Assembly (NCBI GenBank): GCA_000091205.1
Contig: AP006502.2
Length of the DNA stretch: 64,000 nucleotides
Origin: Cyanidioschyzon merolae
Taxonomy: Eukaryota
Strand: one strand, 5' to 3'
Part shown: positions 1-64,000 of the stretch, one piece after another
Numbering within the stretch: position 1 is the first letter of the stretch
How the letters are laid out: each line of letters begins with the position of its first letter
Notes under the pieces: model-generated
The model's input: only the letters and a program-made list of their open reading frames with translations
Database searches by the model: none
Told to the model about the DNA's origin: nothing
Program-made: the position numbers and the translations under genes

Positions 1-543
1 CAAGCTGTCGTCCGAGGCTCAGAGCGCTGCCGTCGAGGTTGTGCAGGAGCGTGCACCCGTTGGCTTGCGCGGCCTAGACAGTCCTCGTCTCGGAGCTAGT
101 GGAGCGCTTCCTCAGCTGCGGCCGCGTGCGGTACGGTATCCGCAGCGCTTGCTCACAAGCGTCTTACACCGGTGCAGCGGATCCGGGAACTGAAGTTCAA
201 CCAAAACACTCTCTGATAAACTGCTGGGAAGCGTGTTGGACGGATAGAGGGCTGCGGTGAGCTCGAGCTCTATCGACGTGTTTGTGCGAACGCTTTGCGA
301 CGTTCGCGCACGTCCACGAGACTCTCTGCTGCAGCCGGGTACCTGTGTCTTTGAGCGTGTGTCGAAAAGAAGACCAGTTCGACAGGGCCTGGTTTGTGTG
401 TGTGCGTGCTTTTAGAGCACTTGTCGACTCGTGACAGTGTGGTGCCTCGTACTGGCGGCTCGCTCGCTTACATTCTGTTCTCGGTAACGGGAGCGCGTTG
501 TTTTCTACCGCCGTGCCTGGAACTCGTCAACTTTTAATTTCAT

Positions 544-1281
544 TTGTTTCCCGCTAAGACTGCAGACACCTGGACGTCTCTTGCTTCGGTTTCCAACATG
601 GATGGCCCTGCACCCTCTGCAGGGGCGGAGCCTATGTTCCGCCTACCTCAACCACCTCCTCACTTGCAACGATTTTTTGATCCATCGTTCTACACACGGA
701 CTTTCTTCTGTATAGGCCCAGTGTGTCTCTGCTCTGGAGCTGGGCTTGGTCTGGGCGTCGGCTGTGGTGCCGGTATCGGTAAGGGATGGATGCCCATCAC
801 AGCTTCCACATCGGCAGCGGGCGGCGGCCTGGGTGGCTCCGGCGCGTTTGCGTCCCTGCCGCTGGGCTCGATGTTAGGCGGCATTCCCGGAGGCTACTTT
901 GTCCTTGACCTGTTACGCAATGTATTGCGAAAATTCCCCGGTGCACAACCGGGCGTTGGATGCGGTGTTGGTTTCGGATACGGGATCGGTATTGGGCTGC
1001 ATTACGGGAGAGCGGGCGCAGCGACGTTTCGGCGGACTTCCTACTCGGTGCCTAGCTCGGGTGCGTACAGGGCAGGCGGCGAGTACGTTGCACCGCCGCA
1101 GCCAGCAGCACCCGCACCCGCTCCAAGTCCTGATGTTCTGCGTCGCGTGAACGAACTGGAAAAACGGTTACAAAATCTAGAGGAGCGGCTCAATACCCAG
1201 ATTCGGCTATTTGAGCTCGAGCAGCGACTGAATCGTCTCGAACGAGACACAGGCGCGACCGGAAAGAAAAAGGGCCACTGA
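544..1281 (+). CDS. hypothetical protein with a Gly-rich N-terminal low-complexity region (GxGxG repeats) and a C-terminal heptad/coiled-coil segment
   Basis: 245-aa ORF. N-terminal Gly-rich repeats (GLGLGVGCGAGIGKG, GVGCGVGFGYGIGIG) followed by a clear coiled-coil-like C-terminus (NELEKRLQNLEERLNTQIRLFELEQRLNRLERD). GC-rich DNA can generate such ORFs by chance, so support is weak. Confidence 0.3.
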   Translation: MFPAKTADTWTSLASVSNMDGPAPSAGAEPMFRLPQPPPHLQRFFDPSFYTRTFFCIGPVCLCSGAGLGLGVGCGAGIGKGWMPITASTSAAGGGLGGSGAFASLPLGSMLGGIPGGYFVLDLLRNVLRKFPGAQPGVGCGVGFGYGIGIGLHYGRAGAATFRRTSYSVPSSGAYRAGGEYVAPPQPAAPAPAPSPDVLRRVNELEKRLQNLEERLNTQIRLFELEQRLNRLERDTGATGKKKGH

Positions 1282-1302
1282 GGTGAGCAAGTGCTCTCAG
1301 TC

Positions 1303-1332
1303 GACACCGACACCGACACCGACACCGAGACC
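1303..1332. repeat. (GACACC)n hexanucleotide microsatellite
   Basis: gacaccgacaccgacaccgacacc followed by a degenerate unit gagacc, immediately after the stop codon of the ORF ending at 1281. Confidence 0.9.
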
Positions 1333-2184
1333 TGTGCCGCTCGTGTTGATTTACATTTGGTGGATTCGCAGCACCGGATCGGTTGCTTGATTTGCATCAA
1401 CTGAGCCAGAGAATGGCAGCGCTCCAAGTAGGTGACATGCATACACATGCGCTGTTTGGAAATGTCGTGAGCGGATAATACGGACGATAGACATGACGCC
1501 ACATATAGGCTGAAACAGAGCGCTTCATCAGGTATCTAAAATAGGCACTTAAAGCGTTTACCAGTCACTCGAAGTACTATTTGAGAATATGGGATAGATG
1601 AAACGAAGCAGAGGTTTCTTGATGTGCGAACGCTACCAGTCGCCAACTTAGGGGCCCGAGCTCTCCCGCACACGCTCGCACGTGCGACTGGCCAAGAGCA
1701 CTGTTTTCCCCAGGAACAGAGGTTAGATGCAGGGAGTCCAAGCGTGTCCAGGCGACTGCACACGCTTGCCGCAACCCTGTATCGCTACGGAACCGGAAAC
1801 GTTCGCTGCTCGTCACCGATGGTTGCTGTTCGGGTGTAGTCGCTACCGGGACCCCTCAGAAACGCCATGTTTCAGCTTATTACAAGAAATCGCCCCTAAT
1901 TGTCCAAGCTTGTTGGCTCCTCATCGAAACCAAAAACAACAACCGATGCATCTAGCCGCACTTTCCTACGCTCCTTGGTTCATCTCCTCGTTTGTCCTGC
2001 TGCTCGCATGCCCGCAAATGCAGGCATGCGAGCACTTCCTACGAGCGTGTCTGTTCCAGGTCGTATGGCCGCGGGTATCCATATGCGCGTGCACGTGCAC
2101 ATACGAGCCTTTGTGTGCATATCCCGGTGCATATGCGTCTACATATACGAATGCGTGTTCGCGCGCACGGTGGACGTGCATCCC

Positions 2185-3138
2185 CTAACGAAACGACCTC
2201 GATTCATGCGACAGAAACTCAACCATGGGTGCCCATAGAAATTCCCGCTTTTCCAAGAACTCAGACAGCAACCGGTCGAGATCCTGGCAGATTTCTTCAG
2301 GTAAACAACACCGACGGTCGCCAATCTCAGAGAACGACAGCGTCTCGCGCTCATAGTTCGCATGAAGCCTCTTGATCTGGTCTTCATTCATGATCGATGT
2401 GCGGCGGTACAGATCTCTCGGCAGGAGTGCTGCGATCGTACTCTCAAACCGAGATGGATTCTGAACGAACTCATCGTAGTTGATAATATCCCATATATCG
2501 CTTGGCATTTGTTCCAACTGCTTGCTGAGATACAGCAGACTCTCTTCCGCAACTCGCGCCAGATAGAGCGGATCCAGTGACTTGCTTCGAGAGGATGTGT
2601 ATTGAATACAGCGCAGTGGATCGCGCCATAGAACCAGGATTCGCAGGTCAAGCACACCTCGTTGGTGCAAGTCGAGCAAGACCTCGAGATCCGGGCGCCT
2701 AGCTGGCTCCCGCTCCGGCCCAATGGGAAACGTACTCACTGCATCAAGGATGCACGGGGTGCGTCGGCTGGCAGACACCAAGTGCTGGTCTTGCAGGGCC
2801 AGCTCCAGCGACTCGGAGAAGAACTTGGCATATCGGTGCTTCGGGTCGTCGCCGCCATCCAGGTGCAAATTCGGATCCAGTACCTCGGTTGTTGCGCAGG
2901 GTTTCAAGACTTCGCGGAGAGTGCCGTGCCCGGCGCCCTCGATGCCAGCAATGAAGAAGTACAGGGGGCGACGTGTCTGGCCTCCGATGAAGATCTCTTC
3001 GACACGGAAGTCGTCGGAGGACCGCCTTGATCGAATTACTAGTACCAAGAGCAGACCAAGTGCGCAGAGGCAGAGTAGTAACGCTTTTCTCTGGCGCTGA
3101 GTCCAACCCCGCATGAAAGTTGAATAAAGTTCGAGCAC
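2185..3138 (-). CDS. type II membrane protein, sulfotransferase-like (P-loop-like GxxGxGT and RDPxxR motifs)
   Basis: 317-aa ORF. N-terminal signal-anchor (LLLCLCALGLLLVLVI). FFIAGIEGAGHGTL resembles a 5'-PSB/P-loop. LWRDPLRCIQYTSSRS resembles the sulfotransferase 3'-PB RDPxxRxxS motif. Functional call is tentative. Confidence 0.5.
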   Translation of the reverse strand: MLELYSTFMRGWTQRQRKALLLCLCALGLLLVLVIRSRRSSDDFRVEEIFIGGQTRRPLYFFIAGIEGAGHGTLREVLKPCATTEVLDPNLHLDGGDDPKHRYAKFFSESLELALQDQHLVSASRRTPCILDAVSTFPIGPEREPARRPDLEVLLDLHQRGVLDLRILVLWRDPLRCIQYTSSRSKSLDPLYLARVAEESLLYLSKQLEQMPSDIWDIINYDEFVQNPSRFESTIAALLPRDLYRRTSIMNEDQIKRLHANYERETLSFSEIGDRRCCLPEEICQDLDRLLSEFLEKREFLWAPMVEFLSHESRSFR

Positions 3139-3524
3139 GGTGTCCGTTGTGAACGTTTTAGGGAAAACGGCTTTTCGACAATATGCCGCGTGCGATGCAG
3201 CAGTGCGCGCGCCGCGCTGTTTGGCGTTCGGCGCGATGCCTCCGCGCCCAGCACATTACGGACGTTTTGGTACGCTCATGCACAAGTGCAGCGCGATCAG
3301 GTACACTGCCTTGTCGCACGCTTCCGTGCTACTTTACATGGAGAGATCCGAGCTTCCTGCAGTCAAATAGATTCCCGACGAACGTACGTTTTCACTAACC
3401 AATCTCAGAGATCCATGCATCCTATCCATACCGCATGTGTAGCTTGCCCGTACGCGAAACGCTTCACAGATGGCACTCGCAGCATATCCTCGTGGATCGG
3501 GTTTGCTCGCACTCACATGATGCG

Positions 3525-4166
3525 TCAATCATCGGGCAGCGCTTCGTGCGTTGTTTCCTCGGAACGTGAGAATGACTCTTCGAGTTCGAATACTTCCGCA
3601 GAAACACGTTCCACTTGGGCAAAGTCATCGATGTGGTACCCCGCGCGCCCCGGTGACCGCGGCACGTCCTTGAACCAACCGATATTATCCGCAATGAGGT
3701 GCCGGACTTGGCAACCCGGACAAGTTATGATCACGATTCCATGGCAGTACGCTTGTCGGCTAAAACGTTTGCGAATTCGGGTTTCACAGCGCGCACACGT
3801 AAAGGCAATGGCCATTTTCCGAGAACCCACTTGCTCAGCGAAGCGGACACGCTGTTCTGTCACCACCTCTTCGACGACATCCGGTGGGAGTTTCCGCGCC
3901 GCTGGGGGCAGGGCACCCGCAGTGCCGGTCTCAGGCCGTGAGGCCTTCTTCGGCTCTTCTGCACGGGCGTACAAGAGCCCTGCAGAGGAGCAATGTTTCC
4001 TGCACTGTGCCCGGGCTCTCGGCAGATGAGCCAAACTTTCCCTATGGACAGTTGAGGCAAACGTGTTCCCTGCAACATACCCACGAGGCTTCGTCAAGTG
4101 CCTCAGAGGAGTCGCGCGTCCAACGCGAACACAGCAACAAGTGCGGCTCAGCGGAAGCGCAAACAT
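3525..4166 (-). CDS. DNL-type zinc finger protein (Zim17/Hep1/Tim15-like mitochondrial Hsp70 escort protein)
   Basis: 213-aa ORF. Motif FTCARCETRIRKRFSRQAYCHGIVIITCPGCQVRHLIADNIGWF matches the zf-DNL C-x2-C...C-x2-C...DN.GWF signature. N-terminus is Arg-rich, like a mitochondrial presequence. Confidence 0.7.
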   Translation of the reverse strand: MFALPLSRTCCCVRVGRATPLRHLTKPRGYVAGNTFASTVHRESLAHLPRARAQCRKHCSSAGLLYARAEEPKKASRPETGTAGALPPAARKLPPDVVEEVVTEQRVRFAEQVGSRKMAIAFTCARCETRIRKRFSRQAYCHGIVIITCPGCQVRHLIADNIGWFKDVPRSPGRAGYHIDDFAQVERVSAEVFELEESFSRSEETTHEALPDD

Positions 4167-4253
4167 GCGTTTTGCACGCGCGCTCTCAGGCGTTTGAGGA
4201 GCTTATTTCGTAACCAAGACTCCGGGAGAGGCTCCAAGGGGCTGACGTTCTCC

Positions 4254-4294
4254 GCAGTGCAGTGCAGTGCAGTGCAGTGCAGCGCAGCGCTGCG
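4254..4294. repeat. (GCAGT)n pentanucleotide microsatellite, degenerating into (GCAGC)n
   Basis: gcagtgcagtgcagtgcagtgcagtgcagcgcagcgc, about 90 bp upstream of the start of the minus-strand DNL zinc-finger gene. Confidence 0.9.
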
Positions 4295-7243
4295 TCGGGC
4301 GACGTCACCGCACCTCGGGGCTCGGTGTCGGGCCGAACGCGGCGGATTCCGGTGTGCAGCGCCGAGTGCGAAAGCGCTGCCCGCACTGAGCCGAGGAATG
4401 AGGCCGCCGACTGGTGAACGGTGTTGCAACACCAGTGCTGCTCGCCGGTTCATGCGTCTTCTCGAGGTGAGCGGTTGACGACCATTGGCCTCGTCCGTGT
4501 CTATACCCGTGCTAGATGAACATGGAACGCTCAAGTGCTTGCTCTGATCCTGGTCTGCGCATTGTTTCCGAGCTTTCTTGGATGTACATTCTCGAGCGTT
4601 GAAGTGCATCAGGAGAGGCTGGAGGATTCATCCGTAATTTTGGGATTCTCGGTCGTTGCTCCCGAGTGGTGCCTTCGACGCGTTTGTCGCTGGCACTTGT
4701 TGCGTTACCGGAATCAAGACGGTTATCGACGATCTTGAGCAAGTGGTTGCAACATATACCATACACTGATTCCATCTATACATGCAAGCTTCCGCTCTTC
4801 TCCTTGACCTGCGCGTGACTGGCTGGCTTCCGGCCTGCTTCAAGTATTCGAGCTTGCGCTTTCAAGACGACTCGCGGGCGCAGGAATCCGCTTAGCTGGA
4901 TTGGTGTGAAAAGACATTCGGTGTCGAATTTTGCGCATTATTCACCAGCTGATACCGAATATTTTATTTCACTTTCCACGTCAAATAATCGATTCCGTTC
5001 CGAAGAAAAATCTTCCTCTGTTTGTGGCGAGCAACGAATTGGCATTCCACCGCAGCACGATGCCTCTTCCGTGGTATGCTCTCGGGCGCTCCGGTCTCTT
5101 CTGTTAGCATGCAGAAGGGTAGTGGGCTCGGACTTGGTCATCGCAGCGCTCGCTTCCTATCGCGAGTATATCATCGCTTCGCGTGGAAGAAGTGTAGATG
5201 GATCGAAATTTTTCGACGCCCCGCCTAGCCTAGGTTCCTTTCTGGTCCTTGATTCATCACGGGTAGCATCACGTTCCGCAAATCCTCAAACGAATGGAAG
5301 AGCGTGCCCTCGCGCATGGAGTGTACAGCGTATGCACCGAGGAGATACCCAGAAGAAGCCCATGATATCAGGGTACAGCTTGGGTCAAGAGGCACGAAGA
5401 AGGGCATCGAGGGGAACCTGCTGTACGCTTCAAGCGCTTCTACCGAGCGATGAAGCAAGCGTTCGTGCGCGACAGAGTCACGCTCGGAGGAGTTGGTATG
5501 GTAGCCATGTTGGAACACCTGACCACGATCAGGTGTCATCGCTGCGAAGAGCATACTCAGGCTGTATACAAAAAGATGGAAATGACAAGTAAAGCATAGC
5601 CTGCAACTACTGCCTGTGCATGCAATGTGTCGACACCGGCCCAAAGCGGCGAAATCGGGATTTAATTGCTGCCATGGAAATCATTCGGATGATGACAGCT
5701 GAGCTGGCGATAAAAGACAGACCAGCGCATCCAAAGCCGCGGGTAGGAGAGACAAAGGAAGCAGTCGCAGAACAAGTCCGCAAGGGCTTGTACTGATGGC
5801 AGCGAAAACAGACCCAGGCATTCGCGTGTACGCCCGAGTTAGAGGATACGTTCCATTCTATACTGATACGGGTGTAGAACGCACGAGCGCGTGCGACTAC
5901 TGCCCGTGAATAGAGCATAGCAGGGCGCGCGCAGGCACCAGAGCGTGTGCTCGGGAACTTTATGGTCAGTGGCTTGGCGGTCTCGCGGAGCAGGAAAGCC
6001 TCCATGGGCTCCTGCTGCCGTGCGCAAGGACCCGCCGATTTCTCTGGGCTTTTCGCCGTCTTGAGAAATGCGCATGCCTGCGCAGCGTAACTGCGTCTGT
6101 TGCTACAACAGCCTATCAGTAAACAGGAGGATGATGCATCATAATCACCAAATCGACTTGGTTTCATTCAGGGAATGATGGTATCGGTGCTTTCGAGTTA
6201 CACTTTCGACTAGAGAGCGTACCGGAACGAGCGACAGATACAGTGAAGTATCGCCGCGAACTACAAAACCGCCTGTGTATAGCGACGGCATTCAACAGTT
6301 TTTTTTGAAGTAGAATCGACGATGCAAACCAGAGATTCCCGGATGCGTGACGGTTACTGGCAACCGCAGAGCCCGTCGCAGCGCCGACCCCGACCCGCTC
6401 AGGTCCATTGGCCCCAGAACGAACATTTCTCCCGAAATAATGCATCGTTCAAACGATCTCCTGGGCACCGAGCATACCATGTGCGCCATTTGTGGCGTTC
6501 CAGACATCCTCCCGACACCGAACGACATTGCCATCCTTTTGCGGGCGTCGAACGACGGCTTCCGTGGGTGCGAGGTCGCTGCTCCTCGTGCACAGCATCC
6601 TTCACTCGTGTTTCCATGGCGTACGGCCCATACGTCGTATCAGATTCGCTTACAAAACGGTAAAGATGCCGCGACTTTGGTGTCTTCAGGGCCAGGCACC
6701 CACGCGTCTCTATATGGATTCGTCTGGGTGCAGAATCTTGTGAGCGAACCAGCGATCGCCGAGTGCCTCTGCTTCATGGCAGGCGTCGAATCGAGTGCCG
6801 ACTCCTGCACGGGCGATGGTGAGCCAGCCGCCACCGGACCATCTTGTCCAAGTTTGGCGATCTCGATTGGGTGCCATGTCTGATTTATACATTAAAATAC
6901 ATACTTGATCTTCATTGTCTAGGTACGTGTCCTGCGCAGAGCCCGCTACACTTCCAGTGGATCGCTGCGCTGCGGCGAAAGCTTCGCGAAGGCATCTAGA
7001 ATCTCAGGCCGTTTCTCGAGAAGCGCGCACCGAATAAGATTCTGTGGCCAGGATGCAGCGATCGATGCACACTGGTATGACTTGTACAGACTTGTACAGA
7101 ATAGGTCGACTTGGAACGCTGCTGGTCGATATCGGCGAATGGAAGTTTCGAAGCGCGCCGCATAGCGCTGAGCTCCGGTTACTCGAACTGGGAAGCTACG
7201 CAACGTTGACTGTTTTCAGAAGGCTTCCCGGGTCAAATAAGAG

Positions 7244-8596
7244 ATGGACTTATTGGCAAAAGCGGCGGAAACGAGCACTGCTGGAGAAGACTCGGAGAGC
7301 TCCCCGAGAAAGTCGACTGGTGACCGTCCAAAACGCTCGGAGCCAACGCCGTTTATCCTGAAGCTGTACGAGCTGGTCTCGGACCCGAGCACAGACGACC
7401 TCTGCACCTGGACGGAAAACGGTGACTCGTTTGTTGTCTTGGAACCGGGTCGGTTTACGAGTGAGATTCTCCCACGTTATTTCAAACATCACAACTTTTC
7501 GAGCTTCGTTAGACAGTTGAATCAGTACGCGTTCAACAAGTGCTCGTGCGTTCGCCTCGAGTACCGGAATCCGAACTTTCTTCGCGGTCGCTTTGACCTT
7601 TTGGCTCAAATAGAACGCAGGCCGAATAGAAAGCCGACACCTCCGAGCCTCCCTACTGTGAGCCCTGACACTGGTCCACCGACAACGGCTGGGTCCGGTG
7701 CCATCAAGGCCCAGCTACCGTCACCGTCTGCGGCACCGTCGAACCAGGAGGCCGCGTCGTCGTGGCCAGGACCGGGGTTTGCAGCGTGGCGACCACCGCA
7801 GGCGAACTGGCAACCCAGCCAGGGCAAGTCTCCGGATATTTTCAACCCGCAAGCAGGTGCTTGCTGGCCCGCGGCTGTGTACGGCCCAGGTGGGTATGTC
7901 GGCTCATCGCTCGGACCCGTGCCTGCGCGGCCGGACGTGTTTCCAGGGCGTGACTCAAACTATGAGGCCTTCCGCCTGCGACGTCATTTCTCACCGGAGC
8001 TCGCCTCGCGAATCTCTCAGTGGTCGCGTTCCGAGGATGCCCCAGCGAGCGGCCGAATGGAATCCCATCGTGAGACCGCGGAAAGCCCCGCCTGGGGAGC
8101 GTGCGGAGCTCGCGATACACGACAAGCAGAGCAGGCCACAGCATCCACTGCCTCACAGTCGACGCAGAGCCTGCGCGTGGCGAGGTATCCGGCGAGCACG
8201 CTGGTCAGTGTCCTACGCGAACGACTGCTGGCCGTGGGATCCGAGTACGTACACGTGGACACCGCTCTGAACCTGGTCGCGGAGCTTGAAGCGCAACAGG
8301 AACGCGAACTTTTGTCGATATGTACAGAAACCATCCATGCTGTCGACAGGTTTCGCAGCTGCCTCTGGACGCTGTGTGCGCGTCGCGCCAGCAGAGCGTA
8401 CGAAAGTGCGGTCGGCGAGCCATTCACGTTCGCCGGTCGCTCGACATCGACCAGCAACCCGACATCCGGACAGACGGACTCGCCTATGGAGCAAGCGCAG
8501 AGCTCGGCGACAACGGATGCCCCAGCAGGGTCCTCAAGTGTGCTCGGATCGATGGACATGGGACCGCAGCCTGATGTACCGCTACCAGGCAAGTGA
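7244..8596 (+). CDS. HSF-type DNA-binding domain transcription factor (heat shock factor family)
   Basis: 450-aa ORF. N-terminal region FILKLYELVSDPSTDDLCTWTENGDSFVV...LPRYFKHHNFSSFVRQLNQYAFNK...RNPNFLRGRFDLLAQIERR is a canonical HSF winged-helix DBD. Downstream is Pro/Ser/Gln-rich low complexity without an obvious HR-A/B heptad array. Confidence 0.8.
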   Translation: MDLLAKAAETSTAGEDSESSPRKSTGDRPKRSEPTPFILKLYELVSDPSTDDLCTWTENGDSFVVLEPGRFTSEILPRYFKHHNFSSFVRQLNQYAFNKCSCVRLEYRNPNFLRGRFDLLAQIERRPNRKPTPPSLPTVSPDTGPPTTAGSGAIKAQLPSPSAAPSNQEAASSWPGPGFAAWRPPQANWQPSQGKSPDIFNPQAGACWPAAVYGPGGYVGSSLGPVPARPDVFPGRDSNYEAFRLRRHFSPELASRISQWSRSEDAPASGRMESHRETAESPAWGACGARDTRQAEQATASTASQSTQSLRVARYPASTLVSVLRERLLAVGSEYVHVDTALNLVAELEAQQERELLSICTETIHAVDRFRSCLWTLCARRASRAYESAVGEPFTFAGRSTSTSNPTSGQTDSPMEQAQSSATTDAPAGSSSVLGSMDMGPQPDVPLPGK

Positions 8597-9348
8597 ATCG
8601 ATGGCGCACCTGCCTCCAGGAGGCATATGCGCTGTGTGCTTGTTTGCTGACGCACGTCGATGTACAGTGTTATGATGTGACGAGTAGGTGACTGGTTCGC
8701 ATCTGTCATGGACGGCTGCTGCCAGAGAGCCACCCATCTCGTTCAGTGGGATCGTTTCATGACGTTTTGCTCCTCTGCACGGGCGGAGCGTGTAGTATAG
8801 GATGAAGCGTGGTTCAAAGCTTCACACGAAGAGCGAGGTCTCGTCCACTGGCACGCTACGGGAACGCGCTGACAGTTCAGGTATCAGACGAAATTTTGAA
8901 CTAGGCCTGATAAGACTCGCGCTTTAAGCGTCTTCATCCAGTATCTTTTGGACGATTTAGGGGATCTATGTTTGTGGATACTTGTTGGAGAAACGGCTCT
9001 CCCCTGGGTGCTTCGCATGACAGGCCAACGAGGGGCACTGGCTGCACCAGTGCTACGCTGAAGCGCGGAACCGGCGACCCTGGTGCATTCCTGTCCGAGG
9101 GTCACCGATTGCGTTCCAGGTATTGCAATTGACGTTGGTTGTTTTGCCCCCGGGAGCTATTCGAGCAGCGCGCAGCGTTGTGGTGCGTGTCCACCGCCGA
9201 TTTCGCCTCTTCATGAAGAGGATGGAGCACGATCACAAAACAAAAAAATGGACAGGATCAAAGCTGGAATCTGCACAAATTTAGAGGTGCTTTTTGCGTG
9301 AATTCGCCTTTGCACATATTTAGGGAGCGCCGACAATACAAGTCCATG

Positions 9349-10641
9349 TCAACAGGGTCGATCCACTAATAGATCCGGTAGAGTGGCCGGGCAGCCAATG
9401 TAAATGACATGGGAATCATGAGGAATGCGTCCATTCTGACGCAGCCTCCAGTCCTCCAGAGCCATGCCATAGGCAAGAAGAAACTCGGTGGAGACTTTGC
9501 AATGATGACACCATACCTGTCTCGTTGAGATGGTCCGAACTTTGCGCATCGAATGAAGTGCGGCATGGATGCCTCGCCACGAGGCCTCGAAAATCACATA
9601 GGCCACCTGTCGGGACGGCACAGTGAGCACGGCTTGGATCGGAGCCCCGAAAGCATCGAAATGCGGCCTTATGAGCGCATCGGGAGGCATCCAGCCATCA
9701 CCGAATTGTAACTCGACACCGTTGCGGCATATGGAGTACGGCTGAGCAGCGTGCACTGGCGAACGGACGCCAGGCGACCACTCGATCCATCCCGCTTGGA
9801 CGATAAGGTCCGCGACCCACGACTGCCGAAACCGAATCCGCACCACTCGCTCCGCGCCGTACCACAACGGGCCAAGGCGTTCAGGTTCAACCACAAACGT
9901 GCCATGTGGATCGAAAACGTCATCATCAAAGCGCTGCGCCAGAAAATCGTGTAGGCGCTCGTTGGTCATATCTCGAGGTGCTTCGTATGCGACGACTTCG
10001 TAGCCGTTACGGCGATGGTACGCGGGCCCCAGCCGAATGCGTCGCGAGCAGATGCGTAGACGATGCGCGAGCAATCTGGCACGCTCAGCGTCGCGGCTGT
10101 GCTGAAACTCGACGAACCCAAATCCGACACATTTGCCGGTAACCGGATCTCTCTTGATGTAGGCACTTCGAACCGCACCGTAGTTTGAGAAGCAATCCAC
10201 CAGATCTCGCTCGGAAACGTTCCCACTCAGGTCGCCAACGAAGACCTGCGCCCGCCTGGACGAGGTCGGGCCAGGACCTGCGTTCGGCATCGCCGACACA
10301 TTCCAGGTCGTGTGGTCCTCGGTTGACAGTATCCGCGGTGGCGCAGAAAACGCCCAGGCTACCATTTCATCAAGACTATGGAATCGCACCACCACCGGAG
10401 CAACAGAAACAGGAGACACGCTGTGCGGGCAGTGTGCAGCGCCCCGATTTTCAGATGCGACACCCGTGGGACACGGTTCAGAGTCGCGCTTGTCCGCTGG
10501 TGGGTGCGTTTTCGAGAACCCAGCAAGCACCTTCCTCCAATCGAAAAAGCCTCCCTGCTCGGGCAGCAGATCCCGGATATCTGTGTGCTGGTCCAGCGGT
10601 CCCGCGAGCGTCGGGCGGAGAGCGCCTACCAGCGCCTGCAT
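9349..10641 (-). CDS. RRM-domain RNA-binding protein
   Basis: 430-aa ORF. RNP2-like VFVGDL and RNP1-like KCVGFGFVEF within QVFVGDLSGNVSERDLVDCFSNYGAVRSAYIKRDPVTGKCVGFGFVEFQHSRDAERA. C-terminal half unassigned. Confidence 0.6.
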   Translation of the reverse strand: MQALVGALRPTLAGPLDQHTDIRDLLPEQGGFFDWRKVLAGFSKTHPPADKRDSEPCPTGVASENRGAAHCPHSVSPVSVAPVVVRFHSLDEMVAWAFSAPPRILSTEDHTTWNVSAMPNAGPGPTSSRRAQVFVGDLSGNVSERDLVDCFSNYGAVRSAYIKRDPVTGKCVGFGFVEFQHSRDAERARLLAHRLRICSRRIRLGPAYHRRNGYEVVAYEAPRDMTNERLHDFLAQRFDDDVFDPHGTFVVEPERLGPLWYGAERVVRIRFRQSWVADLIVQAGWIEWSPGVRSPVHAAQPYSICRNGVELQFGDGWMPPDALIRPHFDAFGAPIQAVLTVPSRQVAYVIFEASWRGIHAALHSMRKVRTISTRQVWCHHCKVSTEFLLAYGMALEDWRLRQNGRIPHDSHVIYIGCPATLPDLLVDRPC

Positions 10642-10759
10642 CGATCCGCCGCTCTGGTGTTCTTGATTCGGAGTTCGCGACCGTGCTTGTGTGGAAAAAG
10701 GCCAACAAGCACAGCAGAACGCATTTCACAGCCTCTAGAGCGCTACGTCACCCATCGAA

Positions 10760-10840
10760 CACGCATGCAATTCTTGCCATGCATGCACGCCAGACACGCA
10801 TGCCTGCATACACGCATGCATATATGCATGCATGTGATCC
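10760..10840. repeat. ATGCAT/CATGCA-rich low-complexity tract
   Basis: catgcatgcacgccagacacgcatgcctgcatacacgcatgcatatatgcatgcatg. Similar tracts recur at about 2.04-2.2 kb and 17.67-17.70 kb. Confidence 0.7.
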
Positions 10841-11847
10841 CGGAGGCCGCGTTGAACGCGCATCGCCCTCATGCAGTCATGGTGATGCATGATGCGTTTC
10901 GCGCGAGCGTTTACGCATTCCGGCCATCGCCGTGCACATTGTTGCGTATTCGATTGATGCGCACATTCCGTGACGAAGCGTGTGTGCGTTTGCATCAGCT
11001 GCACCCGGGATCGCAACAGCGGCGCAGGAGCGGGTGCTGAACGGGTGTGAATCTGAAGTGTCCAATGATCTAGCGAGGGCGCACACTGCGCTTCACAGGG
11101 CCGCAGCTGACGCGCTCAGGGAGGTCTAGAGAACGCTGCCGTCACGGGTCTCGTCTTTCGTATGCGCCTGTGCAGTGCTGGGTAGCCGACGAGCCCAAAT
11201 TACCCGTGAGCGCGACCTGAGGCCTTGGGTTGCTCGCTCCGCATAGCCATTGCTCGCTCGCATGATGCAGAAGCAGGGCCCAACCGGACGTACGGTAGCT
11301 TGCGGGACAGGAATCAAAGCATTGCCCAGGGACTGTCGATGTTGTTTGGCAGTCCGTATGCGACTGAGGTTGACAGTGCTGCATGGCCACTGTTTTCAGG
11401 GCTTTTGGCATTGGCGATTACCGCTGTGTACCCGACACAGAATCCAAGGTGCTTGTATCCGGAGATCTGGCCGTTGGACACCTTCGTCCGATGCCTGCTC
11501 AGAGCGTCGGGCGCAAGCCGGGCGATTCTCACATGATTGTCCGGCAGTGCAGCAAAACTGCAGATGGGCGCTGGTGCACAGCGCCCATCTGCGACAAGCG
11601 CCGAAGCTCCAGTGCAGAGCACATATGGACAGTAGTCCTTATACCAGAAAAGCATGTTCGAAAGCATCAACCAGCCTGATACGACCTACGATCGCAGTAT
11701 GTGCGCAGAATTTCAGACATCTCATGGAGCGCGATACCAATGCGTACAACGCTGAGGATTCTCGCGCAGCCACTTGCTCATATGCGGTGCATCGCGCTCA
11801 AACCTGGACCCAGCGTCGGTGCATGTCATGAAATCAAAGACGAAAGC

Positions 11848-13203
11848 TCACTGAAATCCATTCCAAGTCGCACCTGATTCGGGATTTTGCGACATGTCAT
11901 CGGCTTGCAGTCGATGTCCGGCTCCGTCGGGGTCGAGTCGTGCACCCGGAAACACATAGCGACTTGGCAGTTGAAAGTACTGTTCTGGGTCGCCAGCCAG
12001 CGAACATCGCTCCGTATCACCTATTTTGTCCGACCAGCCCAGAAGCTCTGCTATTAATCGAACGATAAAGTCACAGTCACCAAGGAGCTCCACATCAAAC
12101 TGGATTCTTGCTCGTGCGACTACTTCCCTGTTCACCAGAATCTGCGGGACGCTTGCGTCGAGGCTGCGCGGCATATCGGCAACGGGCGCCACCTGCAACG
12201 ATGTTCCAATGACGAGGAGCATATCAGCTCGTCGAAGATCATCTTCGATTGAATCGAAAAACTCCTGCGGCAACGGCTCGCCGAAAAACACTATACCCGG
12301 CTTCATGACTGGCTCAGGGTCGAAACCGTCGGATCCGCACGAGTCTTCGCTGTCAGATGCAAGGCCATCATCCAAGCTTGAGCGCTTGTCATTAGCATGC
12401 AACGCTTCCTCTCCGGTACATCGCTCACAATAGATCACGTTGCCTCTTCGAATCTGATGTCGATCCTGTTCACATATCGCACGTGACCGGTTGCACTTGA
12501 CGCAGCGAAGCGTATCGAAGCTACCGTGGCAGAATATCGTTCGGCTAATTCCCGCTGCACGCTCGAGCCCGTCAATGTTCTGTGTATAACATCGAAGCAA
12601 CTTGCCGGATCGCTCAAGCTGTGCAATAAACCGATGACAGAAAGATGGTTTTCGAAGCGCCTCTTCTGGTGGGAAAATTTCAGCCGCAAACTCATAGAAA
12701 GGCCGCGGGTCAACCAGAAACTGGTCCAGATCGAAAAGCATCTGAGGGTCGTCAAGGAAAGGGTATCGCGCCTGAACCCGTTCGTAGATGCCGCCCTCGC
12801 TCCGAAAGTCTGGTATGCCGAGTGAAGTTGATATCCCTGCACCACACAAGACGAGGATGTTCTCGGAATTTCGAAGCAGCGACACCACATCAGATAGGGT
12901 GTTGATTTCAGGGAGTTTTGGACGCACGTAGCCTCGTTCGAGGATAGAAGCCAAAACTGTAGCTAGGATAGTTTCCTCGTCCAGCTTTGTTTCCTCTACC
13001 AGCTCTTTCAGCCTCTCAGGTCCTATCTCGTCAGCTAGGAGCTTTCGGAGCTCGGTTTCGCTAGCGCCAACCCGTACGTGCCGCTCGCCTCGAAGAAGAG
13101 CAAGCGCAGAAGAGTATATCGTCGATCCAGAGGGCGACGAAGCCTCCGTTCCCTCACTTAGTTCCTCGAGGCTTTCACTGGACGGAGATTCACCGGTTTC
13201 CAT
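11848..13203 (-). CDS. NAD-dependent protein deacetylase, sirtuin (Sir2 family, class I-like)
   Basis: 451-aa ORF. GAGISTSLGIPDFRSEGGIYE Rossmann/NAD motif, YTQNIDGLE, HGSFDTLRCVKCN...CERC zinc ribbon, GTSLQVAPVADM. Confidence 0.85.
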   Translation of the reverse strand: METGESPSSESLEELSEGTEASSPSGSTIYSSALALLRGERHVRVGASETELRKLLADEIGPERLKELVEETKLDEETILATVLASILERGYVRPKLPEINTLSDVVSLLRNSENILVLCGAGISTSLGIPDFRSEGGIYERVQARYPFLDDPQMLFDLDQFLVDPRPFYEFAAEIFPPEEALRKPSFCHRFIAQLERSGKLLRCYTQNIDGLERAAGISRTIFCHGSFDTLRCVKCNRSRAICEQDRHQIRRGNVIYCERCTGEEALHANDKRSSLDDGLASDSEDSCGSDGFDPEPVMKPGIVFFGEPLPQEFFDSIEDDLRRADMLLVIGTSLQVAPVADMPRSLDASVPQILVNREVVARARIQFDVELLGDCDFIVRLIAELLGWSDKIGDTERCSLAGDPEQYFQLPSRYVFPGARLDPDGAGHRLQADDMSQNPESGATWNGFQ

Positions 13204-16200
13204 ATAAGTAGAGGGAGCTAGGCACGTCAGCGATCTCGCTCAACGCGTGTGCTCAGTTGTTTACCGAGCCGCATGCACAGGTCGGTTGTTCGCTCGAAGC
13301 GCGGGTACCTGGCGGCGGCGACGCGGTGTGTATACCCGGTTGCGTCGGAGGCATCACCGCGGCCGTTGGCGCACTGCGCCGCTCTGCAGCTTGCCGGGTG
13401 AGTGCGGTGGCGCGCCGGCGCTCGGCACAGAAAGCGGAAGAAACAGGATCTCATCGCCGGCGATAGCGAAACGCGTATGCAGGCGACTTTCGCCCATGAT
13501 ACATGATATGCTGTGACCTGGAGGTTTGGATGCAGCACAGTGCATGAATGCAAGAAGCATCGCAAGCTGCGTATCTACTGTTGGAAACGGAGCAAGAGAC
13601 TGCCATGCTCTGCACAAGACTCGATATTCCATGAACGCTTGATGAATGCGTCTGTTTGGGATTGAAGCTTGAACAAGAGAGCCATGCAGGGGATGTTGTG
13701 CCCTGCCATAGGCGCTACCTGCTACACACTGGCTGTTCTGCGGTGCTCGTCGTTCCGAAATAGTACGGTTATTCGTTGTTTTGTGGGCTTGAGTTCGAGG
13801 CTATGATCCGGAGAGGGCCTGCCTTGGCGACGATGCCCTACATGTCGTAAGGGCGTGTTTCTGAAAGTAGTCCTTGACGTACCGTGCATTCGACAGGAAG
13901 AGGTCGTGCATTGGCCTCGTGGTTTGTCTGTACAGGCGCTCCGGAAGGCGATGATACATATCGGAAGCTCATCTGCGGGATTTCAACGGGCGACTGGAGT
14001 GCGCGACCATTGATACAACCAATGCATCGAAAGAACCACTTACAAATGGATAACACTCGCGGCAACTGACTATTGACTGCTCCCAAGACTACCCGAAGCT
14101 GTAAGGATGCCGTCCCGCTAGTGAATCACTTCAGAAGCACAGCGTTCGACCACTAGACGCCGCCAGGAAACACTGCCGAATGTCGCTGGAATGCGCCATC
14201 CACTTCATTACAAAAGCGAGTTGTCGATGTGGGATCCTACCGGAGTTTCCTATGTATTCATGAACGAGATATCCATGTTCTATGTCGAGAGTTTGCAAAC
14301 GTATATCAAAGTCTGTGCCCGTTCTGCCCTCCGGAGACTGAATACAGTTCTGCATCCAAGTCAGAATAGAATAGAGGAACAAAGTGTGCTGTCTGGACCC
14401 GGCTTTCCATGTTTTCCTCCATTTTATCAAATGTATAGCCTCGGCATTGGAAACGCGTCATTTGGGGTCTCGGCATTCATACGAATTTCTATGATTCTCG
14501 TGGGTTGTAATGGAGGAGCTTCTTGCCGTCTTCGCCACTGGAGCCTGTTTAATCACAGAAATCGAGATGATTCGCCCCGCCCTCGAACAGGGCATCGAAG
14601 AACGGCCGATATTCTTATTCAATGCACGTGCTCGCGCCCCGACTTGTTTCCTTTCGCGTCACATGTTCAAATCAGGTGCTCGCGAGTTTTTCGATGTTCT
14701 GGTTCAAGGCAATTTGTGGGTAGAGCGATTCGCGCCACAACCTAAACAAGAAATGAGTTTCCAAAAAAGCCTGTAGAATGCCGTTATACAATTTCATGCC
14801 TAGCTTTCACTGATTTTGTCATATGAAACAATCCGCCGCGTTAGAAGGACAAGTCCTTCTCTGGATATAACCATCGGAGAAACGGCCTTTGATGCCATCA
14901 TAATGTCTGTTAGCAGGTATGCTCTGAAAACCTCACCTCTCTTGTGTTCGCATTGCACAATGACTGGGACCCGTGCTCCCGTCATTGCATTCACTGCTCT
15001 GAGAGGAGAGTGCGTCAACGTTTCAGATGCAGTGTACCTATCCATTCCGAAATTTCCGAATTGTTCTCCGTTCAGGATACTCCTAGAGGTACTTGGTCCA
15101 TCACAGACGATATCGCGCCCCATAAATCCTCTAAGGAATGAAACAGTGCGCGCTTTCGTGTTCCGCGGATAGCCTGCGCGCCCCAGGGGCCCGCCCAGAA
15201 GTTATCCTTGACCGTAGCGTGCGGCACAGGGCGCGGGGACGGAAGAGTGCAACCAGAATGGACTCCTCTACTCGGCAGGGGCGTACACCGAGCGATGAAT
15301 CAGGCGTTCGGGCGCACCAGGCCAGCGCTCGAAGCAGCGCTGTGGTGCACTTATTGAATTGCTCGGGCATAGCCATATACCACCACTTCGAAGGACGTTT
15401 TGTGGCTGAACTTAAAGAAGATGATAATGGCGAAGGAAACGCAGATTGCAACATCTGCCCGTTTACGAAATTTCTGGCCAACAATCGGAAGCGATACATT
15501 CTTGATTTGAAGACTGCGATCAATATTCTTCGACAATTGACAACGGAGCTACAGCGAGAAGAGAGACCGCCGTACAGAATGCGGGAGATAAGAGAGAGGA
15601 AAGGGAAGCAGTTGCAGAAAGGACCCGCAAGGGATCGTTTTCATGACAGTGCGCAGAGACCTGATGTTTCGCGCGTGCATACGAGTCAAAGTGCATGGTC
15701 TGCGGTAATCTTCGCTGGGTACGATGTCCGCAGATTGCCGAACCTGACACGTGTCTTTCGGACAGCGCGCACCATGCTCATGGACGCACGCTGACCTTTT
15801 TGATAAACAATGTACAGTTAGGGCCGATGTCCAAGTCCGTGCCCCAGCCGCCTCTGATCCAGTCCGTGCAGGCGCGCGCTGCACATCCGTGGTGCCGGGC
15901 ACACGCGGCACCCATTCGGGCACACGTCTCATCCGCCGCCGCTTTCGACGACTGCGCGGGAAGCGCAATCCAGTCCGAGGCGTCGCGTGCCGATGCGCGC
16001 TCTCAGCGATGATCAGGGAATATCTGCGAACACGCGCCTGTGATGGCGCTTGTAGCGGGTGTTTCCATCTACGGGCAAGGGAAGGGTCGGCGACACCTGG
16101 CGTTCCGTTGATCAACTGCTGAGCACAGAACGGGGAACAAGACGTTTATTGAGGTGAGTGTGCTGCAGCGCGCGAGACAATTCCATCAGGCGTGCACCTT

Positions 16201-16419
16201 GGTGACGCCGCCTGTGTGCAGCAGTCTCGTCACGGAAGTGAGCACGACTTCGAGTACCGCCTGACAACGTACCGGAATTTGCAGACACTCTGCATCAAGT
16301 TTGTGGAACGAGAACTCCGCAGTTCCCAGCATCGGTAGTTTGCGCTATTCCAGCTGGACCTGGAGAGTCGAGGACTATCGGCCTGCTGCAACTGACGAGG
16401 ACAGCGCACGTGGTCACCG

Positions 16420-17418
16420 GTGACCTCGCGCAAGGTTGCACCTACCGAGGACCCCGCACCAGACGCAACACGCTGTCCAGACTTCAGGATCCAGTATCGA
16501 GCTCGGGTCTTTGAGTCGACACTAGCGAACGTGAACCCGCACATCACGCGGGTGACGGGACGACAAACGAGTGCACAACGCTCCCGGTGTCAAGGCAGCG
16601 TTCGTGGTCTGTGTGTCGACCAATTTTTTTTTGGGCGCGCTGAATACTGTGCTCCCGAGTTCAGCTCTTGGATGAGATCCGGGCGGCCCCGTGAGGAAAA
16701 AGGCCTCCGTCACTTTGCCGTTCGTATTTGCCACAAAGTCGAGCAGAAAGGCGAGACCACCTACAATGAGGTCGCGGATGAGCTGGTCGCCGAACTGCTG
16801 CAGGGAAACAATGGCGTAGCGCCGCGTGATCCGGCGAGTGAAGAGAAGAATGTGCGCCGTCGAGTCTACGATGCGCTGAATGTGCTGTGTGCTATCGGCG
16901 TGGTGCACAAAGATCGTCGCGCTGTCCGCTGGCATGGTCTACCTCGCGCCAGCGTACGAGAGCAGTCTCTCCTCGAGAACGAACTGAGCCGTCTGAGTTC
17001 GAGTGTGCGGGACAAGGACGGCCGGATCCAGCGATACCGCACAATTGTACGAGCGCTCGAGCGCCTTGTCCAACGCAATATGCGCGGTGCGGCGGTGGCG
17101 AGCAGCGGGCGCCCGCGCTCCGCGTCGCTACAAGGCGATTCGGCTGTTCGGCTGCCGTTCCTGCTGATCGCCACCGATCCGGATGCAGCAGTCGATATCG
17201 ACGGAGACGAACCAGGTTCAGATCGCTGCAGCTTCACCTTCAATCGCCCGTTCCAGGTGTATGACGCGGACGGCGTCTTACTGGAGCTGGACGCGATGAT
17301 CTGCAACTCGGGTGCCAGACAGGATAGCGCGTCGGTGCCCGCGACTACCAACTGTGCCTTGGGTTCGAATGAGGCATCGGCATCGGCGACAGCAGCAGCC
17401 AGCGAGCCTCCGCTATGA
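16420..17418 (+). CDS. transcription factor DP (E2F dimerisation partner)
   Basis: 332-aa ORF. KGLRHFAVRICHKVEQKGETTYNEVADELVAEL...NVRRRVYDALNVLCAIGVV...VRWHGLP matches the DP winged-helix DBD. LPFLLIATDP matches the DP dimerisation domain (LPFIIVNT in human). The true start is probably an internal Met near 16.66 kb. Confidence 0.85.
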   Translation: MTSRKVAPTEDPAPDATRCPDFRIQYRARVFESTLANVNPHITRVTGRQTSAQRSRCQGSVRGLCVDQFFFGRAEYCAPEFSSWMRSGRPREEKGLRHFAVRICHKVEQKGETTYNEVADELVAELLQGNNGVAPRDPASEEKNVRRRVYDALNVLCAIGVVHKDRRAVRWHGLPRASVREQSLLENELSRLSSSVRDKDGRIQRYRTIVRALERLVQRNMRGAAVASSGRPRSASLQGDSAVRLPFLLIATDPDAAVDIDGDEPGSDRCSFTFNRPFQVYDADGVLLELDAMICNSGARQDSASVPATTNCALGSNEASASATAAASEPPL

Positions 17419-17674
17419 CCCACGCGCAGCGGGATCGAGGCATCGCCTGCTGCTGTGCGGATGCCGATGCCTCATTCGTGATCGTTACAGGCCGCCGACG
17501 CTGCCGCATCCGTACTGCGCACCGTTGCGACATGGGCCATCATTGCAATCCATGCGTGTCTGCGTGTCTGCGACACGTTGCCAGCCAAAGTGCCGCTTCG
17601 AGCAACACGCGATCGCAGCTGATGCTGTCGCTGAGCGCTTCGATCTAGACACACATATCAACAGGGACGCACGT

Positions 17675-17696
17675 ATGCATGCATGCATGCATGCAT
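17675..17696. repeat. (ATGC)n tetranucleotide microsatellite
   Basis: atgcatgcatgcatgcatgcat, downstream of the DP gene stop. Confidence 0.9.
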
Positions 17697-20600
17697 CCAC
17701 ACACGCATCCAGTTCTACTTCATCGGCGGCAACGTCGGCTGCGTTCGACGATCCATCGTGCGCGCTGCAGCGAGCGTCGGCATCCGAAGTAGCACCGCGA
17801 ACTGCGTTGTAGGCGTTCCAGGCTCTGCTTTGTATGCCGTCGTCTCATCGCTTAAAGGCGGGAACCGTTTACGTGCTTGACTAGTGGAAGCGCACGCGAT
17901 CGAATCTGTCACCCAAGCGCTGGGAAGCGTACGCGTGGATGCCAATGCCCGTAACGATGCGCTGATGCCTCGAGCGCCATGCCTGATGCGCTGCCAATGT
18001 CGGTGGCGGGTCAGAACCAATACGAACCGTCCAATGGACGACGCTATGCACAAAATGGAACGCCACGGCATCCGCTGCGCTCCGGCGGCGCCGTTATCGC
18101 TGCATCTATCTGCATGATCGATATGAACGAATCGAGTGCGTTCCACTCCGAGCAGCGAATTCTAGAACACGTGCACCAACACGCCTTTTTGATTTTGTTT
18201 GTTTTCCTCGCATGTACGCAATAAGAGCATCATATCTTGTGCCTAAGAGAATTGTCGCGGAAAGACTCGATGCTGTCGCTGCTATCGTACGAAAATCGGC
18301 CTTAGTTACGCAAGTCAGTGCTTCCACGTTGAGCAAGTAGATCGACGACCCGCGACTAGTCCCTGTGCTGGATGTCGCGCACCCAAAACAGAACGTTTTA
18401 AACGCTTTCTACGAGACTGCATCCAAGTCAATCCAGTTCACCCCGAAGTTCTCGTACAAGTACCACGAAAGAATCTATAGGACATGAAGTTTCTTTACGG
18501 AGCATACGAACGATAATAAGGAGACACGATGCTCAACGAGAAGCGCCCGCCATTACATGAGACCATGGCACCTTGAACAAAATTTCTATGTCTTTCTTAC
18601 TAAACAAGAACGCTGATTACAGGAGAGATGCGTCTTCAGCTCACTCGATGAAATATCGTTGAGCAAATATAGTAGATATGTACATTGATTCTCCAAGAGC
18701 CTTCATGTGCTGTTGGTAAAGAAGAGCTATGCGGGCACGCGGACAACATCATCCCTATCGGGAATTCAATCGCGTGGTCGCCTACAGACTGTTACGCGGT
18801 TAGGATTCTTCAATACCTCAATCTTCCTCGAGGAGCCTCCTGCCTTATTTCTGACCTGCTCACAGACAACGTGGTTTTCCATCACTCAAAAGCGGTAAAG
18901 CAGCTCGCGGTTGAGAAGAAGGCGGAGCTCGACCTCATGGGAGCGAGTCCTCCCTGGTTCAATCCCGTACAAGGCGATTTCTCTGCTGCGAAACGCCGTT
19001 TTTGCGCTTACGGATTCGTAGACGATTCGTTCGCATCGGTGACACGGAAGCGCAAACGGCGCTTCTGTGACAATTCATTCTCTACACTCGCCTTGATGGA
19101 CCTCATCGCGCAGCGGATGTTAGGAGTTCCCCACGCAGGGCTATCCGCAGTACACATTCCGCTGTAGGTTATGGAGCAAAGCTGCGTGCACGGCCATAAT
19201 TGCTCCTCGGCAAACAAGAAGCAGTACTGCTTGACTGGGGCATCACAGCGTTGCCTATACGCTTCCAAGAATCCCTTGGAATGTCGCCGTGCCACCTCGG
19301 CAATCGGCACATAGACAGCGCAGGTTCCAGCAAGTATTCAACGAACCTGAAATACCAGAATCTTTCGCAGGTCGGTCTCGAGCACTTCATGAGGTGCAGC
19401 ATTTGGACACGCCACCTTCATATTGCTGGCAAAGAAAAATCGGGACTGACAGAGCGATGCTCGGGGTGTTCATGGGCGCAAATAACGAGCTGATGGCGAA
19501 TGGGCTCGACGTGCTATCGAGTTCGGAAGCGGAGCCACAGCGAGAGCGAGAGAGTCGCTTTGGATCGTCCAAGCGCTTCGCGCAGCTGTGAACCCCGAAG
19601 CTACCAACGAAGTATGCAAGGCGTAATTGGAATGCCATATCTGCTTTCCTCTGATCTTGATCGACTATGTTATCGCGATGATGGCGCTACAGAGCATGGG
19701 ACACGCCCGACCCGGATCCGTGCGCCCAAGTCTCCACATGCGTCCATTTGATGTGGTCCAGATATGGCCAATCCACACATATGGTACTATTACGAGTGAT
19801 TCTGTGCTGTATATGCTCTTTAATGGCTAACCATGGTCTCCACAAGCAACTATGAAGCATTAGAAAACTCTGTGAAGAATGTTCGCGTAGCTCGTTCAAG
19901 GGATCCCTTTTGCAGCGAATTACATGGAAAGAAATTCTCATGGACGATAGCGATCGATAGAATATCGATTTGCGTTCATGCGGCAAAGATCTGGGCCTGT
20001 ATCGAGCACCGGGACGCATGCTCATTCATTCAAGGTTGACGAATATGGAGACAATGTGGCGGGCGTGAATCCCGAGTCCAAGGGCTCTCGGGCGTCGCCG
20101 TCCCTCCAAGTCAAGAGGACGGTGCCAGAGACCTGAACGGAAAGCAGATGAAGTCGCTCAAATTTTCCAGGACTCGCGATGATTGCGAGTCGGGCGCTTC
20201 AGACTCTGGGAGGCACACAAACAATACAAAGTGCCTGTCCATGGATCCATCTCGACGCTTTGAGCACCACATCGAGCGGAGAAGCACGTTTGTTTAGGCT
20301 TCATTCATGCAGTAGATCAGCGTCCAGATGTCTCACACGAACGATCTTTGGAGAAAGCAGATGAGACTGCGCTGCGCTGCGCTCGCCAATGCTCTCTGTT
20401 CCACGAAGGCAAGAATCGTGCATTCGTAACTCGGTCTGTGAATTGGAAAAGCATGCGAACGCAAAATCGCGTTGTTCCGTAATAGCATGTGGCGTTCTAT
20501 GTGCTGTGATACCCGAGAGCAGCACTCTCACTCGTTCAAGCCGAGCGTTTAACGAGTGCAGGAATCGGTTCCGCACGATTCCCATCCAAGAGTTCCAGAT

Positions 20601-21780
20601 GGCATCCACGCATACCGAACACTTGTGCATGATGAAAAAAGTTGAGAAGAGGAGCGTCTGACAGAGCCGAATGCATGAGATAGTACACGGTAAAATGAAC
20701 GAACTTCAGATGGCGAGGCGATCGAAAACGAGCGGCTTGGTGTATTGTGATTCCACCAGAGATTCTGTGCGCAAGCACTTGTTTTACACCGAATGTTTAA
20801 CGCCTCGATCAAGAGTCCGAAATATGTTTTACTCCAGTAGCGTCCAGTGGGTGTATAGCAGGCAAATTTTAGAGAGAAGCATCTAGAATTGAGAGTGTGC
20901 CAATTGTCGAGGCGATGAAGACTTGCATTAAAAAACTTCGAGGCCACGGGAGAGGCAATTGCATTCTCGTATGGAGCAAGGCAGCGGTATGGTAGGGGTC
21001 GAAATTCCAGAAAGACCGGGACGCTGCGTACACGCACCGTAAAACGCTTCCACGTCCAGTTGGTAAACGATAATCATGTTCCACCTTTACGTATTACCGA
21101 ATATAAACATTCATTGCCCTTACCCGCCGGAAAAACGCGTATCGTATGGTACCGTCGAGAGCGATGCCAAGTCGAGTTTTGTGCAACAGTCTCTGGGCAG
21201 CTTGCGTGACCTGGGCTTGATGTCTTCGATGCGATCGCTTCTGGCCGGTACGCTGTACACCGAATAGTCGAGGCGAGTCGCAGGTGTAGTACGCGGGCTG
21301 CGATTCAGGCTCGGAATCACCAGCGGCGAGAGCAGCGCGTTCTCGTGCCGCCACGCAGCTTCCGTGTCCGGCGGGATGCTGACGTCGCACGGCAAAAGCA
21401 CAGGCGACGTGGCGTCCAGTGGCATGATGCCCGAGAACCGGAAGCATTTATGCCCTCAAAGCTGGTGCAGTTGCCGGGAATCTTCTCCGGAGCAGCAGAT
21501 CATCGCCTATGCTGTAGGCGTGTTAACGAATGCTCACAAATGCCGTCCAGAATATCTCGATGGGCAAGCAATCCACATCATCCTCTGAAAGCGCGGGTCA
21601 CTGCGCAGGATCGTCTCCCAGCAGGATGTCGGCAGCGCACTGCTGTCCTCGCCTCGCTCGAAGCGAGCATTCACCCAGAACCAGGGTATGCAAGGACGTC
21701 GTGACGGACACTGGGCGTTGCGCTGAAGCCTCCGCTGCCGATTGCATCGCGCCCAGCGATGCAATCGGTACCGAACCGCT

Positions 21781-23277
21781 TTAACATGGCGGCATGCGCG
21801 CTTCTCGCGGCAATAAAAGATCGACCAGCAGGCATCCGAAACCAGCAATGCCCTCATATAAACTGTATGGGTTATCCGGGATTCGGGTGCCTTCAACGTA
21901 TAGCAGCCAAGGCACTCGATCAATGGCGCTTGCCATGCCGGCATCAGGCACAGCTTTCGAGCGGGATACCTGAAAGTCCGCAAACGCAAGCGCCCGTTGC
22001 AAATATTCGATAGCGTTCGGGTCAGATGACCTCGCGATCTGATAACAACAGAGCAGGGCATAGGCATTGCCGCCGATGCCGTGGCACAGCCCCGGACCCT
22101 TTCGCAGCAATCCCTCTTGCCAGGTCACGCGCGCCGCAAGCGAAGCTTCTTCCGACAGATTCGGAAAGTGCGGGTATCGGCGCTGTGTAGCAGCACAGAG
22201 AAAAAGCGCACCGGGCGATCCATGACACCATTGCACGAGGCGTTTGCTATCAGTGCTACGTAGCTCTTGAAAACGACTTCGTTCCTGAAGCTTGACCCGA
22301 GTGTCGTAAAAGCCATCGGGCTCACGATGACTAAAAATGAACCCTAGCGTGTTCTTTAAAAGTGCGTCGCTCTGCGTGGGGCGCGCCTTCTCCGGCAGTG
22401 CCGCACAGGCCTCCAAGAGCGCTGCAGTCACACCCATGAGTCCATGGGCGAAACCCATGTACATATTGTCGTGCCACTGGTAGAGCAAGATATTCGCACC
22501 GGGCTGGCAATTGTCCGCCAGAATGGAACCTCGCATCATCAGATACTCAACAACATCCTCTGCAATATCTTGCCCGAGCCACTGCGCATTCGGCCCGAGC
22601 TCCCTTTGCAGGTAGAGCCAGCCGAGGAGATACCCGGCACTCCCGTAGAGTACCTCGTCGGCACAAGACGGCGCCTGATGTTGCGTGTCAGGTACAGCAT
22701 ATTGTCCCATACGTATAAATTGCTCCATGTACGCCTTGCAGGCTTCCGTGTTCGCCCTCGCATTCTCCACGAGCACGCTTGCGAGATAGACCCCAGCTTG
22801 TCCACAGAACACACTTGGACCTCGTTCGGCAACAACCTGATCCCAACGGAACGTGCCGCGCTGGTGACTCTGTGAAAGACCCTGCAAACTGAACGATGCG
22901 TACTCTGCAGCGCTGGCAAGCGCCGACTCTGCGAGCTCCTGCATGGCCTGCCGCAGAGACTCGTCCATACTCGGCTCTTGCGAGATCCTTTTCAGGTTTC
23001 GCCAAACGTGATAGAAGAATATACAGATACCGGCACCGCCGGTGTACAATGTTGGGTCACGTAGCGCGAAACGCGGCGGGTACCGCGTCTGGATCGCCCG
23101 GGCTGTACACCGCAAGTTGTCCAGCGTCTTCAGAGCAAAGGTCGTAAAGACCTCAGAATCATAGCGACCTTGATCTAGCACTTGTGCAAGCTCGCTAAAC
23201 TGGGAAGGGTTCAGGTCGTTCTCGAAGAACCGAGCCCCCTTGCGAAAGCGCACCGTCCCCCTGCGTGGTGTTGCCAT
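21781..23277 (-). CDS. LanC-like protein (lanthionine synthetase C-like, LANCL family)
   Basis: 498-aa ORF. Repeated GxxG motifs of the alpha-toroid (SAGYLLGWLYL, WCHGSPGALFL, GLCHGIGGNAYALL) with conserved Cys/His zinc ligands. About 100-aa N-terminal extension. Confidence 0.8.
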   Translation of the reverse strand: MATPRRGTVRFRKGARFFENDLNPSQFSELAQVLDQGRYDSEVFTTFALKTLDNLRCTARAIQTRYPPRFALRDPTLYTGGAGICIFFYHVWRNLKRISQEPSMDESLRQAMQELAESALASAAEYASFSLQGLSQSHQRGTFRWDQVVAERGPSVFCGQAGVYLASVLVENARANTEACKAYMEQFIRMGQYAVPDTQHQAPSCADEVLYGSAGYLLGWLYLQRELGPNAQWLGQDIAEDVVEYLMMRGSILADNCQPGANILLYQWHDNMYMGFAHGLMGVTAALLEACAALPEKARPTQSDALLKNTLGFIFSHREPDGFYDTRVKLQERSRFQELRSTDSKRLVQWCHGSPGALFLCAATQRRYPHFPNLSEEASLAARVTWQEGLLRKGPGLCHGIGGNAYALLCCYQIARSSDPNAIEYLQRALAFADFQVSRSKAVPDAGMASAIDRVPWLLYVEGTRIPDNPYSLYEGIAGFGCLLVDLLLPREARMPPC

Positions 23278-24640
23278 TTCGCCCGGAAAGCGCCTGCAGC
23301 GCTACGCAGCTCTTGTATGACCAATGCTCAGCAAGCCGCTCGCGCGTGCTGTGCAGAGGAACACCACAACTGCTAGACTAGACTTTTGCACGTAAACGTG
23401 TCTGGACCTTCAAGGATTATGCGCTATGCTCCAGAAGGGCCTGCCACGCACGCGAACGCTTATCGTTGGCGCTGGAGTGTGCACTGGAGCGCAACGCGAC
23501 CGCCGCGCGCCAGCCCCAAGTCCAGTGCTGTCCAGTCAGGTCGATATAGAGGGCCTTGTCGATGCACCTGGTCGACAGCGATATCCTTGGAACGTCTGCG
23601 GACGCACTCGATCGTGAAGCGATTACATGCGACCGAGTGACAGTGCAGCTTCGGAGGCGCTAAGTATGCAGCGGTATCGTCGTTGAGGTCGCTGGGCTAG
23701 TCTTGCACTCGAGCCTTGTCTTCTGAACGTTGTTCGAGCGTCTGGGCCTCGGGCGTCGCAGGTCAAGACGTGAGCGTGTGTCCACGGAAAGGACTAGGTA
23801 CCGGGGATGACACCTCGCACACGCGCCAGTTCATAAGCGGCGATTCCGCAAATCTTTCTGCATAGCGCTCATCTCTTATCACTAGCAAGTCTGATCTCGG
23901 AAACAACTCCGGTATAAAGGATTCGATCGGTTCCGACTTTAAGGGTGACGCGGAAGACCTTCCTTGGCGGAAGCAGCATCCCGAGCTGTGAACTAGATGC
24001 ATGCGGCAATCAATCGGTACCGGAAGCTCCCACATGAACGGGTTTTACCTGCTCAATGATAGATGGTGTTGACACCGGCTCTGCAGTGCTCCCCTTCGAC
24101 TGGATGACGGACGAGGAATGAAGCACGGACCCGTGGCATAACAAGGCCGCCACGACGTCAATCTGCTGCGTCGCATATGCGAATCACTCAAGATGGTGTG
24201 GGTACAGCCTTGCACACGTCCGGGCTTCATCAATACCATCGCCGCTCTGATTGAACACCATGAAAAACTGCCCGAGATTCTTCCGCTGCTTGTGAAATGC
24301 AGAGATTTGTGTAGGGGCGCACTGTTCTCGGCCCTGGCTGCTGACAGCACGCGCCCATCATAGGGCAAACGGCCCGATTCATGCATTCATTCGACTCGCT
24401 GCAGAAAAGCGCTGCTGACGCATTCCATTGGGCACGATTCTCTGCGAAAGTTGGCAGCCCGACGCGTTTGGCGTCGCGGATGTCACCCTCGTGCCTATGA
24501 CCCAATCCATATCTGTGACTCGTGGATCAGGTTGCATGCTTGATCTTGTCAGGTGCGAAGACGCGCCCGCGTCGCGGGATGCCACGGGCGCTCATTCGTG
24601 AATCGGAAAACTCCCCATCGTACCAAAGAGCGTCGTTTCC

Positions 24641-27214
24641 TCAGGGCATGGGAAGCGCCCTCCGGCACGTGGGACATTCCAGCTTGATCTCCATCCATTT
24701 CAGGAGACACTCGCTGTGAAAGGCGTGGTCGCAGGGCGTCACCATAACCGCACTTGTTTCCTCATCCTCGAGGCTTTGCATGCAGATTACACAGTCGCCT
24801 TGCGAATGCACCGCGAACGGCCGACTGTATTCGTACTTTTGCGGCCGCAAACGCCTGGGAATGAACCAGCGACCACCCCAGCGTGCTTGGCTCTCCATCC
24901 AAACAATCTGCAGCAAGCTCCAGCATACGAGTCCAATACAGAGTCGCGGCCGCGGTCGCAAATGTAAAAAGTTGGATGGGCATCCCAAAAAGTACAGAGG
25001 CGCCAGCAGCCGCGCACTACTCGAAAGAAGTGCATAGGGCAGCAGAAACGAGCGGCGTGCATCCAGGTACGCAGTTCGAAGGATCTGCGGCAGCCAGTAT
25101 GAATACATTCCGAAAATGATGATATTCAGGTGATTCTGCATGTGATAAATGGCAAGAACACCGATCAGTAGTGCCGCGTAGAAGCGCGAATAGAGTAGCG
25201 AAAGCTCTCGGCGAACGGTGTCCCAGCCAGTATTGTTCACCCGCCAGTTTCGAGCCTTCCAGATCATCAGCAAATACCTCATCTCGAATACGCTAAATAT
25301 CACAAAGTAGAAGAAGGACGCAGTTGCAAAAGCGTTGAAGAGAGCCTGCACGACTACCCCAAAGACGAGATGCATCAGGCACATGTACGCATCCATAATC
25401 GCCTGCATGCCGACGGAGAGCATGCTAATTTTTGCGGCTGACGCCTGCGTATTCGTTGATTCCATCTGCTTCAGAATGACAGCTATCTGCATGATAGCGA
25501 AAAGAATCGACACAAGCGAGTATTTCTGCGCTGCGGAGAGGATTCTCATGGTGTTTGCCGTCGAGAGGCGCAGCTGGAAGCGCGCGCGACCCCGGCACGC
25601 ATCGCTGGTGTCCAGGTCACCGATCATGGACAACTGGGGTAGAACTGCCTCGGCGAGACCGGCCGAGTTCAAGGGCCGCTGTTCGTGATTGCGGCCATTG
25701 TGCTCATTCGAGTACTTGTCCACATGCAGAACAGCTCGGATTGGGCACAAGATGGCCGGGTTGTACCACTGACTTTGAGCTGATTCGTTAGCACTTTTTG
25801 TACGCTCTCGATTCGTGAGCACGGCGGCACGTGTGTTCGCGGCGTTCAGGCGCAACCTCGCCGCGTCCAGCGACACGGACTCCGAGTTGCACGCCTCTCT
25901 TGAACGAAGGGCGTCCTTCGTGCGGCTCAACGTCTCCAGTGTTCCATTTTCGGAGACGCGGGGCCCGCCCGCTGCCTCGGAAGCGGGCGATTGCAGCGCC
26001 TCCACTATTGTTCGTTCGAACGTAGCCAGATCTAGCGGGGTTCGCTCGTCCTTCATTTGAGGCAGGTCTAGGTACGCTTCATAGAGTTGCTTGATGGCGC
26101 CTCGAGGCCGGACTCGGGTATCGCCAGCGAGCAGTAGCGTGCCGTCCGGAAAGCTGTACAGACCCAGCACATTCATCCACACATCGCCTTTGCTACGATA
26201 TCGCCCGTCTCGCAGTAATATGTCACCAAGGACGACATCAATTGCTGCTCGAGGAGAGGCGCCCGCGTCCTGACCACCTCTAGTGCCCGAATTCGAGTCA
26301 TCGAGAAGTTTCGGTGCCAATCGTTGGATGAGCGACAAAGACGCAAAGCCGGAGCTCTCATGCAACCCTAGCTGGTAGACGTCGCGACGTGGAACCGTAA
26401 TTGTGTGCTTGGTGTTCTCCACGACAAGCGACGCATTCCCCGACGGTGCACTTGGCTCGTTTGCACCAGACTGAGAAACTGTCGTCGGGAGCATCCATTT
26501 CCCAGTGATCGTACCGTATATTTCCCGCGGCACTTTGCGTGACGCGCCACGATTCTGTGCGCTCTGCGCGGACACGCCGGTGACGACAGCGAGTTGCCGC
26601 TGGATGCTCCAGCGGCTCAAGTGCGTGCTCTCCAGCGCAATATGACCACTAGGCCTCGATGCAAACGTCTGCTTGTGCCAGACCGGATTCGGACTTTTCA
26701 CCGGTAATGCTGCAGTCATGCGTGCTTGTACCATGAACAGCACAATCACCATGAGCGGAACCAGTGCAAGAGAAAGCAGCCTTTTCCTTACACTGCCATG
26801 CGCCGGCTGCTGGAGCATTTCAGGTCTATTTCGCTCCTGGGGTCGCCGTACTCGCGGCATTCTCGACGTTGGTCGTCGCGCGGCACGTACGGAACCGCCC
26901 AATCTCGCAAGCTCACGCGTGGTCGGCTTGCGGCTTCTCGGATGAGCCACGATCTCTGGTGTCGCGTCAAAAGAAGCGGTTCGTGATTCCAGAATCATCG
27001 CATGAAGACGATATGTTGGTATCGAGGAATTACCCGAAAAATCAACGGCGATGAACGTGCGCGACGCGCCAGAGACGTGGCGAGTCTGGCGCGAAACCCC
27101 GTCTTCCCCCGGTACGTCGTTCGTCTGGAGCGCTGTTGTGCTTCCTATTTCGATCCAGCAGGCAGCCAAGGACTCACAATGCACTGTGATAGTAAACTCG
27201 GAAACGATTGGCAC
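24641..27214 (-). CDS. transmembrane RING-H2 E3 ubiquitin ligase, Tul1/Dsc-complex-like
   Basis: 857-aa ORF. Signal/anchor around LLSLALVPLMVIVLFMV. Large lumenal domain, then several hydrophobic helices. C-terminal RING-H2 CVICMQSLEDEETSAVMVTPCDHAFHSECLLKWMEIKLECPTCRRALP. The true start may be an internal Met (MLQQPAHG...), which would give a shorter protein. Confidence 0.8.
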   Translation of the reverse strand: MPIVSEFTITVHCESLAACWIEIGSTTALQTNDVPGEDGVSRQTRHVSGASRTFIAVDFSGNSSIPTYRLHAMILESRTASFDATPEIVAHPRSRKPTTRELARLGGSVRAARRPTSRMPRVRRPQERNRPEMLQQPAHGSVRKRLLSLALVPLMVIVLFMVQARMTAALPVKSPNPVWHKQTFASRPSGHIALESTHLSRWSIQRQLAVVTGVSAQSAQNRGASRKVPREIYGTITGKWMLPTTVSQSGANEPSAPSGNASLVVENTKHTITVPRRDVYQLGLHESSGFASLSLIQRLAPKLLDDSNSGTRGGQDAGASPRAAIDVVLGDILLRDGRYRSKGDVWMNVLGLYSFPDGTLLLAGDTRVRPRGAIKQLYEAYLDLPQMKDERTPLDLATFERTIVEALQSPASEAAGGPRVSENGTLETLSRTKDALRSREACNSESVSLDAARLRLNAANTRAAVLTNRERTKSANESAQSQWYNPAILCPIRAVLHVDKYSNEHNGRNHEQRPLNSAGLAEAVLPQLSMIGDLDTSDACRGRARFQLRLSTANTMRILSAAQKYSLVSILFAIMQIAVILKQMESTNTQASAAKISMLSVGMQAIMDAYMCLMHLVFGVVVQALFNAFATASFFYFVIFSVFEMRYLLMIWKARNWRVNNTGWDTVRRELSLLYSRFYAALLIGVLAIYHMQNHLNIIIFGMYSYWLPQILRTAYLDARRSFLLPYALLSSSARLLAPLYFLGCPSNFLHLRPRPRLCIGLVCWSLLQIVWMESQARWGGRWFIPRRLRPQKYEYSRPFAVHSQGDCVICMQSLEDEETSAVMVTPCDHAFHSECLLKWMEIKLECPTCRRALPMP

Positions 27215-28016
27215 GAGAACCCGCTGGAGTCCTTCGGGAGCACAGGTTGCAGCTCTCTGTCCACGTCAAGCTTCTCAGCAAAGCCTTCTTCAGAACAGTC
27301 GCTGATCGACTGATGCTTCTAATGGCTGCTATATTGCGCGTTCCACAAGGCCAGCCGCCGGGAGAAGCAATCCTAAAAGTGCTGCGTTCGCGCTCTGAGC
27401 TCTAAAATATCTGTTAGAGAGTTCGGTGGCTCGGCTCTTACCCAGAAGTAACCACGGCTCCACAGCTACGCAGCTCCAGTCCAGCGCTAGATGTTTCCTC
27501 ACTCAAAAAATACCTAATCAGGATCCGCTTTGCTCAATTCGTCGGCCACGCGGAGCGTGTGAGCCTCGACGTCGACGCTTGCGCACGTCGCGAAGGTTTG
27601 AGGTGTGGACTCCCGCTGTTTTCGGTGCAGCGACGCAGCCTGTTCCGCAGCAACAGTATACAAGTCGCTACACGGGAAAGCGTCCTTCACAAACGCCACA
27701 CTTGTTTACCAACGCTCCCGCCGACGATAGCAAGATACACGGAAGGGTGTACAACTTCCAGTTGATCGCTGTTGCACCAAAGCCGCGAATCGCCATCATT
27801 CGCGTGGCCAGGACGATATTAGTCATTGTGTATGATCTCCTCTAGATATGAAACATATATGTAATTATACGTTCATATCTCCATAAATATGAATCATTCA
27901 GACTCGCCGCATGCTGGGACGGCAGCGACGCTGCCAGCGCCACCGGTACTTCTTGCCGTGGGCGCGTTTCCCCAGCCAGTGCTCGTAACTACGGTTGGTT
28001 CCAGTGTCAACAACAA
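27215..28016. promoter_or_regulatory. divergent intergenic region shared by the Tul1-like (-) and NOP58 (+) genes; contains an AT-rich palindromic tract at about 27841-27900
   Basis: Head-to-head gene arrangement. The segment ctctagatatgaaacatatatgtaattatacgttcatatctccataaatatgaatcattc is the only strongly AT-rich stretch between the two start codons. Promoter function is inferred only. Confidence 0.3.
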
Positions 28017-29630
28017 GTGGCTGGCACTTGCGTGACGGCGAGAGAACTACTATCGCTGCTCTTCCGTTTGGAGGTAGCACCAATGTTGGTTCTGCTTGAG
28101 ACGTCCACAGGCTTTGCCCTGTTCAAGCTTCGCCACGAGTCACGCCTGCGGGCGGCGACCGAAGAAGATCTCGGCGCCATTTTCGAGTCAGATCCGGAGC
28201 GCCTCGGAAAGTTCCTTAAACTGAAAGCTTTTCAAAAGTTCAAGGATCTCTCTGAAGCTTTGACCGCGGCGGCTGCGCTCTCGGAGGGCAAGTTGTCAAA
28301 GAGTTTGAAAAAGTTCTTAAAACGGAATGTGGAGCAGAGCGATGCCGTGGCGGTTTGCGAACCGAAACTCGCCGGCATAGTGAAAGAAAAGCTCGATCTG
28401 GAGTGCGTTTATGATCCGGGTTTGAACGAGGTTATGCGAGGTTTACGTGCGCGGTACTCGGATCTGCTCCGATCGGAGCTGGAACTGGAAACGGAGCGTC
28501 CCATGGTGCTCGGTTTGGCGCACTCGCTTTCTCGATACAAGCTTAAGTTCTCACCCGACAAGATCGATACCATGATTGTACAAGCAATTGCGCTCCTTGA
28601 TGACCTAGACAAGGAAATCAACACATACGCCATGCGATTGCGAGAATGGTTCGGCTGGCACTTCCCGGAACTTTCCAAACTGGTCCCTGACAATGCCCTC
28701 TATGCAAAACTGATCGCCCAGATGGGCACTCGACGAGGTGTCAGCCGCATCGACTGGGAGCAGTTTGGGGACCAAGTGCATAGGGAAGCTGTAGAGTCCG
28801 CAGCACGCGTGAGCATGGGCACGGAAATAAGCGACGAAGATGAGCGGAACATCGAGGAGCTTGCGTTGCAGGTGGTGAGTTTGTCTGAATATCGCGCAGA
28901 GCTCTTTGCGTACCTCTGTAATCGAATGCGGGCGATCGCTCCGAACCTCACAGCCATGGTCGGTGAAATCGTCGGTGCTCGCCTGATTGCACACGCGGGT
29001 AGCCTGCTGAACCTGGCCAAGTTCCCAGCGTCGACGATCCAGATTTTGGGCGCTGAGAAAGCCCTCTTTCGTGCATTGAAGACCAAGCACCCTACACCAA
29101 AGTACGGCTTAATTTACCATGCGAGTTTGGTTGGTCAAGCGCCACCTCGAATCAAAGGCAAAATCTCCAGAGTCCTTGCAGCGAAGACGGCGCTCGCGGT
29201 ACGCCTAGATGCGCTTACCGAACGAGATGAAAATGTCGAGCAAATCACAGCCGTAGATGATGAGTCCGCGGCACGTGTAGCGCTTGGAATGGAGAACCGA
29301 GCAAAGGTTGAACGCCGTCTCCGGCAACTGGAGAGCGCAGCGTCGAGCCGTGCGCCTGGTCGACGTCAAGCGCAATCGTATCCAGCGACGGTACACGCTG
29401 ACAGCACCCGTTCACGGCCGTCACGGTATGATCCGCCGGTGGAAAAACGCAGTTATCGAGTTGGCGATGATGCGTTGCCATCCGACGGCTACTCTTTCCG
29501 ACCTGCGGCCGCGAATAAGGCCCACACCTCTGCGGACCAGGCGGACGATAAGAAGCGCCACAGAAATGGACCCTCTGGTACCGGAAGCCGTGAGAGCAAG
29601 CGTCCCAAGGAGGCAGATGAACGTCCCTAA
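28017..29630 (+). CDS. NOP58: nucleolar protein Nop58 (box C/D snoRNP core protein)
   Basis: 537-aa ORF. LGLAHSLSRYKLKFSPDKIDTMIVQAIALLDDLDKEINTYAMRLREWFGWHFPEL, IAPNLTAMVGEIVGARLIAHAGSL and PASTIQILGAEKALFRALKTKHPTPKYGLIYHASLVGQA are near-identical to the yeast/human Nop58 NOP domain. Lys/Arg-rich C-terminal tail. Confidence 0.9.
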   Translation: MAGTCVTARELLSLLFRLEVAPMLVLLETSTGFALFKLRHESRLRAATEEDLGAIFESDPERLGKFLKLKAFQKFKDLSEALTAAAALSEGKLSKSLKKFLKRNVEQSDAVAVCEPKLAGIVKEKLDLECVYDPGLNEVMRGLRARYSDLLRSELELETERPMVLGLAHSLSRYKLKFSPDKIDTMIVQAIALLDDLDKEINTYAMRLREWFGWHFPELSKLVPDNALYAKLIAQMGTRRGVSRIDWEQFGDQVHREAVESAARVSMGTEISDEDERNIEELALQVVSLSEYRAELFAYLCNRMRAIAPNLTAMVGEIVGARLIAHAGSLLNLAKFPASTIQILGAEKALFRALKTKHPTPKYGLIYHASLVGQAPPRIKGKISRVLAAKTALAVRLDALTERDENVEQITAVDDESAARVALGMENRAKVERRLRQLESAASSRAPGRRQAQSYPATVHADSTRSRPSRYDPPVEKRSYRVGDDALPSDGYSFRPAAANKAHTSADQADDKKRHRNGPSGTGSRESKRPKEADERP

Positions 29631-30186
29631 GCCACTGGTAGTGCTGGAGGTGGCCTCTTTGATAGCATGCTCACGTGCGCTGGAACGCAACCTGCGCATT
29701 TTAAAATGAAGCGGGACGCGCCTGTCGCTCCATCATCTCTTCGCGTTTTCGCAGCGTCACTGCGGGATGATATGCCCAGCCTACGCAAAAGAGCATGCCC
29801 ATTGATGCCCTGTGCCTGCTCATTTCATATGATACCGAAACAGGCACCAGCGAGTGCTTGTGAATCTCTTCGCGGAGCTTTCCCATTCAGGGTAAAGGAA
29901 AATGGTATTCAGGCCCATGTACGCCGCGACCAATTTCCTATAGTCTTTCACCCCAGTGGTGTTGTGCACCCCCAGGTGCGGTCATCAAATGCGTTTTAGC
30001 GGCTTATAGCAAATGCATTCAAAGTGCGTTCGTTTGAAGAATTAAAAAATTCGAGGGAAAGCCATGGAGATGTAAGTCGGGGATCCCGGAAGGCCGTCAT
30101 CGCCGGCAACCCGGAAAACAACAACCGAAAAATCCCCATCTCGTCGACCACTGAGCGAAAAAGAGCGAAAGGCGAGGAAAAAGTAG

Positions 30187-30603
30187 GGAGATAGTCCAGA
30201 AAAGGGGTTTGCCCCACGGAACGACGCTGAGTCTGTAGTGGCACACAGGGCACGCATTCGAGGAATCCTTGCACTGGTGAATTCAGCCAGCGGCACTGCA
30301 CGCAACGAGTTCATCAACCGAGACTTTGACGCTGCCATCGATATCAGACGATGTGCGGTGCTACAGACGAGACACGAGGACCCGTCATAATCCAGGTTTG
30401 TGCAGCAGCCTCTCAGGCTCGAAGTGTGCCTTGATAAACTGAAACCGACAGCAGGCGGCTGGTCACAAAAGACTCGGAGGCGTCTGCGCGTGCGTACATA
30501 CAATTACCCTCCATGGTCTTGGGTCATTTTTGGTATCATGGACGCTGCATTTATAATCCGGTTATCTTTGATGGCGCCCAACACGACCACGAACATGAAC
30601 TGA
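30187..30603 (+). pseudogene. TnpB/Fanzor-like nuclease C-terminal fragment (copy 2), frameshifted
   Basis: Frame 1 reads ...HRARIRGILALVNSASGTARNEFINRDFDAAIDIRRCAVLQTRHEDPS*. This aligns with copy 1 (...RRAKVRGLLALVSTTIDGKKHMEYVNRDCNAAINIRRCAVME) across the RuvC-III motif. Homology continues downstream in another frame (EVCLDKLKPTAGGWSQKTRRRLRV vs KAELYETKFEAEVRGRFKKTGRRLHV). No RuvC-I/II upstream. Confidence 0.55.
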
Positions 30604-30957
30604 GCACGCATTGCTCAATCAGAACGTTTCGTGGCTTGGTCAGGACAAAAGCCCCCCCCTAAAACCCTCGTGTGCGTTCCTCTTGGCAGCATCGTGCCGC
30701 GAAGCGATCGCTCTCAGGGGGTCCGCATTCAGCGCTGGGGTACCGCTTCCGCTCGCTCTCTGTCTCGCCTCGCCATGGACGCACGCAGGCATGAACGCCG
30801 TACGCTGCACGAGAGTTCGCTCCCTGTGAATGCATATATCCTTTCTGCATTAAACGCTCACATTTCCAGAGCGATTTGGAGCATCCAATGGTGCTCACGA
30901 AAGCGCCGACGACGCCGTAGACGTTCGGCTTCTGATGTATGCGCAAAAAGAAACGTC

Positions 30958-31959
30958 TTACGGGGGATCTTTCGTGCCGGCCTTGAATTCGTCTGGCTGC
31001 GCTGTGTTTGCATCGATGTTCGGGGCCGGCGCATCTGGGGGTTGTGCAAAAAACTTGATCGCTAGAATCGTCACCCAATCGTAAAGGGAATGCGTGATAG
31101 ACGGTGCTGCTAGATTGTGATGTGCCAGTTCAAACTGAATCGCAAAGAAAGCACCAGCCATACTGCTGAGCACGAAGTAAGCGACGTTGGCGGAGTGCGC
31201 GGCGCCAAATGCTAGCGCGCTGACCGCCACCGAGACCGGCAGCACCCCGAAATATCGATCTAGTAGGCCTTGAATCGCTCCACGAAAAAGCGCTTCTTCT
31301 CCGAAGCCGGCAGCCATGCAAAACAGGAGCGTCTCGAGAACACTGCGTTCGCCGAACACCTTTCTGACGGTTAGCTCGGTTAAACGCTTCAGCCGCTTTA
31401 TGGCCGGAATCGGCAATATGTCGAGACTGAAAAAAATCGCTGAGAATGGGACAGTGTAGAGGACGCCATCTCGAACAGCCTCCACATCCGTCCAGTTCGT
31501 GTGCTGAAGAACATCGAAGGAAAAGAGCGCACCCAGTCCGAGTCCTAGGGGAAAGAGGGCGAGTTCGCTCAGCAGACCAATCCAAAACAAGTCTACGGTA
31601 ATTCTTGTGCCAAAGGTGCACACAAAACCTAGTTTCGGTGGTTGTACAGCTGGTACCGGACCGCTTTCGCCAGACGCGCTCCTCGAAGCACGACAGCATC
31701 TTCCGCTGGGCACTGCGGAAACTGTTTCAAACCGAGGAACTGTCACCGAAGCAGATTGCTGCTTGCGAACTTGATAGCGATGAACAAGTTCGCTTTCGCG
31801 ACCTTGACAGCAGTTTACAGACCAGCGCTTGGTGAAAAAGTGGCGCGACCCAGCACAGTACACGAACGCAGTCGCTTGACGTGAAACGAGGCGCTGGTGC
31901 TGCAGGCGTCCCGACGCTGTCATTGGTGCCCGAGCCAGTGCCGCTGCGTACCGCTGCAC
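30958..31959 (-). CDS. CPBP-family intramembrane metalloprotease (CAAX protease/Abi family)
   Basis: 333-aa ORF. Multiple hydrophobic helices. Motif 1 EExxxR (FGEEALFRGAIQ), motif 2 FxxxH (FGAAHSAN), motif 3 HxxxD (ITHSLYD). Confidence 0.6.
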   Translation of the reverse strand: MQRYAAALARAPMTASGRLQHQRLVSRQATAFVYCAGSRHFFTKRWSVNCCQGRESELVHRYQVRKQQSASVTVPRFETVSAVPSGRCCRASRSASGESGPVPAVQPPKLGFVCTFGTRITVDLFWIGLLSELALFPLGLGLGALFSFDVLQHTNWTDVEAVRDGVLYTVPFSAIFFSLDILPIPAIKRLKRLTELTVRKVFGERSVLETLLFCMAAGFGEEALFRGAIQGLLDRYFGVLPVSVAVSALAFGAAHSANVAYFVLSSMAGAFFAIQFELAHHNLAAPSITHSLYDWVTILAIKFFAQPPDAPAPNIDANTAQPDEFKAGTKDPP

Positions 31960-33027
31960 TCTCTAAACCAGTTGCACGGTATGCACTGCCTACTCGACGA
32001 CTCGGTGAACTCTAGTCTCCGGCAACGGTTGGCGAGAAACGCTGCGCACGCTTCCGCACGACCAGGACATTGCGGATGTCGTTGAAGAGGCGCGTGCTGT
32101 AGCACTGCATACGCGGAGGCGCTTCAGTAAAGCCTGATGCGAACAGCTCTCGTCCGTTTACGAATAGTGCGGGACTTGTATGAATAGCTTCGGTAGTCCC
32201 TGAGCGGAAAACTTGCGACTTGATTGAGCAGCTGTGTTGTTCTGCGTTCGAAAGGCTCGGAACGGTTGTAAGCACCCGTCAGAGCGCGAGCTGCGACTGA
32301 CAAGCAGGTTGCCTTTGGTTTAGGTATCGACCACCGATGCAAGTGCTGGGGCTTGCACATCTCTGGCAGAGCGCCGAGGCGGTACCTCGGTAGTGTCTAA
32401 CACGTTCGCACTCCGGGGCAGTGGAAACGGCCCTCGTGCGTATCCGTCAGGGCTCTTGCTCTCGCCGCAACTAATGTAATGGAGAGCAGGTTCGAAGACC
32501 ACAAGGGTTTTTGAGTGTTGCAGGGAAGCTGTATTGTCTTCAGAGAAAAAGAAAAATGTCTACGAAGAAATAGAGGCTGGAGCACTTGTAGTTGGTCCGT
32601 CCGCCTTCTTCTGTCCATGGGAACAGAGCTCTACCCTCGTGTCAGGCTAGAATAGAGCACTGGCCTATTTGCGCTGTTCCTACTTTTCGATTTCTCCCTC
32701 AAACTTTTCTAGATGCACAGCTTTGACATTCGAAGCGCACCAGTGAGGGCATACGAATACAAACGTAACTTCAGGATTCTCTGCCGCCTGTTGTGGAGAG
32801 GCTCTACTGACCCTTTGCTGCTGGGATTCATTTTGTCACCGGATTCAAGATGGTTTGCAATGCCCTTGAACAATGGATCGTAAAACAAGCGATATCATTA
32901 TCCTATTTTATCGTGCAAGATTCCACGCTTCGCCATGACTTGCGTATAAAGCTTGCTCAAAGCACGAATTCTTCAAGTTTTCGATCTATGATTTGTTTCA
33001 TCTCATGGGCGGGGCAAATCGCCTTGT

Positions 33028-33579
33028 TTGACTGGTGAGGAAAACAACTCTACGTCGTCCCCAGATGAATATTTCATGCGCTCGTGCCGCATGTTCACTG
33101 AGCTGGTCACGTCGAATGATCGATTCCGCCGAAAAGCAAATCTTCCTCTGTACGTGACCATCGACGAAACGGCATCCGCCAGCACCATCAAGATACCACT
33201 CACAAGATACGCATCACGAGTCTCTCATCTCTTCTGTGTGCCTGAAGAATGGTTAAGGACTCGGACACCAGTCATCGAAACGATCGCTACGAACGGAGCG
33301 TACATCCACTTTCGGAACCGGAAGCGCAGATTGATCGAAATTTCTAGACATGAACTCCAGACTGGATTTTCGTTCCGGTACTTTTTTCCATATGGACGAT
33401 ATGAGGAATCACAAATTCATGATTGCATGGAACAGCGCGCACTTCCATGTGCAACTGACCGAGTAGACGACGTGGGGATCGCCCAGACAAAGCCATTGCT
33501 TGTAAGGTCTAGCGCTGGGCACCAAGACGCAGGAGGGTATCGAGGCGAGGCTTTTGCACCTGGGAACGGTATGTGCTGA
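33028..33579 (+). CDS. ORF encoded inside the inverted repeat; putative N-terminal region of the adjacent Fanzor/TnpB-like gene or a separate unknown protein
   Basis: 183-aa ORF in frame 1, the same frame as the downstream Fanzor-like segments. Ends at TGA where the paralogous copy has TGG and reads on, so this copy looks truncated. No recognisable domain. Confidence 0.4.
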   Translation: MTGEENNSTSSPDEYFMRSCRMFTELVTSNDRFRRKANLPLYVTIDETASASTIKIPLTRYASRVSHLFCVPEEWLRTRTPVIETIATNGAYIHFRNRKRRLIEISRHELQTGFSFRYFFPYGRYEESQIHDCMEQRALPCATDRVDDVGIAQTKPLLVRSSAGHQDAGGYRGEAFAPGNGMC

Positions 33580-33626
33580 GTGCCGAAGCCAGCGTCGACA
33601 CTGTACGGGGCGGTGCTCGCAGGTGG
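33047..33626. repeat. left arm (near-identical core) of a large inverted repeat; partner at 37636-38216
   Basis: Direct comparison of the sequence with the reverse complement of 37636-38216. The encoded peptides differ at 3 of about 175 residues. Homology continues at lower identity (roughly 65-75%) outward to about 32.9 kb and inward to about 33.80 kb. Confidence 0.85.
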
Positions 33627-33753
33627 ACATTTGGTGGGCGTTTGGGATCACCTGAACATAGTCAGGTATCCCGGCTGCGAAAAGCGCACCTGAGCTGCAT
33701 GCAAGGAAGAGGAGCACGGTAATTGAATACTAGATCGTATCTTCCGACTGTTC

Positions 33754-34017
33754 ATGAAAGACATCGACAACAGCGCGAAACTGTACAATCGGTTTCTTTA
33801 CGCTGCCATTAGCATCCTTCGATTCCTGAAGACGGCGCTCGAGAAAAACAAGAGACCGGCGTATTTGCAGCCAGAGATAACAAGAGGAAAAAGAAACTGT
33901 CACAAAACAATCCCACACAAGCTGGCGTCGGTGACAGTGGGAAAAACCAAAAGTTTCGCGTGTACCACCGAATTAGACAGACGACGTCCGTTCCACTCTA
34001 GTCTGACACGGGTCTAG
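33754..34017 (+). CDS. Fanzor/TnpB-like nuclease, N-terminal segment (copy 1), ends at an in-frame TAG (34015-34017)
   Basis: Frame-1 ORF MKDIDNSAKLYNRFLYAAISILRFLKTALEK... Homologous to the inverted remnant MQCVDSCRQQPTRDSNAAIRILRLVPMQ at 37374-37556 (-). Separated from the next segment by a single stop codon. Confidence 0.45.
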   Translation: MKDIDNSAKLYNRFLYAAISILRFLKTALEKNKRPAYLQPEITRGKRNCHKTIPHKLASVTVGKTKSFACTTELDRRRPFHSSLTRV

Positions 34018-34029
34018 TTCGTTGACGCG

Positions 34030-34281
34030 GTGAAGCATGAAGATGAGAAGGAGGCGGATCCTTCGACACAGAAAGTGCATGAGAACGACTTTGTCGTCAG
34101 TGCGGACCCTGGAAAAACGAAAATCGTAACCATCGCAGCATCCAGGCGTGCAGAAGATGGCACTGACGGTAACTTACGTCAGAAAGACATGCGTCTTTTG
34201 ATGTTCTCGAGAGCGAGATACTTCCGAAAATCCGGTATAATGAATGCAAGGAAGAAAATTGTACGTGGAATGCAGGAATGA
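34030..34281 (+). CDS. Fanzor/TnpB-like nuclease, RuvC-I segment (copy 1)
   Basis: Frame 1. FVVSADPGKTKIVTIAA matches the RuvC-I GxDxGxxxxxT motif (catalytic Asp codon at 34105-34107). The frame is lost between 34173 and 34280, where frame 3 takes over. Confidence 0.55.
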   Translation: MKHEDEKEADPSTQKVHENDFVVSADPGKTKIVTIAASRRAEDGTDGNLRQKDMRLLMFSRARYFRKSGIMNARKKIVRGMQE

Positions 34282-35018
34282 AGGACCACCTTGAAGCTTT
34301 GAGCGAGGTGACGAGCCGAGGAGCGGACTTTGAAGCGTTTCGGAAATTCATGGAAGTTCGCGTTGCGCACTGGGATGCGCTGTGGGAGGATTATACCAAG
34401 CCCCGGTGGGCTCGTCTGCGTATGAATCTGTACTGCGGAAAGCAGCGTGCATTTGCGAACTTTTTCAATGAGTTGAGTGCCTTGAAGGAGGATGAAATTC
34501 AGAGGCTCGTAGCAGCGTACGGAGCAGGGCGCTGGAAGAACCGAAAAGGGACTACGCCAGCTCCAACGACCAGAACATACAAAGAGTGCGCACGGCGTTT
34601 CGTTACGATAGCTTTAGATGAGTCCCGAACGTCCTATACACACCATGAACTCGGGTGTGCGCTTCAGAGAGTGGACATGGAAAAGCGCCAGCGGAACCCT
34701 GAGGATATGAAAAAGTACGGACTGCTGACGGAGGAGCAAATGGAAAGGCGAGCGAAAGTTCGTGGACTACTCGCATTAGTAAGTACAACTATTGACGGCA
34801 AGAAACATATGGAGTATGTGAATCGTGACTGTAATGCCGCTATCAATATAAGGAGATGTGCGGTGATGGAGGAAAGACCTCCGGCGTTGACACGAGAGAA
34901 TTTTATGGGGCAACCTCTGAAAGCCGAACTATATGAGACAAAATTTGAAGCAGAAGTTCGTGGCCGGTTCAAAAAGACGGGTAGGCGTCTGCACGTCAGT
35001 CGGAGACGTCTAGTCTAG
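34278..35018 (+). CDS. Fanzor/TnpB-like nuclease, RuvC-II / degenerate zinc finger / RuvC-III segment (copy 1)
   Basis: 246-aa ORF. VTIALDESRTSYTHHELGC is the RuvC-II Glu (34619-34621) followed by a degenerate TSxxCxxC finger. EYVNRDCNAAINIRRCAVM is the hallmark RuvC-III motif (Asp at 34827-34829). Basic tail RFKKTGRRLHVSRRRLV. Confidence 0.7.
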   Translation: MKDHLEALSEVTSRGADFEAFRKFMEVRVAHWDALWEDYTKPRWARLRMNLYCGKQRAFANFFNELSALKEDEIQRLVAAYGAGRWKNRKGTTPAPTTRTYKECARRFVTIALDESRTSYTHHELGCALQRVDMEKRQRNPEDMKKYGLLTEEQMERRAKVRGLLALVSTTIDGKKHMEYVNRDCNAAINIRRCAVMEERPPALTRENFMGQPLKAELYETKFEAEVRGRFKKTGRRLHVSRRRLV

Positions 35019-35068
35019 GGCGCGTCGCTCGCCACTACTGTACACGGTCGGCATCGTTCGACTCTAGA

Positions 35069-36097
35069 ATGGCGTTCAGCGGAAGTTCGCCTGAGCGAGA
35101 GCGCTCTGGGAGTTGGATACCGAATGGATCCGAGTCCTTTTTCGGGAGTGAAGGATCAGAGGCACCTGAGGGCGCTGAAGGTCTGGGCACCGTATACACA
35201 CCGGTGCTCAATGCGGCCCAACGAGCGAAACTAGAAGCGCTTTCGGAGCTGGTGCGCTCTGCCGCCGAACTAAATCTCACGCCGACCGAAAAGGCCTGGA
35301 TGGATGAGGCGTGCCTATCCCGGTTTCTACGGGCGCGACGATATCACGTTCAAAAAGCGTTCCGGCAGCTGCACGAAACGATTGTGTGGCGGCGCAGTTT
35401 CGGGGTAGAGCAGTTGATGCTCGATCCCGAGCTCGCGGACGTCAAGCGCCAGTCTGAGACCGGCAAGTTGTATGTGCACGGTAAAGACCGGTTTGGTCGA
35501 CCAGCAGTCTTCATGAAACCGCGACTGCAGAACACCAGTGAGCGGAAAACGGCTCACGAACAAATGAGGCAGCTTGTGTACACGCTCGAACGAGCTGTTG
35601 CGGAGATGATGCCGCCAGTCGAGAAAATCTGCCTCGTGATTGACTTTCCCGGTTATTCGTTGCGAAATGCACCGTCTATTAAAGTACAGCGACAGACGTT
35701 GAAGATTCTCCAAGACTACTATCCGGAGCGCTTAGGATTCGCTGTTTGCATTGATGCACCGGCAATTTTCTGGACATTTTTTGAGATTGTCAAACCATTC
35801 ATCGATCGGCGAACATCCGCAAAAATACAGTTTTGCAGTCGAAAGGCGAAAGAAGGCACCAAACAAAATATGCGGACGCTGATGAATCAATTATTTGACC
35901 CAGAGGCGCTGGAAATCGAACTCGGCGGGCGAAGCGCTTGGCGATACTCCAATGAGGAATACTTTCGCGAACGAGTGCTTCCTGAGTATTTGAGAATTAA
36001 ATCCTATCCAGAGCGCGTGGAAATGATTCCTTGTGCTGAGGAGGACGTTAATAATACACAGGACGTTTTCTACGACAGCATGAGCTGCCTCGATTGA
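35069..36097 (+). CDS. Sec14-like phosphatidylinositol/phosphatidylcholine transfer protein (CRAL-TRIO domain)
   Basis: 342-aa ORF. CRAL-TRIO N-terminal helices (ACLSRFLRARRYHVQKAFRQLHETIVWRRSFG) and lipid-binding domain (GKDRFGRPAVFMKPR...ICLVIDFPGYSLRNAP...ERLGFAVCIDAPAIFWTFFEIVKPFIDRRTSAKIQF). Confidence 0.8.
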   Translation: MAFSGSSPERERSGSWIPNGSESFFGSEGSEAPEGAEGLGTVYTPVLNAAQRAKLEALSELVRSAAELNLTPTEKAWMDEACLSRFLRARRYHVQKAFRQLHETIVWRRSFGVEQLMLDPELADVKRQSETGKLYVHGKDRFGRPAVFMKPRLQNTSERKTAHEQMRQLVYTLERAVAEMMPPVEKICLVIDFPGYSLRNAPSIKVQRQTLKILQDYYPERLGFAVCIDAPAIFWTFFEIVKPFIDRRTSAKIQFCSRKAKEGTKQNMRTLMNQLFDPEALEIELGGRSAWRYSNEEYFRERVLPEYLRIKSYPERVEMIPCAEEDVNNTQDVFYDSMSCLD

Positions 36098-37373
36098 GTC
36101 CAGCACCACAGGGCCCCGTTGATTTTGCTGTTTACTTGTTCAGTGGGCAAACGAAGCGCTGATAGAATCAGAGTCCTTCGATATCATGATCTGCGTAGCG
36201 TACATCGGTCGTTGGAATTCGTGCGTAGGGAGGATCAGCGACGCTCGAGATACCACGCTCGATGGATATGGAGTTCGATCAGATTTCCGATACGGTATGC
36301 TCTTGACGGATGATGATCAGCGCTTCGAGCTATGAAGGAAATATCGCTTATCAATGATGCGCAGTGTTCGGTTTTAGGCGCAAGGTGCCTGATCATGGAG
36401 CGTGCAGTGGATTCTACTGCACGCAGAGCGATTCGGAATGGTTTTTGAGATGCCAGCACGGTCGCAGCAGGCACTCCTAGAGAATGGTGATACCGAATGC
36501 CGATATGGCGCAATGTGACGACACGAATGTATTCGTTTCGGATGATCTCGGTGTGCACGTCAGAAGCGATCTCGCAGGATGCAACTCGCTTCGTGCGGAT
36601 GTATTGCGCAAGCCGCGGCGCGTTTCAGGAACGACTTGCGTGGGCCCATTCGCAAAGTTTACGAAATCATGCATTGTGCCCAATGCTCGAGTTCCAGCTT
36701 CTAGGTGCTGCAGTCGAACGCCACTCCTGTATCCAGAGAATCATGTTCGGAGGCATATCGAGCTGGCTGTACAGCGGTCTCTTCAAGACGAGTTTTATTA
36801 AAGCCACTGAGTGCATTCGCAAGCCGCTTCGTTTATTTGCGAGCCGCCCAGGTCAACCTTTTTTCAACTCATGGCCTCAGCGAAGTTCATCGAAAAGACA
36901 AACGGGCGCGGGGACACCCCGCAGCACCTACATGGGTACCGGCTTGGAAGCTTCTTGTCAAATAAATTGCGGTACTCGTCATTCGACATCCAGCAACGTC
37001 ATAGATAACGTTCCTGTTGGAAGCTGCGCTCTCGATGGAGTCCGCATCCCCTTTTCAGGTTCCGGAAATTCATGTAAAATAATTTTCCGCGAATAACGCT
37101 CTGCGGACCACGCCTTATCCGATAGCACGTCGAGGCAGGAATCGCGTCGTGTTGAAAACGCAATATGCTCATCCGAATACAAAGCTGAATATAACCTTAT
37201 ACAGTGTGACATAGCTGCTTCCACTCGAATATTGCTACACCTGTGTCAGCATAAATTGGAACGTATTCACTTGGGCAACTCGGGCCTGCTCACTAGAGTC
37301 TAGGTGTCTTCCAATTGTTATCAACACTAGGCTTTGCGGGCTCGTTATCCAACTACCTTCTTTTCCTCACTCT

Positions 37374-37556
37374 CTAACCTCTCAACTTATAACACATCGG
37401 CCTCTCCGTGTCATGCCGCTGCATTGGCACCAGTCGCAGGATCCTGATAGCGGCATTCGAGTCCCGAGTTGGCTGCTGACGGCAGCTGTCGACGCATTGC
37501 ATGCACCGACGGAAGTTGCGACCGATGCCCCGCGTCCCATGTTCATCTATTCGCAT
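37374..37556 (-). pseudogene. remnant homologous to the N-terminal segment of the Fanzor-like gene (inverted copy); body downstream is lost
   Basis: MQCVDSCRQQPTRDSNAAIRILRLVPMQ aligns with MKDIDNSAKLYNRFLYAAISILRFLKTA of copy 1. Nucleotide homology with 33700-33800 is visible (cttccgactgttcatg vs cttccgtcggtgcatg). It is followed by AT-rich non-coding sequence. Confidence 0.4.
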
Positions 37557-38256
37557 GGAGCCGCAATGCGCTGTTCGCAGTGCAGACGCACCTGACTACG
37601 GTCAGCTGTTCCCATTTGTGCACGAGCACACCTGCTCCACCTGCGAGCACCGCCCCGTACAGTGTCGACGCTGGCTTCGGCACCCAGCACATACCGTTCC
37701 CAGGTGCAAAAGCCTCGCCTCGATACCCTCCTGCGTCTTGGTGCCCAGCGCTATACCTTACAAGCAATGGCTTTGTCTGGGCGATCCCCACGGCGTCTAC
37801 TCGGTCTGTTGCACATGCAAGTGCGCGCTGTTCCATGCAATCATGAATTTGTGATTCCTCATATCGTCCATATGGAAAAAAGTACCGGAACGAAAATCCA
37901 GTCTGGAGTTCATGTCTAGAAATTTCGATCAGTCTGCGCTTCCGGTTCCGAAAGTGGATGTACGCTCCGTTCGTAGCGATCGTTTCGATGACTGGTGTCC
38001 GAGTCCTTAACCATTCTTCAGGCACACAGAAGAGATGAGAGACTCGTGATGCATATCTTGTGAGTGGTATCTTGATGGTGCTGGCGGATGCCGTTTCGTC
38101 GATGGTCACGTACAGCGGAAGATTTGCTTTTCGGCGGAATCGATCATTCGACGTGACCAGCTCAGTGAACATGCGGCACGAGCGCATGAAATATTCATCT
38201 GGGGACGACGTAGAGTCTTGCTCGTCGTCAATGCAGTAGAGCGATTTGCCGTACAA
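37543..38256 (-). CDS. paralogue of the repeat-encoded ORF 33028-33579, longer (237 aa) because TGG replaces the TGA of the other copy
   Basis: About 98% identical over 175 aa to ORF 33028-33579. Reads through 47 more residues, then is frameshifted relative to the downstream homologous segment. Confidence 0.4.
   Translation of the reverse strand: MYGKSLYCIDDEQDSTSSPDEYFMRSCRMFTELVTSNDRFRRKANLPLYVTIDETASASTIKIPLTRYASRVSHLFCVPEEWLRTRTPVIETIATNGAYIHFRNRKRRLIEISRHELQTGFSFRYFFPYGRYEESQIHDCMEQRALACATDRVDAVGIAQTKPLLVRYSAGHQDAGGYRGEAFAPGNGMCWVPKPASTLYGAVLAGGAGVLVHKWEQLTVVRCVCTANSALRLHANR
37636..38216. repeat. right arm (near-identical core) of the large inverted repeat; partner at 33047-33626
   Basis: Reverse complement matches 33047-33626 with very few mismatches. 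Flanks diverge on both sides. Confidence 0.85.
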
Positions 38257-41200
38257 CGAGTTGCCTTGAAACTGAAAAATCGAAAACGTGACATGTACGT
38301 GATTCGAGCAAGCTGCACAACTCTAAAGAAAAAGCGTACAGGCTTGTACGTATGACTCGGATGATCAGATCGGTTATAGCACGATTCTTTGTTTACGCGT
38401 TACGTGAATCATCTTGATTCCTGTCATGTAATGAATGCTGGTGTAGCATAGATAGAGCGAGCACTAGTGACGAAATGCATATTAGGTATGCATCTTTCAA
38501 TATGCCATATGCATGACAAAATACTGCACATAAGATTATCCGATCCAATGAGCGCTAGATGTGGCGTATACCTGTGCTCGATCCCGAACTGGAGCGCGAC
38601 GCATTCGCGCTGCACCGCCGGCGATAGCGTACAGCAAGTTCGGGTGTCCAACGCACACGTACTGCATACCATACGCTTGCCACATTCGTGAGCGCGCGTT
38701 GATGCTCCAGTGCCATCGCGGCATCATCTCGAATACGCAACCATCGTGCGTACGCATTCGCAACGCTCCCAGCGGGCGCCGGTCATCGCCTTTGGAACCG
38801 CTTCTTGAGCTGGGCTTGATGGCGTCTTTCAATTTATTGATGGAGTAACATCCCACGATTGACACCATAATCGTTCACCAAATGCTCAAGAAAACCGCTC
38901 CTGGGGTAAATATACGGCGGTCACGCCTTGCTGGATTTCCGACCATATCACACGAATACCGTGCTGCAGGCGGAAACCCAATGCCCTTTCTACTGGCCAC
39001 TGAGTTCGGTCGTCGCAGGTCTCCGTCGTTTTGGGACAATGACCAGATCGAATACTAAGCGTTTCCTTCGAAAATTCTCCGGAGTCAAAGCATCTTGACG
39101 TTCTAGATGCATGAGTCATTTCCGTATATCGGTGGAGGTAATGAGATTTCTTTGCAGAGGATACTTATGTGGGCAAGGTTACAGCGGGAATCACTCTAGA
39201 GTAGCGTCTGTCGTCTCCCATTGCCTCGTAAGCTGGCATTCGCTCGGCCTGCCGCATACGACCTCGTGCATCTGGATCTGTTTCACGCGCTTTGTCTCTA
39301 AGTTTCACAGCGGACATTCACGCCTTTGATGCATGTATGACGTCCTGTAAGTTTCGATGGGAATCGTATAGAATTGACCCCTAGATTCGCAGGATGTTCT
39401 CGTCGTCAAAGGAGCAAAAGTCCAGCACCATGGTCTACCACAAACCACCGCGGCGTGTCGATCGTATCCTTGTCTAGCCCACGGAGCAACTTGGCGAATA
39501 CACGATTCCTACCTCCGTACAACCGAGACGGTTGGCGACACCAGCGCAGTCGCCTGAACTCATGCTAAGGATCGTTCGCAGCAGCGACTTGGGTGCTCGA
39601 CGACACTTGACTGAAGCGTACGGAGCATTCGCTTCTGCTCGATTCGGCGGTCAGCGCGTCCAGATGGGTCATTGCGTCGTCGTTCCACTCGTTGGTATGT
39701 CTCCCGGTGTCCATGATTTTCGATATCCCATGCAACCGAGCAATGGAAAAACCAGGCAGTTGTTCAACGTTTTTCCCGAGCATCAGTTGGCACACGAAAA
39801 ATCTGACTGAAACATTCGAGAGGAATGTAGACAGATGGCAGCTCCGCCTCTGGAATTCCTATGCTATGCATCAATCCTGCCCTAAGAACCGGTTCGCTAC
39901 CGCTTGCGCACGCGCAGCAGAGCAATACAGCAGCCCAAAGCTGTTGAAGGCAGAGAGGAACTTGCCTTTGGAACTTTGAGCTTAAAAGAATAGTTCGACA
40001 ACAGAGAAGACGCCCACGATGGATTTGATCCAGAGAGGATGCCTCGGTACGTAGGATGACTTGATACCAAGCTCAACTGTGCACTACATGACCGCTGTAC
40101 GGTCATGGACAGCGATGTTGCGTACGATCAGGACATAAATATGTGGCAAAGAGAAGCCACGGAGTGCATCAGCAAAGCATTTGGTGTCGAATGATCTCGC
40201 CCGTTTGGCGACTTGTGGTCCACTGAAACTTGAATCGCACGCTAGAGCTGATGCTGTCGGAATGCTCGGTTTTCTATTCCTTGTGAACAGTTGTTTGCCG
40301 TCCTTGGAACACTTATAGATAGGTCTGCCATATTCCCATGGCGCATGCTCGTCGCCCGAGACAAAAGGTAGGCTCTCCTGGAACACGCGTTCGCGTTCCC
40401 GCTCGAGATCGATTGTGTGCCGGGCATCGGACAGCGCTCCACCACAGAGACATGCGCTTTTGGTTGCCCATACGTGTGTCTTAATCACCGGTGCTCCCAA
40501 TGGTATAGATACTTCACAACTCCGAGCTTCCTGGATAGTATTTCGAACAGAACATTTGGAGTGGAGTGTCTTGAGAAGGAAACAGTGATGTGGATAGATT
40601 CTGATGCATTCTGGTTTCGCAGCACGATTGTCAAGATCGCGACTTCAAGAAGGGTGCATCATTTACCAGCTGACCAAAGATTAACCGGTTTCCGCGAGTA
40701 AGGCCAGTTTTCGGAACCCAGCGATAGCAGTACAAAGTCTTTCGGCTACCTAAACCCTATGTGCAGAACCAAACTTGTTCTGCTGAATACCTGCGAGGGA
40801 AACGAACAAAAACGAAAAACAAGTGTGCTGGCACACGAATTCCAGAATGCACTTATCTGCGTATAACGTTGCTTACATGTAGCATACATCACCGTAGTAC
40901 AAAAAATACGGTCGACGACTTGTCCGGTTTCCCGCATGCTCGAGACACTGACGCCTGCAACGGAAGGATTCGTTTAACCGAAATGTCCATCCGCGGCACA
41001 CGCAGAAGCGGCATGACACCAGGCCCGTTCCGGAGAGATTTGATGCATCCGAATTCCCAATCGAGGGACATTGCGATGCCGTGCGACTCACCCAAGACCA
41101 CGAGGCCTTGCGCCTTACACGACGGTGACCTGCTTTCCTGAAAGATCTCTCAATTTATGGGCGCATCATCGCAGTCTCTTCTCGTGGATCGAGAAATTCG

Positions 41201-43205
41201 TCGCATGCCAGAAGCGAGAGTCACGCGCGCAGCAGTTCCTACGCATCCCGCGCGCCGCGCGCACCCAGTAATGTCTACGACATGCGCCCTGCCCATGTTC
41301 CAGGCGAGCGCGAGCAGCCCAAAAATACACTTCCATGACCCGAACGGAACCTCCTCGTGCTAAACGACCGTAAATCTCCGCGCAAAACGCTCCTCCTACA
41401 TGACAGAGCGACATCCAACGTGCCCTCTGCCAGAAAAAAAAAGTCCAATTCAGCGCATGCGCTAGCATCGCCCGCGCCGTGTCTCTTCTTCTCAGCACGT
41501 GTCTGTGTCGTGCGCACCTCTGCATCAGTCAGAGCGCAACGACGCCTTTCGGTATCGATGAAAAGTCTGTAAGAGGCATTGCCGAAGGCAGCAGCGCATC
41601 CGCACCTCCCGAAATCGAGACAAAGCCGTCGCATCCAGGGCATACTGCTCCAACGCACAGCACATCAAGTCTCGCTATCGCTTCCTCATGTAATAGAGGC
41701 GCTTTAAATGATACATGACCGTACTCTTCGGCTTCTTGTTGACTGTCGCGCTCGCTCTGGCCTTTGCTTGTGCAACGCACTCCTCGAGCGCTGCTTTATC
41801 CTTCGCACAAGCAGCCTCATTGAACTCGTTTGCCCCCAGACACTGTAAAAAGCTAATTAACTCGGAGGTGCACACCGGGCCGTGCCTTACGAGGCGCTCG
41901 ATCTGGGAGCGCTTCGGTAGCGCCAGCTCCCTGGTGTTGCTCTTGACCATGCTTCACTCTGTGCAAACCCAACGCACCAAGAACAAGAGAAAGCAACCCG
42001 ACGGAAGTGTAGCAGCCAAGTGGAGCTTGCTCCAGTTAGCCGCGAGCGTGCGTGGGCAACGCTGAGCTCTAGCGGCTGCCGCCTCGACAACCTGGACCTC
42101 AAACCCTGCGAAAGAAAGGTTTATGAATGCACCCCGCCCCGCCGCCGGTGGCGTACCAAACCAGCACGTCGTCTGCGGCACGGGCAGGGGTGGCGCTCAG
42201 AGGCGGCCCGCGCGCCATACCCCATAACATGGGATTGGTGCTTTTCTTTTGAGAATGATTCTTCTCCCAGATTCTGTGAAGTGATGAACGGGAGATGTCA
42301 GACTCTATGTCTGAAGAGCGGTACGCCTTGTGAGAAGCATGGAAGTAGTGCGTACGCAAAGCTTTCATGAAAGGCCGCGTTCATCGAGTTCTGATCCAGG
42401 ATCTGAGCGTTCGTTCACTGCGCACTGGTTAGCTGCAGCAACACCCTGCAGTATTGGAAGACGGCTCCGCAGTCCACCAGCTGCGAAAATGTTGCGGAGT
42501 GAATGTTCCAGCATGTCCTCAAGTCCGATATCTGGTTTGCGTCCGAGCGCACGCGGCACCACCCGTGTCTAGAGCTGCGCTCTGTAGCTTGCGACGCCGG
42601 GTTGCCACTATTCAAGGCGGTAGGCGCTGTTTTCCCTTTTCCCCTCTGCATACCCGAATATCATGTACCTCGGCTGTCGCCCGTGGAATCCCTGATCCCT
42701 CAATACTCCTCTGAATAGACCAGTGAACGCCACTACGAACGCGCCTTGCTACCCGCGCTGCAGCGCACGAGCACTGGACCCATAGCGTCCACCTGTCTCT
42801 GGATACGGATAACCGCCGCACCTCTGCGCGAGAGGTCTGTACTTCGACGCATCGATTCAGCACCATAACGCGAACCGTCCAGGAGCATCGTACCCGCCGG
42901 GAGCCTGGCAGCTCCGCCACGCTGCCGCATAGGCTGCACGAGCTGCGACAGACGTTGTCGATGTGACGTCCAGGCTTACCAAAGCGCATGCACATTCATT
43001 GGCGGCACTCTTATGCCGTCTACGCTAAATGAGCGCATCACGTACCGGTCGGCTGCACGGGGCGCTGTGCAATCAGACTTTTACGTTGAGCGAATGATGT
43101 CTCCATGGTCGAGCAGCGCTGCTGCGACGCACCCTCAGTCCCAGTGGCGAAACGTGTTTTTTGGCCTCGAGGGCCTGCACGTGCCAGCCAGATAAAAATT
43201 CGTGC

Positions 43206-45113
43206 CTATCCAATGCGGGCAAAGAGCTTGAATATATCACCAGTAACAAAATTATTGTCGACGACGTTCACCAACCAGAATGTCTCTCGGATGTGTTCTA
43301 TCAGTGCATACGCGCGACGCTCCTCCGGCGTTCCGTTTTCGGGATCGTAGATCGAGGACCAGTTCTGTTTCCATAGGGCAAACGCCTCTTTGCTCCATAC
43401 TTTGAAACTTTCTGGGCAGACAACAGTCGGTTGGATGACTTCACGATCGGGGAAAATACCCCAAGTGACTGCGTTTGTGCGCGGCTTCCTGACGTTCGTG
43501 CGCAGGTCGCCACGACTATTGATCGCATAGATCGATAGCGACCCGAACTCGGGCGTGTTTCCGCGGACTGCGTCGAGGAGCTGTATCATCCGCTCCTCAG
43601 AACAGAAAAATTCAACGTACGCTTTCTGGTAAACGTAGCCGCCAGCGCCGCCCCAGCCGACCGTGACATCCGTAGATGGTGCACCATTCACCCTGGGCTG
43701 CGAATTAATGGTCAGAAATCCTTGCCAGTTCATCCGCTCGAGCGCAGCTGCGATCAAATTCGTCTCATTGGCAAGCGGCTCGGAAGCCCAGGGGAACGGC
43801 GCTTTCGTCTCACCACGTAAAAACTTGACAAAGACCGCGGAGACGTCGTGGAGATTCTGCGGCGTGCCGAGGGCCTCGCGCATGCGCTCAAGTTGGTCGG
43901 CCGTGTAGAGACCTCCACCACCCAACAGATGATGCTCTCTGAGCTCACCATACGCCGGAGAGCGAGAATCGCCCCAGCGACCATTCGGGAAATCATCCCA
44001 GGTCTCGGTGCGAAGGAGGTAACTCGCAGGTCGATTGGCCCAGAATATTGGACGCACATCTTCGGAGCGGCGTCCGTCAATCGTGGCAGGTCGCCAGGGC
44101 AACGCGCGCACTGACTCGAACTTGGGCACCAAGCCGAGGTTTTCTAATATGGAAACCGTGGCTTTTTCCAGGTTGAGCGTGTAAAAGTGGAGGCCTAGTG
44201 AGAGTTTCGAATTCAGAATACGTCGACACATTTCAGTGCCGTATTCGATACCAAAGTTCTTGACCGCCTCCTCGTCGTCTTTGAGGCGCTCGACGGTCTC
44301 GGCGACCGCTTCGGGGACGTGCGTTCGACAGAATCCAGTCATGCGCTTGAAACCCGAATAAGACTGGATTGGCAAGATACCCGGAAGTATAGGCACTTGG
44401 ATACCGATACTGCGGCAGTCCCGGACAAAGCGCAGAAACTGATCAACATCGTAGAACATCTGCGTGATGATGAGGTCCCCACCGGCATCAACTTTTTCCT
44501 TGAGGTAGTTGAGTTCTTGTTCGTATGTCAGTTTGCCGTCAAGGAGCCCCGCTGGATGTCCTTCTGGGTAGCCAGCAACGATCAGACAAAAGTAGTCACC
44601 ATAGACTTTCCGAACGTGGCGCACGAGGTCGCTCGCATGCGCAAAGCCGTCTTTGCACTGCCGCCACTCCTGGCCAACCGGCGGATCACCGCGCAGACTC
44701 ACGATATTCCGGATACCTCGTTTCCGTGCCTCCTCAAGTGCTTTATCGACCATACCCTCTTCCATATTCGTACAGGTCAAATGCATGGCCACATCGAGTC
44801 CGAAAAACTTTTGGATGTTTCCACTCAGTTCCAGTGTCAGGTCGGAGGTGCTGCCCCCGGCACCCCAGGTGACATCAACGAAAAGCGGCTCTAAGCGCGA
44901 CAGGCGTGCGATCCGCTCATACAGTCCTAGAAGTCCTTGCTCGGTTTTTGGCGGAAAGAACTCAAAGCTATAAAACCGTTTACCTTCCTCCACACAGTGG
45001 GCAATCTTGTCCTTGATTTGGGGAAGCTCACGAACGGTCGGCTCACGGAACGCGGCCACACTGTTTCGACTTTCCGGCCGCTTGGGGCACTCCACCTCAA
45101 CGGTGCCGTTCAT
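43206..45113 (-). CDS. MTHFR: methylenetetrahydrofolate reductase (eukaryotic type with C-terminal regulatory domain)
   Basis: 635-aa ORF. SFEFFPPKTEQG...FVDVTWGAGGSTSDLTLE...MHLTCTNM...IRNIVSLRGDPP...GDYFCLIVAGYPEGHP closely matches human MTHFR / yeast Met13. Long C-terminal regulatory domain present. Confidence 0.92.
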   Translation of the reverse strand: MNGTVEVECPKRPESRNSVAAFREPTVRELPQIKDKIAHCVEEGKRFYSFEFFPPKTEQGLLGLYERIARLSRLEPLFVDVTWGAGGSTSDLTLELSGNIQKFFGLDVAMHLTCTNMEEGMVDKALEEARKRGIRNIVSLRGDPPVGQEWRQCKDGFAHASDLVRHVRKVYGDYFCLIVAGYPEGHPAGLLDGKLTYEQELNYLKEKVDAGGDLIITQMFYDVDQFLRFVRDCRSIGIQVPILPGILPIQSYSGFKRMTGFCRTHVPEAVAETVERLKDDEEAVKNFGIEYGTEMCRRILNSKLSLGLHFYTLNLEKATVSILENLGLVPKFESVRALPWRPATIDGRRSEDVRPIFWANRPASYLLRTETWDDFPNGRWGDSRSPAYGELREHHLLGGGGLYTADQLERMREALGTPQNLHDVSAVFVKFLRGETKAPFPWASEPLANETNLIAAALERMNWQGFLTINSQPRVNGAPSTDVTVGWGGAGGYVYQKAYVEFFCSEERMIQLLDAVRGNTPEFGSLSIYAINSRGDLRTNVRKPRTNAVTWGIFPDREVIQPTVVCPESFKVWSKEAFALWKQNWSSIYDPENGTPEERRAYALIEHIRETFWLVNVVDNNFVTGDIFKLFARIG

Positions 45114-48100
45114 TGGTTCAGCTCAGATGGACTGCGGTCTCGTCGCCACGATGACTGGCTGGTGCGAGGTTCGCGAAACGCACGCTCTCGTGTATGGATG
45201 CGTACTGGAAGTAGAGCGCCCCGGCAGACGAGCGAATCATCTATCATTCGACGCCGGAGCGCAGGCGCTCCGTTGCGATCGACAAGCGCCGCCGCCGTAC
45301 CCGTATTTGCGCCATGCGGTGTATTCTGTCGCGATTTCATGGCAGGTGAAGTGCAGCAATCTCTCGATGTCGATACATATGTAATGTAATCGGGATGTGG
45401 TACACGGATGCTGCTACTGCTGCCACATTAGTCGTGTGATGCAGGCTGGCGCTGCTGTACGCATCGATGCATTTCGTTACGGGAGATCGGTGCGCCTGTG
45501 TGCATCTTCCGAATGTGCTTCTTCTTTGGACAGCAGCTTCGTCTTGAGGATGACGGATCGATGACTTGACGTAGATATTTTCGGACGTACGTGGAACGAA
45601 CTGCAGTAGCGCCTGCGTTAGTGTCCGATTTTCCCGGTACCCGGTGGTGCTCGTTGCATTGAGGGAAATCAGCGGCACGCATGCATCTGGAGGATTCTTG
45701 CTCTTGCGTATTACTTTCCGGGAGATTTCCTGATAACGATAGGAATTGCAGCTGCATTGTGCGGGCTCTAGTGTTGCGATGGCACCGGTAGACAATGGAC
45801 GTGCTCTTGGGCGGGAACGGTCATCAGTTGAACACGTGCGAATGCATCGAACGTCCGACCTCGGGACGCTTTGCTATGGTGCCAGGCATCTTGGTATATG
45901 CACAGGCTCTGAACATTGAGTTTCTTGTGTTCATTGAAATCGAGACAGAGGCTTTTATGAGTATTGCATGCTTTTTACCTTGAAGACAGACAAACGCCAA
46001 CCGCACTTGCACTGCAGCTTACAAGGCTCATGGAGCCGTGCGAGCCTCGTTGACGCGATGCATTTGCCAGATTGGATCGGATGTTATTAACGTGCACTGC
46101 CGAGTCCCGACGCTCGCTCTGCGTTCAACAGAACCAAGGCCCTCTGACGATGGTACCGAGAGCATCGGTCGCATCCTGAGCCATGTCCCGGCCCGCCGAC
46201 GCATCTCGTTGCTTCCGCACAAGCAGCGGCACTCGTGCCTATCTGTTGGTAAACTCAATTCCGGGTAAGATGGGAAGGATCCACACACGAGACTCGAGCG
46301 TAGATGCTCACGTTGGGGTCGCTTCGTACGGTTATCAATACAAATCTTTGCGCGCTGCTCTTCGATCGCTTCCACTTCATCAGTCCCACCTCTGCATTAA
46401 AGAACGCAGATGCTGCCTTTTGCTTCAAGCTCCGTCGTCAGCAGTCGAATGATACGGATTGTAGTTATAAAGTCCCGATTTCGCTGCTTTCGTCTGCATT
46501 CAATGCACTGCATGCAAAAATGGCATTTGCGATGTACGCATCGCTTGCCATTTTCATCTTTTTTGTACAAATCCCCAGTGTACGCTTTGCATTTGCGACG
46601 CCTGGTTGTGGGCTGATGGTCCGGTATAGCTACCGCCACACGTCCTCCTGCTCTTCGGGTCGTCGTGTGGAGTATCAACGCGTGCTTCATTCCGCTGTAC
46701 ATGCCGTTGGCGGGTACGGGAGCCCCCGTCCAATGCCATCCCCAGTTTCACGCGCGATTCCGTACCCTACAATCACGCTCCTCTCATGGGCAATACCCGC
46801 GGTGCGTACGCTATCCGCTGCGCGCGGCAACGAACGTGCTTCTATTCGCAAATAGAATTGTGGAACGCAGTATTATATACTATAAAGCAACTAACGACAG
46901 TAGCGTCCAGGCTGACGAGCAAGTCGGGAATTTTCAATCCTTGTGTGCTCCCATCGAACAAAGCGGTGACGCACTCCAGACTCGGAGCGATCGCATCGCT
47001 CATTGGTGTCGACGTCCGAGACCCTTTTCCATGTAAATAAAAGAAACGCGAGCCTCTGGGAGCTTATCCAGTGACATGTATCTTGTTGATCGCGAATGCC
47101 GTTTCATCGACGGCCACGAAGAAGCGAGGACTTGCCTTTCGAACGGAACCAATTTTATATATGACGGGTTCGCCAAACATTCCTCATCGGCTTGTGACCA
47201 AGTCGCCAAGAGATGACGTCCTGCTTTTTTTCATCGTCAATCGAGCGGCAGGAATACCTGCGCCTACACCTTGCCTTGGAACAGAGGGACGGAATCCGTG
47301 CAGCGTGAATCATTTGAGCATGCGACACCTACGGAAATGAGAAGCGTGAAGGTATATACGCACGGACCCAATACTGATATCGTTTATCTTACGAACTCTT
47401 GGTCCAGCGTGTCGCGAATCTCCCCGATGATGTTGATGTGACGAATCTCATTAGCAAGGAGTCGAAGGAGCCGCACCACCCCACGCCTCCGAAAGCACTA
47501 TCCAGAATCCTAAAACTACTTATGGATCCGTAACCCCTTATTATTGTTCACCGAAATGTCGACGGCGTGCCTCTGAAAGAGTTTGGCAAACAATCGCAAC
47601 GCAAGAACACGGCGAGTAGATCATCGCTTCATGATAAGCAGATTCAAAAGCAGTCGCTGCTGAAACGCGCGATTCGGTAGCGCAGCATGAATGTTCTGAG
47701 CTTGCGCGCTCAAAACAAGATTTCCATTACCTCATTGACACACTGAAAGACTCACAAAGCCGTGCAACCTCTACGATACCTGTCGATCACATTCCGATGC
47801 ACCTGCTCTCTAAAAAAGGCTTCCGCGCTCACCCAGGCACGCCAACTCGCTACGTCTCTACCACGATGGTACCCCACGACAGCTACCAAGGCTGCAAACC
47901 GCTTGCATAGAAACACAAAGTTACCTCAAGCCGCTCCCATGGTGCTTTCGGAGCTGCACACCGAAGCCAGGTCGAGCGGATCGACCCGCTGCCGCACCGA
48001 GGTGTCGTCAAGTGCCTCGCGCCCCTGCCCAGGACGCTGCACACGCGATCCTTTGCCACAAACGCCCAGTCGCGCTGCGCCAGCACGGCAACGTTCATTG

Positions 48101-48155
48101 CGAATTCGTACCACGACGTATCGCCGCGTAACAGCACGAGAAGTTTGCGTTCATC

Positions 48156-49199
48156 ATGGAAAGTCTGGCTCGTTTGACACCTTTATATCCAGATCGCGCT
48201 CTAATTGTTGCAGTGACGGGCGCTGCTGGTCAAATCGCGTACTCGCTTCTTCCGCTTCTCGCGTCGGGTACGGTGTTCGGGCCTCAGCAGCGGATCAAGC
48301 TCCAACTGCTCGACGTGCCCGCAGCAGAGAGCGTTTTAAAAGGCGTCTGTTGTGAGCTTGAGGATGGCGCGTATCCGCTTCTTGATCATCCGGTGCTGTA
48401 CACGTCCGTTGCTGATGAGGCTTTTGCCGGTGCAGACATTGTTGTGCTGCTTGGATCGTTTCCTCGCAAGCCCGGTATGGAGCGGAAAGACTTGTTGGCG
48501 AAAAACGGTACCATCTTTCGTGATCAGGGGCAAGCTCTGAATCGCGTCGCTAAAGCGGACGCGCACGTGATTGTTGTGGGCAATCCCGCCAACACGAATG
48601 CCTGGACGCTTTCGCAGTTTTGCACGAAAATCCCGAAGGAGCACATCACCGCGCTCGCCCGGCTTGATCACAACCGCTTAAAGTCACTGGTCGCGAGGAA
48701 ACTCGACTCTGCGGTATCGGACGTCCACAATGTGATTATTTGGGGCAACCACTCAGCGACGCAATACCCGGACGTGACCTATGCCTATACCCCGCAGATT
48801 GTACAAGGAAAGATGCGGGCGGCACTCGGAGGCGATTCGCAGCTCGCTTCGGAAGTGATTCCTTTGATTCAAAAGCGTGGTGCTGAGGTACTTGCGCTTC
48901 GCAAGCTGAGCAGTGCCATGTCGGCGGCGAAGGCCATCGGCGACCATCTGCGCGACTGGATGTTTGGCACCCAAACGGAAAACGAGATCGTCAGTATGAT
49001 TGTGCCTTCGGATGGGAGCTATGGTATCGACAAAGGTCTGATGTTCGCGTTCCCGGTCCAGTGTCATCGTGGTGGCAAATATAGAATAGTTTCGGATCTT
49101 CGTATCGACGATTTCAGCCGCAAATACATTGAGACAACGCTTGCTGAGCTGCGCAGTGAACGCGAAGAGGCCATGCGCCTGGTCTCTAAGATGTGTTGA
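48156..49199 (+). CDS. MDH1: malate dehydrogenase, cytosolic-type NAD-dependent
   Basis: 347-aa ORF. VAVTGAAGQIAYSLLPLLASG, VVGNPANTNA, ARLDHNRLKS, IIWGNHSATQYPDV and KLSSAMSAAKAIGDHLRDW align almost residue-for-residue with human MDH1. Confidence 0.92.
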   Translation: MESLARLTPLYPDRALIVAVTGAAGQIAYSLLPLLASGTVFGPQQRIKLQLLDVPAAESVLKGVCCELEDGAYPLLDHPVLYTSVADEAFAGADIVVLLGSFPRKPGMERKDLLAKNGTIFRDQGQALNRVAKADAHVIVVGNPANTNAWTLSQFCTKIPKEHITALARLDHNRLKSLVARKLDSAVSDVHNVIIWGNHSATQYPDVTYAYTPQIVQGKMRAALGGDSQLASEVIPLIQKRGAEVLALRKLSSAMSAAKAIGDHLRDWMFGTQTENEIVSMIVPSDGSYGIDKGLMFAFPVQCHRGGKYRIVSDLRIDDFSRKYIETTLAELRSEREEAMRLVSKMC

Positions 49200-49900
49200 A
49201 TGGTGTCTGCCTCGCCTTGGTGTATTCAACATCGCGCCATGTGTTCTTCCTTGCAAGCGATGTCACGGACTGTAAACCACGGCTCAACGGAAAACGTATG
49301 ACGGCCCACAGACGGTTCGCGGATGTGTGTATACCTTGAGTGTCTGAACCGCCGTGCATTCACGACAAAAGTTGTGTGAAATTCGCTGCACCGTGTCATT
49401 TGCAAGCGCGTGGCTCTTAGTCGGCGGCTTTGCGCTCTTGCACAAAGGACGCAACGCCGACGCCCATGCCGGACGCCGCATGGACAGTCAACCGCTAATC
49501 GCCCAGGCTGCTGCGGGCATTTCAGACCGGACCCCGAAGCGTCCGGTTTGTACTCATGCTCGTATTGCCGCATGCATGTCTGTCATAGCACAGGACGCCG
49601 AAATGAGGTTCTATGTGATGTTCAGATGAACGCATCTGTTTCTGCAAGTTGCCTGGGAAGTGAGTGACGCTCTGGCGATCGCGACGATGGTTTACATCTG
49701 GATGGCGCTGGATGAGATCAGCGGGCGACGGCAAACCGATGAGGACGATGTCCTCTATTCTAGGTATCCGATGGAGCTTGATCAATCGCCGCAGCGCTCG
49801 AAAGGCGTGTACAGGAACACGCTTAATAGGCTCGTGCGCCACAGACACCATCCACGAGAGGTGCGCAGGCCAGTTTTCCTGGAAAGGCCGAACGAAATGG

Positions 49901-49953
<53 letters not shown>

Positions 49954-49966
49954 ATCATCTATGGTG
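49901..49966. repeat. (TGC/GCT)n trinucleotide microsatellite (about 18 units) followed by (GAT)4
   Basis: tgctgctgctg...ctgatgatgatgatc. Would encode poly-Q on the minus strand (ORF 49522-50034) or poly-L/poly-C on the plus strand. Confidence 0.9.
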
Positions 49967-51172
49967 CGCATGCTCGCCAGGTGTCGTGTGTTATCTGGGG
50001 CTTCGTCGCTCTCGATTGCCCTTTGCCGGCTCAAGTAGCCAAGAATTCCTTGTGGAACGACATGCTTCCATGAGATATCCGCGTTTTGCGCTAGCCGCGC
50101 TGCTGTTCTTGTGCTACCGATGCCTCTACATTAGACACTGACCCCAGTGCAATCATACTGGTGGAGTCGGCGCCTCTTGTAGATTCGCCGGTGATGATGC
50201 GCCTTGATTACTTCCGGGCTCGGCATTCTTTGAGGTCGCCGCATGCTGCGAAGTGCTGCAATCATGCGGTCATTTTTCGAGTACTTGGACGAGCACATGT
50301 CTTGCGCCAGAGAGATCCGCTCGACCCGGTACCGATATTCTTGTAAACTTACCATCGTTTGATGCAGCTCCGCACTGTCACCTCAGACTACATAAGCGAT
50401 CGAGGGCGCGGCATCCGACCGAAAAGTCTATGCCAAACGGCGGCATGCTCTTCTTCGCCTCTGGTATCCGCGGCATGACCGTTATCGTGTCTGAGTCGCT
50501 TCGAGCGCACATACGACACAGCTTGCTCGCGAGCGTTTCCAATTCAAACCAAGGCTTTCGACTCGGCTCAGACTAGCTGTCTGTGTCGTACTCGCGACCG
50601 GTCTTGTGCCGGCGCCGCACGGCGTCTCGCCGCTGTTGCTTAAACTCCTTCATCAGCTGCGGCCGCTGCTCCTCCCACTGCTGACGGCGAACGGTCTCCC
50701 CTTCAGTGAGGTAAAACGTCGACCCTAGACCGGCGTTCTCCGCTGGAACCCGCGAAACACTGCTGGCAGCGGTGGGGCGCTCCACATCGGATCTGCGCAC
50801 AACTTTTGGCACGCGTTGCAGCGGAAGTTGCTGCCTGGGTTTGCGACGACTGTGCTCTTGAGCTACTGCTTTTGGTTGTTGAGGCGCGCCCGAAAACCAG
50901 GCGCCAGACGGCGGCTCTAAAACACTGCACCCCACGACAGGCTTTGCGTCTTCCAAACCCGAATCGAACATATTTTCCTCTACAGGTTCTTTGTCGAGTT
51001 AAGTTCAAATCGGGTGTTCTTCGCGACTGCCGGTCTGCATTCAGTAGAAACGAGTGCAGCTCGCAGACCACTGCTCTCGAGACGCTGAACGCCAAAAAAA
51101 TCGCTTCTCCGCTAGTGTCGTGAATCGCAGCCCAATATGACACCGACGCACGCACTCTATCTATAATGCACG

Positions 51173-51255
51173 CTAGTACGCGCTCTAGTATGTAGTCTAG
51201 TATGTAACCTATTAGGCAATCTCTAGTTTACGCCTTGGTATGCACTCTAGTACGC
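51173..51255. repeat. cluster of five direct CTAGTA(C/T)G motifs within about 85 bp, roughly 480-560 bp upstream of the ER DnaJ start
   Basis: ctagtacg (51173), ctagtatg (51185), ctagtatg (51197), ctagtttacg (51223), ctagtacg (51247). Confidence 0.6.
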
Positions 51256-51711
51256 ACACACTCGAGCGTATACCCGAGAGCACACGTTGCACGGCTCGCG
51301 CATCGATGGAAGCAGCGCCGAAACGCGTATCCATACGATTGTTCAAACACAGGTTCTCTAGCTTGTACACTTACACAGCGCGTGCCACGGGGTCATACGG
51401 GAACGCGTTGAGCTGCGAGAGAGCTCAAATGCCTGCCGCGGTACGCTCTGCCGCTCCTGTTGTATACCACGCCAGAGCGCAGCGTATCGACCGTTCTGCA
51501 TCTGCTTCTGGGCATTGCGAACCGCTCACTGCTCCAATACGTTCTGTGAAAGATCCCAGCACATGACCTGGTATCCCTGAAAGTCATCGATAGGAGCAAA
51601 TACCTGCCCGAGCTCCATAGGCGTTTCCGTGCGGCCGCCACCTGGCTTTGCGTATTTGGCCGCGGGCCTGTCTGTAGCGGAGCCTGGTGCAACCCGCTTC
51701 GATAGCACTGA

Positions 51712-53037
<1,326 letters not shown>

Positions 53038-53769
53038 GCCCTGCGCCTCGACAGCGTCCACTTTCTGCCATAGCTACACCTATGTCCTAGAAATACATCG
53101 ATCAAGGACGCGCGTCGTGTGGTATTCCTCAGTGCCGCAACCACGGAATCCCGCAGTGCAAGTCCCGTTATCGCTAACGAGATGAAGCGTCGCATCGTAC
53201 CGCGAAGGAGCATCTGACGCTCGATGCGCTGTATCGCGCTCGCGAATATAGCTGTCGCTCATTGCGATAGCTGTCTGTGAGACCATTACGGGCTCAAGTC
53301 GAAGCGTAAAAAGAAGCCAGTGCCCTCAATCTACATCGCTTTCAGGACCTACTATGACTCTGCTGCCTCGCCACAAACGAGCAAACGCTGCAGCGAGCGT
53401 CCATCGGTCCGTACTGCTCAGATGCACGCGCACAAACAGCGACATGGTTCGCTATCCCAGTCTATATATATGTCAGATCTGAAGGTGGTGTCCCCGATGG
53501 TTCAAGTGACGTTCAGGTTCGTGATTCTCTCCACTTATCGATCGATAAAATGCAGCGGGATCGCTGGCGCGCGTACCGGCACCCGTGTCGGAAACAGTGT
53601 CGAGAATTTTATCGATCTCCTCGCAGCATTGGATTCTTCCAACAAATTAATCTGTTTACAAATCCCATATTTGATCGTAGTTGCAACGAAATCGACAAAG
53701 TTGTTCGCACCTGTTCCACCAGCGCTAAAGCGACGCGACACAGCAACGCGGAAATCATCAGTGGAGCGA

Positions 53770-54165
53770 ACAATGCCTCGCACCCATGGGCGGCAAATAC
53801 AGACACTCACGCGCAGACGCTTCCCAGACTTTTTAGACCGGCAGTCCGGTATCGGCGGCAGCTCTTGCGTCTACAAGTTGAGCATCAGAGGCTGCACTAC
53901 AAAGTCGGATCGCGCCTGCTCCTCGGGTCTCGTCCTCAGCACCGCACATCGTATGATATTGGTGGCGGCGTTCAAGTCTCGGTTCACGAACTCCATGTCT
54001 GCATCGACGCTGGTTGAACGCACCATGGCGAGGAATCGTCGAACTCGTGCCCTCTGTGCCAATTGGTGCACTGTCAGCTCTGCATGCTTTTCTATCGCCG
54101 AAGCGCTGCGCGGCTTTCGCTGCATGTCGTCCTTCTGAAACGTACACCCCAGGTCATCGCTTAAT
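53770..54165 (-). pseudogene. TnpB/Fanzor-like nuclease C-terminal fragment (copy 3), truncated upstream and frameshifted near the tail
   Basis: Minus-strand frame reads KLSDDLGCTFQKDDMQRKPRSASAIEKHAELTVHQLAQRARVRRFLAMVRSTSVDADMEFVNRDLNAATNIIRCAVLRTRPEEQARSDFVVQPLMLNL*. The tail SKKSGKRLRVS continues in another frame. An upstream stop lies inside the AT-rich run ttaatttttaaaa at about 54170. Confidence 0.55.
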
Positions 54166-56522
54166 TTTTAAAATGCGCGCACCTGCTTATGCCCTTAGGT
54201 GAGGAGCCTCCCACTGGGAGAAGGACCTGTGGAAGAGAGACGACAAACGCCCTGGTGTCACTGGACGGTGCGCTTCAGTGATTTACCCAGTCGAGCGATC
54301 ATTGCGTTTCATGAGAGAAAACACACTTCTTCGATGGCGACGGACCACGTAGCACGCGGCGCAATGAAAAGCAGCTCTACGCTGACGGAATCCGCATATG
54401 CTCGAACGCAAGGGGAATGGTGAAATCCTATGTTGTGTAATAGAAAAACGTCGCCAGACGTCAGGGAAAAGTCTTCAATGATTCGACAAATTGGATGGTA
54501 CTGTTCGACGAGCCTTCTCCACGAGAGAATTGAAGCTGCCAAATGAATCCACTGGAGCTCCAACAGATGATGATGTGGGCGTTCTCCTCGAGTTCGATCG
54601 AACGGACGACGGATTCGTTTCATTTCGAATACCCGTGCGCGCTCCGAGAGTTTCGTCCCAAGCAAGTCACATTGATTGAAAACAACAAACAGATGATCCG
54701 GTGGTTTCTATAGATCGCAACGCTCCAGGAACTCTTTGCGCGCTTTTTCGGTGCAAGATGGTCGTGCGTGAACTAGGTGTTTATGTTTGTGACTCTCTCC
54801 TGGTGTTCTCAGGATCACACGAGCAAGCTGTTGTGAAGCAGAGACGCTTGTGTTGGATACTGTCCTCGCTTTTGCGCCACATAAAATGACCAACTGGTCG
54901 TTTTCCTACGATTGACAGCAAGTGCGCTTGAAGAATATCGGCTTTTGGCACGGAGCGCATATCCTTTTTCCTTTCAGTGTCCTGCAATGATCTGAGCAAT
55001 GTGTTATGACTGACCCGACGGGCGAATACAGTGCTCTTTGCGCTATTCATTAAAGAATCTATCCTATAGACAATTCGTCTACGATCTATACGGTATATGG
55101 CCCCGGCAAGTCGATCTCCTTCCATACACTGCAGCATGACGTACAACAGCATCGATTTGAAAGACGATACCGCTACCCAGCGCGTGAGATCATGAACCCG
55201 CCCAGAGCCTGTCCACGGCATCGCACGCTCGACGACGCTAGGCAGCGTTCGGGGAGTTGAGGCGGTGGCTTCGGTCAGCTCTACTTGCTCCCTTTTCGCC
55301 GTTCGTCGGTAAACGAGCGGGGAAGCAGCGCGTATTCGCCACTAGTCCCGCAGGGATCAACAGCAGAACGCCCTATCCGCGCGTCCTCGCTTGCTGCTGT
55401 GATCGACTGGAGCGGGCATAGGTGCCAGAGCCGTTGACGCGCAGTTCAGCGTTCGGTGTGCTTGTGGGATAACAGAGACGTCGTTGGCGCACTCGAGCCG
55501 ACCATGTCCGTGCCTGCAGCACCCAGAGGCCCAGCGATTAGTGATGATATTGAAATCGTCGCACATCCTTGTAATGAACGCATTGACGATTTAATAAATG
55601 TTCTATTCGATGACCCGCGGAGTCTGGGAGAGCCCTGGCGGGCACTGCGCTCGTGTCTGCGGAGGTACGGACTATTCCCGAGGCGAGAGCTCTGGAAACC
55701 CCAGCCTCATAAGCTTCGAGAAAAGCGGTATTCCGGTGAGCCAGATCCGGTGGACGCAGGCATCGGTGATACGTCACACGGCGCCGGACCTGAAACCCAC
55801 GAATAAGCGCGTTGGCCATCGGGGCGGCTCGCCTCTGACACAGGAGCGCGACAATGCGAGCATCATTTCCATGCGACAAACTCGCCCGCAACGTCCTCAG
55901 CATGATCTTGCATGCGAAACCTGTTGTTTCTCCTCAGCTTGTATGACTGATCGAGAAGGTTGCTTCCGAACCTGCCGCGGCGCAGAAAGCGTACGATGCG
56001 CTGCCAATTTCGAGCACCGACTTTGAGATGAGCTCGGGAGCGTCCGACCAGAGCATCTCATGGAGCCTTGAACGTGCTCGATGATCTCGTGCATGGGCCT
56101 TATCCATCACATCGGCAGGTGTGGCTGTTTCATGTACTGTTGCGTTGCGCGGCATCGCTGGACATCTTCATGCGCCGTAGACGCTCTTCCCGATGACGAC
56201 CATCAGGGTAACAGCATTACACTGGCGCCGGCAAGTGGGTGGCCAGGCCTCGAACACCCCAAAATGGAAACAATCATGTGTGGGCTCCGATGGGGACTTG
56301 GCGTCGCCAAGCGGCGTTCACAGGAACCCCGCCGATGCTCCCCCTGAAAAATGGTCCCTCATACCGCACAGACCAGGATGGCGTTATGGCGAACGCCAGC
56401 GCGCATGCGGGACGCTCGCGCCACTGCCACGTACTCGTTGTTGTGTAGTACCAGCGGTAGCGCTTCGAAGGTCGCATCACCAGGCCGAAACTGGTGACAC
56501 CCTATCCCGCAGCGCGGTATGA

Positions 56523-57695
56523 TCAACTCGCGATGCGCAAATTCGCGTGCAGCGACGCTACATCTTCGATGAGCTTGGCGAGCTCCTCTACTTTTTCCCA
56601 TTCGCTGGCCTCGATTTCTGGCTGAGCGAAGATGAGCAAAATGAGTGCGCTATTCTGGGTTGTGCTGTCCATGGAAGCGACGGAATAGAGCCCTCCAATG
56701 CTGCTTGTGTCCGTGGTTTCGTCGTCCTCGCTCTCGCCGACATACAGACGACGGATGAGAACAAGGCCGCTTTCACTTTCGAACAGCAAATCACGCATCT
56801 CGTCACCCTGCACCATTAGAATCTGCTCCGTGTCATCAATGAGAAACTGAACATTCGCTAGCAGGGCGACCTGGTCTACCGTGGCATTCGAGGCGATGAC
56901 CTTGTTGCCCCGCAGCAGAATCGCTCGCTTCACGTTTCGGAGGCGCGTGAACTCTGCCACGACCGCTAGTGCGCTCTTCTGGATCGCGTCTGAAAAGGCG
57001 CCGTCGAACTGACGGAAACGATCCAAAAGCGTCACGTTCTGGACAAGGCTCCTCGATGAAAACGGGGGTTTGCGTCCGGAGATGCCGGGCACCAGCGACG
57101 GCATCGTGACAGCGCCCCTGGGACTAGCCGTGAAGCCAAGACTCGGCGCTGCCGCCCGAAGCTCACTGTCTATCACGTGATGGACCAGCTCAGGCGCACT
57201 TCGAGGTATCGGGGAGCCTCCGGAGACCTCCGAGGCGTTGCGCATGTGCTGGCTGGGGTGTCCGGGGGCATCCCCGTCGGTCAACGGGCTCGCTGCATGC
57301 GCGCTCAGCGAGTCGTCCGAGGTGTAGCTTCTGCCGTAGGTCGCACTTCTCGAGAACCCTTGTCCGTCCGTGGTCAGGCCGCTCAATAAAACATCTTCAA
57401 ACATTGTCAGAAAGTCATCTAGTAGCTTCGTGGCGACCAAACGTCCAAGTTGGCAAGAGTCAGACAGGTCCTGGAAAAGCGCTGCCGTTATTCTCGCTCG
57501 TTTGGCGGTAACCAACGTCAGGAGCATATCGTCGAACTGGACCTGAGAGATGTTGCGGCGGGTTTGCCGCGTGACAAACTCCATCACCGCCGTCAACAAC
57601 GAGCCCACAAGCCGTGGTTGCTCGACAGGCCGTAGCACCGCCTTGCTATAGAGAACGAGACCCGACTGCGAAACGATGAGAAAAGTTCGAATCAT
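56523..57695 (-). CDS. tri-longin-domain (TLD) RabGEF-family protein, Mon1/Fuzzy-like
   Basis: 390-aa ORF. N-terminal FLIVSQSGLVLYSKAV...VGSLLTAVMEFV...ISQVQFDDMLLTLVTAKRARITAAL has the same pattern as the Mon1 longin-1 (FVLSEAGKPVYSRYG...MGVMVALVSFLE...YKVVFVRRSPLVLVAV) and the Fuzzy N-terminus. The family is assigned by pattern only. Confidence 0.5.
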   Translation of the reverse strand: MIRTFLIVSQSGLVLYSKAVLRPVEQPRLVGSLLTAVMEFVTRQTRRNISQVQFDDMLLTLVTAKRARITAALFQDLSDSCQLGRLVATKLLDDFLTMFEDVLLSGLTTDGQGFSRSATYGRSYTSDDSLSAHAASPLTDGDAPGHPSQHMRNASEVSGGSPIPRSAPELVHHVIDSELRAAAPSLGFTASPRGAVTMPSLVPGISGRKPPFSSRSLVQNVTLLDRFRQFDGAFSDAIQKSALAVVAEFTRLRNVKRAILLRGNKVIASNATVDQVALLANVQFLIDDTEQILMVQGDEMRDLLFESESGLVLIRRLYVGESEDDETTDTSSIGGLYSVASMDSTTQNSALILLIFAQPEIEASEWEKVEELAKLIEDVASLHANLRIAS

Positions 57696-59346
57696 CGTTC
57701 ATGGTTTTTTCCCCAGAGCTTTGATTGTGAAACGCGGACTCAAGCAGGTCCCGTTCACCACGAACAGGCACAAAGCGATAAACCGTCACAGAGTCGCTGC
57801 CAACGGAGTTCTTCGTTCCAGGTTCGCGAACGGGTGCGCTTGGCTGGACCGCGCCCCGAGGAGCATCTGAGCCGCTGCAGGCGACTCTGGCTTTTGCTCT
57901 GGATCCATGAAGCAGCGGATGACTTCTGTTCGGATATTGTAGGATGGGGGTACCACGTGCATTTGATGTATGTTGCCGTGGAGTCGTTGGTCGAGTTGAA
58001 TCTGAGGCAATCTGTATGACCCGGACGGAACGAGGTGCGGGAGCATGCGCCGAGCCGTTCGTTGACGGTGCTCGTGCGCTGCCGACTTTTTCTTCCAATG
58101 TCAACGCTGCACAAGCGTGCTTGCGTGCAGCAGCTCGCATAGACGTTGTGGGTTATAGATTCTGTCAGAGGCGCCGGAAAACCTGCTCTCAGCGTCGCGT
58201 GCACGCGCTGCCTATTCACAGACTGATTGCCGTTCAGGACGCACTTGAAAAAGACACTGCAACATAAAAGTCTTTCCGAATGCATGAACTGTGAAGTGCA
58301 TAAAGGAGTAAACCATTGATAGGGTTGATTTTCGAAAGACTGACGCGAGCCGCTTCTTTGCTGGGCGGTAGCTACTGACGGCCTCGTGGCGGGTTTGGGA
58401 GTTTCGCCCCATACGCTGCAGCCGACGATGATAGACGACGTTGTATGGAGGCGGCCGCAGACACGCAGCATGAGACCGTCTTCACTGTGATACGTAAAAC
58501 GGAGCCTCTGTGGTTGAAGAAAGATGCGAGATGCCTACTGGAGCTTTGCGAGCGTGCACAGAAAGAGCACGATCATGAAACCTTCCCGAACGGAACCGAC
58601 GCGAATGCCAAGACTAGCGCAACGTTCTCCACATCGAGGTTGATCTCCACGGACGCTTCGCAGCAAGTCACTTGCTCTCAGGATCTCTGAAGCTGGTCCA
58701 CGTATACATGCAGGAATACATGTTCGGGTACACGCTTTGCAACCGCGATACCAGAAGATGTACAGCACGACTCCATTACGAGAAGCTCATGCAGCTTACA
58801 TTGTACAGGAACTCGAAGCCTGGTGCTCGGATCCTCGATATTCGAGCCCAACAGCAGCGAATCCGTTACGTAGCAGCATCGGAATTGCCCAGGAGCAGAC
58901 GGCACTGCCGTTGCATGCTCCAGTCTCGACAATCTCACGCAGCAGTAGCGTTCACCGATATCTCTCGACCTAGATGTCTACACAACTCGACGCTATATCT
59001 ACTATGAACCGCAAGCTCCATTACAGGTCCTGGGGGAGTGTCGGCTGCGTTGCCAGGTTCGCGATTTTCAATGACCGTTTTGGGAACTCGTCGCATTTGA
59101 TTCACACGGTAACGCTCGGAGACCCGTTGCCTTTTGCGCGTTGAAGCACCCAAGCTGGGATTCACGCGCAAAGACGTCGAACCGGGAGCATTAGCCTCCG
59201 GGCAGAGATGTTCTGGAGCTCTGGGTGTGCACTTCGTGCAGGGCACTAGCCGGACGCATGACTGATAGCGTCCTCGTCTATGGCTGCGAGAGCTCTGCGA
59301 CGCATGCCCGCAAGCGTGTTTCTCGCTGGGCGCTGGTATTCTAGGT

Positions 59347-59371
59347 TTAGAGTCTCAGTAGACGCAATGGG

Positions 59372-59407
<36 letters not shown>

Positions 59408-61281
59408 GGCTCTGAGATTCCCCGTATGCGCGGGCGCTTCCGAATGATAGGGCTGCGGGTGTCAAACGTGACGCCAAACTCGCGTTCGAAATCCTTTTTC
59501 ACCTCGATTACCTCATCTATGGATCGCGCGAGTCCCAGGTGCTGCATCATCCTGCCGAAACGCTGTTCATCGCGAATGGACCCACGAGGGTGCTCATTTC
59601 GCAGATCTTCGTCAGAGGGGCCTCCCGAAGAAGCTGCTGCATTCGCATCTTGCCGCGTACTCGTTTCCAGGGCACTCGCAGCGCTCTGGCTAGCCGCTCC
59701 ACTTCCGAGATGGACTCTCGCGGAAAACTTGGACCCGGGAACAGCTGCGCCGGTTCCTCCCGCGCCAAGCCGATGCTCTTTCTGGTTAGCATTGTCTGAT
59801 ACGAGCATCCGACCCGATTCTAAATAAAAAAGTTGCTTATCGGGATTTTCCGGGCCCGTGACGGCCATGGTTTCAGTACTCACACTACTGAATCCCAAGA
59901 TTTTGCGATTTCCAGGATCACTGATAGCGTTCGGTAACCGCTTGACGAGTTGCACGCTCTCGAACACGCGTTTGAGCAGAGTTGTGTTACGCAGCCATCG
60001 TGCGATAGCCTCTACCCGCTCCAAGGTCTCGTTGGGATCAACGCATGTCTTAAAGTACTTTGCTGCGTTCACGAACACAGGGACACGATCGGGTCCGAGG
60101 CCGTTCAGCGCAGCCATGTACTTGGACCGGGACACCAAAGCATGTTGCTCTTCGGGAACAGAGACTTTGACGCCACCAGGAAACCCGAACGGCGGCAACA
60201 CAGGTGTTCCAGCGCCTGCTCGGCTGGAGAAGAAAGCGCTCAACTCATTCTGGTAGAAAATAGGATCACATTTCAGAATATGTAGGTACCAGTTGTGGAA
60301 GCGAGTAGAAACATCCGTGCCACAGCGACTACACCAGCGATACGCTGCATGGCTTGACGGATGGAGACCCAACAAGATATCACCCTCGGGTTCCGGCAGA
60401 TGAAGGACACCGGAGCGGATATTGCCCGGCTCTACCGCAGTGGCGCGAGCAGCGGCGATGCCAGCCGGTGTCTGCAAGTTCGGAACCAGTTGCGCAAGTC
60501 GCAAACTCGCCTGATCAACCTGGCGGTCTGTACCAGTGACCGCTGCTGGAAAGTGCAGCAGACCGGTCTGGGCAGCGGCAGCAGCAGCTGCTGCTGCCGC
60601 CGCCGTGCTCGTTCGACGGTTACCAGAACCACGGCCGGTCATGTCGGCAAACGTGCCGTCCATAATGAAGGGTCGAGCACCAACCAGCTGTCTCTGTACA
60701 TAATTGTTCCCTAACCTCTTGGGTTCGCTGGCCTGAAACTTGCTCAGATCATAGGCTGGATCCCCGGGGTGGTAGGCCGCTAGCTTTTCAGCGAGGCTGA
60801 GCTCGAGGTCCGCTCGCGTTCGCCCTCGAGGAGCGTCATAGACCATAGCAATGACACGCAAAACATCTCGTTGCGTTTGCTTAATTTCTTCAAAGGTAAA
60901 CTGCGGCAGTGGTTTGATGCCAAACTCGAGCAACTTCTGCTCCCGTTCCGCGTCGTTGGCGTAGTTCCGGCGAACGGGTCCGCCGCCCGAGTGCGCGGCA
61001 GCACCAGCCACAGTCGAGCGCGCCGAGGTAATCGCCCCAAACCCAGGCGCTCGCCACACTGGCACGTTTTCCGGTTTTGAAGAAGTGTCTGAGCGGGTAT
61101 CTCCTCCTTGCAATCCTCTCGCCGAAGACGAGACTGGAGGTAGGGTCGCCATACGCGCCTCGGAGTCAAGCGTGCAGCGCGACAACAATTGCGAAAGGAG
61201 TTTGGAAGGCGCCCTCGGGGCATGTGCAGGGCCCTGTCCAAAATGTGTGGTATATCCTATTTGGCATCTGAAAAAAGTCAC
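59347..61281 (-). CDS. hypothetical protein ending in a poly-Q tract encoded by a (CAG)n microsatellite
   Basis: 644-aa ORF. Ala/Gln-rich low-complexity segments. C-terminus QQQQQQQQQQQQRPLRLLRL. No domain recognised by eye. Confidence 0.45.
59373..59406. repeat. (GCT)n trinucleotide microsatellite (about 11 units), poly-Q coding on the minus strand
   Basis: gctgctgctgctgctgctgctgctgctgctgctg, inside the 3' end of the minus-strand ORF 59347-61281. Confidence 0.9.
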
Positions 61282-64000
61282 CCGCTTACGATCTGTCCGC
61301 TGCGAGCAACGTGTCAGGCTGCGCGCTGTATATTTGTCACTAAATAGTCATAATTGTTCTAGGATTGGTAGTGGGTCCGGGCATGTGCCGAGCGCCCGAC
61401 AGCATTGCCCGTGTGATCTGCGGCGCTCGCGCACCTTGACGTTCTGGTTCGATTCCTCGGTGCTATCCATAGAAATAAATGCGAGCATGAGCGTCTGCAG
61501 TGCTCGGACACCATCATGTTTCCGAACGTTTCCAGTTGGTGCATTTATTCGAGGAGGGCGCTGCGATCGCATGGGAACAAGTACAAGTTTGAACGCTGCG
61601 TAGCGTCTGATGCCCAGAGTCTGGACTGAATGGAAACGAACTTAAAGTTTGAGCATGGTCGGTATAGCCGTCGGTGGGTATCTCCCGTCCAGAGAGCTGT
61701 ACCGCTGGTGTCTGTAGCACTGCGTCTGTTCCAGATTCGAATAGAAACAGGGAACTGCGCGCTTTGTACTTTCTGTCATGAGTTTTTCCTGCAAAATTTT
61801 TTAGACTTCCAGCCACGACATTCGCTATGCACCTCGAGAAGCTTACAGATTCAAATGCCTTCTCAGGATACTTCATCGTGTTTTTGGAGCGGCGCTTTCG
61901 ACGCTTCGTCGATGGAATTCTTTATGCCATCTTTGTCAAGATGATTCACGGGGCTCTTGAACGAGCGTTGGTACAAGAACTGATATCACTATCGAATTCA
62001 CAGGTATATGCCTCCATGTGTCTTTGTTCCTTGCGAGTAGCATGCTCGAGTCACGCATTCTTCATGATTGGGTCCGCTTGTTTCAAATCCATTCCTCGAC
62101 GCTGGATGGATGATGGAGAAATCGAAAAAGTCCCATGACTACTTGTTTACCAGCTTGGATTTTGTTCCCGCTATTCGTTTCCCCATGGTCAACATCGCGT
62201 TCCACACACCAATTATCGAAAGGGATAGCATGCGCGTGCAGCCGACAGAGTGCTCGCCGCAGAGATCACCCAAAAGTAACCGGTAATTTCAAGATACAGC
62301 ACTGGACTCGAAAGCGGAGTAGGGCGTTGAGGGCGGCCTCATGCACCCGTCATGGACTTGTGCTGAGCGATGAGGCGAGCGCGTTTGCCCCTCAGTGCAG
62401 CGCTCGGAGCAGCGGCCCAGATCGTACCTATATACATGTATATTGAAACACCTGAGCACAGTCCAAGTTTCACCGCTACGATCTACGCGCCCAGGCTGTA
62501 CACGAAGAACATGAAAACGACAAGCGAACCGCAGATCGCAACTTTCATTTGTGCACAACAAGCGTCGACTCCCACCAAAGGCGGTGTAATCGGAGCTACC
62601 TCGCTGCCACCAACATCTGTCGACTACTGCCGATAAAGCTGGATGGAAAGGGGAAACAGGCCGGTTTAAAGCCAGAGCTTCGAGAGAAGCAAAGCAAACA
62701 TTTGCAGATGTAGCTCACATCGGCCAGCGTTTATGACATTGCGACGAGACCCAAACTTTCGTATATGCACCGGAATGCGTAAAGTGTACCCGTTTCATTG
62801 TATGTTGACATTGGCGTTGAGCAATGATAAATTCGACGTGTAGCCGCGGAACCAACAAATGCTGTGCTCGCCCCGTGGCCGCAAAAAACCGCAACAAGAC
62901 AGGTGAATGCCCTTAAACGACAACGGTACAACGCGTGGATGTGCAGACGACGACAGAAATGGCCAAATGCGAACAGGCATCGACATACTGGGGCTGCTCA
63001 GTGGCCCGCGCCAGACGACCAGTGCGCAGTGAACGCACCTTCTGGCTCGGTGTGAAACTATTCTGAATTTTACCGGAAGCATATTCGTGCTTGTGCTTAT
63101 AGAGCAAGGCGTGTGTGAGACGCATCTGGACTTGCGCGATACGCACGCTCACTGTCGACATGCCGACGGGGATTTTCGTACTCAGCGTTACCGCGCGGGG
63201 ACACCACAGCGCGTTGCGCACGGTACCTCGAGCTTCCGAAATGCGCGGTTGCAGCGTTTGGAATACGTTTACGCTGGGTCTACCTCCGAGCTAGCCGTCA
63301 GCGACGGCACTCGGAGGAGCAGCGTATCCGCCCGAAACGGAGCATTTCTTGCGGTGTGCGACACGCACCGCATTCGGCTCCCCATGGAGCTGGTGTCAGT
63401 TCCGAGAGCGCGCTCATCGTTGCCAAATGCCGGAGCTTGCGCGCGGCGTTTCGTTTTATGTGACTCCGGAATGATGCACAAGGCGTTCTTGCTTGATATT
63501 CTGTAGCGATTTGCGCTCTTGCTGCCCACGAGCAGCCTCGGCAGTTACGTGATTCCGCGTCGTTTCCAGTGTACTGCGCTCGCTGGTTGTGCCTATGCTC
63601 CAGAACGACGCGAGCGAAGCGTCGCGAGAAATACACAGTACTCCCGCATGCTGACGTGACCAAGCGTTCCACGACGGGTCGGGTGACGGCAGCTATTGGC
63701 GACGCAACTCGTTTCTCCATCGAGTCAGTAACTCCAATGCCGTTATGCGCAGCTCTGAACGTACGTTGCGAGTCGCTTGCATCCAGCAAACGAGTGGAAT
63801 TTTCATCCGCAACCTAAATTCATGATCCATTCGCCATCCATACAGTGTCCTGGATACAACGGTTCTTCGGGAGAGGATCCCGTATTCCTGGAAGCAGCGC
63901 TCATCGTAGAGCGCATCGTGCCCGCTGGCACGACGCTGAGCGCCCGTGTGGCGGCCTTGAAGGCCGATCGCGCGTGCCCTAGCCATGGCGGTTTCACGGC

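Follow-up and report, generated by a model that had tools for sequence, protein, structure and literature searches.

A 581-nt block that is 98.6% identical between two oppositely oriented copies of a dispersed repeat, on chromosome 20 of Cyanidioschyzon merolae, is best explained by homology-guided copying, either ectopic gene conversion or a template switch, and we regard this explanation as highly probable. The copies lie about 4 kb apart in the window analysed here, a 64,000-nt stretch of the strain 10D genome (GCA_000091205.1, AP006502.2) whose coordinates are used throughout. Outside the block the two arms are 55–58% identical, like any other pair in the family. This supports a first-pass annotation of the window, which proposed that old inverted paralogues had recently undergone gene conversion.

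The left core arm occupies 33047–33627 on the forward strand, and 573 of its 581 nt match the reverse complement of the right core arm, 37636–38216, which confirms the near-identical inverted repeat of the first reading. Base-by-base comparison places the eight mismatches at 33147, 33210, 33331, 33445, 33456, 33470, 33509 and 33579. A repeat search returns slightly longer arms, 33013–33627 and 37636–38250, that are 96% complementary with a spacing of 4008 nt. In the sliding-window comparison that the annotation suggested (gapped alignment, 50-nt windows), identity is 0.94–1.00 from 33047 to about 33627 and 0.58–0.74 directly outside. The boundaries are abrupt: at both ends identity rises from 0.62–0.74 to 0.90–1.00 within one window step, and at single-base resolution they fall at 33047 and 33627. 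Two open reading frames, of 183 and 237 aa, span the core. The longer one, on the right arm (38256–37543, minus strand), continues through a TGG where the left-arm frame stops at TGA, and the encoded arms also differ at three amino acids (P/A, D/A and S/Y), both as first described. The TGG is peculiar to 10D; the arms of every other strain compared have TGA.

Homology does continue into the flanks, as had been noted, but it reaches farther than was described, to about 32700 and 38460 outward and to 34017 and 37235 inward. Its identity had been put at 65–75%; taken whole, the outer flanks are only 55% and the inner flanks 58% identical, and values of 65–73% are found solely in the best local stretches. 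The resemblance is nonetheless well above that of 500 dinucleotide shuffles (z about 8). The outer flank scores 39, against 19.5 ± 2.3 in shuffles, and the inner flank 36, against 18.9 ± 2.1; none of the 500 shuffles reaches the observed score in either case. On the inner side, 33735–34017 and 37521–37235 are 58.8% identical (E 5e-12), and on the outer side the local alignment extends to 32826 and 38436.

Judged by alignment, both arms are complete copies of one ancient dispersed repeat of ∼1.3 kb, given the working name R1300. Six copies are present in the window, with pairwise identities of 50–63%. The left copy (32700–34017, plus strand) is complete at both family termini by six-copy alignment, tblastx and blastn. 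The right copy (37235–38460, minus strand), delimited by the six-copy alignment, is inverted relative to the left one and has a poorly alignable outer (5′) end. The other four, located by tblastx and blastn, are at 4569–5877, 14441–15634, 47550–46243 and 61775–62810. In the six-copy alignment the left and right copies are 0.55 identical in the outer segment, 0.99 in the core and 0.58 in the inner segment, whereas all remaining pairs stay at 0.50–0.63 in every segment. In the four remaining copies, conservation of the core segment (0.53–0.60) does not exceed that of the flanks (0.50–0.63). The core sits in register within the family, with 580 aligned columns compared with about 575 in the other copies.

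The R1300 consensus looks like a fusion of a Tc1/mariner-type DDE_3 transposase core with a TnpB/Fanzor C-terminus. The consensus, and the consensus only, matches Pfam DDE_3 (33.8 bits, cut-off 28.6, E 3.7e-8) and, marginally, Cas12f1-like_TNB, PF07282 (26.8 bits, cut-off 26.3, E 5.8e-6). Neither the individual arms nor either arm ORF has a Pfam match, and one related metagenome ORF scores 20.8 bits against DDE_3. Mapped onto the left copy, the Tc1/mariner-IS630-type DDE_3 remnant covers 33154–33481 (plus strand), inside the core and with its frame broken. The TnpB/Fanzor C-terminal remnant (RuvC-II, zinc finger and RuvC-III; TNB) covers 33627–33878 (plus strand), in the diverged inner flank. 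Tested against the pattern E..T[ST]..CxxC...CxxC...RD.xAAxNI, the consensus shows ...ILEHLTTVRCHRC...LCMQC...NRDLIAAINI. The DDE part resembles the PUl-1 Mariner transposase (blastp E 4e-4), and profile–profile comparison of R1300 with the CMe-1 family is weak (P 0.02–0.06). The arms have no in-frame D, D, D/E triad: only the first catalytic D (IDET) is in frame, the second motif (MDD..HK) having shifted to the +1 frame and the third having degenerated or been lost. Convincing terminal inverted repeats are absent from the six copies and the consensus, and TA duplications are not recognisable. PUl-1 of Pythium ultimum is a Mariner/Tc1 transposon that carries Fanzor1 (PMC3627910). R1300 resembles such elements in having a DDE_3 core followed by a TNB region in one orientation, but differs in being only 1.3 kb long, with coding remnants that are fused and overlapping and with all copies decayed. 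R1300 probably arose by deletion and decay from a Tc1/mariner-type transposon with a Fanzor gene on board.

The favoured history is that the two arms are independent and very old insertions, or relics, of this one family, whose opposite orientation and 4-kb spacing are a matter of chance. One copy would then have been overwritten, in register, by 581 nt of the other at some point before divergence of the sampled strains. This could have happened by break repair templated by the neighbouring inverted copy (ectopic gene conversion of the SDSA type) or through template switching from one inverted copy to the other during replication. Recombination at ∼57% identity is expected to be extremely rare, and the first event would therefore need microhomology-mediated template switching or exceptional repair. 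Either route would leave a perfectly identical block beyond which heteroduplex could not extend, the adjoining sequence (about 57% identical) being too diverged; this would explain why the edges are sharp and are the same in all strains. The resulting 581-nt block would since have been long enough for ordinary homologous recombination, so that it may stay similar through further conversion and could in principle invert the 4-kb spacer. Homologous recombination in C. merolae is reported to be efficient enough for gene targeting (PMC3764038). A 21-mer search of the metagenome contigs found the core only at this locus, with no third copy, and a search of 1.84 billion protein representatives with the arm ORF gave just one close relative (P0001, 97%), followed by a match at 37%.

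Interlocus gene conversion between inverted paralogous repeats is familiar from the arms of sex-chromosome palindromes and from the concerted evolution of inverted repeats. The present structure shares with ectopic conversion of inverted paralogues a near-identity block, inverted on one chromosome, with older homology around it, abrupt tract edges, identity independent of coding constraint and the potential to serve as an inversion substrate. It differs from conversion of the sex-chromosome palindrome type in that the tract is very short (581 nt) and its surroundings, at about 57% identity, are far below what usually supports recombination. The partners here are also dead transposon relics and not selected genes, and the arms, 4 kb apart, form no tight palindrome. 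Quasi-palindrome template-switch correction and FoSTeS/MMBIR mostly involve tens of bases and closely spaced arms. Shared features are the one-step perfecting of an imperfect inverted repeat, for which microhomology suffices, and sharp edges; here the tract is 581 nt and is copied across a 4-kb spacer. No diagnostic template-switch junction signature was found at the core edges, apart from a small direct repeat, GCAGGTG, at the inner edge of the right arm.

The direction of copying can be approached through the other four copies. The core is similar to them at 0.60, 0.53, 0.58 and 0.58, the left outer flank at 0.60, 0.52, 0.58 and 0.60 and the right outer flank at about 0.51 throughout. The core thus follows the left flank's pattern more than the right's, a weak hint that the left arm may have been the donor. 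Between strains, the two arms differ at 2 positions in metagenome contig L016, 8 in 10D and 11 in contig L019, and orthologous arms at 6–12, figures to be read with the fact that short-read metagenome assemblies cannot phase the arms. The same limit applies to the TA/AC haplotypes at 33456/33470, which occur in both arms across strains, near-identical arms being beyond the phasing of these assemblies.

Inverted transposon-derived repeats are known as inversion substrates, ectopic recombination between them being reported as a cause of inversions (e.g. PMC3004938); the present repeat is of that kind, although inversion is not demonstrated here. An active flip-flop, compatible with conversion, in which crossing-over in the core inverts the 4-kb segment carrying a Sec14 gene and a CMe-1A fragment and both isomers coexist naturally, is possible but rather unlikely. 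With 581 nt at 98–99.7% identity, the core offers homologous recombination an ample substrate. The right outer flank and core are joined to the left inner flank in two contigs, L002 (1.4 kb) and L017 (Ga0078972_1002174, 66.8 kb), which come from different samples; in L017 the whole spacer is reversed, with Sec14 on the same strand as the gene for a CX9C protein. However, wherever an inverted repeat exceeds the read length, a de Bruijn graph offers both spacer orientations as equally valid paths. Both L017 and L018 (66.7 kb), its counterpart from a sister sample with the parental orientation, terminate within the distal arm, where an assembler meeting the repeat a second time would be expected to stop. 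The same core haplotype is found in a parental contig (L013) and in the flipped L017. Junction-spanning arms number seven parental and two recombinant, indistinguishable from chance choice, and the two contigs that fully span the structure (L016 and L019) are parental, as is 10D. No recombinase gene or domain is present within or next to the structure. Assembler ambiguity explains the two flipped contigs equally well, and for this reason inversion is not demonstrated.

The annotation had offered strong selection on the core as its alternative. That the core is held identical by purifying selection, as a functional (domesticated) protein of ∼175–237 aa or a functional RNA, is very improbable. 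The 183- and 237-aa ORFs over the core, a 190-aa ORF also called in other strains (P0001) and a weak excess of third-codon-position mismatches over whole family elements (0.461 versus 0.426 and 0.429, p = 0.004) would be in its favour. Selection on a protein, however, cannot keep synonymous and non-coding positions at 98.6% beside homologous sequence at 57%. Four of the eight arm differences alter the product, three by amino acid replacement and one as stop/Trp, and the arm ORFs are out of frame with the ancestral transposase, their catalytic motifs being disrupted as described above. An Rfam match is likewise lacking for the arms. Selection is rejected since the core of the other four copies is not better conserved and neither arm ORF is intact. 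There is no sign that a working protein or RNA is specified by the core.

It is just as improbable that the core is a young mobile element of ∼580 bp inserted twice. Bao & Jurka (2013, PMC3627910) describe a comparable short element in C. merolae, the 635-bp TE-N2_CMe, which is the same as the 5′ end of CMe-1A. The core ends are also sharp. Against this, the core takes the place of the homologous segment in two longer diverged repeats, in exact register and without interrupting them, and has no similarity to CMe-1A, its 5′ 635 bp included. No other locus with the core was found in the metagenome contigs or the protein representatives, and no target-site duplication or terminal repeats are visible at the core edges. 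The arms do not behave as the termini of a composite transposon either; the identical block is internal to each 1.3-kb copy, and in the metagenome-contig search the unit is found only at this locus.

Least credible of all is that the inverted arrangement or the near-identical core is a collapsed or chimeric assembly. Spacer orientation does disagree among short-read metagenome assemblies (L017 and L002 are flipped), and misassembly affected >20 kb of an earlier 10D draft (PMC1955436). The window, however, agrees with the finished, gap-free Sanger sequence of 10D (PMC1955436), and an assembler would not make 99%-identical sequences out of 57%-identical ones. At least seven independent samples yield both arms, each joined to diverged flanks of its own. 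A check of other strains, which the annotation had proposed, shows the same arrangement in L016 (46 kb) and L019 (21.8 kb). These independent contigs are collinear with 31.7–52.0 kb of the window at 99.1%. The finished genome and these two contigs largely answer the concern over mis-assembly. The core boundaries are identical in every strain contig examined.

The spacer holds a 5′-truncated, frameshifted copy of CMe-1A (34026–35074, plus strand), which adjoins the 3′ end of the left R1300 copy. In C. merolae, CMe-1A is known as a Fanzor1 element (Bao & Jurka 2013, PMC3627910), and the fragment is its last 1053 bp, 87.7% identical to consensus positions 2117–3169. This fragment is the Fanzor-like body of the annotation; it is a separate element that does not continue the left arm, and the R1300 arms are not part of CMe-1A and share no DNA similarity with it. 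The fragment keeps the RuvC-I (ADPG), RuvC-II (DE..TS) and RuvC-III (NRD.NAAINI) motifs. It has no intact Fanzor1 ORF (734 aa in the CMe-1A consensus), since the 5′ two-thirds are missing and a frameshift at about 34278 leaves ORFs 34030–34281 and 34278–35018 in different frames. It is 84% identical to a metagenome copy (L014) and has >217 protein relatives at 70–80%. Nozaki et al. (2007) described a "253-copy interspersed element" with an ORF related to WSV486 of white spot syndrome virus (PMC1955436), and Bao & Jurka list Fanzor1 in that virus (PMC3627910); on these grounds the 253-copy element very probably belongs to the CMe-1A family.

Downstream lies an intact Sec14/CRAL-TRIO gene of 342 aa (35069–36097, plus strand; Pfam CRAL_TRIO E 6.9e-39, CRAL_TRIO_N E 3.7e-9), and contigs L016–L019 have a gene call of 342 aa at the corresponding position. 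The remaining 1.1 kb (36098–37234) contains a 199-aa ORF (36497–37096) and has no Pfam match and no R1300 or CMe-1A similarity. This DNA had been described as 1.2 kb of AT-rich sequence, but the GC content of 36100–37235 is 0.47–0.54, compared with a window mean of about 0.55. The genes within or beside the structure are the Sec14 gene, the CMe-1A fragment and those for an Rce1-like protease and the CX9C protein.

A repeat search of the window finds inverted arms at 33013–33627 and 37636–38250 that are 96% complementary and lie 4008 nt apart. Within them is the near-identical core of about 580 bp described in the first-pass annotation. Compared base by base, 33047–33627 equals the reverse complement of 37636–38216 over 581 nt with eight differences. 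The reported peptide differences between the arms (P/A, D/A and S/Y) are present, as is the difference at the stop, which is TGA in the left ORF (33577–33579) and TGG in the right arm. In a gapped alignment of the two arms, identity in 50-nt windows is 0.94–1.00 from 33047 to about 33627, and 0.58–0.74 outside this block. The homology proposed for the flanks is real. The outer flanks (away from the spacer) score 39, versus 19.5 ± 2.3 in 500 dinucleotide shuffles, and the inner flanks 36, versus 18.9 ± 2.1; no shuffle reaches the observed value in either case. A more permissive search carries the inner homology to 33735–34017 versus 37521–37235 (58.8%, E 5e-12). Thus, the extent of the flanking homology had been underestimated and its identity overestimated.

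Each arm lies within one copy of a dispersed repeat of about 1.3 kb, termed here R1300, the copies of which have common ends. Alignment of relatives in the window places the copy of the left arm at 32700–34017 (+ strand) and that of the right arm at about 38460–37235 (− strand). Further copies are at 4569–5877 (+), 14441–15634 (+), 47550–46243 (−) and 61775–62810 (+), and the six constitute about 12% of the window. Pairwise identity between copies is 50–63% in each of three segments, i.e. outer, core-equivalent and inner. The left–right pair shows 55% in the outer segment, 99% in the core and 58% in the inner segment, and outside the core is no closer than any other R1300 pair. By this comparison the arms are judged to be old R1300 copies that diverged independently, and a recent duplication is excluded. 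The core-equivalent segment of the other copies is no more conserved than the flanks, and third-codon-position mismatches show a faint excess across copies. C. merolae has the reputation of a transposon-poor genome (0.7%). An R1300-like family is not mentioned in the accounts of C. merolae repeats by Nozaki 2007 (PMC1955436) and Bao & Jurka 2013 (PMC3627910). The locus is also not described in the titles and abstract openings of the C. merolae literature on transposable elements, inverted repeats, gene conversion and Fanzor.

The first-pass annotation offered two origins for the core, gene conversion between old inverted paralogues and strong selection. The first is borne out by the identity profile of the pair and by the alternatives that it displaces. 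It is unlikely that the core represents a young mobile unit of about 580 bp: the block substitutes in register for the homologous R1300 segment, protein searches and a 21-mer scan of metagenome contigs find it nowhere else, and it is unrelated to CMe-1A, a Fanzor1 element of C. merolae, including the 5′ 635 bp of that element. A chimeric assembly that produced the inverted arrangement is very unlikely, since the window is from a finished genome and other strains are collinear with it. Two window ORFs are residue-for-residue identical to the methylenetetrahydrofolate reductase (BAM83511.1) and malate dehydrogenase (BAM83512.1) of C. merolae 10D, whose genome is Sanger-finished, gap-free and extends from telomere to telomere (PMC1955436). 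Exact-protein look-ups and the 21-mer scan brought up metagenome contigs that match the window at about 99% identity and evidently derive from other strains. Two of these, L016 (from a 46-kb contig) and L019 (21.8 kb), hold both arms and are collinear with window positions 31.7–52.0 kb at 99.1% identity. Selection cannot explain the core, as the near-identity covers all codon positions, the arm ORFs are defective and the corresponding segment is unconserved in other R1300 copies. With selection and a young mobile unit set aside, what is left is that one R1300 copy was overwritten across 581 nt by sequence of the other, the old homology setting the register.

Copying may have followed a break, by ectopic gene conversion, or have occurred during replication, by a switch of template from one inverted copy to the other. 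An identity of about 57% is far below the tolerance of normal homologous recombination. Because the flanks are only this similar, the founding event must have been rare or driven by microhomology. A small direct repeat (GCAGGTGGAGCAGGTG) at the inner edge of the right arm is the sole junction feature seen. The diverged flanks would halt heteroduplex extension, and hence the edges would stay sharp. All sampled strains carry the block with identical edges; thus, the event is older than their divergence. In its behaviour the core resembles other instances in which one arm of an inverted paralogous pair has converted the other, and is unusual only in the divergence of the partners and the shortness of the tract. 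It offers a very clean natural case of copying between partners too diverged for normal homologous recombination, and bears on how such events are initiated. The structure is an ordinary trace of evolution among the remains of transposons. The inverted arrangement around a Fanzor gene had looked possibly functional; it is instead a conversion tract shared by two defunct transposon relics, and therefore a special biological role is unnecessary. Also considered and rejected were a programmed invertible element, for which there is no recombinase, a pair of transposon termini formed by the arms, and a functional gene in the core.

Across strains, the core has 26 variable sites. Left and right arms differ at two sites in L016, eight in 10D and 11 in L019, and for 10D versus L016 the orthologous arms show six and 12 differences. 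The TA and AC haplotypes at 33456/33470 are found in both arm positions. This pattern could fit ongoing exchange between the arms; it is only suggestive, since short-read metagenome assemblies cannot phase arms with no difference across hundreds of bases. The TGG at site 33579/37684, by which the right-arm ORF reaches 237 aa, occurs in 10D only; all metagenome strains examined have TGA in both arms. From this distribution, the longer ORF is taken to be a recent and strain-specific change.

An identity of 581 nt could mediate inversion of the gene-bearing 4-kb segment. Two contigs, L002 (1.4 kb) and L017 (66.8 kb), pass from the right outer flank via the core into the left inner flank, L017 carries the whole spacer reversed, and both junctions are the exact product of a crossover in the core. 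However, a de Bruijn assembler can yield the same product, as both orientations are valid paths when an inverted repeat exceeds the read length. Three observations weigh towards caution. L017 and the contig L018, which has the parental (10D) orientation, both end within the distal arm. A core haplotype is common to flipped L017 and parental L013, and junction-spanning arms number seven parental versus two recombinant. A real inversion polymorphism of the spacer is possible, if rather unlikely. L017 (Ga0078972_1002174) and L018 (Ga0080006_1224609) are from sister samples and cover the same region in about 66.7 kb each, with the 4-kb spacer in opposite orientations. The pair either represents a true inversion or is a concrete instance of a segment between inverted repeats being mis-oriented by short-read assembly. 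The locus illustrates how short-read assemblies of C. merolae can mis-orient such segments.

A broader proposal, and a distinctly improbable one, is that in wild Cyanidioschyzon populations the 581-nt block acts as a recombination hotspot, with recurrent arm-to-arm conversion and reciprocal exchange, such that the 4-kb Sec14/CMe-1A segment occurs both ways in nature. The founding copying might then have followed a cut by a transposon-encoded nuclease, i.e. a break by Fanzor/omega-RNA or by a transposase, repaired from the neighbouring copy. C. merolae has long been treated as an asexual alga; were the proposal true, this locus would offer a natural read-out of mitotic or meiotic recombination.

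Neither arm ORF has a match in Pfam. Among 5.8 billion proteins, the right-arm ORF has one close relative, P0001 (97%), from the same locus in other strains. An exhaustive HMMER search adds only 25 short ORFs with 30–48% identity, evidently translations of other decayed copies, and a further large protein search with the arm-family alignment gives almost no new relatives. The R1300 consensus, the majority of the six window copies, reads LFVAIDETAF...YAPRGSR...TRTPVIAAIA...GSVDG.KFFDLL...CFIMDNIAFHKS...AYAPRGSP in one frame and, downstream in other frames, KKPLIVGYSTG...PVPVKGLYRAMKQ...VVAILEHLTTVRCHRCEERT...LCMQCVD...NRDLIAAINIIRLL. The first matches Pfam DDE_3 (33.8 bits versus a curated threshold of 28.6, E 3.7e-8) and the second PF07282, the Cas12f1-like TNB domain, formerly OrfB_Zn_ribbon (26.8 bits versus 26.3, E 5.8e-6), both scores being barely over threshold in a consensus of six copies only. 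The DDE part aligns with the Mariner-like transposase of PUl-1 (E 4e-4), a Fanzor1-carrying element described by Bao & Jurka (PMC3627910). Profile–profile comparison of the arm-family ORFs with the CMe-1 family is collinear but weak (P 0.02–0.06), and the tie to TnpB/Fanzor thus depends on the consensus Pfam match. From the two domain matches and the PUl-1 alignment, R1300 is read as a decayed deletion derivative of a Fanzor-carrying Tc1/mariner-type transposon, the 5′ part of the transposase apparently having been fused to the 3′ part of the Fanzor. Assignments of the arm family to a DDE transposase only, and then to a Fanzor only, were ruled out, as the consensus carries both in different frames. 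A search for terminal inverted repeats of R1300 found none recognisable, and neither the Fanzor fragment, the arm-family profile nor either consensus peptide gave a match in sequence searches of solved structures.

Mapped onto the left copy, the consensus places the DDE remnant at 33154–33481, a first Fanzor-like stretch at 33478–33627 and the TNB remnant at 33627–33878. The core would thus span the entire transposase remnant and the beginning of the Fanzor-like part. The ancestral frames are broken in both arms. Splicing via a 5′ splice-like GTATGT at 33569 was considered as a means of joining the broken ORFs, and was dropped: the downstream frame has three more stops and a frameshift, the family consensus accounts for the frames as decay, and introns are present in only 0.5% of C. 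merolae genes (PMC1955436). R1300 hints at a further unrecognised Fanzor-carrying transposon family in "transposon-poor" C. merolae. The class of C. merolae Fanzor elements was left open in 2013 (PMC3627910); perhaps, as the consensus hints, they descend from Tc1/mariner-type transposons. Abundant and unrecognised, and with a putative mariner-type transposase and Fanzor C-terminus, R1300 may outlast the inverted repeat in usefulness.

The Fanzor-like body noted in the spacer, 34026–35074, is 87.7% identical to positions 2117–3169 of the CMe-1A consensus, the 3′ end of that 3169 bp sequence. CMe-1A is present in about 150 copies that share roughly 80% identity with the consensus (PMC3627910), and is very probably the "253-copy interspersed element" of PMC1955436. 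The spacer fragment is 5′-truncated and frameshifted, and begins within a few bases of the left R1300 3′ end (34017). The left-arm ORF was rejected as its N-terminus. BLASTP against a 562-aa family member gives a best E of 0.06, 19 family proteins match the left copy by tblastn only from 34018 on, and two full-length copies (L014 and L015) and the CMe-1A consensus match the DNA only from about 34019–34026. Since R1300 and CMe-1A show no DNA similarity and the protein matches start at 34018, the left arm lies outside the spacer Fanzor gene.

CMe-1-type Fanzor1 proteins (P0002, P0012 and P0014, from metagenomes) have tandem repeats of about 25 residues (KHEEKKEA.P.TQEVQDNDLVV) directly before the RuvC-I motif, which vary in number from one to at least five. 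The window copy begins inside this repeat zone (34019–34097). Strong positive GC and AT skews, about 0.2 each, are found over the fragment at 34000–35000 and stem from a purine-rich coding strand. Other CMe-1A/CMe-1 Fanzor1 fragments are at 29939–30491 (+), where an internal deletion joins consensus 786–963 to 2851–3088, at 39287–39762 (−), at 53673–54157 (−) and at 20061–20787 (+), the last with a protein identity of only 26–29%.

The Sec14/CRAL-TRIO gene proposed for the spacer is intact at 35069–36097 (CRAL_TRIO, E 6.9e-39). An exact-protein look-up gives no record for this protein or for the 246-aa Fanzor ORF. At its 3′ end (consensus 3169 = window 35074) the CMe-1A fragment overlaps the Sec14 ATG (35069), and therefore the entire Sec14 upstream region is transposon-derived. 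The CMe-1A family is reported as transcribed. The remaining 1.1 kb of the spacer, 36098–37234, has no assignment; described at first as 1.2 kb of AT-rich DNA, it has a GC content of 0.47–0.54 and hence is not AT-rich. A 199-aa ORF at 36497–37096 (+), with no Pfam match, has a gene call of equal length in several strain contigs. Scanning the window for Rfam families and tRNAs gave nothing. A 91-aa CX9C-like protein at 41675–41950 (−) is identical in at least 54 contigs; the label 'ArsR family regulator' given to it by one source is apparently a mis-annotation.

Follow-up and report, generated by a model that had tools for sequence, protein, structure and literature searches.

A very probably dead, 5′-truncated copy of the Fanzor1 element CMe-1A beside SEC14 in Cyanidioschyzon merolae

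The window, a stretch of 64,000 nucleotides from contig AP006502.2 of the red alga Cyanidioschyzon merolae, carries MDH and SEC14 open reading frames (ORFs) that match the C. merolae 10D proteins BAM83512 and BAM83510 exactly. Next to SEC14 lie three further ORFs, at 33754-34017, 34030-34281 and 34278-35018. All three had been listed in a first-pass annotation of this DNA, which read them as spliced segments of a near-full-length TnpB/Fanzor-like nuclease gene, and all three are present.

Alignment to a published element accounts for most of this interval. C. merolae has one Fanzor1 family, with ~150 copies that are ~80% identical to their consensus (Bao & Jurka 2013, Mobile DNA 4:12; PMC3627910). 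Its 3,169-bp consensus, CMe-1A, has a single gene, CMe-1, which encodes a Fanzor1 protein of 734 amino acids in one exon (PMC3627910). The CMe-1/CMe-1A family has been known since 2013, from the literature and from Repbase-type libraries. By blastn, consensus positions 2117-3169 align to window positions 34026-35074 at 87.7% identity with 4 gaps, and the repaired translation of the window copy matches residues 407-734 of CMe-1 at 84% identity. We recovered at least 106 related stretches from metagenome contigs and kept the best 80 as loci; their depth profile rises at ~34015 and is zero after 35075, and one related sequence (L002) is 84% identical to the window copy from 34019 onward. Family members match the copy with E ~1e-149 in tblastn. 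The interval 34019-35075 is therefore very probably a dead, 5′-truncated copy of CMe-1A, which is a Fanzor1-encoding transposable element present in many copies (Table 1). Five CMe-1A fragments occur in the 64-kb window. None of the best 80 related loci retains an intact gene of ~734 codons, the longest open frame being 594 amino acids.

Table 1. Features of the CMe-1A copy, in window coordinates
Feature	Position	Strand	Evidence
5′-truncated CMe-1A copy, 3′ third of element (consensus ~2110-3169 of 3169)	34019..35075	+	blastn to consensus, depth profile, L002 identity
Frame-1 coding remnant: last acidic repeat and RuvC-I FVVSADPGKTKIVT, ~CMe-1 residues 403-482	34021..34260	+	tblastn/blastp to family members and CMe-1 consensus
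1-bp deletion site, frame 1 to frame 3	34261..34263	+	extra base in 85/87 aligned family copies
Frame-3 coding remnant, ~CMe-1 residues 484-734, stop TAG 35016-35018	34263..35018	+	tblastn and alignment to CMe-1
Non-coding 3′ terminal module of element	35019..35075	+	alignment of ~40 copies; end of published consensus at 35074

Of the element only the last third is left, and of the protein the C-terminal 45%, which is its RuvC nuclease half; the N-terminal 55%, the REC/WED half, is missing. Homology to CMe-1A begins only at 34019-34026, corresponding to consensus position 2117 of 3169 and residue 407 of 734, and the description "near-full-length" has to be given up. Upstream of that point no N-terminal family homology was found, relaxed tblastn included. 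The latter also ruled out the segment 33754-34017 as diverged N-terminal Fanzor sequence; this segment belongs to a different dispersed repeat, unrelated to the Fanzor family, so that only the second and third of the three proposed Fanzor segments stand. We also considered a 640-bp inverted repeat (33047-33688 / 37567-38216) as TE-N2_CMe, the 5′ module of CMe-1A, in which case 33047-35075 would be one internally deleted element. We rejected this idea because the window has no match to consensus 1-635 and the upstream repeat sits at unrelated positions in other loci.

The two genuine segments are separated by a lesion rather than an intron. A 1-bp deletion at ~34262 divides RuvC-I from RuvC-II/III; the base lost here is present in 85 of 87 aligned family copies. 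Splicing would not repair the frame: removal of the only GT...AG candidate (34263-34277, 15 nt) leads to an in-frame TGA. C. merolae has only ~27 introns genome-wide.

Within the remnant, the catalytic motifs are recognizable and in the right order for Fanzor, with DPG (RuvC-I), the Glu of DE[F/S]RTS and NRD (RuvC-III); the peptides FVVSADPGKTKIVT, VTIALDESRTSYTHHELGC and EYVNRDCNAAINIRRCAVM are all present in the window ORFs. RuvC-I reads SADPGKT, its DPG nearly invariant in the wider family, and RuvC-III reads NRDCNAAINI, its Asp found in 65 of 69 wider-family sequences. Their Asp codons are both GAC and lie where first annotated, at 34105-34107 and 34827-34829. The Glu codon had been placed one base too early, at 34619-34621; it is GAG at 34620-34622. 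In Fanzor1 proteins RuvC-II is rearranged: the canonical position is non-acidic, and an alternative Glu stands six residues ahead of where the zinc knuckle begins (PMC10530073, PMC10711439). In the window copy the canonical position is likewise non-acidic (LVAAYGAG) and the alternative Glu stands in LDESRTS; it is kept in all 69 wider-family sequences when aligned with PpFz1 and SpuFz1. Relative to the consensus, conserved sites of the copy are mutated: F to S after DE, C to R in EKCQR, and F to C after NRD.

The zinc ribbon is the point at which the clade departs from the textbook motif. Scored by the motif of Bao & Jurka and the regular expression of Yoon et al., a C4 zinc finger (CxxC...CxxC) between the Glu and RD is absent from both the window copy and the CMe family, which read THHELGC...EK[C/R]...RGLLALVSTT in this region. 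The peptide TSYTHHELGC, first described as finger-like, does stand at the site of the first CxxC zinc knuckle, but without the cysteines that are canonical there. Of 69 relatives, 34 have His and 4 have Cys in column C1; C2 is Asp or Thr, with Leu as a further replacement in the CMe-1 clade, C3 is Cys in 47, and C4 is deleted. As judged from these alignments, the canonical ribbon is lost clade-wide, but Fanzor1 homology stands.

Establishing that homology required deep profiles. Profile search had been proposed as a check on the nuclease reading, and directly on the window it stayed below threshold: Pfam and NCBIfam scans of the ORFs and their concatenated translation returned nothing significant, NCBIfam being empty, with no OrfB_IS605 match and with the OrfB_IS605 and OrfB_Zn_ribbon-type Pfam models sub-threshold on the window copy. 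PF07282 (Cas12f1-like_TNB) scored 12.7 bits against a cut-off of 26.3 (E = 0.14) over 11 residues only. The copy has 216 close homologs at 70-80% identity; a Pfam scan of close homologs was likewise empty. Precomputed annotations assign PF26935 (DUF8286), on which a literature search found nothing. Against the PDB, neither phmmer of the window translation nor hmmsearch with a shallow family profile (~75% identical members) gave a Fanzor/TnpB match. Matches to Fanzor1 came only once a deep representative search had added relatives at ≤50% identity. The resulting wider-family profile (A3, window ORF included) matched PpFz1 (9cf0, 1.2e-20), SpuFz1 (8gkh, 2e-13) and GtFz1 (9cer, 1.8e-5), and 10 of 60 wider-family members matched PF07282.

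Predicted structure pointed to the same family. We modeled P0006, a family member whose RuvC domain is complete, instead of the broken window copy, and obtained an AlphaFold (AF2) model with pLDDT 81.9 and pTM 0.77; an earlier model from a shallow alignment (pLDDT 31) was discarded. Foldseek against the PDB ranked Fanzor1 structures as the top seven matches (E = 1.7e-11, TM 0.57), followed by Cas12o, ISDra2 TnpB (8h1j, E = 1.4e-3) and Cas12b/i. Together with the alignment to CMe-1, the profile and fold matches bear out the core of the first-pass annotation, a RuvC coding sequence of TnpB/Fanzor type in the nuclear genome of a eukaryote.

The CMe-1 family combines Fanzor1 hallmarks with features of its own. 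With SpuFz1, PpFz1 and GtFz1 it shares a WED 'TDGV' strand, the DPG RuvC-I, an RGLL motif and the NRD RuvC-III, as well as the non-acidic RuvC-II position and alternative Glu in [VI]DE[FY]xTS. Yet the clade is only 11-18% identical to characterised Fanzor1 proteins, from which it differs in lacking the CxxC...CxxC zinc ribbon, in having a ~35-residue helical insert between the Glu and NRD, and in carrying tandem acidic repeats ahead of RuvC-I. The RuvC fold is that of IS200/IS605 TnpB (ISDra2, 8h1j) and Cas12f, and NRDxNAAxNI, near the C-terminus, corresponds to the last part of PF07282. Unlike prokaryotic TnpB, CMe-1 has a eukaryotic host, no TnpA partner, a rearranged Glu and, when intact, a much larger N-terminal half. 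The window copy, from the same organism and family as CMe-1/CMe-1A, differs from these in comprising only the 3′ third, frameshifted and with conserved residues mutated.

Comparison with a sister strain suggests that the copy decays freely. The sister-strain contig (L001) aligns gapless to window 33541-38124, so the sister strain carries the same 1-bp deletion, and the position of the copy beside SEC14 is conserved. Between the two strains, 14 codons of the window copy differ nonsynonymously and 4 synonymously (18 substitutions per kb), as against 3 and 6 in the adjacent SEC14 (8.7 substitutions per kb). Over these 18 changed codons, the two-strain test gave no signal of purifying selection on the copy, which by its codon changes evolves at a neutral nonsynonymous-to-synonymous ratio, as a pseudogene.

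Other readings of the locus were weighed as well. A near-full-length, potentially functional Fanzor/TnpB gene, its three ORF segments spliced together at an active OMEGA-type nuclease locus, would explain why all three catalytic motifs are co-linear, and its family would indeed be Fanzor1. We consider it very improbable, since its first segment is unrelated, only residues 407-734 of 734 remain, the frame change is a deletion set against 85 of 87 copies with an in-frame TGA behind the only GT...AG candidate, the published CMe-1 is a single exon in an intron-poor genome (~27 in all), and substitutions follow a neutral pattern; the consensus alignment already refutes it. The 5′ truncation, the frameshift, neutral evolution and the status of one among ~150 decayed copies likewise leave a working OMEGA-type locus unsupported. 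Nuclease activity is not expected from the window copy because the REC/WED half is lacking and RuvC is split, and we infer that it makes no functional nuclease.

A slightly better, though still slim, chance attaches to domestication of a truncated protein, in which the 246-aa ORF (34278-35018) would be expressed as a RuvC-II/III-only product that no longer acts as a nuclease and has acquired another role, for example in binding nucleic acids. This ORF starts with ATG and is open both in 10D and in the sister-strain contig (P0014), and its place beside SEC14 is conserved; because it survives in this form, a truncated product could conceivably be translated. Shared openness is expected by descent, however, because the strains differ by only 1.2%. 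Within the ORF, 11 nonsynonymous codon changes stand against 3 synonymous ones at twice the rate of SEC14, the product would lack the RuvC-I strand with its Asp, and the ORF is unannotated as a gene in the reference proteome, as the protein collection searched has no entry identical to its product. Chance resemblance, with coincidental D/E/D motifs in ORFs from an unrelated family, has a practically negligible probability. It would account for the lack of a significant TnpB/Fanzor match when the window translation or the shallow profile was searched directly against Pfam, NCBIfam and PDB sequences, and the best direct Pfam match was to Umbravirus_LDM (E = 4e-4); that match, at 20.3 bits, is below the curated cut-off of 25 and covers 46 residues of a helical insert. 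Fold search and deep profile alike point specifically to Fanzor1 and the copy is 84% identical to CMe-1, which already refutes coincidence: on profile and model evidence, the D/E/D motifs reflect homology to Fanzor1 and chance is excluded.

The dead CMe-1A copy shares with its relatives a sharp 3′ boundary. In ~40 aligned copies homology stops exactly after ...GGCGT (window 35075), and the flanks beyond are unrelated. A subterminal hairpin with consensus CGTTCGA-CTT-TCGAACG, followed by GCGT, has decayed in the window copy to CGTTCGA-CTC-TAGAATG-GCGT. This is the CGTTCGA...TCGAACG variant, as distinct from the published CMe-1A end of GCGTTTTTCTTTTGAAAGGCG type; both variants occur among related loci. 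The last 95 nt of the element are highly conserved and contain hairpins. Fanzor1 elements encode an omega-RNA (fRNA) in this part, overlapping the end of the ORF. In a search for a conserved structure of that kind, RNAalifold on the 3′ ends of the copies gave no consensus structure (-2.2 kcal/mol), explicit hairpin pair counts did not exceed shuffle controls, and the 3′ end had no match in Rfam. Compensatory changes are not expected in these copies because dead copies radiate from a master element.

The same 3′ end invites a tentative view of how the family moves. The base after the element is T in 38 of 39 copies, with a G/T-rich, A-poor flank beyond; the ~95-nt 3′ module is also found detached from the ORF; and CMe-1A-type copies have interchangeable 5′ regions and no transposase gene, TIRs or TSDs. 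Because of the exact hairpin end, the T flank, the exchangeable 5′ regions, the detached module and the lack of transposase, TIRs and TSDs, one-ended transposition would fit. The CMe-1A family may thus move by one-ended, strand-specific transposition (rolling-circle/HUH-like or Fanzor/omega-RNA-assisted), with the 3′ module as sole cis requirement, in a Fanzor1 clade with a remodelled zinc ribbon (His/Asp/Cys for C4), a scenario we regard as unlikely overall. If true, it would be a mechanism so far undescribed for Fanzor-only elements.

The annotated SEC14 ATG (35069-35071) lies within the last 7 bp of the element, which ends at 35075. It is part of AATGGCGT; at the same place other copies read AACGGCGT or AAAGGCGT.

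Compatible with the reading as a dead copy is an exapted relic, in which the 3′ end of the element supplies the core promoter, 5′ UTR and start codon of SEC14. We think this possible, if rather doubtful. The ATG is inside the element terminus with zero non-element DNA before the annotated coding sequence, and all seven members of the SEC14 cluster begin MAFSGSS. Against it, the support is positional, and translation could really begin at the next in-frame Met, which is ~76 residues downstream and immediately precedes the CRAL-TRIO_N region. What is left at the locus is inert, or does no more than provide the DNA directly upstream of SEC14 together with the annotated start codon of that gene.

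By analogy, the ancestral intact CMe-1 presumably worked in the same way as those Fanzor1 enzymes that have been characterised. Its single RuvC site (D-E-D, with the rearranged Glu) would be guided by an omega-RNA made from the element's 3′ end and would cut double-stranded DNA beside a target-adjacent motif, and such cutting would help the CMe-1A element persist. This mechanism is borrowed from Fanzor1 relatives at ~12-18% identity, and CMe-1 is without the canonical zinc-ribbon cysteines.

At this locus, Fanzor homology is genuine, but the claims of novelty and function fail. A RuvC half with all three catalytic motifs can outlast the death of its gene, and a motif-level reading overstates the completeness of such relics. 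The practical value of the window copy is small. The family, rather than the locus, may interest transposon specialists for its precise hairpin 3′ end with a T flank, its modular 5′ ends, a canonical zinc ribbon lost across the clade, and an element terminus that contains the start codon of a host gene.

The candidate nuclease gene is a relic of a transposon family known in Cyanidioschyzon merolae since 2013, and is in that sense already known. Bao & Jurka described one Fanzor1 family in this alga, carried on 'CMe-1A' elements of ~3 kb with ~150 copies, each ~80% identical to the consensus; these lack TIRs, and their TSDs were undetermined in that paper (PMC3627910). Its supplements give the CMe-1A consensus (3,169 bp) and a single-exon protein of 734 aa, CMe-1 (PMC3627910); the consensus ORF spans 906–3110. 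DNA alignment matched consensus 2117–3169 to window 34026–35074 (87.7% identity, 4 gaps), and CMe-1 residues 407–734 matched the frameshift-repaired translation at 84% identity (275/328). What survives is thus the element's 3' third, with the C-terminal 45% of the protein, rather than the near-full-length gene proposed by the first-pass annotation. Searching the window by tblastn with the longest homologs limited homology to 34018–35057, in frame 1 to 34260 and frame 3 from 34263. A large protein database holds 216 unnamed homologs of the window product at 70–80% identity, the signature of a multicopy family.

The originally described details hold in part at the sequence level. All three named ORFs (33754–34017 and 34030–34281 in frame 1, 34278–35018 in frame 3), the quoted peptides and the Asp codons at 34105–34107 and 34827–34829 are present. 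The Glu codon exists as well, as GAG at 34620–34622, one base from the annotated 34619–34621. Two of the three co-linear segments are Fanzor-derived; the remaining one, 33754–34017, lies in a different dispersed repeat. The 246-aa ORF (34278–35018) is missing from the protein collection searched, so this ORF is not annotated as a gene. The overall interpretation was partly right: the sequence is Fanzor1, but what is left is a relic, truncated and frameshifted, that evolves neutrally.

Deep profile and structure comparisons place the family within Fanzor1. A Pfam scan of the window ORFs returned only NRDCNAAINI against the end of PF07282 (Cas12f1-like_TNB; 11 residues, sub-threshold, E = 0.14), and an NCBIfam scan of the same ORFs gave no match. 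Neither the window translation nor a profile of the close family matched any PDB sequence, and AlphaFold on the shallow close-family alignment reached pLDDT 31. Searching 1.84 billion representative proteins by profile yielded 1,408 relatives, many of 600–700 aa, from which we aligned 60 sequences including the window ORF (alignment A3). The A3 profile matched Fanzor1 structures from Parasitella parasitica (9cf0, E = 1.2e-20), Spizellomyces punctatus (8gkh, E = 2e-13) and Guillardia theta (9cer, E = 1.8e-5), with alignments spanning the FTGxIxTDGV strand, DPG, [VI]DEFRT[ST], RGLL and NRD. PF07282 was matched by 10/60 A3 members (best E = 3e-5). Structure prediction and comparison, one of the checks originally proposed, recovered the Fanzor/TnpB RuvC fold when run on family member P0006. 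Its AlphaFold model, built on a deeper 69-protein alignment (A5), scored pLDDT 81.9 and pTM 0.77, with disorder confined to acidic repeats. Foldseek against the PDB ranked Fanzor1 at positions 1–7 (SpuFz, E = 1.7e-11 and TM 0.57, then PpFz and GtFz), followed by Cas12o, ISDra2 TnpB (8h1j, 1.4e-3) and Cas12b/i/CasX. As in the published definition of the rearranged Fanzor-type active site (PMC10530073, PMC10711439), no acidic residue occupies the canonical RuvC-II position (AYGAG), and an invariant Glu (69/69 A5 proteins) is found six residues ahead of the first zinc-knuckle position; the RuvC-III Asp is retained in 65/69. Homology, fold and conserved catalytic residues all hold for the family.

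The zinc ribbon of this clade departs from that of characterised Fanzor1 proteins. CMe-1 belongs to a Fanzor1 clade represented by the 1,408 relatives recovered above; we set zinc-ligand columns by alignment to PpFz1 and SpuFz1 and counted them in A5. In place of the canonical CxxC...CxxC, the first ligand (C1) is replaced mostly by His (34/69) and the second (C2) by Asp or Thr, or by Leu in the C. merolae family. C3 remains Cys in 47/69 but is Leu in the C. merolae family, and the C4 column is deleted. The canonical C4 ribbon is missing across the clade and in the window copy, where the reported 'finger-like' TSYTHHELGC is a degenerate first zinc knuckle. Conservation persists at both the alternative Glu and the Asp of RuvC-III. 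Family members P0001, P0013 and P0004 also carry 1–6 tandem acidic repeats of ~25 residues each (KHEDEKEADPATQEVQDNDFVV), variable in copy number, between the WED strand (TDGV) and RuvC-I; these are disordered in the AF2 model, and the breakpoint of the window copy falls within the last one.

The window copy is truncated, frameshifted and drifting neutrally, within a family whose context is multicopy and mobile. The N-terminal 400 residues showed no similarity anywhere upstream of the copy, even at relaxed thresholds, and DNA homology depth among 80 related loci rises from 0–1 to >75 at ~34015. The frame change is a 1-bp deletion at ~34262, the extra base being present in 85/87 copies. Conserved motifs carry substitutions: GADPGNT to SADPGKT, DEF to DES, EKCQR to EKRQR and NRDF to NRDC. 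The same locus in a sister strain of C. merolae 10D (ENA metagenome contig L001) aligns gaplessly at 98.8% identity, so all lesions are common to both strains. Codons that differ between them number 14 nonsynonymous and 4 synonymous in the Fanzor fragment (18 substitutions per kb), against 3 and 6 in adjoining SEC14 (8.7 per kb); the fragment evolves neutrally. No intact gene occurs among the best 80 of at least 106 related metagenome stretches, where open frames reach 594 aa at most; this absence fits an old, decayed family. Seven of the fragment's 19 substitutions between the strains fall in 67 bp around RuvC-III (34806–34872). At those amino-acid-changing sites there that match the family consensus (M34809V excepted), L001 has consensus-like R, F and F, and 10D has derived H, Y and C. 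This cluster could reflect gene conversion between copies or a cluster of mutations.

Family copies share a precise 3' end and have modular 5' ends. About 40 distinct copies terminate exactly as ...TAG(stop)-GGCG..CGCC-ACTACTGTACAC..GGCGT-CGTTCGA-CTT-TCGAACG-GCGT before unrelated flank. The subterminal hairpin, CGTTCGA-CTT-TCGAACG followed by GCGT, is a perfect 7 bp (metagenome loci L005, L051 and ~40 others; e.g. L032:1258-1497) and, if G-U pairs are counted, can be lengthened to 11 bp, though only on the sense strand. T immediately follows the element in 38/39 copies, ahead of G/T-rich, A-poor flank. A second type of terminus, GCGTTTTTCTTTTGAAAGGCG, found in the published consensus, coexists with the hairpin variant; the window copy ends at 35075 with its hairpin degraded. 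Complete elements among the relatives measure ~2.65–2.75 kb and combine a common core beginning near CGCACCTCGGAGATC with upstream sequences of at least four unrelated groups (examples: L005 ~1270–1335, L010, L068, L006), recalling Bao & Jurka's remark that the 5' 635 bp of CMe-1A is an independent element (PMC3627910). Loci L017:276-515 and L013:225-464 have in common with the element just its final ~95 nt, starting at GGAAGCGTCTGCACGTCAG..., with unrelated sequence upstream; they may be non-autonomous derivatives or a sign that the smallest cis element is the 3' module. Since the omega-RNA of a Fanzor is encoded at this end of the element, we examined the last 240 nt for structural conservation. 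RNAalifold gave no consensus structure (-2.2 kcal/mol), and three visible hairpins had 82.6% of cells paired and covariation no higher than shuffle controls. Rfam gave no match. Compensatory changes would not be expected among dead copies derived from a master element, so these results speak neither for nor against a conserved structure.

Other repeats surround the copy. The upstream dispersed repeat (~32650–34017) is distinct from CMe-1A, with diverged copies at ~4900–5880 and at unrelated places on other contigs. We rejected it as the TE-N2_CMe 5' module; the window has no match to CMe-1A consensus 1–635. An inverted repeat with arms 4 kb apart flanks both the Fanzor fragment and SEC14, and is neither TE-N2_CMe nor part of CMe-1A; it recurs in diverged form at ~4977–5660 and in a few metagenome loci. 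By tblastn, the window holds four more, older Fanzor1-family fragments, one of which looks like an internal-deletion derivative (29939–30491).

Features of the window around and beyond the Fanzor1 relic
Feature	Coordinates	Strand	Remarks
SEC14/CRAL-TRIO protein	35069-36097		exact match to C. merolae 10D BAM83510
Cytosolic malate dehydrogenase	48156-49199		exact match to C. merolae 10D BAM83512
Inverted repeat	33013-33627 / 37636-38250 (blastn 33047-33688 / 37567-38216)		arms 615-650 bp, 95-96% identical
ORF in inverted repeat arm	33028-33579	+	long, probably spurious
ORF in inverted repeat arm	37543-38256	-	long, probably spurious
Fanzor1-family fragment	29939-30491	+	CMe-1A consensus 786-963 joined to 2851-3088
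Fanzor1-family fragment	20061-20787	+	25-50% protein identity to family consensus
Fanzor1-family fragment	39762-39221	-	25-50% protein identity to family consensus
Fanzor1-family fragment	54157-53673	-	25-50% protein identity to family consensus

By analogy with characterised Fanzor1 enzymes, intact CMe-1 would have acted as they do: an omega-RNA derived from the 3' end of the element would guide the protein, and its single RuvC site would cut DNA beside a target-adjacent motif. The window copy itself presumably yields no functional protein. The annotated SEC14 ATG (35069–35071) falls within the last 7 bp of the element, in the context AATGGCGT, which corresponds to AACGGCGT or AAAGGCGT in other copies. 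As the element extends 7 bp into the annotated CDS, this ATG and the DNA immediately upstream are element-derived; no non-element DNA separates the two, and the proximal upstream region is wholly element-derived. All 7/7 SEC14 cluster members start MAFSGSS. The only plausible residual role of the copy is positional, lying upstream of SEC14 and contributing its annotated, putative start codon.

Follow-up and report, generated by a model that had tools for sequence, protein, structure and literature searches.

Fanzor1 proteins of Cyanidioschyzon merolae have been described under the name CMe-1, and they are carried by CMe-1A elements of ~3 kb, which number ~150 in C. merolae, show ~80% identity to the consensus copy by copy, and include some that are still intact (Bao and Jurka 2013, Mob DNA 4:12; PMC3627910). 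In the same study, the Fanzor genes of Chlamydomonas have 5-10 exons. The characterised members of Fanzor1 are RNA-guided endonucleases and include SpuFz1 (PDB 8GKH, 9CEU), PpFz (9CF0) and GtFz (9CER); bacterial TnpB and Cas12f are more distant systems with which a comparison can be made.

We analysed a stretch of 64,000 nucleotides of C. merolae 10D nuclear DNA (the window), in which an original prediction had recognized a Fanzor gene copy, here called copy 1, that appeared to be interrupted by one in-frame TAG and one change of reading frame, and for which a pseudogene and a gene with unannotated introns were both considered. Copy 1 is a known kind of transposon relic, from a family described in 2013. 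It shares with CMe-1A the organism, the protein family, the presence of many decayed and some intact copies, paralogues that are ~80-86% identical, and a Fanzor element on which no TIRs are seen. It differs from the published element, to which it was matched through the published description, in being frameshifted and in retaining only the 3' ~40%. The reading that we consider very probable is that copy 1 is a nonfunctional CMe-1A relic, 5'-truncated at a neighbouring TIR element, with a 1-nt deletion and no introns.

The Fanzor1 family and the extent of copy 1

A search with the stitched protein of copy 1 returned 203 homologues, most of them 75-82% identical and most from JGI metagenome assemblies, and a search of a representative library returned 2,472 related clusters. 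Each intact homologue is encoded in one ORF without interruption, is 676-702 aa long and starts with an N-terminal basic (NLS-like) MPPK.KRK segment. A profile of 79 diverse full-length homologues, when compared with PDB sequences, matched Parasitella parasitica PpFz (E = 3.4e-21), Spizellomyces punctatus SpuFz (2.2e-14) and Guillardia theta GtFz (1.3e-10); a shallower profile of 11 sequences found no match among PDB sequences. The breadth of the alignment mattered in the same way for structure prediction, as 41 closely related sequences gave an AlphaFold pLDDT of 51.5 in the RuvC half, and the addition of diverse relatives, which also yielded the profile matches to PDB, gave a mean pLDDT of 90.9 in the AF2 model of the intact homologue P0096. 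The fold (WED, REC, RuvC and TNB) was tested on P0096 rather than on copy 1. In a Foldseek search of the PDB, the top seven matches of this model are all Fanzor1 structures (SpuFz, PpFz and GtFz; E = 1e-16 to 1e-18, TM 0.53-0.73), with Cas12f more distant. Sequence profile and predicted fold agree in placing the family within Fanzor1.

Besides profile and predicted fold, the family shares with SpuFz1, PpFz and GtFz the RuvC D/E/D triad, and the three residues concerned (D398, E569 and D636) are invariant among the 79 diverse homologues. The identity to these characterised endonucleases is only 11-16%, and the frameshift and the loss of the WED/REC half leave copy 1 unable to adopt a Fanzor fold. 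The likeness to TnpB and Cas12f consists of a distant fold match to AsCas12f (Foldseek E 1e-3 to 1e-5) and a weak match of PF07282 (Cas12f1-like TNB) at the RuvC-III motif of family members. These matches are far weaker than those to Fanzor1, and CMe-1A resides in a eukaryotic nucleus, with the N-terminal basic segment present in its intact relatives. Neither the stitched copy nor the intact homologues matched any Pfam family significantly. Separately, PF26935 (DUF8286) is listed in the precomputed annotation of many family members, including P0007, P0010 and P0011; when P0032, P0104 and P0113 were compared with Pfam by hmmscan, nothing was found at E <= 0.01, PF26935 included. If genuine, this DUF would give Pfam a means of recognizing the N-terminal half of Fanzor1.

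Copy 1 measures 1,045 bp, compared with a CMe-1A unit of ~2.7 kb (~2.65-2.9 kb when the paralogous loci L002 and L009 are compared), and contains one 75-nt linker unit, RuvC-I, RuvC-II and RuvC-III, the zinc-finger/TNB region and the basic tail. Its features are the following.

34018-35062, plus strand: 5'-truncated CMe-1A fragment with the C-terminal ~45% of the Fanzor1 gene (DNA and profile homology)
34105-34107, plus strand: RuvC-I aspartate codon (SADPG), aligned with invariant D398
34620-34622, plus strand: RuvC-II glutamate codon (LDESRTS; family consensus VDEFRTS), aligned with invariant E569
34827-34829, plus strand: RuvC-III aspartate codon (NRDCNAAINI; family consensus NRDFNAAINI), aligned with invariant D636
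35016-35018, plus strand: TAG stop codon usual in the family, found at the equivalent position in L009; the ending ...WRRFV recurs in several family proteins

The limits of copy 1 were obtained from both DNA and protein comparisons. L002, L008 and L009, three paralogous loci whose encoded proteins are intact or nearly so, align only across 34019/34021-35056/35060, at 84-86% nucleotide identity, and the homology runs ~45 nt beyond the stop codon, to ~35060. A profile HMM of 10 full-length homologues (profile length 603) matches frame 1 at 34015-34296 (HMM 294-385) and frame 3 at 34254-34940 (HMM 372-600). Copy 1 is thus not a complete uninterrupted Fanzor1 coding sequence, since it covers profile positions 294-600 of 603 and is split over two frames. 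It corresponds approximately to residues 375-676 of P0096, and the absent WED/REC half amounts to ~375 of ~680-700 residues, the first ~55% of the protein. The Fanzor profile finds no match in any frame upstream of copy 1, and a Fanzor 5' part was sought to the left of the adjoining 1.39-kb repeat and was not found there.

The catalytic residues and the basic tail are all present, as had been predicted. Two observations count against a relic: copy 1 departs from the family at only 4 of 83 conserved columns, and an ATG-started ORF of 246 codons (34278-35018) is still open. In this subfamily, the linker ahead of RuvC-I is built of tandem 75-nt units (25 aa, acidic, KDEEKKEA...) in variable number, with six in L009 (1719-2168), about two in L002 (5533-5682) and one in the window copy (34018-34092), and the truncation junction of copy 1 coincides with the start of such a unit.

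Four further Fanzor1/CMe-1A relics were observed in the window.

19200-20906, plus strand: near full-length Fanzor1/CMe-1A relic in at least four frame pieces
29939-30491, plus strand: internally deleted relic, in which a 5' piece (29939-30121) is joined to a C-terminal piece (30257-30491)
39762-39041, minus strand: C-terminal Fanzor1 fragment of Fanzor1/CMe-1A
54157-53813, minus strand: C-terminal Fanzor1 fragment of Fanzor1/CMe-1A

The 5' piece of the internally deleted relic matches L002 at 4136-4314 and L009 at 429-559, and is real CMe-1A 5' sequence.

Four ORFs of the window match annotated proteins of C. merolae 10D exactly: MTHFR (BAM83511.1), DnaJ (BAM83513.1), SIR2 (BAM83504.1) and SEC14 (BAM83510.1). 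Rfam and tRNA scans of the whole window found nothing. The last of the four genes is the immediate neighbour of copy 1.

35069-36097, plus strand: host SEC14 (CRAL-TRIO) gene, an exact match to BAM83510.1 (Pfam CRAL_TRIO, E = 6.9e-39)

Its start codon lies 6-9 nt past the 3' end of the Fanzor element (35056-35069). The relic might act today as promoter and 5' leader of SEC14 through co-option of a dead CMe-1A fragment, although we regard this as unlikely. A similar arrangement was seen at the L008 locus, in which the element ends (~1308-1333) ~20 nt ahead of the next called gene (COPI_assoc), and in all four loci examined, a sample too small to judge, Fanzor and the gene downstream of it share a strand. 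The proximity to gene starts could reflect a preference of CMe-1A for insertion at the 5' ends of genes in a very compact genome.

The repeat that adjoins copy 1

The original prediction had taken the TAG at 34015-34017 as a stop codon that interrupts the Fanzor copy. Frame 1 does run from 33754 to 34281 with this single TAG, and the coordinates are correct; the interruption itself does not stand. Fanzor homology, in protein as in DNA, is absent upstream of the TAG. Because that homology starts at 34015-34019 and another repeat extends up to 34017, the TAG is a feature of the junction rather than a nonsense mutation within the gene. The repeat, of 1.39 kb, is present in six copies in the window.

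32631-34017, plus strand: repeat copy a, 1,387 bp +/- one base (TIR arms 32631-32656 and 33992-34017)
34015-34017, plus strand: the "in-frame TAG" at the Fanzor junction, formed by the final three bases of copy a's right TIR (copy-end alignment and TIR arms)
37235-38436, minus strand: repeat copy b, aligned to 32826-34017
4500-5878, plus strand: repeat copy c (TIR arms 4500-4529 and 5849-5878)
46418-47628, minus strand: repeat copy d (alignment to copy a)
14311-15676, plus strand: repeat copy e (alignment to copy a)
61732-62810, plus strand: repeat copy f (alignment to copy a)

Copy b is 78% identical to copy a overall, and the other copies are 57-61% identical to it. The TIRs are imperfect, 26 nt long with 77% complementarity in copy a and 30 nt long in copy c. 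The 3' ends of four repeat copies align up to ...CGTTCCAnTnTATGCTGACACGGGTGTAG and then diverge at once, and the conserved terminus ends ...GGGTGTAG or ...CTGACACGGGTGTAG. The 5' ends share CTRC.TCCGTGTCAG..TAGAATAG, the inverted complement of the 3' terminus, and the two ends together read 5'-CTRC.CCGTGTCAG...CTGACACGGGTGTAG-3'. With its 26-30-nt imperfect TIRs, its dispersed copies and no recognisable transposase, the repeat resembles non-autonomous TIR DNA transposons. No shared target-site duplication was seen in the flanks of the aligned copies, which are ~40% diverged.

Copy a contains an ORF of 183 codons (33028-33579) and an ORF of 87 codons (33754-34014), and neither has a match in Pfam. 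The 87 codons, which had been taken for the N-terminal part of the Fanzor copy, are repeat sequence whose open frame is, by chance, in register with that of the Fanzor fragment. Two other assignments of the same codons were tried and rejected: a by-eye alignment to the Fanzor REC region was not significant and the region belongs to a different repeat, and a RuvC-III-like motif scored -2.1 bits in hmmsearch, which is not significant either. The identification of a 615-bp inverted repeat with the published 635-bp TE-N2_CMe or with the 5' end of CMe-1A was also discarded, as the repeat unit is 1.39 kb, has TIRs of its own and shows no match to L002 or L009 in their 5' regions.

The argument for decay in the original prediction was that the repeat ORF upstream of copy 1 differs from its paralogue by a single nonsense change, TGA (33577-33579) versus TGG. 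This difference lies in a segment of exceptionally high identity.

33047-33627, plus strand: ~99%-identical tract within copy a, paired with 37636-38216, minus strand, within copy b

Outside this shared tract, which corresponds to the 615-bp inverted repeat, copies a and b are only 50-60% identical. The two copies flank SEC14 in inverted orientation, ~4 kb apart, and the pattern is best read as gene conversion between two old inverted copies. In the 581-bp core, eight differences were counted, of which four are synonymous, three are non-synonymous and one is the TGA/TGG change. The change is thus true in the sequence but is accompanied by seven further differences, and it belongs to the TIR repeat, so that it is uninformative on the Fanzor fragment. 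The tract is also present in a second assembly, L001.

The frame change, recent substitutions and alternative readings

The original prediction further held that frame 3 opens at 34173 and carries the rest of the protein to 35018, with the frame switch somewhere within 34173-34280. Both points were confirmed, with a TAA at 34170-34172 preceding frame 3 and the TAG at 35016-35018 ending it, and nucleotide alignment to the paralogues narrowed the switch to one position.

34261/34262, plus strand: single-nucleotide deletion, frame 1 to frame 3 (paralogue alignment)

At this site, the window and L001 read ATTG-TACGTGG, and L002, L008 and L009 read ATTGAGACGTGG or ATCGAGACTTGG (I-E-T-W). Over a slightly wider interval, the paralogues read AAAAT(T/C)GAGAC(G/T)TGGAAT (K-I-E-T-W-N) versus AAAATTG-TACGTGGAAT in the window. 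The deletion is the sole gap in 1,043 bases aligned to L002. It falls in the collinear conserved KKIETWN motif, between RuvC-I and the remaining RuvC domain, and the W and N that directly follow do not vary among 11 aligned sequences and are conserved at 90% or more in larger alignments.

The assembly L001 is an independent MEGAHIT metagenome contig from ENA. It is collinear with 33541-38124 of the window, and the gapless alignment of 4,584 bp contains 55 mismatches (98.8% identity). The TAG junction and the 1-nt deletion are identical in L001, which shows that the lesions are real and inherited. Between the window and L001, 18 of the differences in the Fanzor fragment are non-synonymous and 5 are synonymous (Nei-Gojobori omega 1.04), whereas the corresponding counts for SEC14 are 3 and 6 (omega 0.15); the two patterns differ at p = 0.035 (Fisher, on small counts of 23 and 9 differences). 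Copy 1 now evolves neutrally. When copy 1 is compared with intact paralogues, omega is 0.21-0.28 with dS of ~0.43. Because of these low values, and because only 4 of 83 conserved columns deviate, most of the divergence of copy 1 arose while its lineage was functional. On the recent branch, omega is ~1, in support of decay.

The differences between the two assemblies are not evenly spread, with 9 of the 55 lying within 67 bp around the RuvC-III motif (34807-34873). At several of these sites (H/R, Y/F, C/F), L001 carries the family consensus (KKRMEFVNRDFNAAINI) and the window deviates. Either conversion of a short stretch by a paralogue or a local run of mutations could account for this cluster.

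Four other readings of the locus were weighed against the relic. The one that survives best, though we consider it very improbable, is that a truncated and domesticated RuvC-II/III protein is made from the 246-codon ORF (ATG at 34278, to 35018). In favour of this reading, the frame is free of stops from its ATG onward, and gene calling on the other assembly reported it as well (P0023). Nevertheless, its product would lack the RuvC-I aspartate and all RNA-binding domains, it shows 12 non-synonymous and 3 synonymous differences between the assemblies (omega 1.17), and it is missing from the annotated C. merolae proteome; neither this ORF nor the 237-codon repeat ORF has an exact-sequence match in the protein collection.

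The second reading, an intact gene with two short unannotated spliceosomal introns, one removing the TAG and the other restoring the frame, has to be taken against the known introns of the organism. The genome sequence of C. merolae showed 27 introns (PMC4829280), and an RNA-seq study raised the number to 39, each of which has GUAAGU at the 5' site, AG at the 3' site and, with hardly any variation, ACUAACC as its branch site (10.64898/2026.05.17.725761); the main text of that study mentions neither transposons nor the present locus. Candidate introns can easily be drawn, as 55 in-frame GT..AG pairs span the TAG and 90 GT..AG pairs restore the frame, and Fanzor genes of some other eukaryotes, such as Chlamydomonas, do contain introns. 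However, each of the 90 frame-restoring pairs cuts out sequence that the intact paralogues retain and read without interruption, and even with the shortest candidate at the site ETWNAGMK would be lost, including the W and the N. Intact family members are single uninterrupted ORFs, and the sequence that precedes the TAG is not Fanzor. With 27-39 introns per C. merolae genome and strict signals, none of these signals is near either lesion: CTAAC does not occur within 32600-35100, and the single GTAAGT in that interval, at 34779, is in a conserved LVSTT coding stretch downstream of both lesions. Furthermore, at the frame change the window has one base fewer than the paralogues, not extra sequence. 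Since the paralogues are collinear and the candidate introns remove sequence that the paralogues keep, the change of frame is a frameshift mutation and not an intron, and we give the two-intron gene almost no credence.

Errors of sequencing or assembly in a gene that is otherwise intact could also have produced the stop codon and the frameshift, single-base indels being a common assembly error, but this is exceedingly improbable given that L001, although 1.2% diverged, has the identical TAG and deletion in a gapless alignment and that a protein with both lesions repaired would still lack the N-terminal ~375 residues. Equally implausible is recoding by TAG readthrough and programmed -1 ribosomal frameshifting as in some IS elements, for although a -1 slip would give the needed direction from frame 1 to frame 3, the sequence at 34249-34266, read directly, has no X XXY YYZ slippery heptamer, the relatives are in one frame and thus have no conserved frameshift signal, and substitution across the region is neutral.

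Origin and significance of the relic

Given the deletion and the neutral substitution pattern, the choice posed by the original prediction between a pseudogene and introns falls on decay, and the intron side is refuted by the collinear paralogues and the missing splice signals. The argument that intact catalysis favours introns fails, since the catalytic residues are kept because the copy was inactivated recently relative to the long purifying selection on the family.

What is left of the CMe-1A copy is its 3' ~1,045 bp, with the linker and the RuvC nuclease half of Fanzor1, and this fragment starts exactly where the right TIR of the unrelated 1.39-kb element ends. The junction may have arisen when the TIR element inserted into a CMe-1A copy, or it may be the product of a deletion anchored at the repeat end. 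The single-base deletion at 34261/34262 breaks the frame between RuvC-I and the remainder of the domain. Copy 1 presumably has no functional product.

The biological weight of this locus is low, as it is one among roughly 150 decayed copies of the C. merolae Fanzor1 family that were catalogued in 2013. Its bearing on the reading of such loci is more general. Two unrelated repeats that abut can look like one open frame running past a stop codon, and intact catalytic residues are no argument against a pseudogene when the copy is recently dead. Where a genome has only a few dozen introns, with very strict splice signals, unannotated introns should not be the first explanation to be invoked. The locus of copy 1 should be excluded from the mining of Fanzor nucleases, for which related metagenome assemblies from hot springs offer intact relatives of 676-702 aa.

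Follow-up and report, generated by a model that had tools for sequence, protein, structure and literature searches.

Three decayed CMe-1A-type Fanzor1 copies of Cyanidioschyzon merolae share a single-frame C-terminal motif, and a separate 3'-terminal hairpin marks the subfamily of one of them

The window, meaning the whole 64-kb stretch of Cyanidioschyzon merolae DNA analyzed here, contains three incomplete copies of a Fanzor1 transposon. It has a GC content of 54.7%, and its genes are intron poor. Copy 1 (W1; plus strand, 34019..35085, right boundary approximate) is a 5'-truncated and frameshifted CMe-1A Fanzor1, which was delimited by homology to 80 related loci that is confined to positions 34019 to ~35077. 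It retains only the last ~1.06 kb of an element of ~2.5 to 3.2 kb, and the N-terminal half of the protein is absent. In tblastn alignments, residues 87 to 177 lie at 33973-34260 and residues 179 to 429 at 34263-35015 in a different frame, with the frameshift at about 34261. The C-terminal part of the Fanzor1 protein is encoded by a 246-aa ORF (34278..35018, plus strand), which ends with a TAG stop codon at 35016-35018 and includes the RuvC-II glutamate (LDESRT, 34620-34622) and the RuvC-III aspartate (NRDCNAAINI, 34827-34829). The RuvC-I aspartate codon (ADPGKT, 34105..34107, plus strand) is in a frame different from that of the rest of the ORF, so that all residues of the D-E-D triad are present in a split RuvC domain of which the first part is out of frame. 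Copy 2 (W2; plus strand, 29940..30545, boundaries approximate) is an internally deleted, nonautonomous derivative of ~560 to 600 bp, in which a 5' region with the start codon is joined to the final ~290 nt of the ORF and followed by a ~55-nt tail of its own, and it has in-frame stops at 30184 and 30388. Copy 3 (W3; minus strand, 53755..54330, boundaries approximate, traced in part through the inverted repeat I2) belongs to the same short subfamily and has in-frame stops at 54170 and 53873. All three copies are dead, and none of them retains an intact, expressible Fanzor1 ORF.

Judged by their sequences, these elements are CMe-1A, a Fanzor1 family of C. merolae, or a very close relative of it. 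CMe-1A and its protein, CMe-1, have been published previously (Bao & Jurka 2013, Mob DNA 4:12, PMC3627910), with the classification of the element left as unknown. Positions 34779-35074 of copy 1 show 83% identity to the last 299 nt of the published CMe-1A consensus, and the consensus C-terminal peptide is identical to that of CMe-1, a 734-aa protein whose C terminus is given as ...GGRSKKTGRRLHVSWRRFV / ...NRDFNAAINIRRCAVLEKRPPELTRENFVGQPLKVELYEKKLEAVVGGRSKKTGRRLHVSWRRFV, with the same tail (Bao & Jurka supplement, PMC3627910). A profile built from 48 diverse relatives (alignment A4) matches the PDB sequences of PpFz1 (9cf0, 1.7e-21), SpuFz1 (8gkh, 1.2e-13), and GtFz1 (9cer, 4.8e-7), and the catalytic residues do not vary in that alignment (D in DPG, E in VDEFRT, and D in NRDxNAA). 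A single-sequence search of the PDB gave no matches, the Pfam search gave nothing beyond a weak Cas12f1-like_TNB match, and relatives were not found in IMG/VR. The AlphaFold2 model of P0003 is unusable (pLDDT 37). The 5' regions of the elements fall into several groups because TE-N2_CMe adjoins the core in either orientation. The element family is largely known already, and its occurrence here is an ordinary observation.

An earlier note on this DNA described a motif downstream of RuvC-III that is common to the three copies, which is real. The sequences quoted for it are present in the window, and its degenerate form, GGTYNMAAAAGWCNNGGWRGCGTCTGCRCGT, has 3 matches in the whole 64 kb (copy 1, 34966-34996, plus strand; copy 2, 30461-30491, plus strand; copy 3, 53839-53809, minus strand) versus 0 expected from 100 dinucleotide shuffles. 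In a three-way alignment of the copies, the motif and RuvC-III are the two conserved blocks. The motif was also said to be conserved across a frame change, and this part does not hold. The codon phase of the motif is that of the upstream RuvC-III motif in all three copies, no frameshift was found between the two in copies 2 and 3, and each of these copies gives one tblastn high-scoring pair running through the motif. What interrupts each ORF is a stop codon in the reading frame (TAA at 30388 in copy 2, TAG at 53873 in copy 3) rather than a frameshift. Translated in the single frame anchored on the motif, copy 1 reads ...YVNRDCNAAINI...GQPLKAELYETKFEAEVRGRFKKTGRRLHVSRRRLV*, copy 2 reads ...FINRDFDAAIDIRRCAVLQTRHEDPS*SRFVQQPLRLEVCLDKLKPTAGGWSQKTRRRLRV..., and copy 3 reads ...FVNRDLNAATNIIRCAVLRTRPEEQARSDFVVQPLMLNL*TQELPPIPDCRSKKSGKRLRVS... 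(asterisks, stop codons), all three leading directly back into RuvC-III. The peptides KKTGRRLHV, KTRRRLRV, and KKSGKRLRVS, of which the latter two had been presented as readings in a shifted frame, are instead one homologous peptide in one phase, K-[T/S]-[G/R]-[R/K]-R-L-[H/R]-V, and in copy 1, codons 34971-34997 specify K-K-T-G-R-R-L-H-V, which is the family's conserved basic motif at the C terminus. Without a change of frame, the argument that the nucleotides are conserved regardless of frame falls away. A splice donor after the motif (GTGAGT/GTCAGT) was considered and rejected, as the published protein is encoded by a single exon and the ORF runs on for 6 to 9 codons in both subfamilies.

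The motif (31 to 34 nt) is accordingly the coding sequence of the conserved C-terminal basic motif K-K-x-G-R-R-L-H/R-V. That it remains conspicuous after decay would reflect the ancestral ORF, whose final ~290 nt had their two strongest constraints at this motif and at RuvC-III. The consensuses of the two subfamilies share 91% identity over 46 nt of the motif region, and four of their five differences are at synonymous third positions, a small sample for which a hand estimate assuming a one-third chance per position gives a p value of ≈0.045. In addition, distant Fanzor1 relatives with 30 to 40% identity end in [VI]-G-[KR]-x-[ILV]-[KR]. These comparisons suggest protein constraint, which is the better-supported explanation of the motif, short of proof. 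In SpuFz1, R631 is located in the C-terminal RuvC loop (Xu 2024, PMC11423790), and by analogy the basic tail could make contact with nucleic acid close to the RuvC site.

That the motif has no function, being shared by ancestry and surviving by chance in decaying pseudogenes, would agree with the death of all three window copies. It would also agree with the distribution of variable motif sites among them, which by inspection has no third-position bias (6, 3, and 4 sites at codon positions 1, 2, and 3), and with the conservation of the untranslated region (0.57 to 0.73), which is not above that of third codon positions (0.75). We nevertheless regard it as highly improbable, and it is already disfavored by three observations: the motif block is also conserved between the consensuses of many-copy subfamilies, the peptide pattern recurs in distant Fanzor1 lineages, and the hairpin potential described below is retained over about six unrelated tail sequences.

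A second alternative is the proposal of the earlier note narrowed to copy-1-type elements: constraint on the motif would act mainly through the RNA, in which the motif would supply the 5' arm of the initial omegaRNA stem-loop (GCGUCU.CA/UG.AGACG). The small palindromes pointed out in copy 1 are present (AGACG at 34975-34979 with CGTCT at 34986-34990, and AGACGTCT at 35004-35011), but AGACG-loop-CGTCT was rejected as a structure; its right arm is invariant and its left arm variable (GACG, GTCT, GCCT, GGCG, AACT, and GACC). [quoted passage not shown] The stem can pair in 85 to 87% of the alignment cells, and a G-to-C change in two relatives (L031 and L032) makes it perfect. Across 51 sequences, the motif codons CGT and CTG are nearly invariant, third positions included (4 and 6 differences), and the ORF loses its codon periodicity within its final ~140 nt. 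On the other hand, pairing is no better than the column-shuffled expectation (88.5% versus 87.9%), and compensatory change is essentially lacking; core pairs are lost without any compensation, with C:G disrupted in 21 of 50 to 59 sequences. Minimum free energy folds of the motif part vary among relatives, copies 2 and 3 retain the motif without the partner arm, the differences between subfamilies are synonymous, and the peptide motif is kept in relatives with 30 to 40% identity. Constraint mainly at the RNA level is therefore rather unlikely. Two further helices, CAGUAG..GUGGC with GCCAC..CUACUG over a long range and the GGCG/CGCC stem, can form and were rejected for want of compensatory change, and an all-against-all scan of column pairs was abandoned as too permissive owing to G·U pairs.

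In the larger alignments, no covariation was found in helices that use the motif (50 to 82 sequences), and RNAalifold gave no consensus structure on the 50-sequence MAFFT alignment; a covariation signal appears only in the separate downstream hairpin and in a model-fitted alignment. This is compatible with amino acid constraint in a single frame, which comes close to explaining the motif fully. It falls somewhat short because the synonymous fraction within the family, which is 0.60 for the ORF body, drops to 0.37 in the motif and to 0.22 over the final six codons, so protein constraint there is modest and only intermediate, and a nucleotide-level contribution to the conservation of the motif may exist.

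The same basic tail, RFKKTGRRLHVSRRR, had also been proposed as a C-terminal nuclear localization signal. It is basic and conserved, and Fanzors need nuclear import (Jiang 2023), but the tested Fanzor nuclear localization signals are N-terminal in 21 of 22 cases (Jiang 2023), and full-length members of the present family have a far stronger basic N terminus (MKKQ...ARKKQKT...KKNRKGEALRRRRHERR in the relative L005 and KKRKT...KTKKQKREARRQRLQERR in CMe-1). Moreover, G-[KR]-x-[ILV]-[KR] contains an invariant glycine and a hydrophobic position, features that would suit a structural or contact role better than recognition by importin. Judging from these sequence features, a C-terminal localization signal is improbable, and a role of the tail within the protein, as outlined above, would be the likelier of the two.

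In copy-1-type elements, conservation crosses the stop codon and extends ~60 to 70 nt beyond it (35019-~35085). Pairwise identity after the stop is 0.73, 0.67, and 0.57 and then falls to 0.29 and 0.21 beyond the element, with the collapse at ~35077-35085, where the flanks begin to differ among copies. The first part of this tail is a conserved noncoding segment (35019..35045, plus strand) with a GGCG...CGCC box at 35019-35033, in which no covariation was found, and a CACTACTGTACAC box at 35033-35045. The second part (35046..35085, plus strand), at the element's right edge, is the region of the terminal hairpin, which is degraded in copy 1; the end of the published consensus is equivalent to position 35074. 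Tails of the family fold at -15.6 kcal/mol versus -10.2 kcal/mol in flank controls (p = 1.6e-7, a value that overstates independence, as do the other p values, because the copies are mutually related). The sense strand of the hairpin is more stable than the antisense strand in 34 of 39 tails, and 22% of its pairs are G·U. Thirteen of 16 pairs have changed on both sides, and none of 500 shuffles reaches the score of these compensatory changes, a result that applies to the model-fitted alignment only; on the plain MAFFT seed alignment, hairpin covariation is not significant. The 120 nt of copy 1 itself give a z score of -0.54, versus -1.85 to -5.75 in six relatives. The tails of copies 2 and 3 differ from that of copy 1 and are unstructured: no consistent fold was found in tails of their type (z scores of -0.7 to +1.7), and a covariance model of the copy-1-type 3' module does not match these copies. 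Rfam 15 gave no match at the gathering threshold in the whole window and none at E ≤ 1 in 34850-35150. The terminal hairpin is thus the only structured-RNA signal found; it is separate from the motif and belongs to the copy-1 subfamily only.

The proposal that a guide omegaRNA lies near the 3' end of the nuclease ORF is compatible with the downstream tail and hairpin of copy-1-type elements and does not extend to copies 2 and 3, from which the module is absent. The omegaRNAs of Fanzor systems come from the 3' end and the right end of the element, and that of GtFz1 overlaps 17 C-terminal codons (Saito 2023, PMC10432273; Jiang 2023). Fz1 omegaRNAs contain a 7-bp SL1 followed by variable stem-loops (Xu 2024, PMC11423790). 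The module lies at the boundary of the repeat unit, the known position of Fanzor1 omegaRNAs, which makes it compatible with the omegaRNA idea. The tail and hairpin are most likely the 3' part of an omegaRNA scaffold that would end at the right end of the element, with the first ~15 to 21 nt of flanking DNA as the probable guide; the transcript may also take in the motif, which is located about 110 nt upstream of the right end and would then form the 5' side of the 7-bp stem, although nothing requires it. Transcription of the CMe-1A 3' module, RNA binding, the guide, and the function of the protein's basic tail are what we infer. As a whole, the locus is probably best explained by dead CMe-1A copies in which the motif codes for a C-terminal basic tail, together with a separate omegaRNA-like 3' module in copy-1-type elements.

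The conserved tail and hairpin could instead be a cis signal for transposition, such as a hairpin for recognition or termination at the 3' end, rather than a guide RNA scaffold; models for this are one-ended rolling-circle replication of the Helitron or IS91-like kind, the right ends of IS200/IS605 elements, and the 3' stem-loops used by LINE reverse transcriptases. The hairpin is placed at the very end of the unit, 5' truncation with preservation of the 3' end (21 hits at about 8 loci) is more frequent than 3' truncation (3 hits at 1 locus), and internally deleted derivatives keep the 3' ~300 nt. The Helitron2-borne Fanzor1 elements of Chlamydomonas show the same 3' bias and 3' hairpins (Bao & Jurka, PMC3627910). 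Against this, the elements examined have no CTRR 3' end, 5' TC, terminal inverted repeats (TIRs), or RepHel or TnpA gene in or beside them, and no poly(A) or simple-repeat tail. A subterminal 3' hairpin is combined with CTRR-3' in Helitron1 and with asymmetric TIRs and a 5' hairpin in Helitron2 elements, and autonomous copies carry RepHel. In the present family a 3' hairpin is present, but the ends are ...GTTGATGGTGC, ...GGCTTGTCCAT, and similar sequences, not CTRR. A TIR search found no inverted repeat of the right end, the genes called in the one neighborhood examined include neither a helicase nor a Rep gene, and the only candidate target site duplication (TSD) of copy 1 is a single 6-mer common to both junctions, which is within chance. 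The strong sense-strand G·U bias favors RNA or a single strand over a duplex palindrome and fits an RNA template as well as an omegaRNA. Both roles coexist in TnpB right ends, so the two explanations are not exclusive. We consider a transposition signal in place of a scaffold possible but unlikely, and the omegaRNA scaffold remains our preferred reading of the 3' module.

A combination of the two is a more speculative and quite unlikely proposal: the CMe-1A 3' module would be a working omegaRNA with an unusually long (10 to 16 bp), fast-evolving, G·U-rich guide-proximal hairpin that extends past the published consensus and also serves as the 3'-end signal for one-ended, 3'-primed copying. If true, such a dual-role hairpin would explain both the bias toward 5' truncation and the absence of TIRs and TSDs, and in this thermoacidophilic red alga a single structure would link guide RNA biogenesis with transposition. 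Some CMe-1A copies still encode an intact, presumably heat-tolerant Fanzor1, and considering the many copies (~150 in the genome) and the hot acidic habitat, an active CMe-1 ribonucleoprotein could be a thermotolerant compact editor. No omegaRNA has been described for CMe-1A, and the tail and sense-specific hairpin delimit a candidate scaffold of ~100 nt; the published consensus apparently ends ~10 to 15 nt before the actual right end, a difference relevant to guide design. The result as a whole is mainly a correction of the record, as the apparent frame-independent conservation is not real and the family was already published, and it holds nothing surprising for Fanzor1 biology.

The family resembles the published CMe-1A (Bao & Jurka 2013) in its length of ~3 kb, ~80% identity among copies, high copy number, lack of TIRs, and TE-N2_CMe module on the 5' side. 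That paper (PMC3627910) predates the discovery of RNA guidance and proposed no omegaRNA, and its consensus stops inside the terminal hairpin, before the end of homology at the subfamily level. The ~560-bp internally deleted subfamily of copies 2 and 3 is something other than the TE-N2_CMe described there. The Helitron2-borne CRe-1, -2, and -3 of Chlamydomonas (Bao & Jurka 2013) are similar in having a 3'-terminal hairpin, frequent 5' truncation, and internal deletions with intact 3' ends, whereas the present elements have no Helitron termini and no asymmetric TIR that is demonstrably part of the Fanzor core. With the structurally solved systems GtFz1, SpuFz1, and PpFz1 (PMC10432273, PMC11423790), the family shares protein homology, and its RNA would likewise be expected from the 3' and right end in the sense orientation; the SpuFz1 element bears TIRs and CMe-1A does not. 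The 7-bp SL1 and the variable stem-loops that precede the guide in Fz1 omegaRNAs have putative counterparts in CMe-1A, where a long hairpin at the terminus follows the possible stem of 7 bp and the small GGCG/CGCC stem; of these, only the terminal hairpin has comparative support, and the window copies are nonfunctional. The ISDra2 TnpB omegaRNA (reRNA) of the IS200/IS605 group differs from the CMe-1A case, which has a eukaryotic host, no TnpA, a far longer protein (734 aa), and no matching Rfam family. The likeness would lie in a guide RNA that shares sequence with the 3' end of the nuclease ORF and stops at the right end of the element, with its guide drawn from the flanking DNA.

The copy 1 ORF (246 amino acids) has 274 close relatives among metagenome protein sets, and 80 related loci were recovered, including L001 to L004, which are the same locus as copy 1 at ~98% identity. 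Among 1.84 billion representative proteins searched, 1244 relatives were found, mostly of 600 to 700 amino acids and 30 to 45% identity, and a profile of 48 relatives, with invariant RuvC D, E, and D residues, matches the solved Fanzor1 proteins PpFz1 (1.7e-21), SpuFz1 (1.2e-13), and GtFz1 (4.8e-7). The CMe-1A transposon family of Cyanidioschyzon merolae comprises ~150 copies, each ~80% identical to a 3169-bp consensus, lacks TIRs, was described with its TSDs left undetermined, and encodes a Fanzor1 of 734 aa, CMe-1, whose C terminus is ...GGRSKKTGRRLHVSWRRFV; the consensus DNA ends in ...AAAAAGACTGGGAGGCGTCTGCACGTCAGTTGGAGACGTTTTGTCTAGGGCGCGTTTGCCGCCACTACTGTACACCGCTGGCGGCAGCGTTTTTCTTTTGAAAGGCG (Bao & Jurka 2013, PMC3627910). 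Copy 1 is 83% identical to this 3' end at 34779-35074, and the GC content (54.7%) and long intron-free genes of the window are both in keeping with C. merolae. Both the element family and its protein had been described before; the novelty here is limited to the candidate omegaRNA and a right end that reaches slightly further.

Copy 1 is 5' truncated, because its homology to the family runs only from 34019 to ~35077, and it carries a frameshift near 34261. Copies 2 (~29940-30545, +) and 3 (~53755-54330, -) are members of a ~560-bp subfamily in which the 5' region of the element, including the start codon, is fused to the 3'-terminal ~290 nt of the ORF; further members lie at L015:6478-6962, L066:4062-3513, L054:8086-7529, L007:6388-5870, and L016:7396-7784. 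Two more degenerate Fanzor1-like fragments, both without the motif shared by copies 1 to 3, are present at 20365-20658 (+) and 39564-39409 (-), with tblastn extents of 20094-20781 and 39750-39221.

Directly upstream of RuvC-I, many family members carry 2 to 6 tandem 75-nt (25-aa) units, KHEExKEAxPATQEVxDNDFVV (L005:~3440-3800, proteins P0033 and P0112, and window 34019-34097), and the family homology of copy 1 starts exactly at one such unit. Head-to-head pairs of 5'-truncated copies joined near this region are palindromic and recurrent (L018, L020/L021, L029, L030, and L035; e.g., L018:2525-3448 [-] and 3472-4520 [+]). The TE-N2_CMe module, which makes up positions 1 to ~637 of the published CMe-1A consensus, adjoins the Fanzor core in either orientation (L078, L077, L036, L010, L041, and L057 versus L006, L016, L063, and L052), and the GACAAAACGT at its terminus reappears in reverse complement, as ACGTTTTGTC, just 5' of the Fanzor stop codon (L007:1442-1465 versus 4723-4746). 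Copy 1 and a CRAL/TRIO gene are flanked by a 615-nt inverted repeat of 96% identity (33013-33627 and 37636-38250), which may represent either a further repeat family or a segmental rearrangement (inversion or duplication); each arm has an ORF of ~183 to 214 aa with no Pfam match, and weakly related sequence (67%) adjoins Fanzor copies in L009, L013, and L014. Long GCT/CAG trinucleotide runs at 49881-49967, 59352-59420, and 60566-60613 are probably coding poly-Ala, poly-Ser, or poly-Gln tracts.

The shared 31-nt motif downstream of RuvC-III, searched as GGTYNMAAAAGWCNNGGWRGCGTCTGCRCGT, has three matches in the window, at 34966-34996 (+), 30461-30491 (+), and 53839-53809 (-), against a chance expectation of zero. 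In a three-way alignment, the copies are homologous over ~260 to 350 nt; conservation is strong in two blocks, RuvC-III and the motif, and homology stops directly after ...GCGTCTGCRCGT. The earlier note had read the motif as kept across a frame change and as a candidate omegaRNA scaffold and/or nuclear localization signal (NLS) tail. The motif is indeed present, as are the small palindromes that the note gives for copy 1, but the frame change is not: when each copy was translated in one frame anchored on the motif, that frame ran back into the RuvC-III signature in all three (YVNRDCNAAINI, FINRDFDAAIDI, and FVNRDLNAATNI in copies 1, 2, and 3). With a full-length relative as the tblastn query, copies 2 and 3 each gave one ungapped-frame HSP through the motif, and their ORFs are interrupted by in-frame stops only (TAA at 30388 and TAG at 53873). 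The motif peptides KKTGRRLHV, QKTRRRLRV, and KKSGKRLRV are homologous and in phase.

Amino acid constraint explains the motif better, though not conclusively. The copy-1-type and copy-2/3-type consensus sequences share 91% identity across 46 nt (GGxGGCCGGTCxAAAAAGACxGGGAGGCGTCTGCxCGTxAGT), with four of five differences at synonymous third positions and the fifth changing His to Arg; Fanzor1 relatives from many sources, at only 30 to 40% identity, end in ...RP..L.R...[VI]-G-[KR]-x-[ILV]-[KR]-[KRC]. Compensatory change was absent from every helix that could be drawn with the motif (the AGACG/CGTCT palindrome of the earlier note, a GCGUCU.CA/UG.AGACG stem, and a long-range helix); pairs that varied were simply broken. 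Together, these three observations favor protein constraint. Within the family, the synonymous share of single-base codon differences is 0.60 in the ORF body, compared with 0.37 in the motif and 0.22 in the final six codons, and no codon periodicity remains across the ORF's last ~140 nt. Protein constraint on the tail is therefore only moderate, and the tail may also have a role at the nucleotide level. In the SpuFz1 structure, R631 in the RuvC C-terminal loop occupies the groove of the DNA that is loaded on the active site (Xu 2024), which suggests by analogy a possible function for the CMe-1 tail. That the basic tail is an NLS is less likely, as the Fanzor NLSs tested so far are N-terminal (Jiang 2023) and the N terminus of CMe-1A family proteins is much more basic.

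In copy-1-type elements, conservation runs unbroken across the stop codon (35016-35018), with pairwise identities after it of 0.73, 0.67, and 0.57 and then background values of 0.29 and 0.21 at ~35077-35085. Within this segment lie a GGCG...CGCC box, a CACTACTGTACAC box that is well conserved (35033-45), and, 3' of the latter, a 10- to 16-bp hairpin whose sequence varies by subfamily, e.g., CGTTGGCGCCGTTCGA-CTT-TCGAACGGCGTTGATG, GCCGGCGGCAGCGTTTTTTC-TTTT-GAAAGGCGTTCGCTGTCGG, and GGCCGGCGAG...CTCGCCGGC. Folding of the 45-nt tails gives -15.6 kcal/mol, versus -10.2 for equal-GC flank controls (p = 1.6e-7), and a long stem is retained in roughly six tail types that are unrelated to one another. 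In 34 of 39 tails the fold is more stable on the sense than on the antisense strand (-15.6 versus -9.7 kcal/mol), and G·U accounts for 22% of pairs, which argues for an RNA, or a single strand, in the orientation of the ORF. In an alignment fitted to a covariance model (built from 23 copies, with 82 matches), 13 of 16 hairpin pairs changed on both sides and the covariation score exceeded all 500 shuffles, with no covariation in helices 1 and 2, which adjoin the motif; on the plain MAFFT seed alignment, hairpin covariation was not significant. Whole-module folds of six relatives gave z scores of -1.85 to -5.75, and the 120 nt of copy 1 itself gave -0.54; its hairpin is decayed. Within the window the model matches copy 1 only (34969-35088), not copies 2 or 3, whose element type has its own conserved ~55-nt tail 3' of the motif, unrelated to that of copy 1 and without consistent structure on folding. 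No Rfam family matched. The terminal hairpin (family GAACGGCG, copy 1 GAATGGCG) includes the putative start (first ATG, 35069-35071) of the CRAL/TRIO ORF that follows, and at L082:8764-8786 the following gene call, for an RF-1-type release factor, likewise has its putative start within the Fanzor tail.

A serious alternative, compatible with an omegaRNA role, is that the 3' module is a cis signal for transposition. Internally deleted derivatives retain the 3' ~300 nt, and, by locus, 5'-truncated copies that keep an intact 3' end outnumber 3'-truncated ones about eightfold (21 hits at ~8 loci versus 3 hits at 1 locus, all loci compared with L031:1912-4815), a bias like that of Helitron2-borne Fanzor1 elements (Bao & Jurka 2013, PMC3627910); however, no Helitron termini, TIRs, poly(A) tail, or transposase gene turned up in or beside the elements examined. 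The omegaRNA claim itself holds in part: an omegaRNA-like module probably exists, but downstream of the motif and only in copy-1-type elements, and the reasons first offered are not what supports it. Fanzor1 omegaRNA transcripts arise from the element's 3' inverted repeat or right end. The copy-1-type module matches them in position, orientation, and boundary behavior, and 35019-~35085 is therefore considered, by analogy, most likely to act as an omegaRNA scaffold; the scaffold would end at the right end of the element, and the flanking DNA would serve as the guide. Among known systems, in the Fz1 omegaRNA a 7-bp SL1 and, after it, variable stem-loops make up the scaffold that precedes the guide (Xu 2024), the GtFz1 omegaRNA overlaps 17 C-terminal codons (Saito 2023), and conservation can reach into the ORF in Fanzors (Jiang 2023).
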